Below are positions 1 to 56,841 of a stretch of DNA of 56,841 bases, piece by piece. A program made the position numbers and the translations under genes. Source of the stretch: a virus (taxonomy: Duplodnaviria; Caudoviricetes). The stretch spans positions 1 through 56,841 of the IMG/VR virus record IMGVR_UViG_3300049811_000087. One strand, 5' to 3'. Within the stretch, counting starts at the first letter, position 1; each line of letters starts with the position of its first letter. The notes beneath the pieces are model-generated. The model was not told the DNA's origin and searched no databases. It saw nothing but the letters and a program-made list of their open reading frames with translations.

Positions 1-64
1 CTTATATTTTGCCCCGCGGGGACTTTTGCGGGAAACTTTTTGAATTCACCAGGAGGAAAACGCT

Positions 65-607
65 ATGGGAATCACTCAGCTAAAGAACGGATACGTTTTC
101 GTGCCCCGAGAAGACTGGGAAGCCAAGTATTCTCCGGGCCGTAGAGAGATGTCCAAGGGAATTAAAGAAGTTAATATTCACCACACGGTCACGAAACCTA
201 CAAATGATCCTTGCGCCGACATGCGTCAGGTCGAGGTCACGTTACACCGCCGTGGTTTAGCTCCTGGGTACAGCTTTACTGCGCATCCAAGTGGGGTAAT
301 TCTTGCTGGTGCTGATAAGATGGTCGGTGCACATACGTCTGGCCGAAACAAACTCAGCTATGGAATCAGTTTGATCGGCAATTACGATGAGATGCAGCCC
401 ACGTTGGCACAGCTAGTCAACATTGCTCGCACAATCAACCTTCTTAGGCTTACTGGGCACATCACCTCAGATCTTAAACAACTCAAGATTCAGGGGCATC
501 GTGCTACGTCTGCAACTGCTTGTCCTGGGTCAAACATGGTCAACAAAAACCTTAATAACGCCTCAGGCATTGACTGGATTCGATGGTTTGTAGCTACGGG
601 GGTCTGA
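65..607 (+). CDS. Endolysin, N-acetylmuramoyl-L-alanine amidase (Amidase_2/PGRP-like)
   Basis: IHHT...GYSF...GAHT-x-G-x-N...GISLIGNY...GHR...TACPG zinc-amidase motifs; AGGAGG RBS. Confidence 0.85.
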   Translation: MGITQLKNGYVFVPREDWEAKYSPGRREMSKGIKEVNIHHTVTKPTNDPCADMRQVEVTLHRRGLAPGYSFTAHPSGVILAGADKMVGAHTSGRNKLSYGISLIGNYDEMQPTLAQLVNIARTINLLRLTGHITSDLKQLKIQGHRATSATACPGSNMVNKNLNNASGIDWIRWFVATGV

Positions 608-608
608 T

Positions 609-1508
609 ATGCCTGTGATAAAGCTTAACTGGTTTGCAGTTTTAATAAACACAATTACTCGATGGAAAAACTTTAAACTCCCTGTCGGTGAGCATATTCC
701 TTGTTATAAAGACCGCTCAGTTGTCAAAGACGTTTTATTAAACGCTAATGAGACCATCTTTTGGGCATCAAACACTACTCAGTCAAGACCAACTGACCCA
801 GGCAAGGTAAACCACCAAGGGGTGGGTTCCGGAACCCCAATGCAGCTTGGTCAATTAGAAACTCGGATGGTAACCTGGGGCAGCGGTTATGGTCGATACA
901 ATCAGTGGAAAACGCATATTCCTTTACCCTTGTTGGGGTCTAGGTATTGGATAACTGGTTACCCTTCACCTCAGTTTGACAAGCGGTGTATCATAATGGG
1001 CCCAGATGGACTGGTTCATGAACTAATTCAGTTCGATCAAGATCTAGGGATTCTTCCCGCTGGATTACCGCAACAAGCCCTGAACAGGGGAACCTGGGAC
1101 AATGGGGTGTTAAAAGATGGAGTAGCTGTTACTGCGTCTGGTTTACCGGGATCCGCTTATGTCTGGGGCCCTAAGTCTTCCGAAGACCCACATGTTCAAG
1201 CTTTTACCGTTCAAGATTATTTAGGTGGCGACGGAACTCCAGAGTTTGCCTTCATGTATCAAGAGCACGACAATCTCCCTCGATGTGGAGATTGGTTCTA
1301 TCTTGATAAGGAATCGGACTCATACCGGCTTATGGTCGACAAGGGAGGCGAGTGTGAAGCACGAGCAAAGGCTCTTAATGAGCATGGTTGCCGTCTTATT
1401 GATATTGGCGCTAGTACTTCTTTTCTAGTACAAGCCGGGACCTGGGCCAACAACACAAACATACGCGAGTTCACAATCAACTTGAATGATCTGCGGCGCA
1501 TATTTTAG
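609..1508 (+). CDS. Hypothetical protein (299 aa)
   Basis: Long ORF abutting the endolysin; no family recognised. Confidence 0.6.
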   Translation: MPVIKLNWFAVLINTITRWKNFKLPVGEHIPCYKDRSVVKDVLLNANETIFWASNTTQSRPTDPGKVNHQGVGSGTPMQLGQLETRMVTWGSGYGRYNQWKTHIPLPLLGSRYWITGYPSPQFDKRCIIMGPDGLVHELIQFDQDLGILPAGLPQQALNRGTWDNGVLKDGVAVTASGLPGSAYVWGPKSSEDPHVQAFTVQDYLGGDGTPEFAFMYQEHDNLPRCGDWFYLDKESDSYRLMVDKGGECEARAKALNEHGCRLIDIGASTSFLVQAGTWANNTNIREFTINLNDLRRIF

Positions 1509-1606
1509 CCAAAGGTCGTGAGCCCGGCCTTTATTGGATCGCGTGTTCCTCCGGCGCTTGAGCCATTGGGGTCGGGTTCACATTTTCTAGAAAGGAGGGA
1601 TATGAC

Positions 1607-1936
1607 GTGATTAAAAAACCTGATCGAAGACGCCGCAAACCGGCAAATACCGAAAAAGGAAGAGAAGATCAGCTTATATCCCTCGCCACGGACTTGGCAG
1701 AAAAGCAATTATCTGAAGGAACCGCCTCCTCGCAGGTCATAACTCATTATCTAAAACTCGGTTCCTCAAGAGAAAAGCTGGAACAAGAGCGGTTAGCCGG
1801 TGAGAATGAGTTGTTGAAAGCCAAAATTGACCAGATGGCTTCGGCCAAACGCATTGAAGAACTATATTCTCAGGCTCTCAATGCCATGAAGTCCTACGCT
1901 GGACAAGAAACCTTTGAGGAGGAACAACATGAGTAA
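1607..1936 (+). CDS. Putative terminase small subunit
   Basis: GGAGG RBS with GTG start; helical REDQLISLATDLAEKQL...SSQVITHYLKLGS sequence recalled from this phage group; function inferred. Confidence 0.5.
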   Translation: MIKKPDRRRRKPANTEKGREDQLISLATDLAEKQLSEGTASSQVITHYLKLGSSREKLEQERLAGENELLKAKIDQMASAKRIEELYSQALNAMKSYAGQETFEEEQHE

Positions 1937-2249
1937 AGAACTTATTATTTATAAGGATAGAACTAATCTTGTTCCTTTAAATTTAGGAATAGATGTCTCC
2001 AGCGATGTTATAACGAGCCAGATTCGTGTAGAACCGAACCAAACCTCAATGCTTTTGGCTGAGTGGGATGTTTCTTTTGATACCGATGGGACTAATGGCA
2101 AGATTATTCTGCGGATAGAGCCCGAGCAGCTTTCTGGAATTACGAGGAAGTATGGTTATATGGATCTTAAGCGGGTTAGCGCTGGTCATGCCCTTTCTGT
2201 TTTTCGCGAACCACTAAAAGTCGCGTTCAAAGAGGTGGTTACGGTATGA
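1929..2249 (+). CDS. Putative virion structural protein (BppU N-terminal-like beta domain)
   Basis: ATG at 1929 overlaps the upstream gene; SQIR...GKIILRI...GYMDLK pattern. Confidence 0.4.
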   Translation: MSKELIIYKDRTNLVPLNLGIDVSSDVITSQIRVEPNQTSMLLAEWDVSFDTDGTNGKIILRIEPEQLSGITRKYGYMDLKRVSAGHALSVFREPLKVAFKEVVTV

Positions 2250-2479
2250 ATACACATTTTCATAACGAACTCAAAGTCGTTGCTGGTGCACAAGAGATAG
2301 TGGTGAGTCCAGCTGGGGATGTAACGGTTATAAGCACCGGCCAACCGGGCCCACGAGGATTTCCAGGAGCATTTGGGGGCGAAGCAGCCATCCAAACACA
2401 CGTCGATAGCTCGACGCCGCACCCGGCATACGACGATATGCCCTCATTGTCCTTACTTTTTGAGAATGGATTAGTCTGA
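2246..2479 (+). CDS. Small virion protein with short collagen-like repeat
   Basis: GQPGPRGFPG; ATGA overlaps. Confidence 0.5.
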   Translation: MNTHFHNELKVVAGAQEIVVSPAGDVTVISTGQPGPRGFPGAFGGEAAIQTHVDSSTPHPAYDDMPSLSLLFENGLV

Positions 2480-3306
2480 TGTCCTTAGCAACAAACGTTA
2501 CAAACCTGGCCACTCGCGTTGCCACTGAGTTTAAAACCATTAGAAGTTTAATTACCGGCTCAGGGACCGGAAATCTCAGCACACTTACTACGACCGATAA
2601 AACTTCAATCATTGCAGCTATTAATGAGGTAAAAGCTGGTAGTTCTGGAGCTCCTGCTGATGCAAGTGAAACGGTTCGAGGAATTGCTGAGATTGCAACT
2701 CAGGCAGAGACCACTACAGGAACCGACGACACTCGAATTGTCACTCCGCTGAAACTCACTCAGAGGCTTACTGCTTGGGCTCAGCCTCTTAGCACAAACC
2801 TCACAACCTTAGCTGGGGTTGCTTCGGGGGTATTTGGTCGTACGCTCCTAGCTTCTGCTAGTCAGTCGGATGCAAGAACCGCTCTTGGTTTAGCTGCTGT
2901 TGCAACGTCTGGGTCCGCATCCGATATTACTACAGGCACGCTCCCCACTTCGGTGTTCCCTCCTTTAGCAATCAACGATACGTTTACGGTTAACAGCCAG
3001 GCAGCGATGCTTGCCTTAACTGCGCAGCGTGGAGATGTGGCTATTCGAACGGACATAAACCGATCGTTTATTCTGTCAGCAGATGCTCCTGCAGTTTTGG
3101 GAAACTGGCAGCAGCTTACCGCCGGAGGCGACGTAAACTCCGTTGCAGGAAAAACTGGGGCTGTTGTTCTGGTCAAAGCCGATGTCGGTTTGGCTAATGT
3201 GGATAACACTTCAGATTTGAGCAAGCCGCTTTCTACCGCAGCAACCGCTGCTATGGGCGATCACACCACGAACTTTGTAACTGTTTTTGAGACTGGGTTA
3301 CTCTAA
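2479..3306 (+). CDS. Tail fibre / minor tail protein
   Basis: ASETVRGIAEIATQAE fibre repeat; VNSVAGKTGAVVLVKADVGLANVDNTSD motif. Confidence 0.7.
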   Translation: MSLATNVTNLATRVATEFKTIRSLITGSGTGNLSTLTTTDKTSIIAAINEVKAGSSGAPADASETVRGIAEIATQAETTTGTDDTRIVTPLKLTQRLTAWAQPLSTNLTTLAGVASGVFGRTLLASASQSDARTALGLAAVATSGSASDITTGTLPTSVFPPLAINDTFTVNSQAAMLALTAQRGDVAIRTDINRSFILSADAPAVLGNWQQLTAGGDVNSVAGKTGAVVLVKADVGLANVDNTSDLSKPLSTAATAAMGDHTTNFVTVFETGLL

Positions 3307-3746
3307 TGAGTTTGGCGTCGCAAGTTTCATCTTTAGCGACGCGGGTTGCAACTGAGTTTAAAACTATCAGAACGTTGATAACAGGTTCCGGAACAGGGAA
3401 CCTTTCAGGGTTAACTACAACAGACAAATCTTCTGTTGTGGCGGCAATTAATGAAGTGCGTGCTTCGGGAGGCGGAGGAGGTAGTTCAACCCTACCAACA
3501 CACACAATGGCTTCTTTAGTCACAAACGCCGCCTCATCTAGTTTAACCCCAAATCAAAGTTATAGAATCACTGATATAAACATGGTTGCTACTGCGTCGA
3601 CTTCTTCAACATATTTCTTTGATGGCGTCCTAGAATTAGACGAAGTAGAGCCCGTACCCACGGGGTATGTTGGGCATTTCTCGAGAACTGGGTCTCCTAA
3701 GATTTCTGATGCACAAAGTCGAGTTAGGAGCTTTTTAGGATGTTAA
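3306..3746 (+). CDS. Minor tail protein, N-terminal paralogue of 2479..3306
   Basis: First ~53 aa nearly identical to the upstream gene. Confidence 0.65.
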   Translation: MSLASQVSSLATRVATEFKTIRTLITGSGTGNLSGLTTTDKSSVVAAINEVRASGGGGGSSTLPTHTMASLVTNAASSSLTPNQSYRITDINMVATASTSSTYFFDGVLELDEVEPVPTGYVGHFSRTGSPKISDAQSRVRSFLGC

Positions 3747-4591
3747 TTTTAGATACAATAGACAAGTCGCTGCGAGTTCGGACCGCCGCTGTACATACAA
3801 CTTCTCCACTTCGGTGCGTCTGCTCTTGGCGAGAGGTTAGCCCTACGGAATTCTCTCCAGGGAACACTCTCCAGTCTACAAACGGAACAACACCAGTCGA
3901 GGTTGCTACCGCTCCCGCGCTGAACAAGCAGAAGGTCATTGACTATCTGAATGTTTTAAATACTGATACCGTTACACACACGGTAACTGTGTCCATTCAT
4001 AACGGCTCAACCAATTTCAACTTAGCCACCATTACTCTTGGGGTTAATGAACGGTTGGAGTACACCGACCAAAGTGGATTCAACACCTACAATGCGGCTG
4101 GGGCTTTGAAGTCTATCGTTACAGCAACGCAGAATGTTAAAGATACTGGGTGGTCTACGGTTGTTCTAGGAGCAGATGTCGTTAACAATAATGCCGTGGC
4201 AAACACTATTGCCGATATTACTGGGTTACAGTTTCCTGTCGTAGCGGACACTAGATACTGGTTTGAGTTTTTCATTGCCTGGGCATCTGCCGTAAACACT
4301 ACTGGAGCACGATTTTCTATCCATGGCCCCACTTTTACGCAGCTTATTTACCGCTCAGAGTACTCTTTGTCGGCGACTACTAGAACCATAAATGACGGCC
4401 TCAGTGCCTATGACTTACCCAGCGGAGCTAATGCGACTCCAGCCAATTTGGGCGGTAACATCGCTATTATCGAAGGGTTTATAAAACCTTCAGCTGATGG
4501 CGACCTTCGAGGTAGGTTTGCTTCTGAAATTGCAAACTCAGCAGTAACAGTTCGAGCAGGTTCAATGGTGAGATATCAGGCGGTGATCTAA
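3740..4591 (+). CDS. Putative minor tail / receptor-binding protein
   Basis: Beta-rich; DITGLQFPVVADTRYWFE pattern typical of fibre-tip domains; context. Confidence 0.5.
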   Translation: MLILDTIDKSLRVRTAAVHTTSPLRCVCSWREVSPTEFSPGNTLQSTNGTTPVEVATAPALNKQKVIDYLNVLNTDTVTHTVTVSIHNGSTNFNLATITLGVNERLEYTDQSGFNTYNAAGALKSIVTATQNVKDTGWSTVVLGADVVNNNAVANTIADITGLQFPVVADTRYWFEFFIAWASAVNTTGARFSIHGPTFTQLIYRSEYSLSATTRTINDGLSAYDLPSGANATPANLGGNIAIIEGFIKPSADGDLRGRFASEIANSAVTVRAGSMVRYQAVI

Positions 4592-6472
4592 ATGACTTGT
4601 CTGTTTCGTTGGAATGGTTTAACTTCCATAATTAACAACATAGCTGTTCCGGGAGACACGCAGGGTTTTGGGGACATTGGTTCTCCCGTAGCAAATTCAT
4701 TTATTTTCCCAAATAGTTTAGGCCCCCGACTCGTTCTAAAAAACGGATTTCACCCTAATCGAACTGCGCATGTCGTTCTAGAGGGTAACGATTATGCCTT
4801 AGGAAATGACACCTTTTATTGGGCGATTCCGCCGACACCAAAACCTGGAGTTACTCCTACACCAGCACACACAGGCCCATGGTCTTTAAGTATGATTTTC
4901 TGTATTCCTACACCAACTTTTAACTTAAATTTTCTGAGTTTTAGGAATGCCGGAGTCGAAAACATTACCTTTGCGAGACTTATATTCGCAAATAGAATTA
5001 CAAGAACGACTAGTCCTGCGGTTACTACTATGCCGTCGGCGACCGACTGGTATCGTTTGGAAATTCAAGCCGACCCTAACCGAACAGCTTCTTTAGTTTG
5101 GCGCCTCTATGTGGCCGACGCCCTAACCCCCATAGGGGGGCACTCTGAAACGGGGGTTACTGTTTCTTGGGATGAACTTCGGTTGGGATATCTTAACTCG
5201 GGTTTTACTACAATTCGAGCCACATTTGGCGAAATAGAAGTTCATGACGACTACGATTTAGGCGGTCGGTTTAGATCATCCCCAAAAGATGGGGTTACCC
5301 CAGCATCAACAACCGCCGAAGGGGTCCCTTTGCTCCCACCGATTATTCCTGCTCGGTACAGGTATAATGCAGCAACAAACAGGACTTTGTCTCGAACAAA
5401 CCCTAGTTACACAACGCACTCTAACGTTTCATATGCAACCGTCCCGGCAAACTATGGGCGTCGATATGATCTTTATATTCCGAACGACGGCGAACCCCCT
5501 CCTGGTGGATACCCCGTTTTGATGTGGGGGCATCCAGGCTTCTTCTCAGAAGGAAGTAAACTGGATATTCCTTTGGAATGGCTAAAAGAGATGATTGCCG
5601 CGAGAATTGCAGTCTGTTCGGTTCAATATGTTAAGACGGCAATCGAACTTGGTGGTAGTTATTTAAGTTACGGGACAAATGATAAGTATGGTCGATATCC
5701 TTCGTTTATACACGACTACAAGTTAGCAACTGTAGACCTCAAGGCTAAAGCTTCAACTCTTAGTGGCGGAAACAATACCTATAATGTAAATGGTAACAAA
5801 ATTATAGCTTGTGGGTTTTCCGCGGGAGGATATGTGGCCCTTGCTGCGGCAATGACTAAAAACCTTGATGAGGATTCTGCGGGAACTAAAATGAGTTTAG
5901 CTGGCGCCACAGCAGCCGGATTACCTTGGGGCGGTGGGTACACAGGCGCAGATCCTGACTATTTAGGCGCCATGGTCTTTGCGGCGCCAATCGACATGGA
6001 TATCTCTCGGAACTGGGATCCGACCCATCCAAACTCAGGGTCACTCATTAGACTCGTGGGCTATCGTGGGTTTCAAGCGTTAATTACGAACGGATCGGAT
6101 TCTTCATTATACCCAAGACAATCGATTGCTTCTCATATTGAAAGAAATTCTTTAAGCAATCTTTGTCCCGTGGCGTATATCGAAGGTTCTTCGGATTTTT
6201 TAGTTCATTGGGAACACCAAGAGCTTCTTGCTAACGCTCTTACCAGTAAAGGCGTAGATTATACCCGAATTTTAACACCAAACAACCATAATCATGGGAA
6301 TGACATTTTTGACATAGAGGAACAGCTAGTGTGGTTAAACTCTATACTCTACCCTAGCTCAGGCCCAGAATCTAAAACTCTGTTTTTCTCTTCCGGAACG
6401 ACAGAAACAGGGGTCTCTACAGAGTTCTATGACGGAACCGAAAACATATCCAAAGACCTCTCGAAGATTTAA
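4592..6472 (+). CDS. Virion-associated alpha/beta-hydrolase (esterase/lipase) with N-terminal beta-sandwich domain
   Basis: YDLYIP...PVLMWGHPGFF oxyanion region, GFSAGG nucleophile elbow, GSSDFLV acid, HNH His; lies among fibre genes. Confidence 0.7.
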   Translation: MTCLFRWNGLTSIINNIAVPGDTQGFGDIGSPVANSFIFPNSLGPRLVLKNGFHPNRTAHVVLEGNDYALGNDTFYWAIPPTPKPGVTPTPAHTGPWSLSMIFCIPTPTFNLNFLSFRNAGVENITFARLIFANRITRTTSPAVTTMPSATDWYRLEIQADPNRTASLVWRLYVADALTPIGGHSETGVTVSWDELRLGYLNSGFTTIRATFGEIEVHDDYDLGGRFRSSPKDGVTPASTTAEGVPLLPPIIPARYRYNAATNRTLSRTNPSYTTHSNVSYATVPANYGRRYDLYIPNDGEPPPGGYPVLMWGHPGFFSEGSKLDIPLEWLKEMIAARIAVCSVQYVKTAIELGGSYLSYGTNDKYGRYPSFIHDYKLATVDLKAKASTLSGGNNTYNVNGNKIIACGFSAGGYVALAAAMTKNLDEDSAGTKMSLAGATAAGLPWGGGYTGADPDYLGAMVFAAPIDMDISRNWDPTHPNSGSLIRLVGYRGFQALITNGSDSSLYPRQSIASHIERNSLSNLCPVAYIEGSSDFLVHWEHQELLANALTSKGVDYTRILTPNNHNHGNDIFDIEEQLVWLNSILYPSSGPESKTLFFSSGTTETGVSTEFYDGTENISKDLSKI

Positions 6473-6481
6473 GGAGAACCT

Positions 6482-6715
6482 ATGGCCGAAGTTAGAGTTT
6501 TTAATTATGAGCGGATGAAAGAGCTTGAAGATAAAGCAGTTGTTTCTGCATATATAGAAGAAGCGGCTGATTCAGCTCGAAATCTTATTTTAGTAACAAA
6601 TAATGGCACTTTGATTAATGTCGGTAACGTCGGTGGAACAGGTGGCGTTGTTGTCGTCCCTCCCGATGGAGACCAAAGTGGTATTCTTACGTCACACTTT
6701 CAGGAGGTTGTCTAA
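6482..6715 (+). CDS. Small virion protein, paralogue of the N-terminus of 19804..20439
   Basis: VRVFNYERMKELED...LILV...NVGNV resembles VRVFTYDRMKAIED...LILV...NLGSV. Confidence 0.6.
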   Translation: MAEVRVFNYERMKELEDKAVVSAYIEEAADSARNLILVTNNGTLINVGNVGGTGGVVVVPPDGDQSGILTSHFQEVV

Positions 6716-7821
6716 TGCCCAACGTTATTCCACCAAACAATGTAGCAGCTGGTGATCCAAATCACGTACTCTACCATAATAACATTTCCGACGTTTTGAC
6801 CGCCCACGTCGAAAGAATGGATGCGTATGAGGCAACTATTCCGACTATGCGTGGATATTTGAACCAAGTAGAGGATCTTCCTACTAACGGGTCCTTCGGC
6901 GACATGTATGTTGTCGGGGAGGATATGGCTCTCTACTATTGGGGAGTCACGCAGTCAAGCCCAACACCAGCTTGGCGATACTCGGGAACCATTCGAGGGG
7001 AACAGGGCCCTGCTGGGCCTTCCGGATCTATTGTCGGTGTTCTTGAGTACGGAGAAAACCCACCTCCTGGTACACCGGCAAACACGCTTTGGTTTGTTGC
7101 TGAGCAGTCTGCCGTATTACCTGGTCCCGATTTGACCCCAGTGTTGGTTGGGTCTTCCGCGCACGTCAACCACGCGACATCGTCTGTTCTTAGTGTTAGT
7201 GGCGCTGGAATCAACACTCAGGCTGGCGACGTTGCTGTTCTTTGTGTCGTGCACGCTTCAAGTGCAGTCATTGCTACGCCATCAAACTGGGAGAATCCTA
7301 CGGCTCTCAACGCCGCATACACTCGAGCTATCGATGGTAACACTACAGCAACTATATTTACTAGGGTTTGCCCCGACGCAATGGGTAACGTCAACATCGT
7401 TGCTGGTGAGAAGCACAGTTGCTCTTTGATGGTGTTTCGAAATGTTGATTTGGCTGCTGGAGGATTGGCCCACAACATTAATTCGATAATCACTACGACC
7501 GACTCGGCGACCCGAGCCGCCCCAACGCTTACCCCCACGGTTGACTCTATTGTTTGTGGATTCTACTTTGATCGCTATGGTCCATCACAGACGGTTCCTT
7601 TGGCGGCTAGCGTAGCTCAGCCAGCAGTCTTTACGAAAGCAGCATCAGGCGGCGTTAACCAGAGCGGAAGCTCGAGTATCGTCTCGTCACAGGGCGGTTA
7701 CGACTTGACCGTGGCCAAAGACGCTGCTCGCCCAGCTGGTACGCAAAACTGGGTCAAGACTGGCCCCGTTGGAACCCAGCTTGGCGCATTCACATTGGCT
7801 CTTGCTAAGAAGACTGGGTGA
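6715..7821 (+). CDS. Minor tail protein
   Basis: DLPTNGSFGDMYVVG, GTIRGEQGPAGP collagen linker, PPPGTPANTLW, C-terminal beta domain. Confidence 0.65.
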   Translation: MPNVIPPNNVAAGDPNHVLYHNNISDVLTAHVERMDAYEATIPTMRGYLNQVEDLPTNGSFGDMYVVGEDMALYYWGVTQSSPTPAWRYSGTIRGEQGPAGPSGSIVGVLEYGENPPPGTPANTLWFVAEQSAVLPGPDLTPVLVGSSAHVNHATSSVLSVSGAGINTQAGDVAVLCVVHASSAVIATPSNWENPTALNAAYTRAIDGNTTATIFTRVCPDAMGNVNIVAGEKHSCSLMVFRNVDLAAGGLAHNINSIITTTDSATRAAPTLTPTVDSIVCGFYFDRYGPSQTVPLAASVAQPAVFTKAASGGVNQSGSSSIVSSQGGYDLTVAKDAARPAGTQNWVKTGPVGTQLGAFTLALAKKTG

Positions 7822-7824
7822 GCC

Positions 7825-9795
7825 ATGCCGCTTAGACTTTGGAATGGAACCGAGTGGATTGACGGCGAAGTCAAACTTGCCAATGGCGCTGGAGGACTTA
7901 TTAATGGCACTCTCAGGCAATGGCCTTGGTTAGGCGGTGCCGATTTAGTTGCCGAGCTAGCGGAGTTGGCATATGCGGGTGCTCGCGGTTTTGGTGGTAA
8001 CGAAGCCGCAAATAACACGGTATTCGCTGCAAATGAGTTCTTTAACAATATCAACTTTTCGGTTATTAAAGAAAGACTTATAGGCGCCGTCGATTTAAGA
8101 ATTTTAAGTGGAACGGCCTCCCCCAGTAAGTTGGTTCTAAGTTACGAAAGTAGCGTTACCCACTCAGGGACGCTGACGGCCGTATCAACGCTTACTGAAA
8201 ATCAATGGAATTCGGTAACAATACCTTCGCCTGCCGGCGGAGCTTCTCAGCCTGCAGCTTTCTGGGACAATCCGAGCTACGTAGACAAGAGTATTGCTCC
8301 TTTGTGGGTTGGCAAACAAATTCTGGCTCCACTCATTCGAGACGCAAGCGCAGTGGGGCAACTCATTGCATGGGTTGCAGCAAATCCTGGCTCAGAAGAA
8401 CAGATAATTGGAATCAGCGATACTTATTCACACTGTCAGTCCATGAAAACTGCCGGTATGTACACCATGCAAAGATGGAGTACTTCGGCCCCAACTTTAG
8501 CAAATCTACAAACGGCCGCTAACGATGATATGTACGGTGTGTTGGTTGCTTCTAACCACTTGACGCCAACGGTAGTCTCCAATGCAAAATCTGTCGGGCT
8601 CAAAATCTGGGTCTATAATGCCGATAGCCCAGCACTCGTAGACTCCTACACCCAAATGGGCGTCGATTGTATTTACACTACAACTCCCAAGGCTGCCTTG
8701 ACCAGCCCGATTCCTCCTCCACCACCAACCCAAAGCAAAACTATCTGGGGATACGGTGCCGAGTCTTGGAACGAAGTTCAGAATAAAATGAGCGGCGGCT
8801 TGCTTACCCCTAGAGTTGTTCGGTGTTATACAGAGACAACGACACTCGGCGCGATAGACGTCCCAAGCGACTTGCGAGGTCGTCGAGACCCTCAAGGTAA
8901 CTACATTGCAATTTGGGAAAGCATTAAACCCAGCATGAACGTTATGAAATCGGCTCTTGAGCGAGAAAATCTGGCGCAAAGAGTTGTGAATTGGGTTACT
9001 GCTAACATCCCTAAAGGGCAGCATTTCTACTTAACCGTTTGGCATGAACCAGAAGAAACCTCCGACCGAACTGAATATCAGTGGAGGGACCACTTCACTT
9101 CTACCTCCGCGTGGCAACAAGCTTGGCGAGACACGCACTCTGCTATTTATGAGAAGTTTGTCTTAGCTCGAGCAGATGGACATAGGTGTTGGGTAGTTCC
9201 CCTTATTTGTGACTGGACCATATGGAACCACGGTAAGGGCTCAGCGTCTTCTTGGTATCCGTTAAGTTGGACGACTTATGACATTATGGGCTGGGATATT
9301 TATGCTACAGGGCAAAAGACTAGCGCCACAAATAAGCAGATCTGTCGGTTGTGGTGTAATGACGACTACGACGTAGTGCCATATACGGATCGGACAAGCA
9401 CCGAAAATCCAAACGGACAAGGTTGGCACGCAATTCAGACAATTGCTCGTCTGGCTAGAGAACGAAACAAGCCCTGGGCCAACGGTGAAACTGGTCTTGT
9501 TCGAGGTGACGCGTTTGTTCCATCTCCAACCTCGGATCCTCTGAACTATTCTTCGCATTTCCGATACTCGGGTAGGCAGAGAGCTCAGCGGTCTTATGAT
9601 ATGATTCAGCATTGCGCCTCGCTACCAAACCCTCCGCTTCTTTGGGCTTGGTATGATACTACGGGCTGTAGAGTAAGCGCATTTCCAGGTGACCCTGCCG
9701 GTTCTGGTGGTGGAGATAGTTGGCCTGCAGGGTTAACGATCGCCGCATGGAATAGCACATTAAGCCCCTCATATAATGGAGTCCCTGAACCATGA
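7825..9795 (+). CDS. Virion protein with GDPD-like TIM barrel and GH26/clan GH-A-like glycoside hydrolase domain
   Basis: GLKIWVYNAD...MGVDCIYTTTP (GDPD C-terminus), Pro-rich linker, then WHEPE...DIMGWDIY...KPWANGETG (two catalytic-type Glu). Confidence 0.55.
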   Translation: MPLRLWNGTEWIDGEVKLANGAGGLINGTLRQWPWLGGADLVAELAELAYAGARGFGGNEAANNTVFAANEFFNNINFSVIKERLIGAVDLRILSGTASPSKLVLSYESSVTHSGTLTAVSTLTENQWNSVTIPSPAGGASQPAAFWDNPSYVDKSIAPLWVGKQILAPLIRDASAVGQLIAWVAANPGSEEQIIGISDTYSHCQSMKTAGMYTMQRWSTSAPTLANLQTAANDDMYGVLVASNHLTPTVVSNAKSVGLKIWVYNADSPALVDSYTQMGVDCIYTTTPKAALTSPIPPPPPTQSKTIWGYGAESWNEVQNKMSGGLLTPRVVRCYTETTTLGAIDVPSDLRGRRDPQGNYIAIWESIKPSMNVMKSALERENLAQRVVNWVTANIPKGQHFYLTVWHEPEETSDRTEYQWRDHFTSTSAWQQAWRDTHSAIYEKFVLARADGHRCWVVPLICDWTIWNHGKGSASSWYPLSWTTYDIMGWDIYATGQKTSATNKQICRLWCNDDYDVVPYTDRTSTENPNGQGWHAIQTIARLARERNKPWANGETGLVRGDAFVPSPTSDPLNYSSHFRYSGRQRAQRSYDMIQHCASLPNPPLLWAWYDTTGCRVSAFPGDPAGSGGGDSWPAGLTIAAWNSTLSPSYNGVPEP

Positions 9796-10205
9796 CAAAA
9801 ATCCGAACGTACTCTGATCTTATAAAGTTTAAAAGTTTTGAAGACAGATTTGACTATCTTAAACTTGGAGGAGAAGTTGGTCAGAGTACGTTCGGATTTG
9901 ATCGATATTTAAACCAAAGATTCTACCAATCACACGCTTGGAAATCGGTTCGCCGCCACGTTATTATAAGAGACGGCGGTTGTGATTTGGCCGTTGAAGG
10001 CTATGAAATTCATTCGGGGTTATTAGTTCACCACATAAACCCTATGACTCTAGACGACATTCTTCATGATGAAGACTGGGTCACAGATCCTGAATTTCTT
10101 ATAACAACGTCGCATAACACGCATAATGCTATTCATTATGGAGACAAGAATCTTTTAATGCGTCCAGTCTTAACTCGACAACCCGGAGACACAAAACTTT
10201 GGTAA
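9792..10205 (+). CDS. HNH endonuclease (packaging-associated)
   Basis: RDGGC...VHHINP...LIT...HNAIH. Confidence 0.8.
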   Translation: MTKIRTYSDLIKFKSFEDRFDYLKLGGEVGQSTFGFDRYLNQRFYQSHAWKSVRRHVIIRDGGCDLAVEGYEIHSGLLVHHINPMTLDDILHDEDWVTDPEFLITTSHNTHNAIHYGDKNLLMRPVLTRQPGDTKLW

Positions 10206-10217
10206 GCAGAAAGGAGG

Positions 10218-10568
10218 TTGTCCATGGAGACTAGCATATTAACAAGTACTAAAAAAGTATTAGGACTTGATGAAGGCTATGATGCTTTTGATCCGGATAT
10301 CGTCATGTTTATTAATGCCGCTTTATCAACCCTGAGTCAACTAGGCATAGGCCCAGAAGATTCGTTGGTTATAAGTGGCCCGGATGATGAGTGGGATGAT
10401 TTATTTATTCCAGATAACCAGCTTAGTCTGGTAAAAACTTACGTATTTTTGAAGACAAGGATGTTGTTCGATCCTCCTGGGACTCCTTTTCTTACTAATG
10501 CTATGAAAGAACAACTCCAGGAATACGAATGGCGCCTACAAGCGTTTGTTGAAACGGAGACAACATGA
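10218..10568 (+). CDS. Head-tail adaptor (putative)
   Basis: SILTSTKKVLG...FDPDI...LSQLGIG...FDPP...EWRL; context. Confidence 0.6.
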   Translation: MSMETSILTSTKKVLGLDEGYDAFDPDIVMFINAALSTLSQLGIGPEDSLVISGPDDEWDDLFIPDNQLSLVKTYVFLKTRMLFDPPGTPFLTNAMKEQLQEYEWRLQAFVETETT

Positions 10569-10993
10569 CTCTCTCAACTCAAGAGTTTCTTGCGCATTAC
10601 GGCGTCAAAGGAATGAAATGGGGCGTACGGAAAGCGCCAGATAGATCGCGGTCTGCATCAAACTGGAAAGCTCGTAAAGACAAAGAACGTGCTGCAAAAC
10701 TTGAGAAGGCCAGCTCGAGTAAAAGAAATGCAGCAAAGAAGATGTCTGACGACGAACTTAAGGCTGCAGTACAGCGGCTTCAGTTAGAAAAACAGTACGT
10801 CGAACTTAGCCAACAGCCACAACAGTTAACTCGCGGACAAAAGTTTGCAAAAGATCTTGGAGACATTGCTGTTGAAGTGGCAAAGACTCAGATCAAAAAC
10901 ACAGCCAACGCCGTGTTAAAGAAAGAACTTGAAAAGCGTCTTGGGATTAAAACTGAACCTAAGAAAAAAAAAGTAAAGAAGGAAAAGACGTAA
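10565..10993 (+). CDS. Basic protein with LAHYGVKGMKWGVR leader
   Basis: N-terminal FLAHYGVKGMKWGVRK; MSDDELK...RLQLEKQY; Lys/Arg-rich. Confidence 0.7.
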   Translation: MTLSTQEFLAHYGVKGMKWGVRKAPDRSRSASNWKARKDKERAAKLEKASSSKRNAAKKMSDDELKAAVQRLQLEKQYVELSQQPQQLTRGQKFAKDLGDIAVEVAKTQIKNTANAVLKKELEKRLGIKTEPKKKKVKKEKT

Positions 10994-11066
10994 GAGAAAC
11001 GACTTGGGCTCCTGGTAAAGGTCCAAAAGTAGGAACTAAGAAGAAAGACTAAAGGGGGCGGTTTGA

Positions 11067-12812
11067 TTGGGCTTATCGAATACCGCAGTCCCAAAGTATT
11101 ATGGTGAGTTTCGCGACGCTGTTCTTCGTGGAGAGATACCTGTAAATAGAGAAGTATCGCTTGAAATGAACCGGATAGATGACCTAATAGCCAACCCAAA
11201 CATCTATTACGATGATCAGGCTATTGATGGATTTATCAAATACTGCGAAATGGAACTAACTCTAACTGACGGCGGAGATCTCTACCTTTTAGACACCTTC
11301 AAGCTATGGGCTGAACAGATCTTCGGTTGGTACTACTTTGTCGAAAGGAGTGTTTATCAGCCAGGTCAAAATGGAAGTCCTGGAGGGTATGTTAAGAAGC
11401 TAATTAAAAAGCGCCTTACCACTAAGCAGTATCTGATCGTCGCACGAGGTGCCGCAAAGTCGATGTATGCGGCGTGTATTCAGGGATATTTTTTAAATGT
11501 TGACACATCAACGACACATCAGGTAACTACGGCCCCCACTATGAAGCAGGCCGACGAGGTTATGTCGCCGCTTAGAACAGCGATCACAAGGTCGAGAGGA
11601 CCTCTGTTTAAATTCTTGACAGAGGGCTCAATTCGAAACACGTCTGGGTCCGCTGCAGAGCGAGTCAAGCTTGCTTCTACGAAAAAGGGCATTGAGAACT
11701 TTCTAACGGGGTCCCTACTCGAGATTCGACCGATGTCGATCAATAAGTTGCAAGGGCTTCGCCCTAAAGTCTCAACAATTGACGAGTGGCTTTCTGGAGA
11801 CATCCGTGAAGATGTGGTAGGTGCTATCGAGCAGGGCGCATCCAAGATGGATGACTACTTAATTGTTGCGATCAGTTCTGAAGGAACAGTTCGAAATGGT
11901 TCTGGCGACACCATTAAGATGGAGCTTGCAGAAATTCTAAAAGGCGAGTATCAAGCTCCCCACATCTCCATATGGCACTATAAGCTCGACGATGTAGAAG
12001 AGGTTGCTGATCCCTCAACCTGGATCAAAGCCAACCCAAACCTAGGCAAAACCGTTACTTATGATGTTTACCACCTTGACGTTGAGCGTGCAGAAAAAGC
12101 CCCAGCGTCTAGAAACGACATCCTTGCCAAGCGCTTTGGGATCCCTATGGAAGGCTACACGTACTTCTTTACATATGAGGAAACCATACCGCATAGGTCA
12201 AGAGAGTTCTGGACAACACCTTGCGCTCTAGGCGCAGACCTTTCTCAAGGTGATGACTTCTGTGCGTTTACATTTTTGTTTCCTCTTGGCAACGGTAGTT
12301 TTGGAATAAAGACAAGAAGTTACATCACAACACTAACTCTTATGAAACTTCCAGCGGCAATGCGTATAAAGTACGAAGAGTTTATTAATGAGGGTTCCCT
12401 CCAAGTTCTTGATGGAAACGTCCTTGACATGATGGAGGTCTATGACGACCTCGACGAGTTTATAATCCAGAACGAATACGATGTTCGATGTCTGGGGTTT
12501 GACCCTTACAACGCCAAAGAGTTTGTGGCTAGATGGGAATCCGAAAACGGACCATACGGAATAGAAAAAGTAATTCAAGGCGCTAAAACAGAGTCGGTTC
12601 CTCTTGGAGAATTAAAGATTCTTGCCGAACAGAAAGCGCTTATATTTGACCAAGCGCTATTTTCGTTTGCTATGGGTAACGCTATTACTCTAGAAGACAC
12701 AAACGGTAATCGTAAACTTTTAAAGAAACGAGCCGAGGAAAAAATCGATAACGTTTCTGCTGCTCTAGACGCATATATTGCCTACAAAGCCAACAAGGAG
12801 GCCTTTGAATGA
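11067..12812 (+). CDS. terL: Terminase large subunit
   Basis: ARGAAKS Walker A, IDEW Walker B, GADLS / FDPYN / KIDNV nuclease motifs. Confidence 0.92.
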   Translation: MGLSNTAVPKYYGEFRDAVLRGEIPVNREVSLEMNRIDDLIANPNIYYDDQAIDGFIKYCEMELTLTDGGDLYLLDTFKLWAEQIFGWYYFVERSVYQPGQNGSPGGYVKKLIKKRLTTKQYLIVARGAAKSMYAACIQGYFLNVDTSTTHQVTTAPTMKQADEVMSPLRTAITRSRGPLFKFLTEGSIRNTSGSAAERVKLASTKKGIENFLTGSLLEIRPMSINKLQGLRPKVSTIDEWLSGDIREDVVGAIEQGASKMDDYLIVAISSEGTVRNGSGDTIKMELAEILKGEYQAPHISIWHYKLDDVEEVADPSTWIKANPNLGKTVTYDVYHLDVERAEKAPASRNDILAKRFGIPMEGYTYFFTYEETIPHRSREFWTTPCALGADLSQGDDFCAFTFLFPLGNGSFGIKTRSYITTLTLMKLPAAMRIKYEEFINEGSLQVLDGNVLDMMEVYDDLDEFIIQNEYDVRCLGFDPYNAKEFVARWESENGPYGIEKVIQGAKTESVPLGELKILAEQKALIFDQALFSFAMGNAITLEDTNGNRKLLKKRAEEKIDNVSAALDAYIAYKANKEAFE

Positions 12813-13321
12813 GCAAAAAAGTAGAAGACTTCCTTGAACACTATGGCGTTAAAGGGATGAAGTGGGGTGTTCGCCGAAACAGAAGCGCCGCTTCAAAACT
12901 GAGCACAAATGCTAGAACAAACAACAAAGATGCGTACCCAGGACTTTCTACTAAAAAGTCTGGTCATGCTGGCAATACGCTAAGCACTTCCGGAGCAAAG
13001 AAAAATCTCCTTCGGAATACGGCACTTGACGCAGCTACAGCGGGTTTTCATAGGCGAGCTCGAGCAAATTCGGCTAAACGAACTTTAAAACGCCTTGAAG
13101 GAAAAACCGCCAACACCTCTACTTTTCGAGGCAGGCGTAAACAACGGAAGATTAATGAAGCTAAAGTTAATGCTGCTTTAACCTACGCTCTAGCAAAACC
13201 AAGGAAAAAGATCTACGTCACAAAAGACGGTCAAACCTCGGTTATTAAAGGCAAAAAGTTAGCCAAACAGATTTTAAAGAATAATACGCTAGGTTATGAA
13301 GATATTCGGCTTCGGCCCTAA
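12809..13321 (+). CDS. Basic protein with LEHYGVKGMKWGVR leader
   Basis: FLEHYGVKGMKWGVRR; highly basic body. Confidence 0.7.
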   Translation: MSKKVEDFLEHYGVKGMKWGVRRNRSAASKLSTNARTNNKDAYPGLSTKKSGHAGNTLSTSGAKKNLLRNTALDAATAGFHRRARANSAKRTLKRLEGKTANTSTFRGRRKQRKINEAKVNAALTYALAKPRKKIYVTKDGQTSVIKGKKLAKQILKNNTLGYEDIRLRP

Positions 13322-13350
13322 ACACAAAAAATGACAGAAGGAGAATTCAA

Positions 13351-13512
13351 ATGTCCGAGCACCAGAAGACGACTCAGGCAATACTTTCAGATCAGAGCGA
13401 GTTTAAAGAGCATCAGACAATTGAGAAGTTTGCGCTTTTTCTTTCAGATGGCCGCAATCTCATGGAGGTTTTGGCTGAGTTTGATGCGCGACTCGTTGAC
13501 TTGGAGCCCTGA
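13351..13512 (+). CDS. Hypothetical protein (53 aa, MSEHQKTTQA...; not in ORF track)
   Basis: AGGAG RBS upstream of ATG 13351; hand-translated to TGA 13512. Confidence 0.55.
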   Translation: MSEHQKTTQAILSDQSEFKEHQTIEKFALFLSDGRNLMEVLAEFDARLVDLEP

Positions 13513-13550
13513 TAGACTAAGCCCGAGCTAAAAGAAGGAGGTGATGCGAG

Positions 13551-14804
13551 GTGGCAGTTCTAGATAGAGTTAAAAGTGCCTGGAATGCATTTAGGGATTC
13601 CGATCGAATTTGGACCTCCTCTAGCTCGCCAACGGGGTCTTCGTCCTTAACTCGGCCAGATCAAAATCGTTATCGTAACTACTATAGTGAAAAATCGATC
13701 ATTACCTCTATCTATACTCGAATGAGCATAGATGTAGCTAGCGTTGGGTTTAACCACGTAGAGTTGGATGAACAAGGCCGTTATCTGAAAGACAAAGACA
13801 GCGCTTTACAGAAAGCGTTGACTTTAGAAGCAAATATCGATCAAGGACCTAGGGCTTTTCGCCAAGACATCGCTATGACCTTATTTGACAAAGGGGTAGC
13901 GGCGATTGTTCCTGTAGATGCAACAAAAGATCCAAACACAAATGAAGTTTTTGATATTTACACGTTGCGTGTTGGCGATGTCCTTGAATGGTATCCAAAA
14001 CACGTAAAGGTTCGGGTTTGGAACGAAGCAAAAGGACTTAGAGAAGATATAACATTAGAAAAACGTTATGTGGCTATTGTGGAGAATCCTCTCTACGCGG
14101 TCATGAACGAACCTAATGGAACCCTACAGAGGTTGATTCGAAAACTAACGCTTCTTGACGCTGTTGATGAGCAGTCAGGCTCTGGTAAACTTGATTTGAT
14201 TATACAGCTGCCTTACGCCGTTAAATCTGAGGCCAGAAAGAAACAAGCCGAAGAGAGACGAGAGTCTATTGAGCTCCAACTCAAAGGTAGCCAGTATGGT
14301 ATTGCTTATGCTGACGCAACAGAAAAGATTACTCAGTTAAACCGTCCTGCCGAGAACAATCTTCTCCAGCAGATTGAGTACTTGACTAAAATGCTGTATG
14401 GTCAATTGGGTATAACAGAAGACATTATGAACGGTACGGCTGACGAAACTGCCATGCTAAATTACCATAATAGATCTATAGACCCAATTATTCAGGCTAT
14501 AACAGAAGCTATGCAGCGCTCCTTTATTGGACCGACGGGTGTCAGTAAACGCGAAAAGATACAGTACTTTAAGGACCCATTTAAACTTGTTCCGGTTAGT
14601 AGTCTTGCTGAGATTGCGGATAAGTTTACTCGTAACGAGATTCTAACCTCAAATGAGATTCGGCATTATATGGGTATTCCACCAGCTAAGGATCCTAAGG
14701 CAGATCAATTAGTCAATAGCAACATGCCTCAAACCGAGACAATTGCCCCGACTGAAACAACTCAGTCTGGTCTTTCTGTTGCTGATGTCGACGCAAAGAG
14801 TTAA
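13551..14804 (+). CDS. Portal protein
   Basis: AGGAGG RBS; 417 aa; between TerL and capsid; LTSNEIR..MG C-terminal motif. Confidence 0.85.
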   Translation: MAVLDRVKSAWNAFRDSDRIWTSSSSPTGSSSLTRPDQNRYRNYYSEKSIITSIYTRMSIDVASVGFNHVELDEQGRYLKDKDSALQKALTLEANIDQGPRAFRQDIAMTLFDKGVAAIVPVDATKDPNTNEVFDIYTLRVGDVLEWYPKHVKVRVWNEAKGLREDITLEKRYVAIVENPLYAVMNEPNGTLQRLIRKLTLLDAVDEQSGSGKLDLIIQLPYAVKSEARKKQAEERRESIELQLKGSQYGIAYADATEKITQLNRPAENNLLQQIEYLTKMLYGQLGITEDIMNGTADETAMLNYHNRSIDPIIQAITEAMQRSFIGPTGVSKREKIQYFKDPFKLVPVSSLAEIADKFTRNEILTSNEIRHYMGIPPAKDPKADQLVNSNMPQTETIAPTETTQSGLSVADVDAKS

Positions 14805-14857
14805 GATTTAGAGAAAGCTAGCTCTCTGATTGGAAGTTATTCGAAAGGAAATTCAAA

Positions 14858-16861
14858 ATGGAAGCAGATTTCAGCGGCTACGCCACTAAGGCGGGGCTGA
14901 AATGTTCAGACGGGCGAACCATCATGCCCGATGCCTTTAAGCATCAGGATAAAGTTCAAGTCCCCCTCGTCTGGCAGCATGGGCACACTGACCCCGAGAA
15001 CGTTCTTGGTCACGCCATTCTCGAAGCTCGGGAGGATGGGGTCTATGCCTATGGGTTCTTTAATCAGACAAAGAAGGCGCACGCAGCTCGAGAGCTTCTG
15101 GAGCACAAAGACATTAGAATGATGTCCATTTGGGCAAATGATCTTATTGAGCGTGCTGGACGTGTTCTTCATGGAGCAATTCGTGAGGTTAGTCTGGTCC
15201 TGAACGGGGCCAATCCTGGCGCAATTATCGAGAATGTTACCATTCGTCATTCTGATGGTGACATGGAACTTGATGATGAGGCTATTATTTACACGGGCTT
15301 AGAGATTGAGCTCAGCCACTCGGAGTCGGACGAAGAGTCGGATGAAGAGGAAGATACCGAAGATAATGACGATAATGACGATAGTGAGTCTGACGAGCTT
15401 GCACACGCAGATACTGCTGACGAAGACGATGACGATGAAGAGAGTGTCGCTGATGTTTATGAGTCAATGACTGATAAGCAGAAAGACGTTCTCCATTACA
15501 TGCTCGGGGAAGCTCTTGCTTCGGCCGAGTCCGACAAAGAAGATAACCTGTCCCAGGACAACATGGATCAGAAAGGCAGCGACGAAATGGGTCGTACTAA
15601 CGTTTTTGAGGACACCAAAGAGAGCCAGGAAGAGACGCACGTTCTCTCTCACTCTGACATTGAGGGCATTGTCAGCGAGGCTGCAACCCGTGGGTCGCTG
15701 AAGAAAGCGGTTGAGAGCTACGCTCTTGCTCACGGCATCACCAACATCGACATCCTCTTCCCCGAGGCGCAGGCTATTGCCAACACGCCGGAGTGGTTTG
15801 GTCGTCGGACCGATTGGGTTGAGAAGGTTCTCGGTGGTTGCCGCAAGAGCCCCTTCAGCCGGATCAAGACCCTTTGGGCAGATCTCAATGAGGACGAGGC
15901 TCGGGCGAAGGGTTACATCACCGGTAACATGAAGAAGGAAGAGTTCTTCTCGGTTGCCAAGCGAGTTACCACCCCCACCACCGTGTACAAGAAGCAGGCT
16001 CTCGATCGTGATGACATGATCGATATCACCGACTTCGATATTGTTGCTTGGCTCAAGGGTGAGATGCGGCTGATGCTGGATGAGGAAATCGCACGAGCGA
16101 TTCTCATTGGCGACGGTCGTGATATTTCGTCCGATGACAAGATCAACGAGCAGTGCATCCGCCCCATCGCTCGGGATCATGAGCTTTACACCACCGTGGT
16201 TAACGTCAACATTGACGACCCGAACTCCTCGGTGCAGGAGATCATCGACGCCATTGTGACCAACCGCAAGCACCTGCGTGGCACGGGTCTTCCCACCCTC
16301 TACACCACCGAGACCTACATCGCTAAGTTCCTTCTGCTGAAGGACACGCTGGGTCGTCGAATTTACAAGAACCTCGATGAGGTCGCTTCCGAGCTCCGTG
16401 TGACCGAGATCGTTTCGGTTGAGGTTATGGAGGAGGACCCGAATCTGGTTGCGGTTCTCGTCAACCCGGTTGACTACGTCATTGGTGCTACCCGTGGTGG
16501 TGAGGTCGGAATGTTTGATGATTTTGACATCGACTACAACCGCTACAAGTACCTGATTGAGACGCGAGTCTCTGGTGCGCTTACCAAGCTGAAGGCCGCG
16601 ATGGTCGTTCGCAAGGTTGCTGGCTCGGCGACGCTGGTTACTCCGGCTGCTCCCGCATTTAACGGCACTGCTGTGACCATCACCAACCAGCCTGGCGTTA
16701 TCTACAAGAACGCCGCTACCGACGCCACCATGACCGCCGTCGGTTCGCCGTACACGGTTGCTGAGGGCGCTACGCTTACGGTTGTGGCAACCCCGGCTTC
16801 GGGTTACTACTTCGCCACCAGCGAGGATGACACCTGGTCGTTCACCAACGAAGAGGATTGA
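14858..16861 (+). CDS. Fused prohead protease - acidic scaffold linker - HK97-fold major capsid protein with C-terminal Ig-like domain
   Basis: FSGYA...VPLVWQH...GHA...MSI...EVSLV..GANP (HK97-type protease); D/E-rich linker; EEIARAILIGDG capsid motif; strongly biased codons. Confidence 0.88.
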   Translation: MEADFSGYATKAGLKCSDGRTIMPDAFKHQDKVQVPLVWQHGHTDPENVLGHAILEAREDGVYAYGFFNQTKKAHAARELLEHKDIRMMSIWANDLIERAGRVLHGAIREVSLVLNGANPGAIIENVTIRHSDGDMELDDEAIIYTGLEIELSHSESDEESDEEEDTEDNDDNDDSESDELAHADTADEDDDDEESVADVYESMTDKQKDVLHYMLGEALASAESDKEDNLSQDNMDQKGSDEMGRTNVFEDTKESQEETHVLSHSDIEGIVSEAATRGSLKKAVESYALAHGITNIDILFPEAQAIANTPEWFGRRTDWVEKVLGGCRKSPFSRIKTLWADLNEDEARAKGYITGNMKKEEFFSVAKRVTTPTTVYKKQALDRDDMIDITDFDIVAWLKGEMRLMLDEEIARAILIGDGRDISSDDKINEQCIRPIARDHELYTTVVNVNIDDPNSSVQEIIDAIVTNRKHLRGTGLPTLYTTETYIAKFLLLKDTLGRRIYKNLDEVASELRVTEIVSVEVMEEDPNLVAVLVNPVDYVIGATRGGEVGMFDDFDIDYNRYKYLIETRVSGALTKLKAAMVVRKVAGSATLVTPAAPAFNGTAVTITNQPGVIYKNAATDATMTAVGSPYTVAEGATLTVVATPASGYYFATSEDDTWSFTNEED

Positions 16862-16876
16862 TCTTAAGGAGATGAG

Positions 16877-17206
16877 ATGGCTAGGTTTCACGGAAAAGTT
16901 GGATACGGGGAAGCCGTAGAAGACCCTCCTGATTCTGGGGTTTATAAAGATCGAATCACAGAATATCTCTACAAAGGAGACGTCGTTCGCAATACCCGAG
17001 GTTTAGATACCGGGGATAAAGTGAACAGCGATATTTCCGTGAATAATTCAATCAGTATTGTTGCTGACGCCTATGCTTCAAATCACTTTATGAAGATCAA
17101 ATACGTAGAATGGGCGGGGGTGTTCTGGACTGTGACTAACGTCGAGGTTCAGCGCCCCCGTCTTATTCTAAGTTTAGGAGGGGTTTATAATGGCCCCACG
17201 GCTTGA
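16877..17206 (+). CDS. Head-tail stopper (putative)
   Basis: Position after capsid; ISIVADAY...YVEWAG..WTVTNVE..RPRLIL. Confidence 0.6.
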   Translation: MARFHGKVGYGEAVEDPPDSGVYKDRITEYLYKGDVVRNTRGLDTGDKVNSDISVNNSISIVADAYASNHFMKIKYVEWAGVFWTVTNVEVQRPRLILSLGGVYNGPTA

Positions 17207-17495
17207 ACTTCAAACGCTTCTTGTTGAACTTCTTGGTAGTAAAAATGTATATTTTCAGCCTCCGCCGACTGTTCAAATGCAATACCCTTGTATTGTTTAT
17301 AAGCGAGATGACGAAGAAACCGAATTTGCAAATAATCGACCCTACAGTACCAAGCGTCGGTACCAGCTGACGTATATTGACCCGGACCCCGATGCGGAGA
17401 CCCGCGATAAAATCTCGCAGCTTCCATTGTGTGTCTATGACAGATTTTATACATCGGATAACCTAAATCACGATGTGTACAAACTTTTCTTCTAG
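17190..17495 (+). CDS. Tail terminator (putative)
   Basis: NVYFQPP...YPCIVY; directly before the major tail gene. Confidence 0.65.
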   Translation: MAPRLELQTLLVELLGSKNVYFQPPPTVQMQYPCIVYKRDDEETEFANNRPYSTKRRYQLTYIDPDPDAETRDKISQLPLCVYDRFYTSDNLNHDVYKLFF

Positions 17496-17507
17496 AAGGA
17501 GATAGAA

Positions 17508-18392
17508 ATGGCAGTTCTCGAATGGGACGGCGTTGGCGACCGGAAATACGAAACCGGTGTAGACCGCGGCGTTCTTTACATGCCAAACGGCTCTGGAGTT
17601 TACGACAATGGCGTGGCCTGGAACGGTCTCGTCTCGGTTACCGAGAGCCCGAGCGGTGCTGAGGCCAACCCTCAGTATGCTGATAACGTCAAGTACCTGA
17701 ACTTGTTCTCTGCCGAGGAGTTTGGTGCTACGATTGAGGCATTCACTTACCCCGACGAGTTTGCTGAGTTTGACGGTCTTGGTGTTCCCACTGCTGGCGT
17801 CACTATTGGTCAGCAGGCACGTCGGTCCTTTGGTCTGTCGTACCGCACCAAGCTCGGCAACGACGTTGAGGGCGACGATCTGGGCTACAAGCTGCATCTG
17901 GTTTACGGCTGCTCCGCCAGCCCCTCGGAGAAGGCTTACACCACGATCAACGACTCGCCTGAGGCCATCACCTTTAGTTGGGAAATCACGACGATCCCTG
18001 TTGCGGTTACTGGCATGCGCCCAACCGCTCTTGTGACTGTCGACTCCACCAAGGTTGCCCCCGCTGATCTTCTTGAACTTGAGAATCTTCTTTGGGGTAC
18101 TCAGGCGCAGGACCCTCGACTGCCGCTTCCGGATGAGGTCATCTCGATTCTCAGCGCTGTTCAGACTCCGGTTATGACCCAGAACCCGTCGTTTGTTGCG
18201 GGCACCGGCGTTATTACCATTCCGACCGTCACCGGCGTTCGTTACTACCGGGCCGACACCGAGGCTACCGTTACGGGCACTGTTACTATTGGTACACCTG
18301 GCGCAACTCTGGTTATCCGGGCTGAGCCCGCAACCTCGGCATACGTCCTGGCTCCCAACAGTGACGATTCTTGGTCGTTCACCCGTAGCTGA
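17508..18392 (+). CDS. Major tail protein with C-terminal Ig-like domain
   Basis: YETGVDRGVLY...AWNGL...YADNVKY...FTYPDEF; biased codons. Confidence 0.85.
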   Translation: MAVLEWDGVGDRKYETGVDRGVLYMPNGSGVYDNGVAWNGLVSVTESPSGAEANPQYADNVKYLNLFSAEEFGATIEAFTYPDEFAEFDGLGVPTAGVTIGQQARRSFGLSYRTKLGNDVEGDDLGYKLHLVYGCSASPSEKAYTTINDSPEAITFSWEITTIPVAVTGMRPTALVTVDSTKVAPADLLELENLLWGTQAQDPRLPLPDEVISILSAVQTPVMTQNPSFVAGTGVITIPTVTGVRYYRADTEATVTGTVTIGTPGATLVIRAEPATSAYVLAPNSDDSWSFTRS

Positions 18393-18419
18393 TAACTAAC
18401 CGACAAAGGAGACCAAGGA

Positions 18420-18962
18420 ATGCTTACGATTACTATAGATGGCGATGAGTTTTTTAATGATGATACTCAGGAGTTTGAGTATCGTGAGGGAACAACTTTG
18501 AACCTGGAGCATTCCTTGGTCTCTTTGTCAAAATGGGAGTCAAAATTTCAAAGGCCCTTCTTGGCTTCCAATGACAAAAGTCCCGAAGAAGTTTTGACGT
18601 ACATTAAATTTATGACCATCACCCCCAATGTTGATCTAGACACCATCCACAAGATGTCTCAAGATAATCTTAAAGAGATCAACGACTACATTGAGTCCCC
18701 TCAATCGGCCACGACTTTTGGTTCTTTACCTAAAAGGCAGACTTATCACAGCGAAGTTATAACTTCCGAATTAATTTACTATTGGATGATAGGGTTCAAC
18801 ATTCCTTTTGAATGCGAGAACTGGCACCTCAATAGGTTGTTTTCTTTGATAAGAATTTGTAATCTTAAAAACAATCCTCAGAAGATGTCCAAGGGTGACA
18901 TAGCAAGAAGAAACCGAGAACTAAATGCCCAGCGTAAAGCTCAACTTGGGACTAGTGGGTAA
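18420..18962 (+). CDS. Tail assembly chaperone (putative)
   Basis: Position after the major tail gene; LEHSLVSLSKWESK...WHLNRL. Confidence 0.6.
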   Translation: MLTITIDGDEFFNDDTQEFEYREGTTLNLEHSLVSLSKWESKFQRPFLASNDKSPEEVLTYIKFMTITPNVDLDTIHKMSQDNLKEINDYIESPQSATTFGSLPKRQTYHSEVITSELIYYWMIGFNIPFECENWHLNRLFSLIRICNLKNNPQKMSKGDIARRNRELNAQRKAQLGTSG

Positions 18963-18976
18963 AGGAGCACCCTGAG

Positions 18977-19792
18977 ATGATGGAACTTAAATGGCATCAA
19001 CCTGGCGATAGAGTTTTTGAAAGCGGTCTTGACCGAGGCGTTTTATACATTCCTGACGTTGGCCCTAACTGGAGGGCAATTCCCTGGAGTGGACTCCAAA
19101 GCGTCCAAGAGAAGTTGAGCTCTTCCGTTGAACCGGTCTACTTCAATGGCGTCAAGATAAGCGACGTTCTTACTGTGGGAACATACTCCGCTAAAGTCAC
19201 TGCGATCACCTACCCGGATGAACTTGAAGAGCTGTATGGAAACTTCGCCTTGAGGGACGGGTTCTATCTTGGAGAGCAGGAGCCAAAACTTTTTGGATTC
19301 TCTTACAGAAGTCGTGTTGGTAACGACATTGATGGTGATGAAGCTGGGTATAAAATCCACCTCATCTATAATGCGACAATAGTTCCAAGCGAAGTGACGC
19401 ATTCTACGATCACGGAAAGCCCTGATTTGATTGCGTTTGAGTGGGATTTGACCGCGGTCCCAAATCAGTTGGCGGGGTTTCGACCTACCGCACACATTGT
19501 TATTGATACTACAAAACTGGCGCCATCGCTTCTTGAGGTTTTGGAGGCCTATCTCTACGGCATCGAAGACGATACGCCTGCGCATCTTCCGCCGATGGAA
19601 GATGTTATTGATTTAGTTGCAAGTTGGTTTTTGATCAACATTATCGATAATGGCGATGGAACTTGGACTGCTCGAACTGACTTTCCAGAGTACATAGTCG
19701 ATCTTGGTGACGGGGAATACCAGATTAATAACGCGACAATTACTCCAGCTGGTGATGAAAGTTATATAATTACAAGTACAGAGAATCCGTAA
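18977..19792 (+). CDS. Second tail-tube-like protein (paralogue of 17508..18392)
   Basis: FESGLDRGVLY...TYPDEL...FGFSYRSRVGND...GYKIHLIY aligns with the major tail protein. Confidence 0.75.
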   Translation: MMELKWHQPGDRVFESGLDRGVLYIPDVGPNWRAIPWSGLQSVQEKLSSSVEPVYFNGVKISDVLTVGTYSAKVTAITYPDELEELYGNFALRDGFYLGEQEPKLFGFSYRSRVGNDIDGDEAGYKIHLIYNATIVPSEVTHSTITESPDLIAFEWDLTAVPNQLAGFRPTAHIVIDTTKLAPSLLEVLEAYLYGIEDDTPAHLPPMEDVIDLVASWFLINIIDNGDGTWTARTDFPEYIVDLGDGEYQINNATITPAGDESYIITSTENP

Positions 19793-19803
19793 CGGAGGAT
19801 ACA

Positions 19804-20439
19804 ATGCCCGGAGCACAAGTTCGAGTTTTTACATACGATCGAATGAAAGCTATTGAAGATTCAGCTTTTGTTTCGGCGAGATTAGAAGATAAAGAATTAA
19901 TTTTAGTTAAATACGACGGTTCCGAAGTAAATCTTGGATCGGTTGAAGGACCTCCAGGACCAGCCGGAAACGTCAATACGTCAACGCTGAACAACGCAAT
20001 AGCGGCTAGTCACCCAGGCTGTGTTTTAACGACTGAAACAAACCAGCCGGTCGTCCCGGCAAGTGCTACTTGGCACACAATGATTTGGAATGGGGCTGAT
20101 CTTCGAGACACGAATAACTACCACGCGGCTAATTCGGATTTAATTAAGATTCCCGCTGGTCTGGGCGGCTGGTACAACCTTTCTGGCTCTATTGTTTGGG
20201 TTAACAACAATAACGGAGCTCGAGGTATACGATACACAATCAATAACGCCGGAGACTTTCGGATGGCTATGATTGGCGCTTCTGGAACAGGCGGTCGTTC
20301 TTGCCGAGTTCCTTTCTCACAGGATGTGTTCTTACCCGCCGGTACAGATCTTCGGATTTCGGCGTTTCAAGAGTCAGGAACACCTTTGGCCATTGTTGAC
20401 GGATGTCATCTATCTGTTCGATTTATTGCGCCAGCCTAA
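19804..20439 (+). CDS. Minor tail / fibre-tip protein (C1q/TNF-like C-terminus)
   Basis: GPPGPAG linker; IPAGLGGWY...DLRISAFQESG. Confidence 0.55.
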   Translation: MPGAQVRVFTYDRMKAIEDSAFVSARLEDKELILVKYDGSEVNLGSVEGPPGPAGNVNTSTLNNAIAASHPGCVLTTETNQPVVPASATWHTMIWNGADLRDTNNYHAANSDLIKIPAGLGGWYNLSGSIVWVNNNNGARGIRYTINNAGDFRMAMIGASGTGGRSCRVPFSQDVFLPAGTDLRISAFQESGTPLAIVDGCHLSVRFIAPA

Positions 20440-20468
20440 AAGACTCAAAAAGTCAAAATGGGAGTGAA

Positions 20469-20846
20469 ATGTCTATCTCGTATACAGCTAGCGGAGACTT
20501 CTCTAAAACTGAAAGTTTTTTGAAGAGGATTTCTTCCGGGGACATCTACTCCAAACTTCACCAATACGGTAAGATGGGGGTAGATGCTCTATCAAAAGCA
20601 ACCCCCAAAGAAAGTGGCGACACGGCAAAGTCTTGGGGGTACCGGATTATTAAAAGCAGAGTCAATCCGGGAATCGAATGGTATAACACTAATGTGAATG
20701 ATGGCGCAAACATCGCTATCCTTATTCAATATGGTCACGGAACTGGAACAGGAGGATACGTCCAGGGTCGAGACTATATAAACCCCGCAATGCGTCCCAT
20801 TTTTGACAAGATCGCAGAAGAGATTTGGAAAGAGGTGAAATCATGA
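20469..20846 (+). CDS. Tail completion protein (HK97 gp10-like)
   Basis: ATG after GGAG; TPKESGDTAKSW...IQYGHGT..GGYVQGRDYINPA. Confidence 0.6.
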   Translation: MSISYTASGDFSKTESFLKRISSGDIYSKLHQYGKMGVDALSKATPKESGDTAKSWGYRIIKSRVNPGIEWYNTNVNDGANIAILIQYGHGTGTGGYVQGRDYINPAMRPIFDKIAEEIWKEVKS

Positions 20847-23800
20847 GCATAGACAATCGTGTAGTTAAGATGACGTTCGATAACGCATCTTTCCAAAAGA
20901 AAACGGCCGATACCCTGGCGTCGCTTAAAAAACTTCAGGATAGTATGAACTTTTCTGGAGCCAAAGCAGGATTTCAGAAGATTAGCGATGCTGCCGCCAA
21001 AGTAAATGTTACTCCAGTTAAAACGGAAATCGATAAAGTAAACCAAGGCGTTGTTGCGTCAACCGCGACAGCCACTGCAGCAATCTTCAATCTTACAAAT
21101 CGAGCAGTTAATGCGGGTATAACGATCGCTAAGGCGCTGACTATCGATCCTCTTACGGCTGGTTTCCAAGAGTACGAAACCAACATGAACTCGATTCAGA
21201 CCATTCTTGCCAATACGGCGAGTAAAGGTACTAGTCTTGAGCAGGTCAATGCTGCGCTTGACCAGATGAATGAGTACTCAGATAAGACCATCTACAACTT
21301 CTCTCAGATGGCAAAGAACGTCGGCACCTTCACTGCGGCTGGCGTTGATCTGGACACCTCGGTTAGTGCAATTAAAGGTATTGCGAACCTAGCGGCTGTC
21401 TCCGGCTCGAGCTCAGAACAAGCCTCAACGGCTATGTATCAGCTTTCTCAGGCCATTGCTGCCGGTAGTGTCAAACTTATGGACTGGAACTCTGTTGTTA
21501 ACGCCGGTATGGGCGGCGAGGTTTTCAAGAACGCTCTTGTTCAAACCGCGTCAGCTTTAGGTACGATTAACAAAGTTCCCCTTGGTCAGACGTTCAAAGA
21601 GTGGGAAACGGCTAACGGAAGTTTCCGAGAAACACTAAAAGACGGATGGGTCACCGCAGAAGTTCTTACTACGACGCTGGGTGCGATTTCTGGCGATCTT
21701 GATGCCATTGAGCTCTCCAACATGGGGTTCACTGACGACCAAGTTGTTCAGATGGTTAAGCTTGGTGAAAGCGCTGTCGCTGCTGCAACAGAAGTCAAAA
21801 CTCTTACTCAGCTGACCTCAACAGTTAAAGAGTCGATTGGGTCTGGTTGGGCTCAGTCTTTCCGAACGGTTATCGGCGACTTCAAAGAAGCAAAAGCTCT
21901 GTTCACGGGGCTTAACAATTTCTTTGGTGAATTTATTGGTACGTCAGCCAAAGCACGAAACGATCTTCTCAATGGCTGGAAGTTCCTTGGTGGACGAGAC
22001 ACCCTCATGCAAGGGCTCTTATTCTCACTTGCTGCTGTCAAATCAGCTTTGTCACCAATCGCTCAAGCTTTTAGAGACGTCTTTCCGAGAAAGACCGGGT
22101 TTGATCTTCTTGCTATAACGACTGGGTTCCGAGACTTCGCAAAGAGTCTTATACTGTCTGGCTCGGCAGCCAAAACCGTTAAGCAGATTTTTAGGGCGGT
22201 CTTCTCTATATTTAAGATTGGGTTTGAGATAATCAAAGGTCTGTTCAGCGTTGTTGGAACTCTTGCTAAAGTCTTCTTTTCTCTGGTCGGTATATTCTCG
22301 GGAGTGGCCGGGTCTTCCGGCGATTTTATCTCAAAAATCACCGATCTCCTTGTTGGTGGCGGACTCATCGCCAAGGTGTTTGACTCCATAAACTGGGTTC
22401 TCCTCCGCTTTGCTGATGGAATCATGTGGGTCAGAGATCGTTTGAGTGACCTAACCCAATTTTTCACCGGGGGGATAATTGGGGAAAAGTTTTCAGAAGC
22501 TTTCTCTAGCTTGGGCGGTATATTTGATGCGTTCAAGCGATCGCTTTCTGGGATAGGACAAGCATTAAAGCCTGCTGGTGAAGCTATTAGAGGGTTCTTC
22601 GGTATCTTGGGAGGCGCTGCTGGCGGTGCAGGCGGTGTTGTTGGTTCTGGAGTAGCAAAGATATTTACGACTATTGCTGAAGCAATCATCACCTTTGCCA
22701 ATTTCGTTTCCTCAGCCATTTCTAAACTGGGTACAAAAGCTATTCCGTTCCTTACCGACGTAGCCACCGGAATTGGTGGATTCTTTACAATGGTAGCCAA
22801 AGCGGTTGGTGGCGCCGGAGGTATATTCGGCATTCTCTCTACAGCCGGAGCAGCTATTCAAGAATTCTTTGTTTCTCTGTATGTTGGGTTTGCCGAAACC
22901 GATATTGGGGAAACTATTCAGGATACTTTAGACACAGTAAAAGACTTCTTTACCTCCCTTTACGCCACAATGACTGGGATTGACATTGGAGGCGCAGCTA
23001 GTGGAGCGGCTTCCGGTGTATCGAACTTCTTCCAGACTCTTTGGGGCAATGTTTCGAATATTCAGCAGATATCAACCCTTCTGGACTCAATTCGGACGTC
23101 CATCACGAATTTCTTCTCTTCGGTCTTTAACTCGACACAGGGGTCTGGCGAAGGAATCAAAAAGGCTTTCGGCGATCTTGGTGAAACCCTTGGTCGCTTC
23201 GCTGGCAACTTGTGGGATACTATAAGTGCAGGTCTTGGTAAAGTTGGCGAATTCCTTTCTAATGTGTTCTCGTCTATATTTGGCTCCATCAAATCGGCTG
23301 GGGGCGGCGTTTCTGACGCCATCGGCGGATTTATGGAAAACATTGGAGCTGCGTTTGAGACCAAAAACCTCAATAAGATTCTGGCGGTTGTTGGGACTGG
23401 TTTGTTTGCCGTTCTTGTCAATTCATTTCGAAGGATTGCCAAAAATGGGTTTAAGTTGGATTTTGGTCTTGAGCCTCTTATTGAATCTCTAACTGGACTA
23501 GCAGACAAATTCAGCGACACTTTGGATGTCATTGGCGGAGCAATTAAGACGTTCCAGAACAACATGCGAGCAGACACTCTGCTCAAGATCGGCCTGGCTA
23601 TGGCAGTTCTTACTGCCTCTATCGTCGTGCTGACACTTCTTGACCCTCAAATGATTGCGATTTCGCTTGGGGCAGTTGCCGTCGGTGTTGGCACGTTGGT
23701 TGGAGCTCTGGCCTTACTTTCCAAGATTGAAGCAAACCCAGTTAAAACGGTTGCTCTTGGGGCGTCTATGATGCTTCTTTCGGCCTCGGTTCTCATCCTC

Positions 23801-26227
23801 GCTGGGGCAATTTATATTTTAAGCAAGATGGACCCCAAGACGTTCACAGACGGTATGATTCGAGTCGCTCTTGCTTTGGCAGCCTTTGTTGCGCTTGCTT
23901 ACGGGTTGAGTCAGGCTCAAGGCCAGCTCATTCGTGCGGCGATTTCACTTGGTATACTGAGTTTGTCACTAATGGTCTTTGCCAAAACAATCGACATATA
24001 TTCGGGTATAGATATGGGCGTCCTAGCCAAGGGTACATCAATAATTGCTGGTATTCTTGTGACGTTCGGCGTTCTCAGCAATATTGTAGATGGCAGCGCC
24101 ATGATCAAGTTTGCCCTTGGGTTGGGGGTGTCTTCGTTTGCTCTCCGAGGACTTGCAAAGGTAATCGGTGAACTAGGCTCTCTACCATTTGAACAGCTTC
24201 GAAACGGTCTATTTGGTATGGTCGTTGTTCTTGGCGCTTTGGTAGGTTCACTGCGCCTTATGCCTGATGAAAAGAAATCTAGAGCAGGCACCATTGCCCT
24301 TCTTGGTATGGCTGCCGCCCTTTGGGTCATGGCAAAGGCAATTGAAACGATCGGTAGACTTGGCACCGGCGGCGTCATCCAAAGCGTGCTCGCCTTTGTG
24401 GTTGTCATTGGTCTGCTTGTTGGGTCGGCTATGCTCCTTTCTAAGTTTGGAGTTGGGGTCGGCCCTATCATCACGCTATCCGTGGCCTTGGCTATATTTG
24501 CGGCAGCAATCACAGCTTTGGGTCAGTTGGACATTGGTCAAGTCCTAATTGCATTAGGCGCTCTTGCTGGTATATTCTTAGTCATAGGCGCCGCAACAAT
24601 ATTACTTACGCCTCTCGTCCCAGCACTTACCGCTCTTGGGGCGGCGTTGTTTATTGCCGGTGCTGGTTTCGCCTTGTTTGGTATCGGCGTTGCTCTGACT
24701 GGAGCCGGTTTAGCAGTTCTCGGTAAAGTAGGACCAAAGGCCCTTAAGAACCTGGCCAAGGGCCTTATTGAAGTTATTAAGTTGTTTCCTCAAATTGCAG
24801 CCGCTCTTGCCAAAGGCTTTGTCGAGTTTATTAGAACGATTGGTAAGTCCGCCGGACAGATTGCGGACGCTATCGGAGACCTTCTCATCCAACTTCTCGA
24901 GAAGATACAAGAAATTCTTCCGGTCATTGGAGAAACTGCGGGCGTGCTTATCGAAACACTTCTCACGCTTCTTGAAGAAAAGATCCCGCGTCTTATTGAG
25001 GTCGGCCTCAAACTTCTTATTGCGTTCCTCACAGGGATTCGCAATAACATCGGCCAGATTGTCACGCTTGGGCTTGAAATCATGTCCAACTTCCTCAATG
25101 GTATAACCGCAGGTATTCCTCTGCTTGGGGCGGCCATTCGGCTTCTCATCACCGTGGTTGTCAATGAGATTGTTCTAGCTATCCCGATCTTGATCAATGC
25201 CGGAGTTTCAATTCTGGTTGCCTTGATCAACGGTATCAGGTCTGCGGTTTCTCAGATTGTGACCGCAATAACCGACCTGATCGTGACTATTATTGTTGAA
25301 ATCGGCAATAACATGCAAAGGATTACCGACGCTGGTTTCTTCACGTTGGTCTCCTTCCTTTGGGGTTTGACGAACAACGTCACGTACCTTACCGGCGAAG
25401 TCAAGAAGATGTTCGACCAGATACTGGACGCTCTCGAAGATCTGATTATTGGCGACAACGGCATTGTTGATTCAGCAGTTGACTTTGTCGAGGCTTTCTT
25501 GGCTGGAATGGTCGACCGGTCAATTAGGTTTGGAAAGTTTTCTGGCGATCTTATCATTAAGCTCTTGAACAGCATTGAGAAGTTTATTCGCGACGAAGGC
25601 GCTCGAATCAGACGAGCTGGTTGGGGTATTGCAGACGCCATTATTGATGGTATTACTGGCGGTCTTTCTAACCGAGTAGACGATGTTCTCGGTGCCGTTA
25701 GGCGCCTAGCAGGAAACGTCATTGACACCTTCAAGGGTGTCATAAACAGTGATTCCCCGTCTAAGGTCTTCATCGGTATTGCGGAAGACATTGGTAATGG
25801 TCTTGCTATTGGATTGAGTAACGACTCAAAGGTTAAGATCGCATCTAAGGGGTTGGCCGAGTCCACGATCAAGTCATTTGGCGAAGCTATGAGTGGTCTT
25901 AAATACGATCTCCAAGATCTTGATGAGTTCAACCCAACTATCACTCCTGTTCTGGATCTTACTCGAGTTGCAAATGGAGCAAAAGGGCTTTCTGGGCTTC
26001 TTAGTACGGCACCTATATCTGCATCTCTTTCTGCTAGGCAGGCTAGCGCTATAGCTTCCGCACAGGGACCGAGTCGCCAAGACTCTGAGCTTGCAGCGGC
26101 AGCACCCGTTAGGGAAATCAAGTTTGAGCAGATCATCAATTCGCCTACGGCGCTTACAACAGATGATATTTACCGTAGCACTCGAAATCAGATTGCCTTG
26201 GCTAAAGAGGAGTTGAAGATTCCATGA
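20843..26227 (+). CDS. Tape measure protein
   Basis: ~1795 aa; tape-measure N-terminal domain, Ala/Gly/Leu/Ile-rich amphipathic repeats, SPSKVF near C-terminus. Confidence 0.92.
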   Translation: MSIDNRVVKMTFDNASFQKKTADTLASLKKLQDSMNFSGAKAGFQKISDAAAKVNVTPVKTEIDKVNQGVVASTATATAAIFNLTNRAVNAGITIAKALTIDPLTAGFQEYETNMNSIQTILANTASKGTSLEQVNAALDQMNEYSDKTIYNFSQMAKNVGTFTAAGVDLDTSVSAIKGIANLAAVSGSSSEQASTAMYQLSQAIAAGSVKLMDWNSVVNAGMGGEVFKNALVQTASALGTINKVPLGQTFKEWETANGSFRETLKDGWVTAEVLTTTLGAISGDLDAIELSNMGFTDDQVVQMVKLGESAVAAATEVKTLTQLTSTVKESIGSGWAQSFRTVIGDFKEAKALFTGLNNFFGEFIGTSAKARNDLLNGWKFLGGRDTLMQGLLFSLAAVKSALSPIAQAFRDVFPRKTGFDLLAITTGFRDFAKSLILSGSAAKTVKQIFRAVFSIFKIGFEIIKGLFSVVGTLAKVFFSLVGIFSGVAGSSGDFISKITDLLVGGGLIAKVFDSINWVLLRFADGIMWVRDRLSDLTQFFTGGIIGEKFSEAFSSLGGIFDAFKRSLSGIGQALKPAGEAIRGFFGILGGAAGGAGGVVGSGVAKIFTTIAEAIITFANFVSSAISKLGTKAIPFLTDVATGIGGFFTMVAKAVGGAGGIFGILSTAGAAIQEFFVSLYVGFAETDIGETIQDTLDTVKDFFTSLYATMTGIDIGGAASGAASGVSNFFQTLWGNVSNIQQISTLLDSIRTSITNFFSSVFNSTQGSGEGIKKAFGDLGETLGRFAGNLWDTISAGLGKVGEFLSNVFSSIFGSIKSAGGGVSDAIGGFMENIGAAFETKNLNKILAVVGTGLFAVLVNSFRRIAKNGFKLDFGLEPLIESLTGLADKFSDTLDVIGGAIKTFQNNMRADTLLKIGLAMAVLTASIVVLTLLDPQMIAISLGAVAVGVGTLVGALALLSKIEANPVKTVALGASMMLLSASVLILAGAIYILSKMDPKTFTDGMIRVALALAAFVALAYGLSQAQGQLIRAAISLGILSLSLMVFAKTIDIYSGIDMGVLAKGTSIIAGILVTFGVLSNIVDGSAMIKFALGLGVSSFALRGLAKVIGELGSLPFEQLRNGLFGMVVVLGALVGSLRLMPDEKKSRAGTIALLGMAAALWVMAKAIETIGRLGTGGVIQSVLAFVVVIGLLVGSAMLLSKFGVGVGPIITLSVALAIFAAAITALGQLDIGQVLIALGALAGIFLVIGAATILLTPLVPALTALGAALFIAGAGFALFGIGVALTGAGLAVLGKVGPKALKNLAKGLIEVIKLFPQIAAALAKGFVEFIRTIGKSAGQIADAIGDLLIQLLEKIQEILPVIGETAGVLIETLLTLLEEKIPRLIEVGLKLLIAFLTGIRNNIGQIVTLGLEIMSNFLNGITAGIPLLGAAIRLLITVVVNEIVLAIPILINAGVSILVALINGIRSAVSQIVTAITDLIVTIIVEIGNNMQRITDAGFFTLVSFLWGLTNNVTYLTGEVKKMFDQILDALEDLIIGDNGIVDSAVDFVEAFLAGMVDRSIRFGKFSGDLIIKLLNSIEKFIRDEGARIRRAGWGIADAIIDGITGGLSNRVDDVLGAVRRLAGNVIDTFKGVINSDSPSKVFIGIAEDIGNGLAIGLSNDSKVKIASKGLAESTIKSFGEAMSGLKYDLQDLDEFNPTITPVLDLTRVANGAKGLSGLLSTAPISASLSARQASAIASAQGPSRQDSELAAAAPVREIKFEQIINSPTALTTDDIYRSTRNQIALAKEELKIP

Positions 26228-27111
26228 GATTTACCGAATTAGACCTTCTTTGCGCATGCTCACACGAGGTAATCCACATTGATTTTAGAGATAAACTAAA
26301 CGCCGGTCCATATATTCTGAAAAGCGTGCTAGGGCTGGATCTGGATAGCATCGTTCCGAAATACTCCGGTAGATCTAGTAATGGTAAAAACTTCTATTCG
26401 CCCACGATTCCAAAACGTGAGGTTGTGGTTCGATTTGCATTAAAACCAAACTATGCTGAGGGTGAGACCCCGGATAGTCTACGAGATAATGTTTATAAAG
26501 CACTAGCCACAAATAGAACTGGCGTAATGAGTCTTTTATTTAAGCGGTATGACGCTTATGAAGACGAGTCGATTCCCGTCGCGAAGATAACAGGATCAGT
26601 AAAGAGGATTGAAGCGTCTATATTTGCTGAGACGCCTGAAATTCAAATTACTCTAGATTGTCAAGATCCATTTCTTCGCTCGCCCGAGGCAACTGTATTT
26701 CCAGCAGAGACGTTTGCGTCTTTGGATCATGTCGCGGGAGACACTACCCTCGTTCTCAACGACGAGGTTTCAACGGCCCCACACGGCATGACGATGGAGT
26801 TTTTATGTACCGCAACTCGATCCTCTTTCGTCATATCGAACGCTCTACCGCATCCCTGGATGTTTGAGCTGATCCCAGGAACCATAAACGGCATCACCCA
26901 TTTCGTATCTGGCGATAGGATATTTATTGATAATTCTGGGTCGACATCTCAGGTTTACGTGATGCGTGGCGGAGTTCCAGTTCATTTGATGGATAAAATT
27001 CGCCCTGGCTCTGTTTGGCCTACTATATTTCCTGGCGACAACAACTTCACGATTGCTAGGTACTTCAAGCTGGAGTCTGTTTCTTGGTTCTCTTCGTATT
27101 GGGGTATTTGA
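26224..27111 (+). CDS. Distal tail protein (Dit-like)
   Basis: Directly after tape measure; LDCQDPF...WPTIFPGDNNF. Confidence 0.7.
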   Translation: MRFTELDLLCACSHEVIHIDFRDKLNAGPYILKSVLGLDLDSIVPKYSGRSSNGKNFYSPTIPKREVVVRFALKPNYAEGETPDSLRDNVYKALATNRTGVMSLLFKRYDAYEDESIPVAKITGSVKRIEASIFAETPEIQITLDCQDPFLRSPEATVFPAETFASLDHVAGDTTLVLNDEVSTAPHGMTMEFLCTATRSSFVISNALPHPWMFELIPGTINGITHFVSGDRIFIDNSGSTSQVYVMRGGVPVHLMDKIRPGSVWPTIFPGDNNFTIARYFKLESVSWFSSYWGI

Positions 27112-27112
27112 T

Positions 27113-28267
27113 ATGGATCTTTTCAAATACGGAAGACTTACAGGTCATTTGGACTTAGTGTCTGGCGAAAGAATAAACGGATATTCTTCTATTACTTGGA
27201 TCGAAAGATTTCGAGACGCTTCCGAGTTTACTCTTGAAGCTCAGGCTGATACAAACCTGCAAGCGTTTCTACCTCTTGGTACGTTAATCTCCCACACCAA
27301 CACTCGAGAAATCATGATTGTTGAAAATCATGAAATCATAAGTCCGGAAGATGCCCCACCAACGCTTAAGATTACAGGACGTAGTTTTGAAACGTTTCTT
27401 GAGAATCGCATTGTTGGGTCTAATGTAAATTGGAATCTTTGGAACCGTACAGAATACAAAAACAACTGGTTTCCGGTTTGGGCGAGGGCTAAAGAGCTTG
27501 TCCGAGAGCATACGTACGAACAGGTGCTTCTTGACTACGACGACTCATTAAGAAACCTAAACATAGAACTGGCGCCGGACGTTTATTCAGTAAATACCAC
27601 GGTTCCCTTGGACGAAGACATATTTGAGAAGCAACCGCTGTACCAAGCGTTTATAAATTTGTTGACAGCCGCAGACCTTGGGGTTTCTTCGATGCGGCCA
27701 CTGGGCGACAACCTAAGAGACCCATACAGCTCGGTATCTGAACATAATCCAAACGGGCTAACCCTGATGATTCGCAGGGGGACAGACAGATCCTCTCAGG
27801 TTGGCTTCTCGCATCTAGCTGGAGAAATAAAGTCGGCTAACTATCTTTGGAGCCTTAAATCACTAAAGACTGCCTGTATTGTAGAGAGTAATTATCTCCA
27901 GGTTAGGGTTGTCAACCCCGGACTAAATTACAACCGTCGAGTCATGTATTTACCGGCAAAAGATTTAGACGAGGCATACGAGGTCATCCCCACTGGTTCT
28001 GCCAACAACGCGATTCGAGCGGCTATGCGGAGACGTGGGCAGCTCGCTCTGGCGAACCAAAAACGAGTTGCTATTAGCAGTGTTCAGTTAGATCCCGGAA
28101 AGCTAAGATTCCACTATCGAACAGATTATTTCCTTGGCGATTATGTGGGCGTTTCGGGTGAGTATGAGACTAGTAGCAAAATGCGGGTAATAGAACACGT
28201 TGAAATTGAAGATCAAAACGGGTATACTAGTTACCCGACATTACAAGATCCCGAAGGAGATTCATGA
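27113..28267 (+). CDS. Baseplate hub / minor tail protein (ReqiPepy6 gp37-like)
   Basis: SITWIERF...EF...ITGRS.E..L..R...YRTDYFLGDYV. Confidence 0.7.
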   Translation: MDLFKYGRLTGHLDLVSGERINGYSSITWIERFRDASEFTLEAQADTNLQAFLPLGTLISHTNTREIMIVENHEIISPEDAPPTLKITGRSFETFLENRIVGSNVNWNLWNRTEYKNNWFPVWARAKELVREHTYEQVLLDYDDSLRNLNIELAPDVYSVNTTVPLDEDIFEKQPLYQAFINLLTAADLGVSSMRPLGDNLRDPYSSVSEHNPNGLTLMIRRGTDRSSQVGFSHLAGEIKSANYLWSLKSLKTACIVESNYLQVRVVNPGLNYNRRVMYLPAKDLDEAYEVIPTGSANNAIRAAMRRRGQLALANQKRVAISSVQLDPGKLRFHYRTDYFLGDYVGVSGEYETSSKMRVIEHVEIEDQNGYTSYPTLQDPEGDS

Positions 28268-28494
28268 TTACTTTGTCGAACAAAATTTACGATACCTTAA
28301 AAAGGTTCATCACTATAGCCTTTCCTGCGGGGATAACTCTTTATACCACTCTGGCTCAGCTGTGGAACTGGGGAGGAACCGAGAAGGTTATTTTAACGGC
28401 TAGCGCAGTTGTCACATTTCTTGGAGTTTTGCTCGGTGTGAGTTCCAATAACTACAAGAAAGAAGTCGATGCGCTTTTTAGTGATTCTCAGTAA
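28264..28494 (+). CDS. Holin (Dp-1-like)
   Basis: LSNKIYDTLK...PA..TLY..LA..W...TFLGVLLGVSS; two TM segments. Confidence 0.75.
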   Translation: MITLSNKIYDTLKRFITIAFPAGITLYTTLAQLWNWGGTEKVILTASAVVTFLGVLLGVSSNNYKKEVDALFSDSQ

Positions 28495-28503
28495 AGGGGC
28501 ACG

Positions 28504-28968
28504 ATGGCGTCAATCTTTTCAGAAGTGGTTGCAAATGCAGGCAGTAGTGAACAAGTGGTGTTAGCTTTGATTGCTGTCATTGCGACTGCAGTTGGCGCCT
28601 TAGCTTTTGTTATTCGCGGCGCACAGAACACCGCAAAAGACACTAACGAACAGGTTAGAGAAGTAAACCGCGCAGTTAACAACATAGGGCCTGGCGAGCA
28701 TCGTCTCTACGACAAAGTAGATCATATTTCTAATGAACTTTCTCTTGTTACTGAAATTTTGAATACGGTTACTAGAGAGTTAAAGGAACATCGAGCCTTT
28801 TGGAAGGATTTTCATCTTAAATGGGGGAATCTTCCAGAAGAGCTGGACAGTGCTGCCGATTTAGCAGTCACATTAAGTCGGATTCGAGACGAAATCCGTA
28901 ACGTTCAAACCTCTCTAAGCAAACATGTTGAATGGGAAGAGAATCACAAATACAAAGAAGGCGAATGA
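28504..28968 (+). CDS. Membrane-anchored coiled-coil protein (lysis region)
   Basis: N-terminal TM then heptad pattern. Confidence 0.6.
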   Translation: MASIFSEVVANAGSSEQVVLALIAVIATAVGALAFVIRGAQNTAKDTNEQVREVNRAVNNIGPGEHRLYDKVDHISNELSLVTEILNTVTRELKEHRAFWKDFHLKWGNLPEELDSAADLAVTLSRIRDEIRNVQTSLSKHVEWEENHKYKEGE

Positions 28969-29189
28969 GCATGCTGGCTGTCACAATCAATGAAGCTACC
29001 GGAATGGCGTTGGGCTTTGCGCTTGGCGTTATATTTATGATTATTCTGTTCAAACTGGTTGGTTCACACGGAGTTATGTGTACCGAAGTCGATAACGAAG
29101 GTGATATAATCTACAGGCTCAAACTCGAAGAGGAACCTTCCGAGCTCAAAAACAAAAAGTTCATAATGTTCCGGGTGTCAAGTAAGTAG
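28965..29189 (+). CDS. Small membrane protein
   Basis: ATGA overlap; TM GMALGFALGVIFMIILF. Confidence 0.55.
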   Translation: MSMLAVTINEATGMALGFALGVIFMIILFKLVGSHGVMCTEVDNEGDIIYRLKLEEEPSELKNKKFIMFRVSSK

Positions 29190-29200
29190 TAACAATAAAT

Positions 29201-29218
29201 ACAACGCTTATAATGAGA
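29201..29218 (+). promoter_or_regulatory. Conserved phage promoter-like motif, copy 1
   Basis: ACAACGCTTATAATGAGA, upstream of RBS and ATG 29238. Confidence 0.8.
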
Positions 29219-29237
29219 CCCTACGGAAAGGTGAACT

Positions 29238-29525
29238 ATGTTCAACCCCTTCAAACGAGAAGAGGACCGTCAGTTGGATGTCCTGATCAATCGTGTGATC
29301 GACGACATGGAATTGTATGGCCCGGACTCTGAGGAATACCCGAGGTTGGTCGAGACCCTGAAGAAGCTTTACAAGCTGAAGGCGCAACAGAAGCCCCGGC
29401 GCGTGAGCCCAGACACGGTCCTGATCGTCCTCGGGAACATCCTTGGTATTCTGGTCATCGTTGCATACGAAGAGAAGCACGTTATCACATCCAAGGCCTA
29501 CTCGACTTTCGTGAAGAGGAACTAG
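29238..29525 (+). CDS. Membrane protein (cassette-type gene)
   Basis: GAAAGG RBS; VSPDTVLIVLGNILGILVIVAYE TM segment. Confidence 0.7.
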   Translation: MFNPFKREEDRQLDVLINRVIDDMELYGPDSEEYPRLVETLKKLYKLKAQQKPRRVSPDTVLIVLGNILGILVIVAYEEKHVITSKAYSTFVKRN

Positions 29526-29543
29526 TACCATACGGAGGTGCAA

Positions 29544-29590
29544 GCACAGGAGTTGTGTTGGAGAAATCTGACGCAGCTTCTGTGTTTTGC
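29544..29590 (+). terminator. Long GAAA-tetraloop hairpin, probable terminator
   Basis: GCACAGGAGTTGTGTTGGA-GAAA-TCTGACGCAGCTTCTGTGT followed by TTT. Confidence 0.6.
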
Positions 29591-29670
29591 ATTTCTAACA
29601 ACCATTCCTAAAATTGCCTGGGGGGATATTTTGGAAAAAGTTTCCAGGTTTAACAGGGGTGACAAAATTT

Positions 29671-29690
29671 ACAACGCCTATAATGGGAGA
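29671..29690 (+). promoter_or_regulatory. Conserved phage promoter-like motif, copy 2 (heads replication operon)
   Basis: ACAACGCCTATAATGGGAGA. Confidence 0.8.
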
Positions 29691-29747
29691 GTTCCTCACG
29701 TCTTATGACGTGACGTAGTTAACCCAACTACGACGACTTTCTTTTTT
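29685..29747 (+). ncRNA. Structured leader / small RNA (three-way junction plus U-tract)
   Basis: GGGAGAGTT/GACTTTCTT closes two perfect 7-bp hairpins, TCACGTC/GACGTGA and CGTAGTT/AACTACG. Confidence 0.55.
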
Positions 29748-29764
29748 GCATCGGAGGAAACGTT

Positions 29765-29926
29765 ATGAAAAAGGTTTCTGTTTATGAGTATAAAGGAGAA
29801 GCGTTTGTAATGGCAAACTCTAAGAATTACGGGTGCCTTCATTTTATCGGAGACGTTTTGCTCACTCTGCTGACTGGAGGTCTTTGGTTGATCTGGATTT
29901 TTGTTAGGGAGATGCGGCGTAGATGA
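29765..29926 (+). CDS. Small membrane protein (53 aa; not in ORF track)
   Basis: GGAGG RBS; ...FIGDVLLTLLTGGLWLIWIFVREMRRR; ATGA overlap with next gene. Confidence 0.7.
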   Translation: MKKVSVYEYKGEAFVMANSKNYGCLHFIGDVLLTLLTGGLWLIWIFVREMRRR

Positions 29927-30666
29927 TAAAAAACTACATTCGGCAAGCAAACAAGTACGCCTCTAAAAACGCCCCGGCGCTTATGACGGTCGTTGGCGTT
30001 GCTGGAGTCATCACAACAGCCTTTCTTTCGGCTAGTGCGTCGTTCAAGGCTGTGCGGGTAATTGATGCCGCAAAAGAAGAAAACGAGCCATCAGAAGAAC
30101 CGCTTGAACGACTCAAGGAAAACACAAAGCTGGTCTGGAAGCTTTATATTCCGCCAGTTACAACGGGTCTTGTCACAATCGGGGCGATTGCGTACGCACA
30201 TAAGCTCGGTTCAAAGAGAACTGCAGCAGCTATTAGTGCGTATACCATCACAGAACGAGCCTTTGCCGAGTATCGAAATAAGGTCGTTGAAGAAATTGGT
30301 TCGCACCGGGAACAAGTTGTTCGAGACGATATTGCTCGTGATGAAGTATCAAAGAAGTCATCTAACCAGATTATTCTGGCTGGGTCCGGCGAAGTAATGT
30401 GCTGTGAGTTGTACACCCGCAGATATTTCATGTCTGACATGGAGACACTCAGAAAAGCACAGAACGACATCAACAATAGGGCGATGCACGATCTTTATGT
30501 GACTCTTGACGAGTTTTACAATATCGTGAACCTTCCTAGTACCGCTCATTCTGGCGAATTGGGGTGGGATTCAGACCGCCTCATGGATCTGGAATTCTCA
30601 ACCGTTCTTTCCGAAGACGGGCGTCCATGTCTAGCGTTCAATTACAATTACATCAAACCCATTTAA
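29923..30666 (+). CDS. DUF6353-like protein
   Basis: NAPALMTVVGVAGV..TA..S...WKLYIP...Y...E..F.EYR...LDEFY...GW. Confidence 0.65.
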   Translation: MIKNYIRQANKYASKNAPALMTVVGVAGVITTAFLSASASFKAVRVIDAAKEENEPSEEPLERLKENTKLVWKLYIPPVTTGLVTIGAIAYAHKLGSKRTAAAISAYTITERAFAEYRNKVVEEIGSHREQVVRDDIARDEVSKKSSNQIILAGSGEVMCCELYTRRYFMSDMETLRKAQNDINNRAMHDLYVTLDEFYNIVNLPSTAHSGELGWDSDRLMDLEFSTVLSEDGRPCLAFNYNYIKPI

Positions 30667-30678
30667 TACGGAGGAATA

Positions 30679-30849
30679 ATGAAGAAGTTTGACTTTGATA
30701 TTTATAAGGAAGACACAGATCCTGCCGTCCATCAGATTGCTAAGCTTCTGCTTACGTCTCTGGGCAGCTGGATCACCGTCAAGCTAATTGAAACTGCGTA
30801 TAATTCGCATTTCAATCTCAACGAAAAGGAAAAAGATCAGGATGCTTAA
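30679..30849 (+). CDS. Hypothetical protein (56 aa; not in ORF track)
   Basis: GGAGG RBS; MKKFDFDIY... Confidence 0.55.
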   Translation: MKKFDFDIYKEDTDPAVHQIAKLLLTSLGSWITVKLIETAYNSHFNLNEKEKDQDA

Positions 30850-31282
30850 GCGTGCTATTACATACGAGGATTTCAATGGCGAAACGGCCACTGAGACTTT
30901 CTACTTCAATCTGTCCAAGCCTGAATTGGTTGAGTTAGAAGTTGATATGGAGGGTGGTCTCGGTAAGCACATCGAAAGAATTGCGGAGGCCGAGAATAAC
31001 AAGGAGCTCATTGCTCTGTTCAAGCGTGTCATTCTTATTTCCTATGGCATCAAGTCGGACGACGGTAAGAGGTTCGTTAAGTCGGACGAGCTTCGTGCGG
31101 AGTTCGAGTCTCATGCTGCGTACACGGCGTTGTTCATCGAGCTGGCCACAGACGCAAAAGCTGCTGCCGACTTTGTGAATGGCATTATGCCTTCTGACTT
31201 GGTGGAAGCCGCCAAAGCCGATCAAGACAAGCCCACTGGACCTCCTGAGATCACAAAGGAAGCTAATGGATTATCAGGGTAA
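30842..31282 (+). CDS. Conserved hypothetical phage protein
   Basis: MLKRAITYEDFNGE...FYFNLSK.EL...SYG.KSDDGKRFVKS. Confidence 0.7.
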   Translation: MLKRAITYEDFNGETATETFYFNLSKPELVELEVDMEGGLGKHIERIAEAENNKELIALFKRVILISYGIKSDDGKRFVKSDELRAEFESHAAYTALFIELATDAKAAADFVNGIMPSDLVEAAKADQDKPTGPPEITKEANGLSG

Positions 31283-31883
31283 TAGTCATAAGAAGAAGGA
31301 AGCAGAAACTTCTTCTCCGCCAGAAAAAAAGATTGAGCGACTTGAGCTCGAGAGCAAAGTTGTTTCTAGGAAGAAGCCCATTGGAGCTCGGGTAAAGTCA
31401 GTTTTCTTTGGCGGTGAGTTCGACTCTGCAGTTCGGTATATTGGCGCTGAAGTCTTACTTCCAGCGTTTCGAAACCTTTTGGTTGACGCAACCACCAAAG
31501 GTATCGAGCGTATGGTTTACGGGGAATCCAACTACCCAAGGCAGCGTACGCCCGAGTATCGTCCTCGAGTGACCTACAATAGCCCAATTAACCGAGGACC
31601 TCGAGCCAACATTCCAGACCAGCCAAGTCGCCCACAACGAGCTAGGCACGATGACACGGAAATCGTCTTCGGGTCTCGAGGAGATGCCGAGCTTGTTCTC
31701 GATCGCATGCAGGACATCATCGAACAGTACGTGGTTGCTTCTATGGGCGACCTAAACGAGATCGTTGGTCTGCCCACCTCGCCTATTGATAATAAGTGGG
31801 GCTGGGATAACGTTCGACATGCTGAAATTCGACAGACTCGGGATGGGTTCATACTCAATCTCCCGCCAGCACAACCAATCTAA
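31266..31883 (+). CDS. Conserved hypothetical phage protein
   Basis: MDYQGNSH after AAGGA RBS; ...DNKWGW...LNLPPAQPI. Confidence 0.7.
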   Translation: MDYQGNSHKKKEAETSSPPEKKIERLELESKVVSRKKPIGARVKSVFFGGEFDSAVRYIGAEVLLPAFRNLLVDATTKGIERMVYGESNYPRQRTPEYRPRVTYNSPINRGPRANIPDQPSRPQRARHDDTEIVFGSRGDAELVLDRMQDIIEQYVVASMGDLNEIVGLPTSPIDNKWGWDNVRHAEIRQTRDGFILNLPPAQPI

Positions 31884-31896
31884 CCGGAGGACTACT

Positions 31897-32790
31897 ATGA
31901 GATTTGTTCCTAATAAATTGACGAGAAGTATAAACCGCACCATCCTCAAGTCAAAGAAGAATTCGCCCACGTTTTTCTTTGCTGCGGGGGTCGTTGGAGT
32001 TATTGGTGGAACAGCTCTTGCTTGTCGAGCCACGCTTCAGCTTCCCGAAGCTCTTGATGATTTTCAGGAGGAGGTGAATGAGGTCAAGGACATGGGTGAG
32101 AGTCGGGTGGCAAATGATGCCGACACTTACAACGAGCGAGAGTTCTACCGTGATATGCTTTACGTTTACGGCAAGCACAGCATGGGTATCGCGAAGCTGT
32201 ACGCCCCGTCCCTTGCCGTTGGAGCTATTTCTATTGCTTCGTTGACCGGCTCGCATATTACGCTGCAGCGTAGAAACGCCTCACTTACAGCCGCCTTCAC
32301 CGGCGTTGCGACCGCATACGAAGAGTATCGGAAGCGTGTGCAAAAAGAGTTGGGTGCTGAGCATGAACTCGATATTTACCATGCTGCCGAAAACCGTGTT
32401 ATCACTAATTCCGACAACACCAAAGACGTAGCCAAGATTGTAGACCCGAACAAGTGGTCTGCATACGCTAGGATATTTGATGAGAGCTCTCCCTATTGGG
32501 AAAAGAGTCCTCATATTAATCGTCTTTATGTTCAGGCAGCACAGAACTACTTTAACAACAAGCTGCAGGTCCGAGGACACGTGTTTCTTAACGAGGTCTA
32601 CGATCACTTTGGGTTTGAACACACTCAGGCTGGTTCTGTTGTCGGGTGGATCTTAGGTCACGACGGAGACAACTTCATTGATTTCGGCATATTTGATGCC
32701 TACAATTCGGAGTTTGTAAATGGGCTAGAGCGGTCCATTGTCCTTGATTTCAATGTGGACGGCATCATATTTGATAAACTGGAGTCCTGA
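31897..32790 (+). CDS. DUF6353-like protein (paralogue of 29923..30666)
   Basis: KNSP..FFAAGVVGV...ACRAT...YEEYRKRV...HVFLNEVYD...VGW...LDFNVDG. Confidence 0.65.
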   Translation: MRFVPNKLTRSINRTILKSKKNSPTFFFAAGVVGVIGGTALACRATLQLPEALDDFQEEVNEVKDMGESRVANDADTYNEREFYRDMLYVYGKHSMGIAKLYAPSLAVGAISIASLTGSHITLQRRNASLTAAFTGVATAYEEYRKRVQKELGAEHELDIYHAAENRVITNSDNTKDVAKIVDPNKWSAYARIFDESSPYWEKSPHINRLYVQAAQNYFNNKLQVRGHVFLNEVYDHFGFEHTQAGSVVGWILGHDGDNFIDFGIFDAYNSEFVNGLERSIVLDFNVDGIIFDKLES

Positions 32791-33626
32791 TGAACTCATT
32801 ACAATTTTATATTTCAGAATTCACGAAAAACAAGACCTTGGTCAGGGCTACTGCTTTTTGCGGTGGCTTTGGCTTTGGTTTCTATCTAGCTAGTCAGAAA
32901 ACAACCGAAATTGTTATCTATCCGGATGGCGGAGAACCAAACGACGTCAAAGTCGACGAGGATGATAATCCAGACGACGCCGTAATCCTCCATTTTCAAA
33001 AGCGTTTAGACGAGATTGCGGCTGAAGAAGAGGTAGCCGCTTTTGACGACAATCCGGTTATTGACCCGCCAGTAAACGACCCAAAAGATATTCGTGTCGA
33101 TTTAGACAAACTTCGGCATAGAGACGCTCTTATTGAAGAGTTTGGGTATACGGAAGGTATGCGTCGATACCAGAAAGAGTATTCTTTAGGCATGGACACG
33201 ACACCTTCAGAAGAGGCACAGATAGAAAACGTTTTCGGAAAAGACCCTAAGCCGTGGGATCAAGAAGCAGAAAAGGCAGCTCGCACCAACTCGGAAATTT
33301 ACGTTCTGCACAAAGACGAGTTTTGGCGAGACGAGATGGACTATACCCAAACGACTCTCACTTACTATTCCGGCGATGATATTCTTGTAGACCAAGATGA
33401 GGTCCCGATCTACAACTACCGGAACGTTGTCGGAGAGTTGCAGTTCGGGTATGGGTCCGAGGATCGAAATGCCTTCTATGTGCGAAATCATATTCTCAAG
33501 GCAGAATACGAGATTCTCCATGATCGAGGAAGTTATGCTATTGAAGTGCTCGGGTTAGAGTACGAAGAGCAGCAAGAAAGGGCTTCCTTAAAACACTCTC
33601 TCGGTAAATTCAGACCGGATGATTGA
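32790..33626 (+). CDS. Acidic hypothetical protein
   Basis: TLTYYSGDDILVD...YVRN...EYEI; overlapping stop/start. Confidence 0.65.
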   Translation: MNSLQFYISEFTKNKTLVRATAFCGGFGFGFYLASQKTTEIVIYPDGGEPNDVKVDEDDNPDDAVILHFQKRLDEIAAEEEVAAFDDNPVIDPPVNDPKDIRVDLDKLRHRDALIEEFGYTEGMRRYQKEYSLGMDTTPSEEAQIENVFGKDPKPWDQEAEKAARTNSEIYVLHKDEFWRDEMDYTQTTLTYYSGDDILVDQDEVPIYNYRNVVGELQFGYGSEDRNAFYVRNHILKAEYEILHDRGSYAIEVLGLEYEEQQERASLKHSLGKFRPDD

Positions 33627-34153
33627 TCATGGAAGAGTCATTGGAGACCCTGTACTTCGAGTGGCTCTACGCAAAGGTGATGTTATCCGATCAGCCTGCT
33701 CAGTCATACACAAATCTAATTAAAGCTCTATATGATACTGAATTTGTGTGGCTTGTAGTTGGCGATGACAACAGAGCTCAAGATGGACTAGACCTTCGCA
33801 GTGAGTTTTTGGAGGCAGCTCAATTTGACCCTGATTGTGTGTACGATTTCATGTTTGGCTGTACTGTTCTTGAAATGCTGATTGCGTTCTCGAGAAGAGC
33901 CGAGTTTCAAACTGATATTCGTCCTAACGAATGGTTTTGGGAGTTCGTTACAAATCTCGGACTAGCAGACCATCACGATGATGACATAGATATCCAGTCG
34001 GTTAACGATATTCTATACAACTTTGTGTGGAGAACATATGATTATACTGGTTTAGGCGGGTTATTTCCTCTTAACAATCCGCTTGTGGACCAAACTGAGA
34101 TAGAAATCTGGTATCAATTCTGCGCCTATCTTGTTGAGAAAGGCTTTGACTAG
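33623..34153 (+). CDS. Conserved hypothetical phage protein
   Basis: YFEWL...DDNRAQDGLDLR...LEMLIA...GGLFPL...EIWYQ. Confidence 0.65.
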   Translation: MIMEESLETLYFEWLYAKVMLSDQPAQSYTNLIKALYDTEFVWLVVGDDNRAQDGLDLRSEFLEAAQFDPDCVYDFMFGCTVLEMLIAFSRRAEFQTDIRPNEWFWEFVTNLGLADHHDDDIDIQSVNDILYNFVWRTYDYTGLGGLFPLNNPLVDQTEIEIWYQFCAYLVEKGFD

Positions 34154-34165
34154 AAGGGAGGTTCT

Positions 34166-37100
34166 GTGGATTTTTATAATATCGTGGTTAAAGAAAAGAA
34201 AGATGGCGCACTGCAGATCCGCCCTGATTTCAAGGTTGGTAGGTCCAAAGATCTTATGACTCGTGGCGGGGCTTTCTATGCCATCTGGGACGAGGAAAAA
34301 GGTCTTTGGTCTACCGATATTTATGATGTTCAGCGCTTGGTAGACGCCGATCTATACAAGTACCAAGAAGAGATGCTTAATCGAGATGGGGTTAGCCCAA
34401 CCGTTGCTACACTGGAGTCCAACTCTACGAAGCTTTGGGATGAGTTCCAGCGGTTTGTTCGTAATAGCGGTAACAACAGCCACAATCTGGATGAGGTTCT
34501 GACGTTTGCTAACACCGAAGTCAAGAAGACTGACTACGTGAGTAAGCGCCTTCCATATTCTCTTCACCCAGGCAAGACGGACGCATGGGATCAGATCGTG
34601 GGTACGTTATATTCTGAAGAGGAGCGTGAGAAAATTGAATGGGCTATCGGCGCAGTGGTTTCAGGAGATTCTAAGCATATCCAGAAGTTCCTGGTTTTCT
34701 ACGGACCTCCAGGTTCTGGAAAGTCCACCATCCTCAACATTATCCAGAAGCTGTTCGACGGTTACACGGCGGTATTTGATGCCAGAGAACTCGCTGGCAA
34801 TAATAATGCTTTTGCCACTGCAGCCTTTAAGTCAAATCCTCTGGTCGCCATCCAACACGACGGAGATCTCTCCCGAATCTACGACAACACGAAGCTGAAT
34901 TCGATTGTTGCTCATGAGACTATGACGGTCAACGAAAAGTATCGGGCGCCGTTTGAGACCAAGTCAAACGCATTTTTGTTCATGGGAACAAACCTTCCCG
35001 TTAAGATTACAGACGCAAAGTCTGGTATTATTCGGAGGCTAATTGATGTTGTTCCTACTCAACGGACGATTGATCATAATACCTATCATATTCTCATGGA
35101 CCAGATTGATTTTGAGCTGGGAGCAATTGCTTATCTTTGTCTGGAACGATACTTGGCCCTTGGGAAGAATTATTATAGTTCGTATCGGCCAACTGAAATG
35201 ATGCTTCAGACGGACGTCTTCTATAACTTTGTGGAGGCGCACTTTGATATTTTCAAATTAGAAGACGGCGTCACCTTGAAGCGAGCTTGGACTCTTTACA
35301 AAGAGTTCTGTGCTGACACGGGAATCGAAAAGACTCTTCCCCAGTACAAGATCCGAGAGCACCTCAAGGATTATTTCGAAGAGTTTCATGATCGAATCAA
35401 GATAGATGGCGTAGACGTTCGCAGTTACTACAAAGGATTTAAACATTTGGCTCCTGGACCACCAAGGTCTCAGATGCCTGTTAAAACTGACGATCCTTAC
35501 GTTATTGAGCTTGGTGAACACCCCTCGGTATTCGATGAGATGTTCGCAAACCAGCCTGCTCAGTATGCAAACGAGGAAGGTACACCATCTAAGAAGTGGG
35601 AGAACGTAACCACAAAGCTTCGAGATATTGACACCTCGAAACTTCACTACGTTCAGGTGCCAAAAGAACATGTTGTCATTGATTTTGACCTGACCGATGA
35701 AGATGGAAACAAGTCGCTGGAAGCTTGTTTGGAAAAAGCAAAGACTTGGCCCGCAACTTATGCGGAATTGAGTAAAAGTGGTAATGGTCTTCATCTTCAC
35801 TACAACTATCATGGCGATGTTGAAGCGTTGTCTAACGTTTATGGGGTTGGGATCGAAGTCAAAACTCTTCTTGGTAATTCTTCACTGAGAAGGCAGCTAA
35901 CAAAATGTAATATGGTTAATGTTACGCCTCTTTACGAAGGGCTTCCAACTAAGGAGAAAAAGGTGATTGATGCTCAGAGCATAAAGAGTGAACGAGCGCT
36001 GCGAGATCTGATCTCCAGGAACCTTCGAAAAGAAGTTCATCCGGGGACAAAGCCTTCCATTGATTTCATCCACAAGATTTTGAGTGATGCGCACAACAAT
36101 GGGTTGTCTTACGACGTAAGAGACATGCGTGGCGATATTCTTAGTTTTGCTGCGATGAGTACTAATCATGCTACCGACTGCATCAAGTTGGTGCAAAAGA
36201 TGGAATTTGTCGGGCAGAACGAGATGCCCGTGATTACTTCAGCTGACGAGAAACCTTTGGTCTTCTTTGATGTTGAGGTATATCCTAATCTCTTTGTCGT
36301 TTGCTGGAAAGCCGAAGATTCTGCTGACGTTGCTAAGTTGATTAACCCGTCCTCGGAAGAAATTGAAGAGCTCCTTACCCATAAGCTTGTGGGCTTCAAC
36401 AACCGTCGATACGACAATCATATTCTCTATGCTCGATATCTTGGGTATTCGATTGACGAGCTTTATAACCTCAGCAACCGAATCATCAACGGAGGCTCAA
36501 GCCGAGATGTCATGTTTGGAGAAGCCTACAATCTTTCGTATGCGGATATTTACGACTTTAGCTCCAAAAAGCAGGGCTTGAAGAAGTTCCAAATCGAGCT
36601 GGGTATCCTTCACATGGAGCTCGATATTCCCTGGGATAAACCTGTTCCTGAAGACCTTTGGGATAAGGTCGTAACATATTGTCAGAACGACGTGATGGCA
36701 ACCGAAGCGGTCTTTAAGAATCGTATTCAAGACTTCAACGCCAGGAAGATTCTCGCCGAATTGTCGGGTCTTTCAGTTAATCATACCACGCAAGCCCATA
36801 CGGCTAAGATCATATTTGGTGATGATAAACGACCCCAAGATAAGTTTGTTTACACCGATCTAAGCAAAGAGTTCCCCGGTTATATATTTGACGGGAAAGA
36901 GAGTTACTATAAGGGCGAGATCACAGGTGAAGGTGGTTACGTATATGCTGAGCCGGGTATTTATGAGAATGTGGCGCTTCTTGACGTTGCGAGTATGCAT
37001 CCGACGTCCATTGAGTGCCTCGACTTATTTGGGCCGTATACGAGCAGATTCGCTGACCTTAAAGCGGCACGTTTGGCAATTAAGCATAAGGACTACGCAA

Positions 37101-37900
37101 CAGCCGGGCGCCTCCTGGACGGTAAGCTCGGACCGTTTGTCGGAGGCACTGATGAAGACCTGGAAGCTCTGTCTTACGCTCTTAAGATCGTAATCAACAT
37201 TGTCTATGGTTTGACCAGCGCTCGATTCGACAACCCCTTCAGAGATTTCCGAAACAAGGATAACATTGTCGCCAAGCGAGGCGCTTTGTTCATGATCGAT
37301 CTCAAAGAAGCGGTGCAAGATCGAGGCTTTACGGTTGCACATATTAAGACGGACTCCATCAAGATCCCGAACGCAACGCCGGAGATCATTGAGTTTGTCA
37401 CCCAGTTTGGTCGAGAGTACGGATACGACTTCGAGCACGAGGGAACCTATGACAAATTCTGCTTGGTCAACGATGCGGTTTATATTGCTAAAGAAGATAA
37501 TCACTGGAATGCTGTTGGGGCTCAGTTTCAACATCCGTACGTCTACAAGACTTTATTTACGCATGAGCCGATTGAATTCGAGGATTACTGCGAAGCCCGA
37601 AGCGTTATTCAAGGGGTCATGTACCTCGACTTCGTTGGGGACGGCAATCTCTCCGATTTCAAGCACGTCGGAAGGACTGGAATGTTCGTTCCAGTTAAAT
37701 CCGGAGGCGGCTCGCTTCTTAGAGTCAAGGATGAAAAAGCCTACGCCGTGACAGGGACCAAAGACTATAAGTGGGTCGAGTCTTCTGTTGCTAAGGAAAA
37801 CCCAGACATTGAGGTAGACTACTCATATTTCGAAGACCTTGTTACAAAGGCCAAAGAAGCAATTGAGAAGTTTGGCTCTTTTGATGAGTTTGTGAGTTAA
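34166..37900 (+). CDS. Multifunctional replicase: SF3 (D5-like) helicase + AEP primase + 3'-5' exonuclease + family B DNA polymerase
   Basis: GPPGSGKST; VIDFD...SKSGNGLHLHY; FFDVEV, GFNNRRYD, YCQNDV; LDVASMHP, KIVINIVYG, IKTDS. Confidence 0.88.
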   Translation: MDFYNIVVKEKKDGALQIRPDFKVGRSKDLMTRGGAFYAIWDEEKGLWSTDIYDVQRLVDADLYKYQEEMLNRDGVSPTVATLESNSTKLWDEFQRFVRNSGNNSHNLDEVLTFANTEVKKTDYVSKRLPYSLHPGKTDAWDQIVGTLYSEEEREKIEWAIGAVVSGDSKHIQKFLVFYGPPGSGKSTILNIIQKLFDGYTAVFDARELAGNNNAFATAAFKSNPLVAIQHDGDLSRIYDNTKLNSIVAHETMTVNEKYRAPFETKSNAFLFMGTNLPVKITDAKSGIIRRLIDVVPTQRTIDHNTYHILMDQIDFELGAIAYLCLERYLALGKNYYSSYRPTEMMLQTDVFYNFVEAHFDIFKLEDGVTLKRAWTLYKEFCADTGIEKTLPQYKIREHLKDYFEEFHDRIKIDGVDVRSYYKGFKHLAPGPPRSQMPVKTDDPYVIELGEHPSVFDEMFANQPAQYANEEGTPSKKWENVTTKLRDIDTSKLHYVQVPKEHVVIDFDLTDEDGNKSLEACLEKAKTWPATYAELSKSGNGLHLHYNYHGDVEALSNVYGVGIEVKTLLGNSSLRRQLTKCNMVNVTPLYEGLPTKEKKVIDAQSIKSERALRDLISRNLRKEVHPGTKPSIDFIHKILSDAHNNGLSYDVRDMRGDILSFAAMSTNHATDCIKLVQKMEFVGQNEMPVITSADEKPLVFFDVEVYPNLFVVCWKAEDSADVAKLINPSSEEIEELLTHKLVGFNNRRYDNHILYARYLGYSIDELYNLSNRIINGGSSRDVMFGEAYNLSYADIYDFSSKKQGLKKFQIELGILHMELDIPWDKPVPEDLWDKVVTYCQNDVMATEAVFKNRIQDFNARKILAELSGLSVNHTTQAHTAKIIFGDDKRPQDKFVYTDLSKEFPGYIFDGKESYYKGEITGEGGYVYAEPGIYENVALLDVASMHPTSIECLDLFGPYTSRFADLKAARLAIKHKDYATAGRLLDGKLGPFVGGTDEDLEALSYALKIVINIVYGLTSARFDNPFRDFRNKDNIVAKRGALFMIDLKEAVQDRGFTVAHIKTDSIKIPNATPEIIEFVTQFGREYGYDFEHEGTYDKFCLVNDAVYIAKEDNHWNAVGAQFQHPYVYKTLFTHEPIEFEDYCEARSVIQGVMYLDFVGDGNLSDFKHVGRTGMFVPVKSGGGSLLRVKDEKAYAVTGTKDYKWVESSVAKENPDIEVDYSYFEDLVTKAKEAIEKFGSFDEFVS

Positions 37901-37902
37901 TT

Positions 37903-38088
37903 ATGAAATTTGGAGAATGGCAAGCAAGTCGTGGTATTCAACCTTGGATAACAAAACCGCAGCATATTGCTCCGGCTATAGACGCTCTGACTGCGGCTAT
38001 ATTTAAAGCTGCAGACGGTATGAAATCATTTGGAGAAACCGTGGCTAGGCTTTCAGCATGCTTTAATTCAAACAAGGAGGATATTTAG
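37903..38088 (+). CDS. Hypothetical protein (paralogue of 44877..45071)
   Basis: F.EWQ.S.GI.PW..KP shared. Confidence 0.55.
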   Translation: MKFGEWQASRGIQPWITKPQHIAPAIDALTAAIFKAADGMKSFGETVARLSACFNSNKEDI

Positions 38089-38456
38089 TGGATTCAGATA
38101 TGTTGGAAGAAGTAATTAGCAAACAATTTGTTATTTGTAGTGAGCTTCTTTCTCAAAAAGCTAAAGAGTATGCGCCCGTAGATCGGCTTCATAATTTCCG
38201 AGTCGCTGCCGAGATGCAGAATGTGCGACTTGAGACGGCTTTGGCCGGTATGATGGCTAAGCATACCGTTAGTCTCTACGACCTTATTGAGCGTACACAA
38301 AAGGGGGAGGTGTTCGGTAGCGATATTTGGGTTGAAAAGATTACCGATCACATGAACTATCTCCTTCTCCTCAAGGCGATTCTTGTTGAGGAATGGGATA
38401 AACCCACAATAACCGTTAATACTATTACTGAAAGGGATGTTGCCTATCATGGTTAG
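38088..38456 (+). CDS. All-alpha nucleotide-modification-associated / MazG-like protein (putative)
   Basis: K..EYA..D.LHNF...K...EKITD..NY.LL pattern. Confidence 0.45.
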   Translation: MDSDMLEEVISKQFVICSELLSQKAKEYAPVDRLHNFRVAAEMQNVRLETALAGMMAKHTVSLYDLIERTQKGEVFGSDIWVEKITDHMNYLLLLKAILVEEWDKPTITVNTITERDVAYHG

Positions 38457-38916
38457 AGAAGAAGCAAAGACTTTTATGGTGGAGGATGCTCAGCTCATCT
38501 TTCGTAATTTCTCGGGAAAGGAGGGGCAGTACAACCGAGAAGGAGACCGAAACTTCGCCGTTATTCTTGACGATGAGTCGGCACAGGCCATGATCGAGGA
38601 CGGTTGGAACATTCGTTTCCTGGAGCCTCGGGAGGAGGGCGATACCACAACGCCTTATATATCAGTCACTGTCAAGTTCGACATCATGCCTCCGACGGTT
38701 ATCATGATTACTTCTTCTGGGCGTGTCCGTCTTGATGAAGACTCTGTCGCCGTTCTTGACTGGGCGAACATCCAGACTGTGGATCTAATTGGTCGAGCGT
38801 ACGAGTGGACTGTTAACGGTAAGAGCGGCATCAAGGCTTACCTGAAGTCCATGTACGTGACCATCGAAGAGGACGCCCTCGAGCGTAAGTACGCCAACGT
38901 GGAGGACAAGACCTGA
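38449..38916 (+). CDS. Single-stranded DNA-binding protein (putative)
   Basis: FRNFSG....YN.EG.RNF...GWN...KAYLK; downstream of the replicase. Confidence 0.6.
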   Translation: MVREEAKTFMVEDAQLIFRNFSGKEGQYNREGDRNFAVILDDESAQAMIEDGWNIRFLEPREEGDTTTPYISVTVKFDIMPPTVIMITSSGRVRLDEDSVAVLDWANIQTVDLIGRAYEWTVNGKSGIKAYLKSMYVTIEEDALERKYANVEDKT

Positions 38917-39083
38917 TGTGGCCTATGGTTATCGGAGCCCTCTTATTTGCTATCGGCGTTTTGTTTGGCTTCGGAATCTCGCACGCTTCTTTCAAGTTGA
39001 TTCTTGAAGGCGACGAATCTCCGTTTGACGATTACAACCGATCTTATTCATCTATAAAGGAAAAGGAACACAATGCAGTTTGA
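38916..39083 (+). CDS. Small membrane protein (55 aa; not in ORF track)
   Basis: GGAGG RBS, TGATG overlap; MWPMVIGALLFAIGVLFGFGI. Confidence 0.55.
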   Translation: MWPMVIGALLFAIGVLFGFGISHASFKLILEGDESPFDDYNRSYSSIKEKEHNAV

Positions 39084-39333
39084 TACTTATGCCCGTAAGC
39101 CGTTCGTTGTGGAGGCCGTGGAGATCACGGAGGAGAACATCGAGCAGGTTGCTGAGTTTGTCGGTACTGTCCGAAAGAAGGATGACGGAACGTCGTTCAT
39201 TCAGGTCGACCGTCGCCTTATCCCCAACGTCTACCGAGTTTACCCTGGGTTCTTCATGACGAAGATGGGCGATAACGTTCGTTGCTACTCTCCCAAGATC
39301 TTCAGGGATCAGTTCGAGTTGATTGAAAGCTGA
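39073..39333 (+). CDS. Hypothetical protein
   Basis: Y.RKPFVVEAVEIT...F...FE pattern of small phage beta proteins. Confidence 0.65.
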   Translation: MQFDTYARKPFVVEAVEITEENIEQVAEFVGTVRKKDDGTSFIQVDRRLIPNVYRVYPGFFMTKMGDNVRCYSPKIFRDQFELIES

Positions 39334-39351
39334 TAAAGGAGTTTAAAAACA

Positions 39352-39546
39352 ATGAAGATCAAGAGTCCTGAACAGTTGGTTATTGGTGATGTTATTCCTA
39401 ACTGGGGAGCCGATCTGGTTGTTAAACACACAGCGCCGGAGCCTCTGGGGTATGACATTCCTCTTAGTATTCGGGTTGAGTTTGAAAGCGGCAGGTATGC
39501 CAATTACCCTGTAGGAACTGCAATCCGAGTTGTAGATAAAGGGTAA
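39352..39546 (+). CDS. Hypothetical protein
   Basis: AAGGAG RBS; LVIGDVI SH3-like start. Confidence 0.55.
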   Translation: MKIKSPEQLVIGDVIPNWGADLVVKHTAPEPLGYDIPLSIRVEFESGRYANYPVGTAIRVVDKG

Positions 39547-39554
39547 CAAAATCT

Positions 39555-39575
39555 ACAACGCCTATAATGAAGAGA
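39555..39575 (+). promoter_or_regulatory. Conserved phage promoter-like motif, copy 3 (heads accessory/tRNA operon)
   Basis: TAACA-N6-ACAACGCCTATAATGAAGAGA. Confidence 0.8.
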
Positions 39576-39634
39576 AAGGCGATATCGAATGATATTACCT
39601 GTGGATTCCCATCCACACCTCTTCTTTTATTTTT
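39569..39634 (+). ncRNA. Structured leader / small RNA (three-way junction plus U-tract)
   Basis: GAAGAG/CTCTTC closes GGCGATATC/GATATTACC and TGTGGAT/ATCCACA hairpins, then TTTTATTTTT. Confidence 0.55.
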
Positions 39635-39651
39635 CCATGAAAGGATTAAGA

Positions 39652-39864
39652 ATGACATTAACTTCTAAGGTTGGCAAGTTCATTTTTGCTGACCACTGTG
39701 AGCTGTCCAAAGCTAAGCTGATTCGGGATACCGTGATGGGGCAAATCCTGAATCCGCCCGAGGGCAGTCAAAGGCTTCCGAGAGATGAAAAGGCTATTTT
39801 CACTTTCGTAGCCAGTGCATTCAAAAAGGACGCTCCCAAGCGGGAGGCCATCGTCCTTTCATGA
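39652..39864 (+). CDS. Hypothetical protein
   Basis: AAAGGA RBS before ATG 39652. Confidence 0.55.
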   Translation: MTLTSKVGKFIFADHCELSKAKLIRDTVMGQILNPPEGSQRLPRDEKAIFTFVASAFKKDAPKREAIVLS

Positions 39865-40265
39865 TCGTTTCAGGGCGCTACAACCTTTCGCCAAGAGTTG
39901 TACAGTCCGCAGCGGAACGCCCCCAGCACCCCTGGTCGGACCGCCCTGTGACTTTGATCAAACAGTGCCTTTGTTCATGGCCTTGTGTCGGTAAAGACCA
40001 CGTAGTGTATTTTTCCTCTCCCGGCTTGGATACACGTGTACCTCGTAAAAATCTGGTGACTTGATCCTTTACGATGATGACACTATACGTCCGTGGTTGC
40101 CTTAACTCGCAGTCTGGTGGAGTCTGTAGTGACGATCGATGAGTTCCTCTCGTCATGGTACCTTTTAAATCGTCGAGTCATTCGGCGGGCCAGATTGTTA
40201 TTTCGCCTCTGTAGGGCGTCTCTCACCCAGGCTGAGCATCCTGGGGTATATCAAAACTGCTCCAC
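39865..40265 (+). ncRNA. Candidate ~400-nt structured non-coding RNA with pseudoknots
   Basis: No RBS-supported ORF; many nested helices and two pseudoknot pairings read by eye (see findings). Confidence 0.5.
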
Positions 40266-40308
40266 TTCGCTCAAAAAAATTCACCATTTAATAATAGGAG
40301 AAATACTA

Positions 40309-40524
40309 ATGGACCGCGTTTTTGTTATCATTGAAGTTCTATACAAGAATGGTGGCGACTGGCCTCACGACTCCGACAGGGTTCAGTATGGGCCATTTAT
40401 GACTGGTGCAGATGCTATGGAGTTCTACATTGAAGGTGTTAAGATGGGTAAATTCTACCCAAATCATTTTTTGACGCGAAGAGTCAACCCACCGTCTTAT
40501 GCCCCTACTTACCAGGAGAGTTAA
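40309..40524 (+). CDS. Hypothetical protein
   Basis: AGGAG RBS before ATG 40309. Confidence 0.6.
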   Translation: MDRVFVIIEVLYKNGGDWPHDSDRVQYGPFMTGADAMEFYIEGVKMGKFYPNHFLTRRVNPPSYAPTYQES

Positions 40525-40808
40525 TGAGCATTTTTGTTGATGAACCAAAAGTCGTGCCGTTTTCTGACGAAGAGACGTCTACTGACAAGACCGAAGCTGC
40601 TCATATTGTCAAAACGGAGGGTAATGAAGACGCGACAGCTAAAGTCCTTGAAGCCCGTATTCACGGACTCGTTTTGGAAGCCTTGTGTGGATATCGATGG
40701 ATACCTTCACGAGATCCGAAGCAACTCCCGGTATGTGAAGAATGCAAAGAGATATACGAGACATACAAGATGTTCAACGACGGACTGAACGAAAGACCTA
40801 GTGTATGA
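40524..40808 (+). CDS. DUF3039 family protein (actinobacterial, Zn-binding)
   Basis: HIVK...ALCG..WIPSRDP...PVCEECKEIYE. Confidence 0.75.
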   Translation: MSIFVDEPKVVPFSDEETSTDKTEAAHIVKTEGNEDATAKVLEARIHGLVLEALCGYRWIPSRDPKQLPVCEECKEIYETYKMFNDGLNERPSV

Positions 40809-41050
40809 AGATTATCATTAACTCGCCTGCTGAAAACCCGGGATACGCAACTTCCATAAATACTGGAGCAATGCAAATCACAGTGCTCGAGTGTTTTAGC
40901 GGGGTCAGGTTTATTACTAAAGATGGTGAAATTATGACTATATCTATGCGAGACTCTGGTTTTGAAGGAACCTATCAAGATGCACCTGGGTCTCCTGTTC
41001 ATGAATTCGAGTACAAAAATGGAGAACACGTTGGTAAGTTTATTAATTAG
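40805..41050 (+). CDS. Hypothetical protein
   Basis: ATGA overlap. Confidence 0.55.
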   Translation: MKIIINSPAENPGYATSINTGAMQITVLECFSGVRFITKDGEIMTISMRDSGFEGTYQDAPGSPVHEFEYKNGEHVGKFIN

Positions 41051-41069
41051 GAAACAATAAGTTACTGTT

Positions 41070-41258
41070 ATGAGTGCTAGAATTCCAAAAGAACTAACCG
41101 TTCGAGTTTACGACAAAGACGGAAATCTTGTAGAAAAAACAACAAGTCGAGCTATTAGCACACCAAAAGGAATTGGTAGGCTTTTAATGAGCGAAGGCAT
41201 AAAAGCAGTTGAAGTACATCATGTTGACGGCACATCGACTGAATTTTCGATAAAGTAA
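41070..41258 (+). CDS. Hypothetical protein
   Basis: ORF fills gap in operon. Confidence 0.45.
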   Translation: MSARIPKELTVRVYDKDGNLVEKTTSRAISTPKGIGRLLMSEGIKAVEVHHVDGTSTEFSIK

Positions 41259-41286
41259 ATAACTCTTTTTAACAACAGGAGGATAA

Positions 41287-41607
41287 ATGAGTAAAGCAAA
41301 CCTTATTTTAACCAGTATCATCGGAGTTCTCCTTTGTGTTGGTGTCATTATCGGAGGCTGGCAGCTTGGCTGGTGGCTCAAGAGCGAGACTGTAAATCGC
41401 AATGCTGTGATCTTGCAGGACTCGTACGGACGTCAGAACGCTCTCGTTGAGGGTATTCTTGACGATGTCCGTGAAACTGAGATGGGTAATCTTCCGCCTC
41501 AGCAGGTTGTTGCCATCACAAGCCAGATCTGTGATTCAGCAGCAAAGCTCAGTGGTTCCATTCAACTGCCGCCAAACGCGGCTTCATTTGTAGCGAGGGA
41601 ATGTTAA
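41287..41607 (+). CDS. Membrane protein
   Basis: AGGAGG RBS; N-terminal TM; C-terminal Cys pair. Confidence 0.65.
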   Translation: MSKANLILTSIIGVLLCVGVIIGGWQLGWWLKSETVNRNAVILQDSYGRQNALVEGILDDVRETEMGNLPPQQVVAITSQICDSAAKLSGSIQLPPNAASFVAREC

Positions 41608-41608
41608 T

Positions 41609-42169
41609 ATGAAGAAGACAATGGTTATGATTCTGGTTGCACTCAGCCTTGTAGCTGTGGGTTGTACCGGAGCAGAAGACAACGCGACGGAGAAGGATAA
41701 TCGGACTGCTCAGGATCAGTTGACGCAGTTCCAGCAGGCTCAGCCTGTTCCAGTGTTCAGTCAGTCTCAGCTTCGGCAAAACCTGATTGATATTGCAACC
41801 GCGCAGGCAGAGGCTACGGCAACTACGTCGTTCTTTTTCAATCAGGGCATCATTGATCCGATTCATAGTTGCCCAAGCGTTGGGTTTCCAATTCCAGGAA
41901 CGTTCCAGCTCACCAACCCAGAAGGAGCAGTTCGAATCGGGGGAGTAGACTCGACTCGATACGTTCTTCCTCAGCTTGAGTCAACTGGTGTTTACAGTGG
42001 CGAAACTACTGGCACAACCGTTATCTGCATCGACGAGAATGGTAAGGGCTACGCGCACTGGTGGGAGGGGTTTGTCTCTACCGTTGCTGGCCCCGCCACT
42101 TGGAATGCAGAAGCCAAGCAAATTGATATGACCGGGTCTCCTACTGCGGAATTTGATACTGGTAAGTAG
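41609..42169 (+). CDS. Lipoprotein
   Basis: MKK + hydrophobic stretch + LVAVGC lipobox. Confidence 0.7.
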   Translation: MKKTMVMILVALSLVAVGCTGAEDNATEKDNRTAQDQLTQFQQAQPVPVFSQSQLRQNLIDIATAQAEATATTSFFFNQGIIDPIHSCPSVGFPIPGTFQLTNPEGAVRIGGVDSTRYVLPQLESTGVYSGETTGTTVICIDENGKGYAHWWEGFVSTVAGPATWNAEAKQIDMTGSPTAEFDTGK

Positions 42170-42240
42170 TAACAATTTTCCTCTGACCCGGAGGAAACTG
42201 GTACTGAATCGCTTGGTCCTGGATCCCAAGTTTACATTCA

Positions 42241-42299
42241 GATCAGCCACACTGATAAGTCGCTACAACGTCGAAACAGTAAGGCAGTTTTTGGCGATC
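42241..42299 (+). ncRNA. Degenerate hammerhead-ribozyme-like element upstream of tRNA-Lys
   Basis: Stem I GATC(A)GCCA/TGGCGATC; core CTGATAA...GAAAC...GTT; imperfect stems II and III. Confidence 0.25.
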
Positions 42300-42313
42300 C
42301 TGCTGGGTATTTC

Positions 42314-42387
42314 GCTCCTCTAGCTCAATTGGTTAGAGCAACGGACTTTTAATCCGAAGGTTCTGGGTTCAAGTCCCAGGGGGAGCA
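42314..42387 (+). tRNA. tRNA-Lys(UUU)
   Basis: GCTCCTC/GGGGAGC acceptor, GCTC/GAGC D stem, CTTTTAA anticodon loop, GTTCAAGT T loop; CCA not encoded. Confidence 0.9.
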
Positions 42388-42423
42388 CTGTAATCAACCA
42401 TTTTTAATTCAAAGGAGAGTGCC

Positions 42424-42636
42424 ATGATTGATTTGGTTCCAGTAAAAGTACACAACGTTTTTACGCAGCAGAGCGATGATACGACTTGGTGTGATTTTAT
42501 CATCCCAGTTCTCAACATGGCCGGACTTACTACCGCGGATATTCGTTTCGATATCTGGGAAGTCGATGACCCAGATGACCCTCGTATCGAAGCGTTTGCA
42601 GAGCGAGTGTTCGAGCTGTTTTTGGAGGGGCTCTAA
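42424..42636 (+). CDS. Hypothetical protein
   Basis: AAGGAG RBS. Confidence 0.6.
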   Translation: MIDLVPVKVHNVFTQQSDDTTWCDFIIPVLNMAGLTTADIRFDIWEVDDPDDPRIEAFAERVFELFLEGL

Positions 42637-42857
42637 TGCCCGTTATTAAAGACCCTGATTCAAAGGCCGCCGTTCATCTTGCTGATCCATCAAGAGAGTC
42701 TGGGCCTTACGGTCCTTATGCGTACTGTCGTTTTATCAAGAATAGACAGATTACAACCAACATCGACGAAGTTACCTGTCTGCATTGCATCAAGAAATTC
42801 AAAGGAATGCCTCATCTTGACCGAAAAGTTGAAAGAACCGCTTGGTCTGATTCATAG
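42636..42857 (+). CDS. Small Zn-binding protein
   Basis: VH...C...VTCLHC. Confidence 0.55.
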   Translation: MPVIKDPDSKAAVHLADPSRESGPYGPYAYCRFIKNRQITTNIDEVTCLHCIKKFKGMPHLDRKVERTAWSDS

Positions 42858-42863
42858 TTCGTT

Positions 42864-42996
42864 TGACAGAGTGTTGAAAAACACACTAACAACCAAACCC
42901 AAGTGACGACTGCGTGCGGTTGCTCTGTCATCCGAATAGTCGGGGTAGGTCTGTGGACAGGTAAGAGGCATCCCAGCGCCCGCCTACCTTGACTAT
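42864..42996 (+). ncRNA. Intergenic structured RNA candidate (two closed domains)
   Basis: TGACAGAG/CTCTGTCA and a 14-bp ATAGTCGGGGTAGG/CCTACCTTGACTAT stem. Confidence 0.35.
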
Positions 42997-43013
42997 ATTT
43001 AATAGGAGGAAAA

Positions 43014-43247
43014 TTGAGTAAGTTAAAAGAAGTTGAAGTTCTTATTCAAAAACATAAAAGACAACTAGAAAAAGATGGGGGTATTTGGGACCCAGACGAG
43101 TTTTCTCTCGTTGTCACCCAAGAAGAGTGGCGAGACATTCAAATAAACCCTTATATTCTAGAGCTTTTCGGTGGTTCTCAAATCGCAGCCCAAGAATTTA
43201 TAAATACCAAAAAGTTGTTTGGTGTGAAGATAGAAATCGAGGAGTAG
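43014..43247 (+). CDS. Hypothetical protein
   Basis: AGGAGG RBS with TTG start; similar to the next gene. Confidence 0.55.
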   Translation: MSKLKEVEVLIQKHKRQLEKDGGIWDPDEFSLVVTQEEWRDIQINPYILELFGGSQIAAQEFINTKKLFGVKIEIEE

Positions 43248-43250
43248 CTA

Positions 43251-43475
43251 ATGGTCCAAAAAGTTAGAGATACAATCCGAGATCTTCGTCGTAGAGCTGG
43301 ACTAGACGCAGAACCATATGTGCCAGCACAACTTCCAATTCGTTTGACTCAAACACAGTGGGACGCTTTTCTGGTGGACCCATATTTGGCGGTTCTTCAC
43401 TCACCAGAAGGAATCGCTTTAATTGCCAATAACCGACAGTACCTCGGGCACCCTATTGAGATTGTTGAGAATTGA
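43251..43475 (+). CDS. Hypothetical protein (paralogue of 43014..43247)
   Basis: TQ..W.....PY...L...G..IEI shared. Confidence 0.55.
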   Translation: MVQKVRDTIRDLRRRAGLDAEPYVPAQLPIRLTQTQWDAFLVDPYLAVLHSPEGIALIANNRQYLGHPIEIVEN

Positions 43476-43681
43476 TGTACCTCGTACACTATTTGTTTTA
43501 TAAGATCAACTACGACGCTGAGACTGATTGGGGATATTACACTGACGTCAAAGCCAAGTCGTTTGGTTCGCCTCAAGAAGAAAACAGCTTTACCAGTGAG
43601 ATGCGCAAGCAGGGTTACATGACCAAGCGGGTCCCAGAGGATATCTACAATCTTGCTTGTTGTAATGTAGAGGTTATTTAA
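43472..43681 (+). CDS. Hypothetical protein
   Basis: Overlapping ORF in operon. Confidence 0.5.
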   Translation: MMYLVHYLFYKINYDAETDWGYYTDVKAKSFGSPQEENSFTSEMRKQGYMTKRVPEDIYNLACCNVEVI

Positions 43682-43682
43682 A

Positions 43683-43919
43683 ATGTTCATTCAACTACGT
43701 GGTGATGGAAAGCGATTGATCAACGTAACTCAGATCAACACGTTGGCTATATCAATCACTCCTGAAAAGCAGTTTTGTGTTTCTTTCATAATGATCAACG
43801 AGCTCGAGATCAACTCAGAGAAGTATGACACTATAGAAGAGGCACAAGACGAATACGACGATATTTACAGGAAACTTTATCAAGTACTTAATCCTAGACA
43901 AACACTAACAAGGAGATAA
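43683..43919 (+). CDS. Hypothetical protein
   Basis: MFIQL...IN..QI; similar to 44415..44618. Confidence 0.55.
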   Translation: MFIQLRGDGKRLINVTQINTLAISITPEKQFCVSFIMINELEINSEKYDTIEEAQDEYDDIYRKLYQVLNPRQTLTRR

Positions 43920-43925
43920 TTAAAA

Positions 43926-44312
43926 ATGCTGGAAGATCTTGGTAATTGCGTGAAGATTCACGATCAGACCATCCCCGCGGTAAACATCCAGGTAGAAGAC
44001 TTCCCAAGGTGGTCCGAAGAGCACAACACCTGGTACGGAATCTACTTCGAGATCCTGTTCGAAGACGGAACGCTTTGGGAAGTTGAGCGTGTGACTGAAG
44101 ACAGTCACATCATTGTGAACGTCTACCCAAATTGGTACAAAGCGAATAGCGGCTTGCTGGAGTTCAGCCAGTTCGCTTACATGGACGGCTCGATTCGGGG
44201 TTGTCGATACGACACCTGGGGAGCATTTCTCACCCTTTACCACATCAAGTTGCACGGTATGGAGCTTACCAAGCGAATTCATTGGAGCGAGCATGGAGAG
44301 TTGTGCGGCTAG
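43926..44312 (+). CDS. Hypothetical protein (paralogue of 45151..45504)
   Basis: LEDLGNCVKI...TWYGIYFE.LFEDGTLWEVE shared. Confidence 0.65.
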   Translation: MLEDLGNCVKIHDQTIPAVNIQVEDFPRWSEEHNTWYGIYFEILFEDGTLWEVERVTEDSHIIVNVYPNWYKANSGLLEFSQFAYMDGSIRGCRYDTWGAFLTLYHIKLHGMELTKRIHWSEHGELCG

Positions 44313-44321
44313 CTCCCTCAA

Positions 44322-44397
44322 GGGCCGGTAGCATGTTCTGGTAAATGCACCGAGCTTATATCTCGGCGATAGGTGGGTTCAAATCCCCCCCGGCCTA
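44322..44397 (+). tRNA. tRNA-Ile(UAU)
   Basis: GGGCCGG/CCGGCCT acceptor, GCAT/ATGC D stem, CCGAG-CTTATAT-CTCGG anticodon arm, GTTCAAAT T loop. Confidence 0.85.
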
Positions 44398-44414
44398 CTA
44401 ACAGAAAGAAACTT

Positions 44415-44618
44415 ATGTTTGTTAAACTAGGAACAACGCATTACAACCCCCAACACATTATAAGCATTGAGCCAATGTTTCTGAATTTCCATACTGATAA
44501 ATGGGAAATTAGAATGAGTCTTTCAAACGGAGCTTTAATCCAACTTTATACTGGAACGAAACAAGAAGTGCTTGTTGAGCTTGATGAAATTATGGAAGTG
44601 ATTCAAGAGGCCTCATGA
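44415..44618 (+). CDS. Hypothetical protein
   Basis: ATG 44415 (MFVKLG...NPQHI); the track start lies inside the tRNA. Confidence 0.55.
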   Translation: MFVKLGTTHYNPQHIISIEPMFLNFHTDKWEIRMSLSNGALIQLYTGTKQEVLVELDEIMEVIQEAS

Positions 44619-44866
44619 CTTTTGCAATGACGTTCGGCCAATGGGTCCGCACTTGGTATTTCTGGGCCCTAGTTATCTTAGTTGTCGTTATGTTTGCGTG
44701 GCTGGTTATTCTTAATTATCGAGACAAAAACGTAAGCGTTTGCCCAACTTGCTATAGCGATAGAAAACGCGTTCGATATCCTGTAAAATACTGGATGTCA
44801 GACAACCTTTCAACGGTGGAGCCTTGTGAAGACGCATGGCATGGTAAATATGTAGATCCGTACTAG
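44615..44866 (+). CDS. Membrane protein with CxxC motif
   Basis: TM segment; CPTC...C...WH. Confidence 0.55.
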   Translation: MTFAMTFGQWVRTWYFWALVILVVVMFAWLVILNYRDKNVSVCPTCYSDRKRVRYPVKYWMSDNLSTVEPCEDAWHGKYVDPY

Positions 44867-44876
44867 AAGGAAACTA

Positions 44877-45071
44877 ATGACTTTTGCTCAGTGGCAATCT
44901 TCAAAAGGAATTACCCCTTGGGTTTTCAAAAAGCCTCATTTGCGTTTTGGTATAGAAGACGTACAAATGGCCTTTCAAGCTTTAGCTTCGTCTTTAGAAG
45001 CTTTAACTGACGCATCTAAAAAAACCGAAAAAGCTTTTACCTTTTTAATCAACTCAATTAATAAGGAGTAA
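44877..45071 (+). CDS. Hypothetical protein (paralogue of 37903..38088)
   Basis: AAGGA RBS; shared N-terminus. Confidence 0.55.
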   Translation: MTFAQWQSSKGITPWVFKKPHLRFGIEDVQMAFQALASSLEALTDASKKTEKAFTFLINSINKE

Positions 45072-45074
45072 TCT

Positions 45075-45149
45075 ATGGAAATCTTACTTATCCCTTTTAT
45101 TTCTTTTATTGTAGCGCTTATTGTTGCTTTTCTAATCAGCAGGAGATAA
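45075..45149 (+). CDS. 24-aa hydrophobic peptide (not in ORF track)
   Basis: AAGGAG RBS; MEILLIPFISFIVALIVAFLISRR. Confidence 0.45.
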   Translation: MEILLIPFISFIVALIVAFLISRR

Positions 45150-45150
45150 C

Positions 45151-45504
45151 ATGGACATCTTGGAAGACCTTGGTAATTGTGTGAAGATTAATGACGTGAT
45201 CATTCCAGCAGTAAACATCCAGGTCGAGGGATTCCCAAAGTGGATCGATGCCACCTGGTACGGCATCTACTTTGAAGTCTTGTTTGAAGACGGGACGCTT
45301 TGGGAGGTTGAGCAGCGCCACGCAGATCTTCCTGTTGTGATCATGATATATCCCTTCTGGGGGGTCAGTCGTAAACTCTTTTGTGTTGTTAGCCAGCACG
45401 AAAACTGGGTGGACTTCTTGAATCTCTACCAGACTAATCTGTTTGTTCGAGATCGAACGAAAGAACTTCATTGGTTGGACTACAAGCATTGGATGGCTGC
45501 GTAA
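45151..45504 (+). CDS. Hypothetical protein (paralogue of 43926..44312)
   Basis: AGGAG RBS; shared N-terminal half. Confidence 0.65.
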   Translation: MDILEDLGNCVKINDVIIPAVNIQVEGFPKWIDATWYGIYFEVLFEDGTLWEVEQRHADLPVVIMIYPFWGVSRKLFCVVSQHENWVDFLNLYQTNLFVRDRTKELHWLDYKHWMAA

Positions 45505-45692
45505 TGGCTAGAATTGATCAACCGATTCTTGAATGTGACAGGTGTAAGGCCCGAACGAGCGACCTAAAGGAAATGGCTAATTATATTCAGTTGTACCAGA
45601 ACCCTATCTCGCAAAAGGAACAGAAGTTTGATCTTTGTCGTTCTTGTGCGAGGGACTTCTTTGAATTCTTCATGCGTGGAAGGATGATCTAA
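45504..45692 (+). CDS. Small Zn-finger protein
   Basis: CDRC...DLCRSC; TAATG overlap. Confidence 0.6.
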   Translation: MARIDQPILECDRCKARTSDLKEMANYIQLYQNPISQKEQKFDLCRSCARDFFEFFMRGRMI

Positions 45693-45698
45693 CCTAAC

Positions 45699-45783
45699 GC
45701 CACCATGGCGGAATAGGCAGACGCATTCGGCTTAAACCCGAAGGACTGTGATGGTCGTGGGGGTTCGAATCCCCCTGGTGGCA
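45699..45783 (+). tRNA. tRNA-Leu(UAA)
   Basis: GCCACCA/TGGTGGC acceptor, TTCGG-CTTAAAC-CCGAA anticodon arm, long variable arm, GGGGG-TTCGAAT-CCCCC T arm. Confidence 0.9.
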
Positions 45784-45856
45784 CGCTGAAAAGCAAACAA
45801 AAAAGTGGGGCCCGACATAGTAATCAAAACACTAATGAAGCGTAATAATAGAAAAC

Positions 45857-46246
45857 ATGATTCAATTACCGGTATTGTTCAATGGAACGGAACTTGTTGG
45901 AACTCTTCTCATTGAGGAAAGAATTCTCCAACTGTACGGTAACGGCCGAGACGTAATCTTCAATCCAACAATCGTCTCAAAGAGCTCTGTAGATGAAGAC
46001 GGAAACGCCGACACTACGCTTGAAATTACAGCTCTTAATGCCTTTGTCTTGCCGTCCGAACCAACCGTAGGGCCTAAAAGCCCACATCTAACCGGGTACA
46101 TTTGGGAATGCGAGGCGGGACACGAAAGCTACGTTTCAGATATTGAAATGCGGCTGGTTAATCGCACGCCCAATTGCCCTGTAGTACTAGAATCTGGAGT
46201 TGTGTGTCATAAACCGCTTATTCATAGATTGCGTTTAGCAGACTAA
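45857..46246 (+). CDS. Hypothetical protein with C-terminal Zn ribbon
   Basis: WECEAGH...CP...C. Confidence 0.55.
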   Translation: MIQLPVLFNGTELVGTLLIEERILQLYGNGRDVIFNPTIVSKSSVDEDGNADTTLEITALNAFVLPSEPTVGPKSPHLTGYIWECEAGHESYVSDIEMRLVNRTPNCPVVLESGVVCHKPLIHRLRLAD

Positions 46247-46265
46247 GCAAAAACTAACAAAATTC

Positions 46266-46285
46266 ACAACGCTTATAATGAGAGA
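46266..46285 (+). promoter_or_regulatory. Promoter-like motif copy 4
   Basis: ACAACGCTTATAATGAGAGA. Confidence 0.8.
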
Positions 46286-46314
46286 GAACACCAACCCCAT
46301 ACGGAGGAATCATC

Positions 46315-46554
46315 ATGGAAGAGTTCAACAGCATCGAGACCGAGCTGGAGACCGACACCGAAGAGACTGACACCGAGGCAGGTTCGGTTCTTGCCACCGT
46401 CGCCGTGTTCGGCATCGGCACCATCGTGGGTGCTGCTGCTGCACGTGGCTACGACAAGGCGAAGACCACCGTCAAGGAGCAGCTCGAGGCTCGTCGGGCC
46501 CGCAAGGCCGCGATCGCGAACGCCATCGAGACCACCGCCACAGAGGCGAAGTGA
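46315..46554 (+). CDS. Cassette gene: acidic N-terminus plus hydrophobic segment
   Basis: GGAGG RBS; GC3-rich codons. Confidence 0.7.
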   Translation: MEEFNSIETELETDTEETDTEAGSVLATVAVFGIGTIVGAAAARGYDKAKTTVKEQLEARRARKAAIANAIETTATEAK

Positions 46555-46558
46555 CTCA

Positions 46559-46610
46559 AGAGGAAGTGTCCCTTGTAGCGTAAAACCTACAAGGGCTCTT
46601 TCTTTTTCTT
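46559..46610 (+). terminator. Intrinsic terminator
   Basis: CCCTTGTAG/CTACAAGGG stem plus T-tract. Confidence 0.7.
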
Positions 46611-46621
46611 AAACAACTTTT

Positions 46622-46641
46622 ACAACGCCTATAATGAGAGA
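46622..46641 (+). promoter_or_regulatory. Promoter-like motif copy 5
   Basis: ACAACGCCTATAATGAGAGA. Confidence 0.8.
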
Positions 46642-46658
46642 CTACCAAAGGAGTTTAA

Positions 46659-46802
46659 ATGAGCGTACTGATCAGATTCTTCGATCTTGTCGAGAGCAAT
46701 CGTCAGCGTGAAGAAAAGCGTCGTCAGAACAAAAGCCGTAACCGGATGATGTTCATGACGTTCGGACTAGCTGGCTTGTTCCTGGGAAGGAAGAAGAGCT
46801 GA
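46659..46802 (+). CDS. Cassette gene, 47 aa (not in ORF track)
   Basis: AAGGAG RBS; MSVLIRFFDLVESNRQREEKRRQNKSRNRMMFMTFGLAGLFLGRKKS. Confidence 0.65.
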   Translation: MSVLIRFFDLVESNRQREEKRRQNKSRNRMMFMTFGLAGLFLGRKKS

Positions 46803-46827
46803 AGACACCCACTACCGGGTGGACTCT

Positions 46828-46859
46828 AAAAGAGGGGCACTGCGGTGCCTTTCTTTTTT
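46828..46859 (+). terminator. Intrinsic terminator
   Basis: AAAAGAGGGGCAC-TGCG-GTGCCTTTCTTTTTT. Confidence 0.7.
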
Positions 46860-46886
46860 GATTTAATCTAGTAAGGAGCTTTTGCT

Positions 46887-47072
46887 ATGTTTTTAGTTTT
46901 TATCCCACTGGGAATTTCTGCAGCGACTCTGGCGTACACCTATGTTGTGAGTAAGAAGATCAAAGAAGATATTGCTGTGTTGGATGGTACTCTCGAGGGT
47001 CTTATTGACGCTTTATATCAGGAACGCATTGACGGTATGTTTAAATTTATAACAGAAGAGCTCGACGATTAG
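46887..47072 (+). CDS. Small membrane protein
   Basis: AAGGAG RBS; N-terminal TM; no promoter motif of its own. Confidence 0.6.
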   Translation: MFLVFIPLGISAATLAYTYVVSKKIKEDIAVLDGTLEGLIDALYQERIDGMFKFITEELDD

Positions 47073-47080
47073 CATTTTTC

Positions 47081-47100
47081 GCAACGCTTATAATGAGAGA
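47081..47100 (+). promoter_or_regulatory. Promoter-like motif copy 6
   Basis: GCAACGCTTATAATGAGAGA. Confidence 0.8.
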
Positions 47101-47117
47101 CTACAGAGGAGAATGCA

Positions 47118-47282
47118 ATGTTTTGGATTGTTTATTCATACGTCGTCGCCGTTACCATCGGAATTCTCGGTTTCATCATCTGGAGCCTAAAGCAAGATCT
47201 TCACGCCGCAGATGAGTACATCGATGAACTCGAGGAAAAGTGCGATACGCTGGATAAGTTCCGACAGATCGTCATGAACTGA
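47118..47282 (+). CDS. Cassette gene, 54-aa TM plus coiled-coil peptide (not in ORF track)
   Basis: GAGGAG RBS; MFWIVYSYVVAVTIGILGFIIWSLKQDLHAADEYIDELEEK... Confidence 0.7.
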   Translation: MFWIVYSYVVAVTIGILGFIIWSLKQDLHAADEYIDELEEKCDTLDKFRQIVMN

Positions 47283-47290
47283 AGGAGTTG

Positions 47291-47330
47291 AAAAGTTGAG
47301 GGGGTTACTACAACCCCTCTTCTTTTTTCT
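47291..47330 (+). terminator. Intrinsic terminator
   Basis: GAGGGGGTT/AACCCCTC stem plus T-tract. Confidence 0.7.
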
Positions 47331-47340
47331 AACATATTTC

Positions 47341-47360
47341 ACAACGCCTATAATGAGAGA
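47341..47360 (+). promoter_or_regulatory. Promoter-like motif copy 7
   Basis: ACAACGCCTATAATGAGAGA. Confidence 0.8.
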
Positions 47361-47378
47361 CTACCAAAGGAGTAACCT

Positions 47379-47552
47379 ATGGAGAAGTTGAAGACCAAGC
47401 TCAAGAAGGAATGGGAAGAGCGCCCGATCATCGTGATCACAGCCGGAAGCGTGGCAGCAAGCATGCTGATCAAGCTGCTGGAAGTGACGAACGAGACGCG
47501 CAACTCCCGTGCCTGGGCGAAGGAGGTCAAGCGACGCTCCAAGATGTCCTGA
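47379..47552 (+). CDS. Cassette gene, 57 aa (not in ORF track)
   Basis: AAGGAG RBS; MEKLKTKLKKEWEERPIIVITAGSVAASMLIKLL... Confidence 0.7.
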   Translation: MEKLKTKLKKEWEERPIIVITAGSVAASMLIKLLEVTNETRNSRAWAKEVKRRSKMS

Positions 47553-47560
47553 GCAACATC

Positions 47561-47600
47561 TCAAAAGGAGAAGGCCCCACAAGGCTTTCTCTTTTTTCTT
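47561..47600 (+). terminator. Intrinsic terminator (repeat family)
   Basis: AAAAGGAGAAGGCC-CCACAA-GGCTTTCTCTTTTTT. Confidence 0.75.
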
Positions 47601-47610
47601 AACATTTTTC

Positions 47611-47630
47611 GCAACGCTTATAATGAGAGA
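47611..47630 (+). promoter_or_regulatory. Promoter-like motif copy 8
   Basis: GCAACGCTTATAATGAGAGA. Confidence 0.8.
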
Positions 47631-47644
47631 CATAAGGAGAAATC

Positions 47645-47779
47645 ATGCAGATGTACCAGATGTCAGAGAAAGAAGCATCACGAGCACTGGCCCGCTTTGT
47701 CGTCACATTTGTGGCGCTCAAGGTGGCCCTGTACGTGAGCATCAACCTACTGGCACGGGCACTTCGCGAGAAGTCCTGA
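47645..47779 (+). CDS. Cassette gene, 44-aa TM peptide (not in ORF track)
   Basis: AAGGAG RBS; MQMYQMSEKEASRALARFVVTFVALKVALYVSINLLARALREKS. Confidence 0.7.
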   Translation: MQMYQMSEKEASRALARFVVTFVALKVALYVSINLLARALREKS

Positions 47780-47781
47780 AG

Positions 47782-47820
47782 TCAAAAAGAGGGGGCCCCA
47801 CAAGGCTTTCTCTTTTTTCT
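47782..47820 (+). terminator. Intrinsic terminator (repeat family)
   Basis: AAAAAGAGGGGGCC-CCACAA-GGCTTTCTCTTTTTT. Confidence 0.75.
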
Positions 47821-47830
47821 AACATTTTTC

Positions 47831-47850
47831 GCAACGCTTATAATGAGAGA
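47831..47850 (+). promoter_or_regulatory. Promoter-like motif copy 9
   Basis: GCAACGCTTATAATGAGAGA. Confidence 0.8.
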
Positions 47851-47867
47851 CAACAAGAGGAGACATA

Positions 47868-48032
47868 ATGTTCTGGATGCTATTCACAATCATCTTGTCG
47901 ATCGTCACCGCAACCGCCATCGGCGTTGCCGTCTACGCACTACTCGAAGAGTACAGGCAGATGGCACAGCAGATCAAGGAAGACGAAGAACAGATCGATG
48001 AGTTGAAGCGAACCATCATGAGCCTGGTCTAA
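47868..48032 (+). CDS. Cassette gene, 54-aa TM plus coiled-coil peptide (not in ORF track)
   Basis: GAGGAG RBS; MFWMLFTIILSIVTATAIGVAVYALLEEYRQMAQQIKEDEEQIDELKR... Confidence 0.7.
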   Translation: MFWMLFTIILSIVTATAIGVAVYALLEEYRQMAQQIKEDEEQIDELKRTIMSLV

Positions 48033-48042
48033 CAAGATCATC

Positions 48043-48080
48043 TCAAAAAGAGGAGGCCCCACAAGGCTTCCCTTTTTTCT
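48043..48080 (+). terminator. Intrinsic terminator (repeat family)
   Basis: AAAAAGAGGAGGCC-CCACAA-GGCTTCCCTTTTTT. Confidence 0.75.
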
Positions 48081-48091
48081 TAACATTATCT

Positions 48092-48111
48092 ACAATGCTT
48101 ATAATGAGAGA
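48092..48111 (+). promoter_or_regulatory. Promoter-like motif copy 10
   Basis: ACAATGCTTATAATGAGAGA. Confidence 0.78.
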
Positions 48112-48127
48112 CACAGAAGGAGAAATC

Positions 48128-48262
48128 ATGTTGGAAACAACAATCTTGGTCATGTTGGTCTTGTTCCCGCTCTTCGTCCTGCTCATCACCTGGTTGGTGG
48201 TGTTCAAGGCGTTGGGATGGATCAAGAACAGCATCGGCCGGTTGTTCACCCTGCGTGGATGA
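48128..48262 (+). CDS. Cassette gene, 44-aa TM peptide (not in ORF track)
   Basis: AAGGAG RBS; MLETTILVMLVLFPLFVLLITWLVVFKALGWIKNSIGRLFTLRG. Confidence 0.7.
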   Translation: MLETTILVMLVLFPLFVLLITWLVVFKALGWIKNSIGRLFTLRG

Positions 48263-48274
48263 CACACACGTGTT

Positions 48275-48311
48275 GAAAAGAGGGGGCCCTACAAGGCTTT
48301 CTCTTTTTTCT
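48275..48311 (+). terminator. Intrinsic terminator (repeat family)
   Basis: AAAAGAGGGGGCC-CTACAA-GGCTTTCTCTTTTTT. Confidence 0.75.
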
Positions 48312-48322
48312 TAACATGTTCT

Positions 48323-48342
48323 ACAACGCCTATAATGAGAGA
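48323..48342 (+). promoter_or_regulatory. Promoter-like motif copy 11
   Basis: ACAACGCCTATAATGAGAGA. Confidence 0.8.
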
Positions 48343-48361
48343 CGACAAAAGGAGAATTGTC

Positions 48362-48547
48362 ATGAAGACCAATGAGGAATTGAAGACTACCCGAGCGAAC
48401 ATCGACATCGACTGGAACCTAGTTCTGGTTGCCCTGTGTACTTACTGGGCGACACTGGACGGAACCACGCCGGTGTCCGCGGCTCTCAAGGAAGAAATCT
48501 TCGAGGAGATCAAAAGCCTATCACGACAAGTCGGACTGAATATCTGA
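48362..48547 (+). CDS. Cassette gene, 61 aa
   Basis: AAGGAG RBS before ATG 48362; the track start 48335 is inside the promoter motif. Confidence 0.7.
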   Translation: MKTNEELKTTRANIDIDWNLVLVALCTYWATLDGTTPVSAALKEEIFEEIKSLSRQVGLNI

Positions 48548-48548
48548 C

Positions 48549-48588
48549 TCAAAAAAGGAATAGGCCCTAACAAGGCTTATTCTTTTTT
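48549..48588 (+). terminator. Intrinsic terminator (repeat family)
   Basis: AAAAAAGGAATAGGCC-CTAACAA-GGCTTATTCTTTTTT. Confidence 0.75.
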
Positions 48589-48601
48589 GCTAACAAAAAC
48601 T

Positions 48602-48621
48602 ACAACGCCTATAATGAGAGA
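48602..48621 (+). promoter_or_regulatory. Promoter-like motif copy 12
   Basis: ACAACGCCTATAATGAGAGA. Confidence 0.8.
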
Positions 48622-48639
48622 CAACAGAAGGAGATTGTA

Positions 48640-48804
48640 ATGTTGAAGGCCATCAAGGTCGTCGTGTACACCATCATCACCATCCTGACCGGACTGGGTA
48701 CGCTCGGAGTCATGGGCTTCGGGTGGATCAGCTACCGCGAGGGTTCGATGAAGAAGGGCGCACTGACCGTCATGGACGCCGTCGACACCATCGACACCAT
48801 CTGA
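48640..48804 (+). CDS. Cassette gene, 54-aa TM peptide (not in ORF track)
   Basis: AAGGAG RBS; MLKAIKVVVYTIITILTGLGTLGVMGFGWISYREG... Confidence 0.7.
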   Translation: MLKAIKVVVYTIITILTGLGTLGVMGFGWISYREGSMKKGALTVMDAVDTIDTI

Positions 48805-48812
48805 GAGCAATC

Positions 48813-48856
48813 TCAAAGGAGAAGGCCCCCTAACAAGGGCTTTCTTCTTTTATTTT
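48813..48856 (+). terminator. Intrinsic terminator (repeat family)
   Basis: AAAGGAGAAGGCCC-CCTAACAA-GGGCTTTCTTCTTT. Confidence 0.7.
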
Positions 48857-48886
48857 CTTAATAACAAAACAATAGGAGGAAAAGTA

Positions 48887-49069
48887 ATGAAGTTCACTGG
48901 AGGATATGTGTTGGGAGCCTTGACGGTCGTTGGCATGGGGGTGTCATTCGTCGCAGGGATTGTCGCATGTGATTGGACATACTCCAAGAAGCAGGAGGCT
49001 GCATCTAAGATTTCAGACGCAACGGTAGCAAGCGTCATCGGTGAGTACATCAAGGCAAAGAGGAACTAA
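48887..49069 (+). CDS. Small membrane protein
   Basis: AGGAGG RBS; N-terminal TM. Confidence 0.65.
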   Translation: MKFTGGYVLGALTVVGMGVSFVAGIVACDWTYSKKQEAASKISDATVASVIGEYIKAKRN

Positions 49070-49299
49070 TGGTCATTATCCCGATTGAACCGAACACTTT
49101 GGATATCATCGCTGCTATGAACGGTGGTTTGAAGCCAAAGATCGACCCCAAGGAACATTCGAGCTTCATCTATCATGGTAAAGACAAGCTGAACGAGATT
49201 GTGCCTTCGATCTACGTTGGTACTTTATTGGCGTCTGGAGACTATCAGATAATCGAGATGCGGGCGATTGTCAAGAACGTTGAAGAAAAAGGAGTATAA
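49069..49299 (+). CDS. Hypothetical protein
   Basis: TAATG overlap. Confidence 0.6.
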   Translation: MVIIPIEPNTLDIIAAMNGGLKPKIDPKEHSSFIYHGKDKLNEIVPSIYVGTLLASGDYQIIEMRAIVKNVEEKGV

Positions 49300-49451
49300 T
49301 GTCAGAGAAGCCTGTCGGTAAAGAGACGTACGAGATTCTCAAGATCCTTAAGCAGACCTACATCGATGAGGGTCTGTGGATGAAGAATCGTATTCGGTGC
49401 GAGAACATCCAGGCAGACATCGACCTTTACGAGAGGTTCAACAAAAAATAA
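49299..49451 (+). CDS. Hypothetical protein, 50 aa (not in ORF track)
   Basis: AAGGAG RBS, TAATG overlap; MSEKPVGKETYEILK... Confidence 0.6.
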   Translation: MSEKPVGKETYEILKILKQTYIDEGLWMKNRIRCENIQADIDLYERFNKK

Positions 49452-49459
49452 CAGGTTTT

Positions 49460-49479
49460 ACAACGCTTATAACGAGAGA
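49460..49479 (+). promoter_or_regulatory. Promoter-like motif copy 13
   Basis: ACAACGCTTATAACGAGAGA. Confidence 0.75.
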
Positions 49480-49496
49480 CAACAGAAGGAGTTGTA

Positions 49497-49730
49497 ATGC
49501 TTGCAGTAACCGCATTCTGGTCGAACGATTCGTTCCGACTGAACTACGTGTCTGACGACATCGCAGAAGCTGTTCCGAGCGCTTTCATCAAGGCTTACCC
49601 TGAGGGGGCGGCCATGGTGAAGAAGCACATCGAGAGCAGGAAGCTGACGAAGTCCGGCAAATACGTGTTCGTCACGGGCGAAGATGGACGACTGCTAGGG
49701 TACGAGCGAGTACGAGACAACGAGGGCTGA
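49497..49730 (+). CDS. Cassette gene, 77 aa
   Basis: AAGGAG RBS. Confidence 0.7.
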   Translation: MLAVTAFWSNDSFRLNYVSDDIAEAVPSAFIKAYPEGAAMVKKHIESRKLTKSGKYVFVTGEDGRLLGYERVRDNEG

Positions 49731-49738
49731 AAGGAGCT

Positions 49739-49775
49739 CAAAAGGTTGGGGGTGGCAACACCCCTTTCCTTTTTT
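49739..49775 (+). terminator. Intrinsic terminator
   Basis: GGGGTG-GCAA-CACCCC stem plus T-tract. Confidence 0.7.
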
Positions 49776-49787
49776 GTCACATTATTC

Positions 49788-49807
49788 ACAACGCTTATAA
49801 TGAGAGA
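49788..49807 (+). promoter_or_regulatory. Promoter-like motif copy 14
   Basis: ACAACGCTTATAATGAGAGA. Confidence 0.8.
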
Positions 49808-49826
49808 CAACCATAAGGAGACTAAG

Positions 49827-50039
49827 ATGAACCGAGTTCTTGGTAAGCTTGAAGTCGTTGTGAATGACGGACGTTGGCACGCCTACGGAGATCTCACTGA
49901 TCCTGGAACAAACTACGCTATGGGCGTATTGACCGGGATGGGTGGAATCAACGAAACGGTGACCAACGGCATCTGGGAGTTCACAGTGGTTCAGGCTGAA
50001 GACGGACTGTTGATGACATCACTGTTGCCAATCAGTTGA
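49827..50039 (+). CDS. Cassette gene, 70 aa
   Basis: AAGGAG RBS before ATG 49827. Confidence 0.7.
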   Translation: MNRVLGKLEVVVNDGRWHAYGDLTDPGTNYAMGVLTGMGGINETVTNGIWEFTVVQAEDGLLMTSLLPIS

Positions 50040-50040
50040 A

Positions 50041-50078
50041 TCAAAAAGGGATGGCCCCTAACAAGGGCTTTCTCTTTT
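50041..50078 (+). terminator. Intrinsic terminator (repeat family)
   Basis: AAAAAGGGATGGCCC-CTAACAA-GGGCTTTCTCTTTT. Confidence 0.7.
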
Positions 50079-50081
50079 GCA

Positions 50082-50390
50082 ATGACTATTATTTTTAGTC
50101 GTATAGGGAAACAAATGGAAGAAACAATACAAGAGTATATTGTACGGTCGTTTGAAAAAGCTTTTATTGACACTAATTGGTTAAAAGGTTATTTGTGTTT
50201 ACGCTGTCATCCAAAAGGTTTGCTTACGGACGACCGTCCAGATGGAACGACATGGTGCCCGTATTGTGGTAAAGATCCGCTTATGCATGGGCCTGAAATC
50301 CCGGTAAAACCTATTAAAGAAAAATTAAAAATGCGAGGAAGTAGAGCTACAGCCATGTGGGTCGATGAGATTTATAGGATGGATATATGA
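50082..50390 (+). CDS. Zn-ribbon protein
   Basis: CLRC...WCPYCG; start uncertain. Confidence 0.5.
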   Translation: MTIIFSRIGKQMEETIQEYIVRSFEKAFIDTNWLKGYLCLRCHPKGLLTDDRPDGTTWCPYCGKDPLMHGPEIPVKPIKEKLKMRGSRATAMWVDEIYRMDI

Positions 50391-50572
50391 AAGCTATTGA
50401 GTTATTTCACATGTTAGGTGACGTTGGTGTTTATAATAACCAGCGGTTAAGCGAATATAAAGTAGTAGGGCCTGATGGTCGATCAATTTCTGGCGTTCAT
50501 TTTAATCATGAAAAAAAACAAGTAATTCTTCGTCAAAGAAACATTAAAGTTGAAAATCGAGTTGATTTATGA
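50387..50572 (+). CDS. Hypothetical protein
   Basis: ATGA overlap. Confidence 0.5.
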   Translation: MKAIELFHMLGDVGVYNNQRLSEYKVVGPDGRSISGVHFNHEKKQVILRQRNIKVENRVDL

Positions 50573-50590
50573 AGTCTATGGAGGAATTTA

Positions 50591-51070
50591 ATGACTAGAA
50601 CACGAACTGAACAACCATTACAAATGGGAGCGCGTAAAAAAGCTCGTCGTCTTCATAAAGTGGAAAGCATGATTGCCGAACTTCAATCTGAATATGAAGA
50701 ATTAAGAGCTGATCTCTTAGACTGGAAATGGCGTGAGTCTAAGCGTCTTGGTGTTGATGTTCCCGCCAATGCTCTTTTGTTAGACATTCTTGAGCTTATT
50801 GAAATAACGGAGGATGACAAATGGCTTTGGTTAGGTGTTACTAACAACAAAAACCTGCCGACCATTCGGTATCGAGATGGTCAAAAGGCTCACGAGCGCT
50901 CTGTTGTGCGCGTGCTTGCTGAGTTTTTTGAAATCATTGATGAAGACTGGGAAGGCACGTTGTATCCTACAAATGGTACTGACGATGTAAATCCTTGGCA
51001 CCGGGAATTGAGAGCTCTTCCTGAAGGTAAGTTTAGAGGAACTCCTAGAGGAGTCTATAAATTTGAGTAG
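50591..51070 (+). CDS. Hypothetical protein, possibly degenerate HNH-like
   Basis: GGAGG RBS; WLWLG......P......VNPWH resembles an HNH lacking the Cys/His residues. Confidence 0.5.
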   Translation: MTRTRTEQPLQMGARKKARRLHKVESMIAELQSEYEELRADLLDWKWRESKRLGVDVPANALLLDILELIEITEDDKWLWLGVTNNKNLPTIRYRDGQKAHERSVVRVLAEFFEIIDEDWEGTLYPTNGTDDVNPWHRELRALPEGKFRGTPRGVYKFE

Positions 51071-51073
51071 GAG

Positions 51074-52276
51074 ATGACTATGGCCGAAGTAGAACTAAGA
51101 CCACATCAAGAGGAAGCAGTAAAGAATCTAGCTAACGGTAAAATCTTGTATGGCGGTGTGGGTAGCGGGAAAACAAGAACAGTACTAGCATACTACAGAG
51201 AAAAGGAGTCACCTCGTGACATCGTCGTCATCACAACTGCGAAAAAGCGTGACAGTCTCGATTGGGAAAGAGAGGCCGCAAGGTTTGGAATATCCACAGC
51301 TTCTGAGTATACTTCAGACGGCGCTCTCCTTGTGGAGTCATGGAACAACATTGGAAAGCTTGAGCATCTACGAGACCGATTCTTCATTTTTGACGAACAG
51401 CGACTCGTGGGTAATGGAGCTTGGGTTAAGTCATTCCTCAAAATTTCCAGAAACAACCGATGGGTTCTTCTCAGCGCTACCCCCGGAGATTCGTGGATGG
51501 ATTACGCCCCTGTCTTCATAGCCAATGGGTTCTACAAAAACATTACTGAGTTTAAGATGAAGCACGTCATCTATGAAGCATTCTCACGTTACCCTAAAAT
51601 CAAAGGGTACTATAATGAATCTAGACTCGAGATTCTCAGGAACGACGTGTTGGTGGAGATGCCTTATGAACGTCACACTACTCGTATGTTGAACTATCTT
51701 GAGGTGGATTACAACCATAATCTGTTTAACACGGTGTTTCTACGTCGCTGGAATTATGTGGACGACAAGCCAATTAAAGATATTGCTGAGGTCTTTAGGC
51801 TGATGCGGAGAGTCGTCAATTCTCACCCGTCAAGACTTCACATGATTCGAAAGCTTATGACGTGTCATGACAAATTGATTATATTCTACACTTTTAATTA
51901 CGAACTTGATATCCTGCGAGAGTTAAGTTCAGAGATTACGGTTGCTGAGTGGAACGGACATAAGAAAGAACCAATCCCAGATACTGACAAATGGCTTTAT
52001 CTTGTACAGTATACGTCGGGTGCTGAAGGTTGGAATTGTACGTCCACGAACGCAATGATCATGTATTCTCTGACATATTCATACAAGAATTTCGAGCAAG
52101 CACAAGGTCGAATTGACCGCCTAGACACCCAATATGACACGCTTTACTACTATATCTTGGCGTCAAATTCGGTGATTGATCGTGGAATTCGAAATGCGTT
52201 GTCCCGAAAAAAAAGCTTCAACGAGCGTAAATTCTACGATAATTTGATAGATTCTTTCGAATTTGAAGAATGTTGA
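51074..52276 (+). CDS. SF2 (SNF2/DEAD-like) helicase
   Basis: LRPHQ, GVGSGKT, FDEQR, LSATP, AEGWN, QAQGRIDR. Confidence 0.85.
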   Translation: MTMAEVELRPHQEEAVKNLANGKILYGGVGSGKTRTVLAYYREKESPRDIVVITTAKKRDSLDWEREAARFGISTASEYTSDGALLVESWNNIGKLEHLRDRFFIFDEQRLVGNGAWVKSFLKISRNNRWVLLSATPGDSWMDYAPVFIANGFYKNITEFKMKHVIYEAFSRYPKIKGYYNESRLEILRNDVLVEMPYERHTTRMLNYLEVDYNHNLFNTVFLRRWNYVDDKPIKDIAEVFRLMRRVVNSHPSRLHMIRKLMTCHDKLIIFYTFNYELDILRELSSEITVAEWNGHKKEPIPDTDKWLYLVQYTSGAEGWNCTSTNAMIMYSLTYSYKNFEQAQGRIDRLDTQYDTLYYYILASNSVIDRGIRNALSRKKSFNERKFYDNLIDSFEFEEC

Positions 52277-52279
52277 AAA

Positions 52280-52545
52280 AAAAGTCGTTCAAAAACGACG
52301 CCGCTATATAGTAGAAATGGGGTATAATTTGAGTGTAAATGGGTATGAAAGTGCATGAAAGTAGTCGAAAACGCAATATTTTGTGGTGGGGCGTCGGCGT
52401 CATATATTTTTTGTAAAAACTTTATATATTTTTATACCTCTATACGACCTATATGGTGGTGTACGTAGTATAAGGGTGACATTTTATACAAAACTTTTTG
52501 AACCCCTAAATTTACCAAAAACGACGCCTCACCACAAAAGATAGG
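52280..52545. other. Non-coding AT-rich region with 18-bp inverted repeat; candidate replication origin
   Basis: TTTTGTGGTGGGGCGTCG (52379-52396) / CGACGCCTCACCACAAAA (52522-52539); AAAAACGACGCC occurs twice. Confidence 0.4.
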
Positions 52546-52555
52546 AGATTTTCTT

Positions 52556-53074
52556 ATGAGAGGACGATGGAGACCAATTCCAGACTTCCCCGAATACCTT
52601 GTGAACGACCATGGTCAGGTCTATAACACACGTACAGATTCGCTTATGGCGGAAAGCACAACAAGACAAGGAGACCTTAAAGTAACTTTGTCAAAAAACG
52701 GAGAAAGAGTAACCAGATCTGTTAGGGTTTTAGTTGCCGAAGCCTTTGTCGCTAAACCACCAACAGTAGAAGGATTTCATAAGTCTTCTATCCCTGACAC
52801 GGTTATAGTCTTAGATAATGATAAAGACAATTTAATCGCTTCAAACTTAGCTTGGCGTCCAGCCTGGTTTGCATGGAAATACGCAAGACAGTTCCAACCG
52901 TCGTATAGACCTGAGTTCTATTCAAAGCGTGTTATGAATCTCTCAACACGACGTACATATTCTTCAATTTTAGAAGCTGGTGTAACGGAAGGCCTTTTAT
53001 TTGATGACATCTTTAGATCAGCAGTTACGGGTTGTCATATCTACCCAACACAAACGAATTACGTTTTTGTATGA
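52556..53074 (+). CDS. NUMOD4 - degenerate HNH - NUMOD1-like protein
   Basis: WRPIPDFPEYLVNDHGQV (NUMOD4); LVAEAF...DNDKDN...NLAW lacks the HNH His. Confidence 0.7.
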   Translation: MRGRWRPIPDFPEYLVNDHGQVYNTRTDSLMAESTTRQGDLKVTLSKNGERVTRSVRVLVAEAFVAKPPTVEGFHKSSIPDTVIVLDNDKDNLIASNLAWRPAWFAWKYARQFQPSYRPEFYSKRVMNLSTRRTYSSILEAGVTEGLLFDDIFRSAVTGCHIYPTQTNYVFV

Positions 53075-53094
53075 CGTATACGGTAATTCCTTCT

Positions 53095-53115
53095 ACAACG
53101 TATATAATAGAGAGA
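53095..53115 (+). promoter_or_regulatory. Promoter-like motif copy 15 (variant; heads nuclease-RNAP operon)
   Basis: ACAACGTATATAATAGAGAGA followed by a 12-bp hairpin. Confidence 0.65.
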
Positions 53116-53161
53116 GAGGTGCTAAAACAGCATTTCTTTCCTATTTTCTGGAGGAATACCG

Positions 53162-53473
53162 ATGCGAGAGTCCAAATATCAGCGTGACCTCATTGAGAGG
53201 ATCTACCACATTTTACCTGGGTCCGTGGTCATCAAGAATGATCCGACTCGGATACAAGGCATTCCAGATTTGCTGGTTCTTTGGGAAGATAAGTGGGCGA
53301 TGCTTGAAGTTAAGCGTTCAATTTATGAAGATTCTGAACCGAATCAGGAATACTATGTTGCAGAAATGGATCGGATGTCATTTGCAGCTTTCATCTACCC
53401 GGAAAACGAAGACGAGGTTCTAGATGCGCTTCAATCAGCATTTGGACTTAAAAGACAAGCACGCATTTCTTAG
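53162..53473 (+). CDS. VRR-NUC / Holliday-junction-resolvase-like PD-(D/E)xK nuclease
   Basis: MRESKYQ...GIPDL...LEVK...NQ. Confidence 0.75.
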   Translation: MRESKYQRDLIERIYHILPGSVVIKNDPTRIQGIPDLLVLWEDKWAMLEVKRSIYEDSEPNQEYYVAEMDRMSFAAFIYPENEDEVLDALQSAFGLKRQARIS

Positions 53474-53984
53474 TCCTAGTAACTATCATTGGATCAACTA
53501 TAGTGATGCCAAACTAGAAGCTAGGTATACAGCAGCGCAAGCAGCTCGACGAGGAACTGATCTTCATTTATTGGCCCACGAAGCCATTCGATTAGGTGTC
53601 AAATTAGCAAAAAGTAATTTAGCATTGTCGACATACGTCAATGATGCAATTAACTACAAGATGACTTCAGAACAAATCTTGTATTACTCAGACAATTGTT
53701 TTGGTACAGCAGATACTATTTGTTTTCGTCGAAATAAATTAAGGATTCATGACCTGAAAACCGGCGTAACACCAACCAGTGAAAAACAACTGGAAGTTTA
53801 TGCTGCTCTATTTTGTTTAGAGTATGATGTGTTTCCTTATGATATTTCGATAGAATTGCGGATCTATCAAAATGATGAAATTCGCGTATTTGACCCAGTT
53901 CCGGAAGCAATCGAATCTATTATGGGTGTTATAGTTGAGCACAACAACCGAATTGAAGAGTTTCGCAGACAACAGAATCTTTGA
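53424..53984 (+). CDS. Cas4/RecB-like PD-(D/E)xK exonuclease (DUF2800-like)
   Basis: HAFLSPS...GT.LH...E...GTAD...IHDLKTG...QL..YA. Confidence 0.75.
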   Translation: MRFNQHLDLKDKHAFLSPSNYHWINYSDAKLEARYTAAQAARRGTDLHLLAHEAIRLGVKLAKSNLALSTYVNDAINYKMTSEQILYYSDNCFGTADTICFRRNKLRIHDLKTGVTPTSEKQLEVYAALFCLEYDVFPYDISIELRIYQNDEIRVFDPVPEAIESIMGVIVEHNNRIEEFRRQQNL

Positions 53985-53998
53985 GAAGGAGGGGTAAC

Positions 53999-56653
53999 GT
54001 GTATATTGACGAACAAACATATCTTGCACATTATGGTACCCCTCGACACTCGGGACGGTATCCTTGGGGATCTGGAGGAGATCCTCGAAACAGCCGATCA
54101 TTTTTAGAAATGGTAAAGGACCTTATTAAACAAGGGTTTACTGAAAAAGAAGTTGCCGATTCTTTTGGAATCTCAACAACTGATCTTCGAGCCTATAAGT
54201 CCATTGCCAAAGCAGAAGTTAAACAAGAGCAAATTCTTCAAGCTGAGAAACTTAAAGCAAAAGGCGTTTCTGATCTACAAGCAGCTAAGCAGATGGGCAT
54301 CCCTACGTCCACCTACAAAACGCTTCTACTGCCCTCGGCAAAACTTAAGCAAGACGCCATTCAAGTCGCCGTCGAGGTGCTCAAGAATCAGGTAGACAAA
54401 GTAGAATATCTTGACGTTGGCGCAGGAACAGAAATGTATTTGGGCCTAAGTCCTCAGCGTTTGAAACAAGCTCTTACAATCCTAAAAGCTGAAGGATATA
54501 ACATTTATTCAAATATCCCAGTTCCTCAGCTTGGCACCAGCCATGACACTAAGCTTCGTGTGTTAACAACTCCAGATAAAACATGGACAGACACTAGGCT
54601 TAATGTAGAGAAAGTAAAGCTTCTAAATGAACATCTTGATGATACAGGAAGAGGGTCTTTAGGAATTCTTCCGCCCATTGCAATAAATCCAAATAGGGTT
54701 GCTGTTAAATATGGGTCTGAAGGTGGAGCCAATGCGGACGGTGTGATGTACATTCGTCCTGGCGCTAAAGATCTTGATCTTGGCGGAAAAACTTATGCTC
54801 AGGTTCGAATTCAAGTTGGTGATAAACATTATCTTAAAGGTATGGCCCTCTACAAAGATGACCTTCCTGACGGTGTTGACATTTTGTTTAATACCAATAA
54901 AGAAAGCACAGGTAACAAACTTGATGCTTTGAAGAAGCTTGAATCAGATCCCGACAATCCCTTTGGTGCCCAGATTCGGCGTCAGATCACAAAGCTAGAT
55001 CCAAAGACTGGTAAAGAAGTCAATGCGTCAGCAGTTAACATAGTTAATGAAGAAGGTGGTTGGAGTGATTGGTCTAGAAGTATCGCTTCTCAGGTCCTCT
55101 CTAAACAGTCTCCTTCATTGGCTAGAGAAAGACTTGACGTAACCTACAAGCAAAGGAAAGCCGATCTTGATGAGATCATGGCTTTGACTAATCCAACAGT
55201 TAAAAAGAAATTGTTAGAAGAGTTTGCTGAAGGTACCGATGCTGCATCAATCCATCTTAAAGCGGCAAGTCTTCCTAAACAAGCTTGGCATGTTATCTTA
55301 CCAGTTAATTCTTTGTCTGAAACAGAAGTGTACGCACCTAACTATGACAATGGGCAACGAGTTGTGTTGATTAGGTATCCTCATGGAGGAACGTTTGAAA
55401 TACCTGAACTCATTGTCAACAACAGTAACAGAGAAGCTCGTCGACTTCTTAAAGACGCTAAAGATGCTATAGCTATTAACGCTAAGGTAGCAGAGCGTCT
55501 GTCTGGTGCAGACTTTGATGGCGACACTGTGTTGGTTATACCAAATGAATCTAACAAGATCAAATCGTCTAAGCCTCTACAAGGATTGATTAACTTCAAT
55601 CCAAGAGAAACTTATCGAGAGTATCCAGGCATGCCGGTTATGAAGAACACTCAGCAACAAATGGGTGAGATCTCTAATCTAATTACCGACATGACACTTA
55701 GGCAAGCTTCTAGAGAAGAACTAGAGCGAGCAGTTAAGCATTCAATGGTTGTTATTGACGCTGAGAAACATCGCCTTAACCACAAGCAATCATACAAAGA
55801 TCATGGCATCAAGGCACTGAAAGAAAAGTATCAAGCCAAACCGGATGGTACTGCAGGTGGAGCCAGCACTCTAATCTCTAGAGCCAAGAAGAAACCACCA
55901 ATCCCTGAGGTTCGGCTAAGGAAGCAAAGTGAAGGCGGACCTGTAGACAAGAAAACTGGCGAATTAGTCTATGTTCCAACAGGTAGAATAGATAATCGGA
56001 CAGGCAAACCAGCTAAAGTTCGAGGCTTTCTTACTGAGATGGAACTGGCTAGAGATGCTAGTACCCTATCATCGGGTACTCGTATGGAGAATCTCTATGC
56101 AGACCACGCCAATAAACTTAAGACAATGGCTAATCAAGCCAGACTCGAGAGCATCCGTACACCACGTGCACCCTACTCCAGGTCAGCCAAACAAGTATAC
56201 TCAAAGCAAGTAGATTCTTTAGAGCGCAAACTAACCGAGGCTAAGCTTAACGCCCCCCTTGAACGCCGTGCCCAGATCCTAGGTAATGAGATTCTTAAAC
56301 AAAAGAAGGCTGACAATCCAGCATTGGATCCTTCATCTGAAAAGAAACTAAAGTCTCAAGCCTTGGAAGAAGCACGTAATAGGACAGGCGCTAAAAAGAA
56401 GAAGATTGACATCACCCCTGACGAATGGGCAGCCATTCAAGCAGGTGCTATTAGTGATACTAAACTAAAGTCAATCCTTGACAACGCTGACATGGATAAG
56501 GTTAGAGAGTATGCAACTCCTAAGAACAAACTTTTGATGTCACCCAACAAGGTGGCTCGAGCGCAAGCTCTGCTTGAGAAGTATACAAGGGCTGAAGTAG
56601 CAGCTCGTCTTGGTGTTTCCCTTTCCACATTAGACAGATCGTTAGGAGGATGA
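53999..56653 (+). CDS. Putative single-subunit two-barrel (double-psi beta-barrel) RNA polymerase with N- and C-terminal HTH domains
   Basis: AGGAGG RBS with GTG 53999; ADGVMYI...AQVRI...LKGMA; LIRYPH...AIAIN..V...SGADFDGDTVLVIP; HTH-like EVADSFGIS, AAKQMGIP, EVAARLGVSLSTL. Confidence 0.75.
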   Translation: MYIDEQTYLAHYGTPRHSGRYPWGSGGDPRNSRSFLEMVKDLIKQGFTEKEVADSFGISTTDLRAYKSIAKAEVKQEQILQAEKLKAKGVSDLQAAKQMGIPTSTYKTLLLPSAKLKQDAIQVAVEVLKNQVDKVEYLDVGAGTEMYLGLSPQRLKQALTILKAEGYNIYSNIPVPQLGTSHDTKLRVLTTPDKTWTDTRLNVEKVKLLNEHLDDTGRGSLGILPPIAINPNRVAVKYGSEGGANADGVMYIRPGAKDLDLGGKTYAQVRIQVGDKHYLKGMALYKDDLPDGVDILFNTNKESTGNKLDALKKLESDPDNPFGAQIRRQITKLDPKTGKEVNASAVNIVNEEGGWSDWSRSIASQVLSKQSPSLARERLDVTYKQRKADLDEIMALTNPTVKKKLLEEFAEGTDAASIHLKAASLPKQAWHVILPVNSLSETEVYAPNYDNGQRVVLIRYPHGGTFEIPELIVNNSNREARRLLKDAKDAIAINAKVAERLSGADFDGDTVLVIPNESNKIKSSKPLQGLINFNPRETYREYPGMPVMKNTQQQMGEISNLITDMTLRQASREELERAVKHSMVVIDAEKHRLNHKQSYKDHGIKALKEKYQAKPDGTAGGASTLISRAKKKPPIPEVRLRKQSEGGPVDKKTGELVYVPTGRIDNRTGKPAKVRGFLTEMELARDASTLSSGTRMENLYADHANKLKTMANQARLESIRTPRAPYSRSAKQVYSKQVDSLERKLTEAKLNAPLERRAQILGNEILKQKKADNPALDPSSEKKLKSQALEEARNRTGAKKKKIDITPDEWAAIQAGAISDTKLKSILDNADMDKVREYATPKNKLLMSPNKVARAQALLEKYTRAEVAARLGVSLSTLDRSLGG

Positions 56654-56841
56654 TGGCTACCGAGTCTATGGTCACCACTACAGACAATCCATTCAATCCT
56701 TTTGATGAGTTCCGTCAATGGTATGCTTTTGATGTTGCACATGGGTACCATACAGCATCCCTAGTGGCACGTCTCACCTTCACTTCAGATGAATTGTCAG
56801 AGCTAGATCAACGTCAGGCTAGAGAAATGGCTGTTGATGAG
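56653..56841 (+). CDS. Conserved hypothetical protein, truncated by window end (not in ORF track)
   Basis: AGGAGG RBS, TGATG overlap; MATESMVTTTDNPFNPFDEFRQWYAFD...GY. Confidence 0.6.
   Translation, partial: MATESMVTTTDNPFNPFDEFRQWYAFDVAHGYHTASLVARLTFTSDELSELDQRQAREMAVDE

Follow-up and report, generated by a model that had tools for sequence, protein, structure and literature searches.

Three predicted RNA modules, two of them related to pistol ribozyme arms, at the border of the replication block in an actinophage-like siphovirus

The gap at 39865-40308 and its genomic setting

The window, by which we mean the whole stretch of DNA analysed here, is a complete virus record of 56,841 bases with an estimated completeness of 95%. 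It is the nearly complete genome of an actinophage-like siphovirus. Almost all genes lie on the plus strand. Pfam and PHROGs matches give a siphovirus layout: lysis and structural genes reach to about 31 kb, the replication block spans 31.7-39.5 kb, and about fifty tiny open reading frames (ORFs) with three tRNAs follow. Besides a 1244-aa primase/polymerase, the replication block encodes an ssDNA-binding-type (SSB-type) protein (PF24083; 38437-38913) and, at 39073-39330, an 86-aa protein that is conserved. By its polymerase the window is closest, among cultured phages, to Gordonia phage Petito (59.8% identity), and similar actinophages also match; the corresponding site in Petito is tightly packed.

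The largest gap between genes in the window, 444 nt at 39865-40308 once two spurious ORFs are set aside, separates the replication block from the array of small genes and tRNAs; the runner-up measures 177 nt. GC skew is negative within the gap, opposite to the flanking genes, with an excess of C. The ORF upstream of it (39589-39864) has no Pfam or PHROG match, and its 3' end carries a hairpin at about 39828-39857 with a U-rich tract after it. For the small proteins on either side (39652-39861 and 40309-40521), pattern matches were obtained among viral contigs, none of them a confirmed relative. A promoter and terminator scan predicted nothing on the plus strand inside the gap.

The initial annotation had described 39865-40265 as a multi-domain non-coding RNA of about 400 nt with two pseudoknots, and all the complementary pairs that it listed are indeed present. 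It had also refrained from assigning a family, and rightly so, as the gap matches none of the 4227 models of Rfam 15. At gathering thresholds, Rfam returned three tRNAs and nothing else in the whole window; around the gap (39500-40700, E <= 10) it returned four chance-level matches with E values of 1 to 10. ARAGORN and Rfam agree that the tRNAs lie only at 42314, 44322 and 45699, the nearest 2 kb downstream of the gap, and neither finds a tRNA or tmRNA within it. A blastn search with the gap region found no match among 50,697 phage records. The minimum free energy (MFE) fold of the whole gap (-125 kcal/mol) includes the helices of the first two domains and the 3' hairpin, yet its z-score is -0.56, 24 of 100 dinucleotide shuffles fold equally well, and the minus strand is no different (z -0.46). 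Folding energy alone thus lends no support to a structured RNA, and the support comes from related phage contigs.

Three modules in related phages

We collected relatives through the ssDNA-binding-type protein and kept the best 80 of 440 related viral loci. When compared with these 80 loci by blastn, the gap resolved into three separate conserved blocks at 39865-39958, 39979-40107 and 40199-40303, hereafter D1, D2 and D3. The features of the locus, all on the plus strand, are as follows.

39589..39864, plus: upstream ORF, 91 aa if read from 39589; likelier starts at 39637 or 39652
39871..39948, plus: D1, predicted three-way-junction RNA (model R1, covariation)
39871-77/39942-48, plus: P1 of D1, CAGGGCG/CGCCCTG, complementary and covarying
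39879-84/39897-902, plus: P2 of D1, TACAAC/GTTGTA, complementary and covarying
39905-09/39937-41, plus: P3 of D1, GTCCG/CGGAC, with inner CAG/CTG and a C-rich loop
39949..39975, plus: D1-D2 linker, short, not conserved
39976..40104, plus: D2, predicted multi-helix RNA (model R2, covariation)
about 39977-81/40099-103, plus: weak closing stem of D2
39985-89/40079-83, plus: candidate internal pseudoknot of D2, GTGTC/GACAC, invariant and hence without covariation
39996-40002/40092-98, plus: D2 helix GACCACG/CGTGGTT
40005-10/40030-35, plus: D2 hairpin GTGTAT/ATACAC, with a CU-rich loop at 40011-29
40035-40/40084-89, plus: D2 helix CGTGTA/TATACG, weak covariation support
40043-49/40068-74, plus: D2 hairpin TCGTAAA/TTTACGA
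40105..40203, plus: spacer, window-specific, with local hairpins
40173-80 and 40190-96, plus: TCGAGTCA and CCAGATT, partners of the first pseudoknot, inside the spacer
40204..40262, plus: D3, predicted hairpin and H-type pseudoknot (model R3)
40204-07/40215-18, plus: first hairpin of D3, CGCC/GGCG
40226-31/40240-45, plus: pseudoknot stem of D3, CCCAGG/CCTGGG
40234-38/40258-62, plus: pseudoknot of D3, loop GAGCA with TGCTC across an A-rich linker
40263..40311, plus: A-rich leader, unstructured; ribosome-binding site (RBS) AGGAG at 40296-40300, ATG at 40309
40309-40524, plus: downstream gene, 71 aa

Covariation among the relatives was examined for each module, and compensatory changes were found in all three. 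A covariance model of D1 built from five sequences (R1) returned 27 matches. They represent 22 distinct sequences, and every one is on the gene strand at a syntenically equivalent site. In the resulting alignment 96.4% of cells are paired, and in 18 of the 24 pairs both partners have changed; not one of 500 shuffles reaches the observed covariation and no slid register comes close, figures that are inflated by the fitting of the alignment to R1 and by the relatedness of the sequences. Some exchanges are visible by eye, such as TACAAC/GTTGTA against TAAGAC/GTCTTA, and all three helices proposed for the first domain are backed in this way. The alignment contains 27 G.U pairs and only 2 A.C pairs, which fixes the strand and indicates a single transcribed one. 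The strands joining the helices of D1 are very short, and the base pairs around the junction are strongly conserved. Its outer arms are variable, with unpaired parts of 33-38% C against 17-21% G. D1 begins 7 nt past the upstream stop codon in the window and 4 nt past it in locus L080. At most one copy per genome was seen in the five genomes checked, two of which gave a match; L009 and L017 carry two copies each.

Broader searches for D1 added few members. A strict pattern had no match in genome contigs; a loose one had at least 119 viral and at least 120 genome matches, nearly all due to chance. Among the first 100 loose-pattern loci R1 retained 8 viral matches, of which four were new (one each in L143 and L187, two in L192), and it retained none in 80 genome loci and 19 further viral loci, so that no D1 was seen in the bacterial genome loci examined. 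The stacking of a 7-bp stem on a 5-bp stem suggested a tRNA-like fold for D1, which was dismissed for want of a T-loop and of an ARAGORN match.

D2 is much rarer, with only four distinct sequences, all recovered by model R2, in everything searched: the window, L012 (identical to L093), L003 (identical to L002) and L027. Across these four related sequences, 94% of the cells of the curated structure are paired and 12 of 31 pairs are compensatory, a level that none of 500 shuffles matches; with an extra helix counted, the figure becomes 14 of 36. The closing stem switches from UAAGGC/GCCUUA to GCUGGC/GCCAGC among the relatives. Of the four helices originally proposed for this domain, three are strongly backed; the fourth, CGTGTA/TATACG, is backed only weakly, varying from G-C in the window to A-U in L003 and to an A.C mismatch in L012. 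Conserved strands of D2 include CTTGTGTCGGTAAAGA and TGATGACAC, and two invariant strands, CUUGUGUCGGUAAAGA and UGAUGACAC, could form a pseudoknot of five pairs (GUGUC/GACAC). Exact-pattern scans for D2 gave 9 metagenome and 6 genome matches, the sole real one being L093; by our own estimate, about 8 chance matches were to be expected in the genome scan. A conserved TGATGA in D2 was considered as part of a hammerhead, a kink-turn or a C/D-box; by eye the arrangement fits none of them, and Rfam gave nothing better on these readings than a chance match of 13.8 bits.

Model R3 recovered six distinct D3 sequences at E <= 2.3e-10. In these six related sequences the stem and the pseudoknot are always paired (6/6), with two compensatory pairs in the stem and one in the pseudoknot, where L080 replaces GAGCA/UGCUC by GGGCA/UGCCC (A-U to G-C); the first hairpin also shows a compensatory change in L080. 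The 3' hairpin and the second pseudoknot of the initial annotation are therefore backed by covariation, through few independent events. In five of the six loci D3 is followed by an A-rich open stretch with a Shine-Dalgarno (SD) sequence and a start codon within 20-45 nt, and in the MFE fold of the window the RBS of the 40309 gene is unpaired. The genes behind D3 are mutually unrelated in these five loci; L003 has none there and carries a tRNA-Lys 140 nt past D3.

The arrangement of the modules differs from locus to locus. L003 has all three, with D1 and D2 330 nt apart and D2 abutting D3. L012 also has all three, with 570 nt and 190 nt in between, and these intervals encode a 39-aa membrane peptide and an ORF of about 50 aa, each with its own RBS. 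D2 is absent from L005, which has D1 and D3 only, and stands alone inside a pistol ribozyme in L027; D1 and D3 lie 1.2 kb apart in L080 and 0.7 kb apart in L089. Taken together, these comparisons indicate that the gap is made of three autonomous, separately inherited RNA modules and non-conserved spacer, that D1, D2 and D3 are structured RNAs under selection, and that they belong to a modular RNA locus kept at the same position in this phage lineage.

It is very unlikely, then, that the gap produces a single RNA of about 400 nt with two pseudoknots, a unit of the kind represented by the large ornate phage RNAs GOLLD and ROOL. What stands of that proposal is a plus-strand, non-coding and structured region; what does not is its unity, since the blocks are separate and recombined, and in L012 and L080 RBS-led ORFs and a ribozyme lie between the modules, which argues against one 400-nt RNA, as do the missing D2 of L005 and the solitary D2 of L027. 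The order is constant wherever modules co-occur (D1, D2, D3 in the window, L003 and L012; D1 then D3 in L005, L080 and L089), and this constancy, the abutting D2 and D3 of L003 and the lack of a predicted plus-strand terminator or promoter inside the gap would suit a single transcript unit. The first pseudoknot would suit it as well: the loop at 40046-68 and the segment at 40173-96 can form a duplex of -18.9 kcal/mol, which, taken alone, outperforms 98% of shuffled targets (40 of 2000 do as well) and has 13 equals or betters among 1195 other windows of the genome. However, once the choice of segments is allowed for it becomes ordinary, since 68 of 100 shuffled gaps contain a long-range duplex as strong as the best one that the gap itself offers (-23.3). 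Loop and partner are both unconserved, and the spacer at 40105-40203 that holds the partner has no match in any relative; L003 lacks such a spacer altogether. This pseudoknot is accordingly not supported. The likeness to GOLLD and ROOL extends to a structured, phage-borne RNA locus between replication and tRNA genes, but those RNAs are single folds of 500-800 nt and the window has separable modules of 60-130 nt, without an Rfam match to either family and with its nearest tRNA 2 kb away.

We give almost no credence to readings that place the gap outside the RNA level, whether as protein-coding sequence (an ORF at 39861-40064, or an extension of the 40309 gene from a GTG at 40129) or as a DNA element such as a replication origin. 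Open frames do exist here, and the primase/polymerase and SSB-type genes are just ahead of the gap. The ORF at 39861 begins at an ATGA where its start overlaps the upstream stop, and GGGAGG lies 13 nt before it; the GTG at 40129 shares its frame with the 40309 gene and has a GGAG 6 nt before it. The earlier statement that no ORF here has RBS support is thus nearly right, with these two starts as caveats, and neither frame is conserved. Against their relatives the blocks show indels of 1, 2, 6 and 8 nt, placed in loops, and those of 2, 6 and 8 nt destroy the frames. Weak peptide similarities track nucleotide identity and are broken by the same indels, and the three ORFs of the gap (39861-40064, 40093-40524 and, on the minus strand, 39878-40156) have no family match in Pfam or PHROGs; the gap has neither the kept frame nor the family match of a coding region. 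The compensatory pairs and the 27 to 2 ratio of G.U to A.C likewise speak for a single transcribed strand, and the gap is better marked as structured RNA than as ORFs. A frame from GTG 40129 may still exist, as this start lies within the window-unique spacer, but it would run through D3, which is conserved as RNA before other genes.

Relation to pistol ribozymes

Among 22 relatives scanned, 19 carry a pistol ribozyme (RF02679) above the Rfam gathering score of 34.5 bits, with scores of 35-55 bits. Pistols have been described as phage-associated; in the published model the loop of the P1 hairpin pairs with the P2-P3 junction to give a pseudoknot, P2 forms a helix, and cleavage occurs in a two-base GU linker that separates P3 from P2 (PMC4604425). 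In eight loci (L007, L009, L011, L015, L017, L019, L020 and L023) the P1, the pseudoknot strand and the 5' half of P2 run directly into D1, and D1 gives way to a two-base junction, beyond which the 3' half of P2 and then a conserved hairpin lie. In these eight and in L018, the P1 of D1 is the P3 of the pistol. P2 pairs across the insert covary by eye (GGCA/UGCC, GGUC/GAAC, GGAU/AUAC, GGUU/AAUC). We parsed 16 distinct pistols, whose P3 arms are plain hairpins of 12-14 nt (four), D1-type junctions of 82-115 nt (nine, L018 included) or other two-hairpin inserts (three). Outside this set, the closing stem of D2 is the P3 of the pistol in one locus, L027. The homology of D1 and D2 with the relatives' pistols is confined to a peripheral part, the expanded P3 arm. 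On the published account of the cleavage site, the cut in the relatives would coincide with the 3' edge of D1 or D2. Antitermination of the put type was considered for D1 and set aside: put-like RNAs must remain tethered to the polymerase, and the pistol cut lies immediately downstream of D1.

In the window itself no pistol is found: the entire sequence has none at the gathering score, and 39500-40700 has none even at E <= 10. P1, the pseudoknot, P2 and the GU junction are all missing. The sequence ahead of D1 belongs to the 3' end of an ORF and contains a different hairpin, no partner for P2 follows D1, and the hairpin conserved after the cleavage site in 18 loci is absent; the sole remnant resembling the pistol strand before P3 is a CGU ahead of D1. 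No degenerate pistol was found in the spacer either, by Rfam at E <= 10 or by comparison with relatives. The window shares with the relatives' P3 arms the locus, the strand and the position just after a gene, but it differs from them in carrying only the peripheral inserts and no catalytic part.

The window is not alone in this respect. D1 occurs without any pistol also in L004, L022 and L089, and in L003, L005 and L012, where the pistol has a plain P3, a free-standing D1 lies just upstream of it. Among the 14 distinct free-standing copies, 14 of the 24 pairs still show compensatory change, so D1 is selected outside the ribozyme too. In about six loci the free-standing D1 is preceded by a branched hairpin and a U-run resembling a terminator, and in 5 of 13 an SD sequence and start codon follow 2-24 nt after it, contexts that place it at the head of a message in some cases and at the tail in others.

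The link extends to cultured phages. Sequence matching the pistol half of L017 lies in unannotated gaps of 12 cultured actinophage records, and Curtobacterium phage Pippin15, Gordonia phage Austin and Microbacterium phage Count have pistols above the gathering score. These start at most 10 nt from the upstream stop and are followed by 70-330 nt of further non-coding sequence. Neither D1 (R1) nor D3 (R3) was found in these three phages or in Gordonia phage Petito. A search of the literature, outside supplements, found no report of pistols with an enlarged P3 arm, nor of pistols in actinophages. The locus is of a known kind, a phage structured RNA or ribozyme-associated motif; what is new is that conserved domains alternate between ribozyme arm and free-standing leader element.

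Possible functions of the modules

One review describes the biological role of pistols, and of most genomic self-cleaving ribozymes, as still open, and mentions the splitting of polycistronic transcripts into parts of different stability as a role proposed for ribozymes (PMC6765202). Our tentative reading, to which we give somewhat less than an even chance, is that the gap is a plus-strand non-coding intercistronic leader acting in cis as a processing and stability cassette. Such a cassette would punctuate the long polycistronic transcript and set the stability of its two halves. D1, 7 nt past the upstream stop, and D2 would be compact, nuclease-resistant end structures, and D3 would shield the downstream message near its 5' end and help to load ribosomes on it. 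In the relatives the ribozyme would cut just 3' of D1 and leave a 5'-OH and the conserved hairpin on the downstream RNA; in the ribozyme-less window phage the cut would presumably fall to host RNases.

In favour of the cassette are the pistol present at this locus in most relatives, the position of D3 before an SD sequence in five of six loci, and the unpaired RBS. Against it are the lack of a ribozyme in the window, a fold no stabler than that of shuffles, and the variable place of free-standing D1 at message head or tail. The sequence conservation of the D1 junction also goes far beyond what a roadblock needs, and a specific partner, be it a protein, an RNA or a ligand, would fit it better.

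Such conservation counts in favour of D1 and/or D2 acting in trans, as small RNAs or decoys with C-rich or CU-rich anti-Shine-Dalgarno loops or by sequestering host or phage proteins, which we hold to be unlikely, if worth serious attention. The pistol would then release D1 or D2 with a defined 3' end in the relatives, and host RNases would do so in the window. The unpaired parts of the D1 arms are C-rich (26 C-rich against 3 G-rich 4-mers), the gap has its excess of C, and the window's own RBSs read AGGAG, to which the CU-rich loop motif of D2 is complementary; that motif, CCUCUCC-like, is kept in all four D2 sequences although the stems change. The modules also occur in many contexts: within P3, free-standing, before a gene and after one. 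Yet the C-rich loops vary in sequence and length, and G-poor loops are partly expected of any folded RNA. That D3, alone or together with D1, controls translation of the downstream gene in cis, as an operator bound by an SSB-type protein or as a riboswitch-like sensor of a small ligand, we find quite unlikely. Its H-type pseudoknot with an A-rich third loop, followed by an unstructured A-rich tract and an RBS in five of six loci, would be apt for such a device, and an ssDNA-binding-type protein (PF24083) is encoded 1.3 kb upstream. The leader of T4 gene 32, in which a pseudoknot and an open A/U-rich leader nucleate the single-strand-binding protein, offers an analogy: there too an H-type pseudoknot may be likened to D3 in standing 5' of an unstructured A/U-rich leader up to the RBS. 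D3, however, precedes unrelated small genes and not an SSB-type gene. That the genes behind it are unrelated in five loci, of no consistent class, and missing in L003 argues against a gene-specific sensor, and at E <= 10 the riboswitch and leader models of Rfam give no match.

The cassette reading itself has structural parallels. Gram-positive 5' stem-loop stabilisers, viral xrRNAs and the synthetic RiboJ ribozyme insulator are all known message-end elements. Like them, the modules would be compact folds at message ends, a likeness of architecture only, as none of these elements matches the modules by sequence or model. One likeness would lie in D3, a stem-loop whose loop pairs downstream, followed by an open leader and RBS; the pistol and subsequent hairpin of the relatives could be said to share the layout of a ribozyme insulator.

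It is also possible, if doubtful, that D1 and D2 are autonomous RNA cargo, interchangeable between a free-standing state and the P3 of a pistol that cuts at their 3' edge. Were this so, actinophage pistols would be natural processing cassettes that deliver or cap RNA modules, the modules themselves would serve as nuclease-proof end caps or as anti-Shine-Dalgarno or protein decoys, and the ribozyme-less window would mark cargo, not cleavage, as the selected function. This phage lineage has replaced the variable arm of the pistol by conserved, covarying domains that also persist without the ribozyme. Three motifs absent from Rfam 15, in a natural series with and without ribozyme, provide a test of what the cleavage is for, and the cultured phages Pippin15, Austin and Count, with their unannotated pistols, are laboratory systems for it.

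Pistol ribozymes carrying D1 as P3 arm

In nine related viral contigs, the short hairpin that serves as P3 arm of the pistol self-cleaving ribozyme (RF02679) is replaced by the D1 motif, a three-way junction of 82-115 nt whose counterpart in the window lies at 39871-39948. Rfam's model aligned the 5' half alone of these D1-armed pistols. Three further loci (L024, L025 and L080) carry P3 inserts of another type, comprising two hairpins and spanning 60-74 nt.

Pistols with a D1-type P3 arm
L007 4277-4435
L009 4376-4520
L011 3367-3525
L017 6671-6820
L018 7050-7226
L015, L019, L020, L023 (no coordinates given)

Three cultured actinophages also harbor unannotated pistols, scoring 44-51 bits, each starting at the upstream gene's stop codon (within 10 nt) and followed 3' by a long non-coding stretch. 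The pistol half was matched in 12 phage records.

Pistol plus non-coding stretch in cultured phages
L345 2500-2778, Curtobacterium phage Pippin15
L346 2005-2417, Gordonia phage Austin
L347 2000-2146, Microbacterium phage Count

Conserved RNA around the pistol and D1

Directly 3' of the predicted pistol cut site lies a conserved hairpin, CUGUGAAGGNNACACAG, present in 18 loci. In L003, L012 and L005 it gives way to 230-300 nt of non-coding RNA that is likewise conserved and highly structured, and that in L003 and L012 leads into the multi-helix module D2. This structured RNA matches none of Rfam, and both it and the hairpin are absent from the window. Immediately 5' of free-standing D1 we found another conserved element, a GAGAG...CUCUC stem around two hairpins and then a U-run, which together make up a branched, terminator-like structure.

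Post-pistol hairpin and structured RNA
L003 6176-6420
L012 6557-6850
L005 3640-3870

GAGAG...CUCUC element
L009 about 4000-4066
L017 about 5885-5948
L012 about 6125-6190
L005, L024

Small genes and open frames of the window

In L003, the hairpin-pseudoknot module D3 runs without a break into 6608-6816, the homologue of window 42179-42391 (hairpin and tRNA-Lys). Between D3 and this tRNA, the window thus has additional small genes amounting to about 1.9 kb (40309-42170). A GTG at 40129, with GGAG 6 nt upstream, opens 60 codons to 40308 across D3, in frame with the 71-aa gene at 40309. This frame is probably due to chance; comparison with relatives is uninformative here, since no other phage shares the spacer.

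Two paralogous DUF6353 proteins are encoded at 29923-30663 (E 1.7e-68) and 31765-32787 (E 2.3e-59), and between them lie several gaps and the only ORF candidates on the minus strand. This stretch may have a regulatory role or contain early promoters.

Follow-up and report, generated by a model that had tools for sequence, protein, structure and literature searches.

A tandem array of 11 promoter-RBS-ORF-terminator units occupies positions 46266-50069 of a 56.8-kb phage record, and is probably a hyperplastic early region of composite terminator-promoter cassettes that resemble the PeSLs of T4-type phages and are driven by homologous recombination. The whole 56,841-nucleotide stretch that was analysed, here called the window, is from a lytic soil-type siphophage belonging to the Arthrobacter AM / Streptomyces / Gordonia DJ supercluster, and an actinobacterial host is plausible. 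The initial annotation had reported 11 self-contained micro-gene cassettes and read them as an island for early host takeover or anti-defence, in which recombination between repeats exchanges whole units. The observation is confirmed, and the overall interpretation is partly supported, the host-takeover or anti-defence role being conjectural.

Anatomy of the array and its control modules

Each of the 11 array promoters is followed by an RBS of the AGGAG/GGAGG/GAGG type, a single ATG ORF of 44-79 aa, and a hairpin with a T-run (Table 1). The Shine-Dalgarno site lies 20-25 nt downstream of TATAAT, or 35 nt in unit 1. The ORF count of 11 given initially holds for those with their own promoter, and 15 are present in the region, including 4 small ORFs that have none. 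Seven of the 11 predict proteins shorter than 60 aa, in agreement with the number said to fall below the ORF threshold. Promoter-to-promoter spacings are 356, 459, 260, 270, 220, 261, 231, 279, 858 and 328 bp, and 8 of the 10 lie within the 220-360 bp originally proposed.

The promoter core is 20 nt, and the consensus is CGCA-N2-AATTACA-N5-TATAAT-GAGA, with the conserved upstream blocks TACA and CGCA located 5 nt and 14 nt ahead of TATAAT. Over the whole window, 13 matches to ACAAYGCYTATAAYGAGAGA (≤2 mismatches) were found, all on the + strand, compared with none in 100 shuffles, and 11 of the 13 are concentrated within 3.6 kb. All units carry the motif, as claimed, but it is not confined to the array: two further copies (29201, 29671) and two weaker ones (TATAAT at 39563 and 53103) lie outside it.

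Table 1. Features of the array and associated loci in the window. L numbers in the last column are loci of relatives that carry homologs.
Feature	Position	Strand	Components	Homologs and remarks
Unit 1	46266..46612	+	promoter 46266-46285; ORF A 46315-46554, 79 aa, 1 TM; terminator 46570-46595 plus T-run	L011, L013, L015
Unit 2	46622..46866	+	promoter 46622-46641; ORF B 46659-46802, 47 aa; terminator 46829-46856	L011, L013, L015
ORF C	46887..47072	+	61 aa, 1 TM; RBS; no promoter motif, no terminator	L011, L013; follows a terminator; GC3 low, 0.40
Unit 3	47081..47330	+	promoter 47081-47100; ORF D 47118-47282, 54 aa, 1 TM; terminator 47300-47318	weak only, E about 1e-4
Unit 4	47341..47602	+	promoter 47341-47360; ORF E 47379-47552, 57 aa, 1 TM; terminator 47566-47593	L011, L013; phrog_18827 (unknown function), E 6e-9
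Unit 5	47611..47823	+	promoter 47611-47630; ORF F 47645-47779, 44 aa, 1 TM; terminator 47788-47813	none in relatives' loci; flanked by 72-bp repeats, 94% identical
Unit 6	47831..48083	+	promoter 47831-47850; ORF G 47868-48032, 54 aa, 1 TM; terminator 48052-48071	
Unit 7	48092..48314	+	promoter 48092-48111; ORF H 48128-48262, 44 aa, 1 TM; terminator 48278-48305	none in relatives' loci
Unit 8	48323..48593	+	promoter 48323-48342; ORF I 48362-48547, 61 aa; terminator 48557-48583	no match in phage records
Unit 9	48602..48861	+	promoter 48602-48621; ORF J 48640-48804, 54 aa, 1 TM; terminator 48815-48850	L011
ORFs K, L, M	48887..49451	+	abutting; 60 aa (1 TM), 76 aa, 50 aa; RBS present; no promoter motif, no terminator	K: L011, L013, L015; L: L013, L023; run follows a terminator
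Unit 10	49460..49775	+	promoter 49460-49479 (TATAAC); ORF N 49497-49730, 77 aa; terminator 49748-49765	L011, L013
Unit 11	49788..50080	+	promoter 49788-49807; ORF O 49827-50039, 70 aa; terminator 50053-50069	two metagenomic, 74% identical, 69-70 aa
Right-arm start promoter pair	29201..29690	+	copies at 29201 and 29671	29201 precedes a 95-aa ORF, phrog_5818; 29671 precedes a structured leader with a T-run at its end (z = -4.27), no ORF between
Weaker promoter copy	39551..39576	+	TACAACGCC TATAAT GAAGAGA	
Variant promoter	53091..53150	+	TACAACGTA TATAAT AGAGAGA; hairpin and T-run directly after, no ORF between	upstream of endonuclease-exonuclease-polymerase operon; arrangement also in L015 and Lactococcus phage 1706
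Single-strand annealing protein	38437..38916	+		phrog_4787, E 2e-66
Exonuclease	53424..53984	+	partner of annealing protein	phrog_3953, E 8e-75
Two-barrel RNA-polymerase-like protein	53981..56653	+	890 aa; DFDGD residues 511-515; C-terminal HTH	

A hairpin and T-run scan of our own found 21 terminator-like sites on the + strand of the window, 11 of them within 46570-50069, and a separate terminator scan of 45000-51000 gave 16 sites against 5.5 ± 2.4 in shuffles. Six terminators share the sequence GGCC[CT]{1,3}A{1,2}CAAGG+CTT, the same number as first described. The repeat of approximately 80 bp was also recovered, as modules of 68-93 bp and 77-94% identity that cover the terminator, promoter and RBS. 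These are the longest self-matches, and repeated DNA is restricted to them; the array ORFs are mutually unrelated, and no paralogous ORF pairs were found in the window. Selection on the + strand hairpin, which had been proposed from G-U pairs and compensatory changes, is borne out by 19 G-U pairs in 9 of the 11 hairpins and by a summed hairpin energy of -172.7 kcal/mol on the + strand versus -129.4 for the complement. When 7 window terminators and 4 from relatives were folded together with RNAalifold (11 in all), 6 of 12 pairs kept pairing despite changes on both sides.

The encoded micro-proteins

A single membrane helix is predicted for 9 of the 15 ORF products. No Pfam family was detected among the 15, and the only PHROG match is of unknown function. 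Homologs in the arrays of relatives, with 25-55% identity, were found for nine ORFs, ORF D being the weakest (24-25%). None were found in the relatives' loci for the other six (F, G, H, I, M and O), and ORF G retrieved nothing besides itself among 5.8 billion proteins. Mean GC3 is 0.68 for the cassette ORFs and 0.45 for a set of 22 core genes (p = 1.4e-5). Two core genes alone, those of the capsid-protease fusion and the major tail protein, come up to 0.62, which suggests that the cassettes are highly expressed.

Promoters 29671 (z = -4.27) and 53103 lead straight into structured RNA and a T-run, and together with the six ORFs that are homolog-free in the relatives' loci this could indicate that some or all units yield short non-coding RNAs instead of proteins. 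However, all 15 ORFs have an ATG and a well-spaced RBS, GC content peaks at the third codon position in 13 of them, and homologs of like length are found at the protein level for nine, with two of 69-70 aa for ORF O, making non-coding products very unlikely. The predicted coding status of F, G, H, I and M rests on the RBS, frame-specific GC3 and context.

Candidate readers of the promoters

We lean slightly towards the host sigma-A holoenzyme as the enzyme reading the array promoters, via the -10 element and discriminator. TATAAT is the perfect sigma-A -10 consensus, the phage polymerase operon is itself behind such a promoter (53103), and the Vardy motif has been interpreted as a sigma-70-type promoter in the accessible text of PMC9671010. 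However, the TACA and CGCA blocks do not correspond to a sigma-A -35 element with 17-bp spacing, and just 2 of the 11 array sites passed a -35/-10 scan.

The 890-aa protein is a candidate for this role, and it is quite possible, if not the expected case, that a phage two-barrel single-chain RNA polymerase is carried in the virion and injected, which would allow immediate expression without the host polymerase. Virion delivery of two-barrel polymerases for early transcription occurs in crAss-like and Thermus phages. The motif far exceeds what sigma-A requires. Phages of Streptomyces, Arthrobacter and Gordonia all retain it, as do contigs of 33-37% GC binned with Firmicutes, which have neither a -35 box nor a TGn element. 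A search of 185,579 genomes with a 28-nt version of it matched just 13 stretches; of the 12 genomes with this version 10 were tested, and 6 of those have the polymerase gene as well. The N5 spacer is uniform in each genome and differs between genomes (identity 0.75 within versus 0.43 between), as T7-class promoters do in their specificity region.

The DFDGD loop is invariant across 26 sequences, and the C-terminal HTH has weak Sigma70_r4 matches. A structural model (pLDDT 80.9) matched QDE-1 (Foldseek E 1e-9) and the phage polymerases P74 gp62 (3e-7), P32 gp64 (5e-7) and P23-45 gp96, with low TM-scores of 0.23-0.30 and a Pfam RdRP match under its cut-off. The modelled double-psi beta-barrel fold and DxDGD loop would place the protein in the two-barrel (QDE-1 / YonO / crAss-like) class. 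Lactococcus phage 1706 has a homolog, orf75 (38% identity, E 5e-168), that is annotated as a structural protein. Against a phage-encoded reader, the motif is not enriched in phage 1706 (1 match versus 1 in the control), and the canonical hairpin and U-run terminators of the array contrast with the properties of YonO, the sole characterised relative, for which the accessible text of PMC5467207 describes the absence of a flap domain, little response to pausing and transcription of late genes.

Cassette turnover and related systems

Promoters of the family CGCA-N2-(A/T)(A/T)TTACA-N5-TATAAT-GAGA are common to the supercluster with the two-barrel polymerase, on the coding strand of the right arm, with 8 sites in Circum, 3 in Scarif, 5 in Rima, 7 in Crocheter and 8 in Vardy (at 31430-38184), and none in reversed-pattern controls. 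Arrays syntenic with that of the window, located between tRNA-Leu and a helicase gene, were found in uncultured relatives and have 10 (L011), 8 (L013) and about 9 (L015) promoters, compared with 11 in the window. The order of homologous cassettes also differs. Whole units have been gained and lost, as first suggested, and reordered, and cassette number and order, the check then proposed, are not fixed (8-11 promoters). ORFs E and J, which are neighbours in L011, are separated in the window by four units (F-I); L015 includes a cassette duplication of 275 bp. Homology blocks between the window and L011 or L013, though these relatives are distant, start and stop at the modules.

In cultured relatives, deletion junctions support the claim of recombination at the repeats. 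Relative to Circum, the cultured Arthrobacter phage Mudcat lacks two cassettes and Arcadia lacks one, and in both the left flank of one promoter copy is joined to the right flank of another inside the shared core. Junctions in repeats were also seen between Circum and KeaneyLin. Helicase proteins of the relatives are 84% and 79% identical to that of the window and none above 84% was found, and for this reason the junctions are those of cultured cousins, not of the window lineage.

It might be supposed that the repeats are alike purely through selection for strong promoters and terminators, with illegitimate recombination and decay producing the differences. Functional constraint does explain part of the repeat similarity, and relatives with cassette proteins only 25-55% identical could have diverged by many routes. 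However, this is improbable given that the Circum/Mudcat/Arcadia junctions fall precisely in the shared promoter core, that block ends in the comparison with L011 and L013 coincide with modules, and that positions variable between genomes are uniform within one genome. Uniform N5 spacers are expected from exchange among promoter copies, although they could also reflect co-evolution with a phage-encoded reader. A true integron-like system, in which a site-specific recombinase encoded elsewhere moves the cassettes, can be all but dismissed. The resemblance, short unrelated single-gene cassettes in a row, conserved repeats between them and content varying among relatives, is superficial. The 95%-complete record yielded no match to PF00589 (tyrosine) or PF00239 (serine) recombinases and neither an integrase nor a resolvase, and the array has no attC-like site. 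Integron cassettes are promoterless and served by a common Pc, whereas here IntI, attI and attC are missing, every one of the cassettes comes with a promoter and a terminator, the hairpins are U-run terminators read on one strand, and exchange in relatives appears homologous; integron membership was thus rejected. In the initial description, integron-like is no more than a loose analogy, and the absence of a recombinase holds for tyrosine and serine enzymes; general recombination proteins, an annealing protein and an exonuclease, are encoded.

The promoter motif and arrays of small membrane-protein genes have already been noted in relatives. Vardy (Gordonia cluster DJ) has a 50-bp intergenic motif and a small membrane-gene region (PMC9671010), and Arthrobacter clusters AM and AU have arrays of small membrane-protein genes (PMC5513430). 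In the accessible text of these sources, neither recombination at the repeats nor a link between motif and polymerase is mentioned, and the words promoter and terminator do not appear in that of PMC5513430. These phages share the supercluster, promoter family, terminators and many small genes with TM segments. Their arrays, as far as described there, lie directly behind the tail genes with several genes per promoter, whereas in the window a second array, in the interval from tRNA-Leu to helicase, is denser, with each promoter serving a single gene.

T4-like phages already provide a precedent for units gained and lost through recombination of control repeats. In the accessible text of Arbiol et al. 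2010 (PMC2839356) and Comeau et al. 2014 (PMC4122927), PeSLs (promoter-early stem-loops) are composites of promoter and stem-loop terminator, concentrated in hyperplastic regions ahead of small ORFans, with stem G-T pairs that indicate reading on one strand and indels between close relatives that join within repeats, here seen in the cultured Arthrobacter cousins. Eleven predicted modules in the window likewise combine a repeated, putatively early promoter with a stem-loop, in a region ahead of small homolog-poor genes where content and order vary among relatives. PeSL stem-loops occupy five different positions relative to -35/-10 (same sources), whereas the hairpin here is always upstream of the promoter and forms a complete intrinsic terminator, U-run included. 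The promoter here has extra conserved blocks and lacks a canonical -35, and the phages are siphoviruses, probably of Actinomycetota, rather than T4-like myoviruses. The PeSL trait of a host sigma-70 consensus promoter (-35, -10 and AT-rich upstream) in a T4-like myovirus is not found, with 2 of 11 sites passing the scan and a siphovirus as carrier. Small circles that arise when neighbouring repeats exchange are a further PeSL trait.

In Bacillus phage SPO1, the host-takeover module clusters about two dozen small early genes into numerous short operons, which have terminators and whose promoters and RBSs are strong; one product is a small membrane protein that inhibits cell division. SPO1 and its sequences are unrelated and its module lies in the terminal redundancy, and we know of no evidence for repeat-mediated cassette exchange there.

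The array of the window would thus consist of 11 insulated monocistronic units, each with a conserved strong promoter, coupled Shine-Dalgarno site, short ORF and intrinsic terminator, most of them predicted to encode single-pass membrane micro-proteins that may be made early and abundantly and might act on the host. The modules may double as expression signals and as substrates for homologous recombination, probably assisted by the exonuclease and the annealing protein, the latter being the candidate catalyst. Recombination between modules would delete, duplicate, reorder and import entire units, and with units moved whole in this way the array would behave like the PeSL cassettes of T4-type phages.

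Organisation and coding content of the array

The 20-nt core ACAAYGCYTATAAYGAGAGA is present in 13 copies in the window at ≤2 mismatches, all on the + strand, and in none of 100 shuffles. Eleven of the copies fall within the array, and each of these promoters is followed by an RBS, an ATG ORF of 44–79 aa and a hairpin with a T-run. Of the 21 + strand sites that our own terminator scan reported across the window, 11 lie in the array; the built-in scan found 16 sites between 45 and 51 kb, compared with 5.5 ± 2.4 in shuffles. G-U pairs occur in 9 of the 11 hairpins (19 in total), the + strand fold is more stable than its complement in 10 of the 11, and 6 of 12 pairs still pair despite two-sided changes in an alignment of 7 window terminators with 4 from relatives. 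The initial annotation had described a tandem series of promoter-RBS-ORF-terminator cassettes with selection on the + strand RNA hairpin, and on these counts the description is correct. The array is real and well-formed.

Four further ORFs lie behind terminators and have an RBS and no promoter, and the 15 small ORFs are named A to O in window order. The repeated DNA of the array consists only of the 68–93-bp terminator-promoter-RBS module. A sequence in the terminator loop and 3′ shoulder, C(C/T)A(A)CAAGG, is kept across distant relatives though the stems differ, possibly through common descent of the module or as a recognition signal. TTGTCC/TTGACC-like hexamers follow some T-runs at 16–20 bp; they are inconsistent, and a -35 element at 17 bp is not claimed.

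Features of the window and of related genomes
Feature	Position in window	Position in relatives
Capsid-protease fusion gene	14858-16861	
Major tail protein gene	17508-18392	
Promoter copies outside the array	29201, 29671	
Weaker promoter copies outside the array	39563, 53103	
Promoter copy with three-helix RNA	29671-29750	
tRNA-Lys (UUU)	42314-42388	
tRNA-Ile (UAU)	44322-44398	
tRNA-Leu (UAA)	45699-45784	
Eleven core copies of the array	46266-49807	
Eleven + strand terminators of the array	46570-50069	
ORF C (RBS, no promoter)	46887-47072	
ORFs K, L and M (RBS, no promoter)	48887-49451	
C(C/T)A(A)CAAGG terminator loops, examples	47577-47584, 48567-48575	L015 7330; L083 5155; Circum 25400-28200
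ORF O, 95-aa version	49746-50039	
ORF O, start of 70-aa version	49827	
Variant promoter with terminator-like hairpin	53091-53150	L015 ~12014; phage 1706 record 46476; L035 3977
890-aa polymerase-like protein (+)	53981-56653	
ORF unfinished at right end	56654-56841	
Promoters of the array after the tail genes		Circum 24986, 25434, 25759, 26107, 28230

None of the 15 ORFs had a Pfam match above the cut-offs. Only ORF E matched a PHROGs family, of unknown function, and the remaining matches had E > 1e-4. A single hydrophobic stretch, defined as 19 residues with a Kyte-Doolittle mean of at least 1.6, is found in 9 of the 15. No paralogy was found among ORFs of the array; ORFs D and G, which both start MFW, were rejected as paralogs (E 0.014, with the alignment limited to the membrane helix). 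Mean GC3 is 0.68 in the cassette ORFs versus 0.45 in 22 core genes (Mann-Whitney p = 1.4e-5); of the core genes, the capsid-protease fusion and the major tail protein alone reach 0.62. In 13 of the 15 ORFs the third codon position is richer in G+C than the other two. This bias would indicate that the ORFs code in the assigned frame and are strongly expressed in a G+C-rich host. For ORF O there are two metagenomic homologs (69–70 aa, 74% identity), which lend support to the start giving 70 aa; the 95-aa version in the protein collection starts upstream, within the terminator-promoter module. A search of 5.8 billion proteins returned no homolog of ORF G beyond itself.

The window takes in one entire viral record of 56,841 bp, rated 95% complete, with every gene on the + strand. 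PHROG matches identify terminase, portal, fused protease-capsid, major tail protein and tape measure genes in the left half, and a 1244-aa primase-polymerase, single-strand annealing protein, helicase, HNH endonuclease and exonuclease in the right half, with an 890-aa protein of phrog_4291 at its right end. In relatives, homologs of the unfinished last ORF come after the polymerase gene, and the cut ORF therefore places the end of the record shortly before the genome end. No integrase or resolvase was found in the window, and an Rfam search of its entire length found 3 tRNAs and nothing else. All three tRNAs read A-ending codons, which in a 46% G+C phage fits a G+C-rich host.

Variation among relatives and exchange at the repeats

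The helicase gene adjoining the array was used to gather 45 IMG/VR loci, and the 24 with enough upstream DNA were analysed; L010/L011 and L035/L036 are near-duplicates. L011, L013 and L015 have arrays built alike in the interval from tRNA-Leu to the helicase gene. In the 5.5 kb before the helicase gene, + strand terminators number 11 in the window, 8 in L010, 8 in L011, 6 in L013, 9 in L015 and 6 in L034, and 0–4 in the other 18 loci. The same stretch holds 1 in Circum, 2 in Scarif and 0 in Rima, cultured phages in which it is filled with tightly packed small genes. In L041 (78,064 bp) and L044 (76,797 bp), at 50% for the helicase and 48–49% for the polymerase-like gene, it contains neither terminator nor TAYAAT sites.

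Nine ORFs (A, B, C, D, E, J, K, L and N) have homologs in the arrays of the L011/L013/L015 type at 25–55% identity, with D the weakest at 24–25%. As the initial annotation anticipated, cassette content is not fixed, since the other 6 of the 15 (F, G, H, I, M and O) have no homolog in the arrays of relatives, and the order of units also differs. With x at places not assigned to A–O, the order A B C D E [F G H I] J K [L M] N O in the window corresponds to A x D B x C x E J K N in L011 and to A C x D x B x E N x x x x K L in L013. Blocks of DNA homology between the window and its relatives match whole units, and L015 carries a 275-bp cassette duplication.

A search of the array nucleotides against 50,697 phage records, in near and distant modes, gave no match, and ORFs O, I and E likewise had no tblastn match among phage records. 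The exact 20-nt motif was found in IMG/VR only in the contig of the window, and among metagenome contigs in one short relative (L055) and one chance match. No near-identical genome was found, and junctions were therefore examined in cultured cousins. The Arthrobacter phage Circum has a similar array immediately after the tail genes. Measured against Circum, gp29 and gp30 are missing from Mudcat and gp30 from Arcadia; KeaneyLin shows a replacement. The Mudcat and Arcadia junctions carry the left flank of one Circum promoter copy, switch inside the shared core, and continue with the right flank of a later copy; as read from the sequences, such a switch is a signature of homologous exchange between repeats. 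The window itself encodes an annealing protein and an exonuclease, and identity over the five bases between TACA and TATAAT is 0.75 within genomes versus 0.43 between genomes. The mode of evolution proposed for the array is supported by junctions in cultured relatives.

The promoter and the polymerase that reads it

The consensus over 44 sites in six relatives is tcgCA.aattTACAacgC.TATAATGaga, in which TACA and TATAAT belonged to the selecting pattern and the remaining columns did not. A 28-nt version was found in 13 stretches in 12 of 185,579 genomes, some of them contigs of 33–37% G+C binned with Firmicutes.

Two promoter copies directly precede structured RNA. The copy at 29671 leads directly into a 58-nt RNA of three helices with a closing stem and U-run, ahead of the next RBS (MFE -22.9 kcal/mol, z = -4.27; 0 of 200 shuffles equally stable); it may act as an attenuator or be a small RNA. 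In the second case, a variant promoter (TATAAT AGAGAGA) ahead of the endonuclease-exonuclease-polymerase operon runs straight into a terminator-like hairpin, and the pair recurs in distant relatives. This element may gate the last operon and, once the genome is circularised, the late genes of the left arm.

The most interesting point is which polymerase reads the promoters. We lean, by little more than an even call, to the host enzyme: TATAAT is the sigma-A -10 consensus, the units terminate in standard intrinsic terminators, and the polymerase operon itself lies downstream of such a promoter. Reading by a phage-encoded, perhaps injected, polymerase, which these points argue against, is a serious contender that falls somewhat short of an even chance. 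Its studied relative YonO, according to the accessible text of PMC5467207, is active on late genes and largely insensitive to pause signals, which also speaks against this role. On the other side, the consensus extends beyond TACA/TATAAT, and TACA-N5-TATAAT(G) occurs on the coding strand only in Circum (5), Scarif (3), Rima (5) and Crocheter (7), where the reversed pattern used as control gave 0; its lack of enrichment in Lactococcus phage 1706 (1 match versus 1 control) counts the other way. The polymerase gene is present in 6 of 10 genomes tested among the 12 with the 28-nt version, in four on the same 40–60-kb contig. The 890-aa protein has an invariant DFDGD loop and an HTH at both ends, the C-terminal one with weak matches to sigma region 4. 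A sequence search of PDB chains gave nothing meaningful; its predicted polymerase-like fold (pLDDT 80.9) has its best structural matches in QDE-1 and the Thermus phage polymerases P74 gp62, P32 gp64 and P23-45 gp96. The phage 1706 homolog of the protein, orf75, carries the GenBank annotation 'structural protein', which would suit an injected enzyme.

More tentatively still, the 28–32-nt element might be the cognate promoter of a virion-delivered, so far uncharacterised family of RNA polymerases that consist of a single chain with two barrels and contain HTH domains of their own. In that case the micro-genes would form an immediate-early module independent of the host polymerase, and the N5 spacer, which is particular to each genome, would evolve in step with the polymerase, as in T7-class promoters. 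The promoter-plus-attenuator before the polymerase operon would control the changeover to late genes across the cos junction.

Relation to known systems and significance

The 890-aa protein is 53–54% identical to Streptomyces and Arthrobacter phage proteins and has matches in 250 phage records, also from Gordonia, Curtobacterium, Rhodococcus, Microbacterium, Lactococcus and Faecalibacterium phages. The available part of bioRxiv 10.1101/842583 describes this phage group as a 'supercluster'. In T4-type phages, composite promoter/stem-loop cassettes (PeSLs) are reported, in the accessible text, to mediate modular shuffling (PMC2839356, PMC4122927), and the array represents PeSL-like regulatory cassettes in supercluster phages. 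According to the accessible text on Gordonia phage Vardy (PMC9671010), a 50-bp intergenic motif containing a TATAAT box recurs five times there, alongside six terminators and 13 genes that carry membrane or signal motifs; by our own count Vardy has 8 copies of the promoter family of the window. Arrays of small membrane-protein genes after the tail genes are described for Arthrobacter clusters AM and AU in the available portion of PMC5513430, from which the words promoter and terminator are absent. In article texts, taken apart from figures and supplements, no link of the motif to recombination or to a phage polymerase was found, and on the promoter of this polymerase family or these phage clusters only the Vardy announcement was found. 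The motif had been noticed in the supercluster without interpretation.

With this finding, the known range of repeat-mediated shuffling of small early genes widens from T4-like phages of Gram-negative hosts to a large, widespread siphophage group, whose cultured members infect Streptomyces, Arthrobacter, Gordonia and Lactococcus. It gives a simple rule for finding the fast-evolving accessory genes of the group, which lie between terminator-promoter modules. The micro-proteins, most of which are predicted to be membrane peptides with a single pass and whose codon use is host-like, may serve in exclusion, division blocking or counter-defence. A precise promoter consensus is gained for a group whose RNA-polymerase-like protein has no known promoter and, if the 890-aa protein does read these sites, the group would add a new example of early transcription that does not depend on the host.
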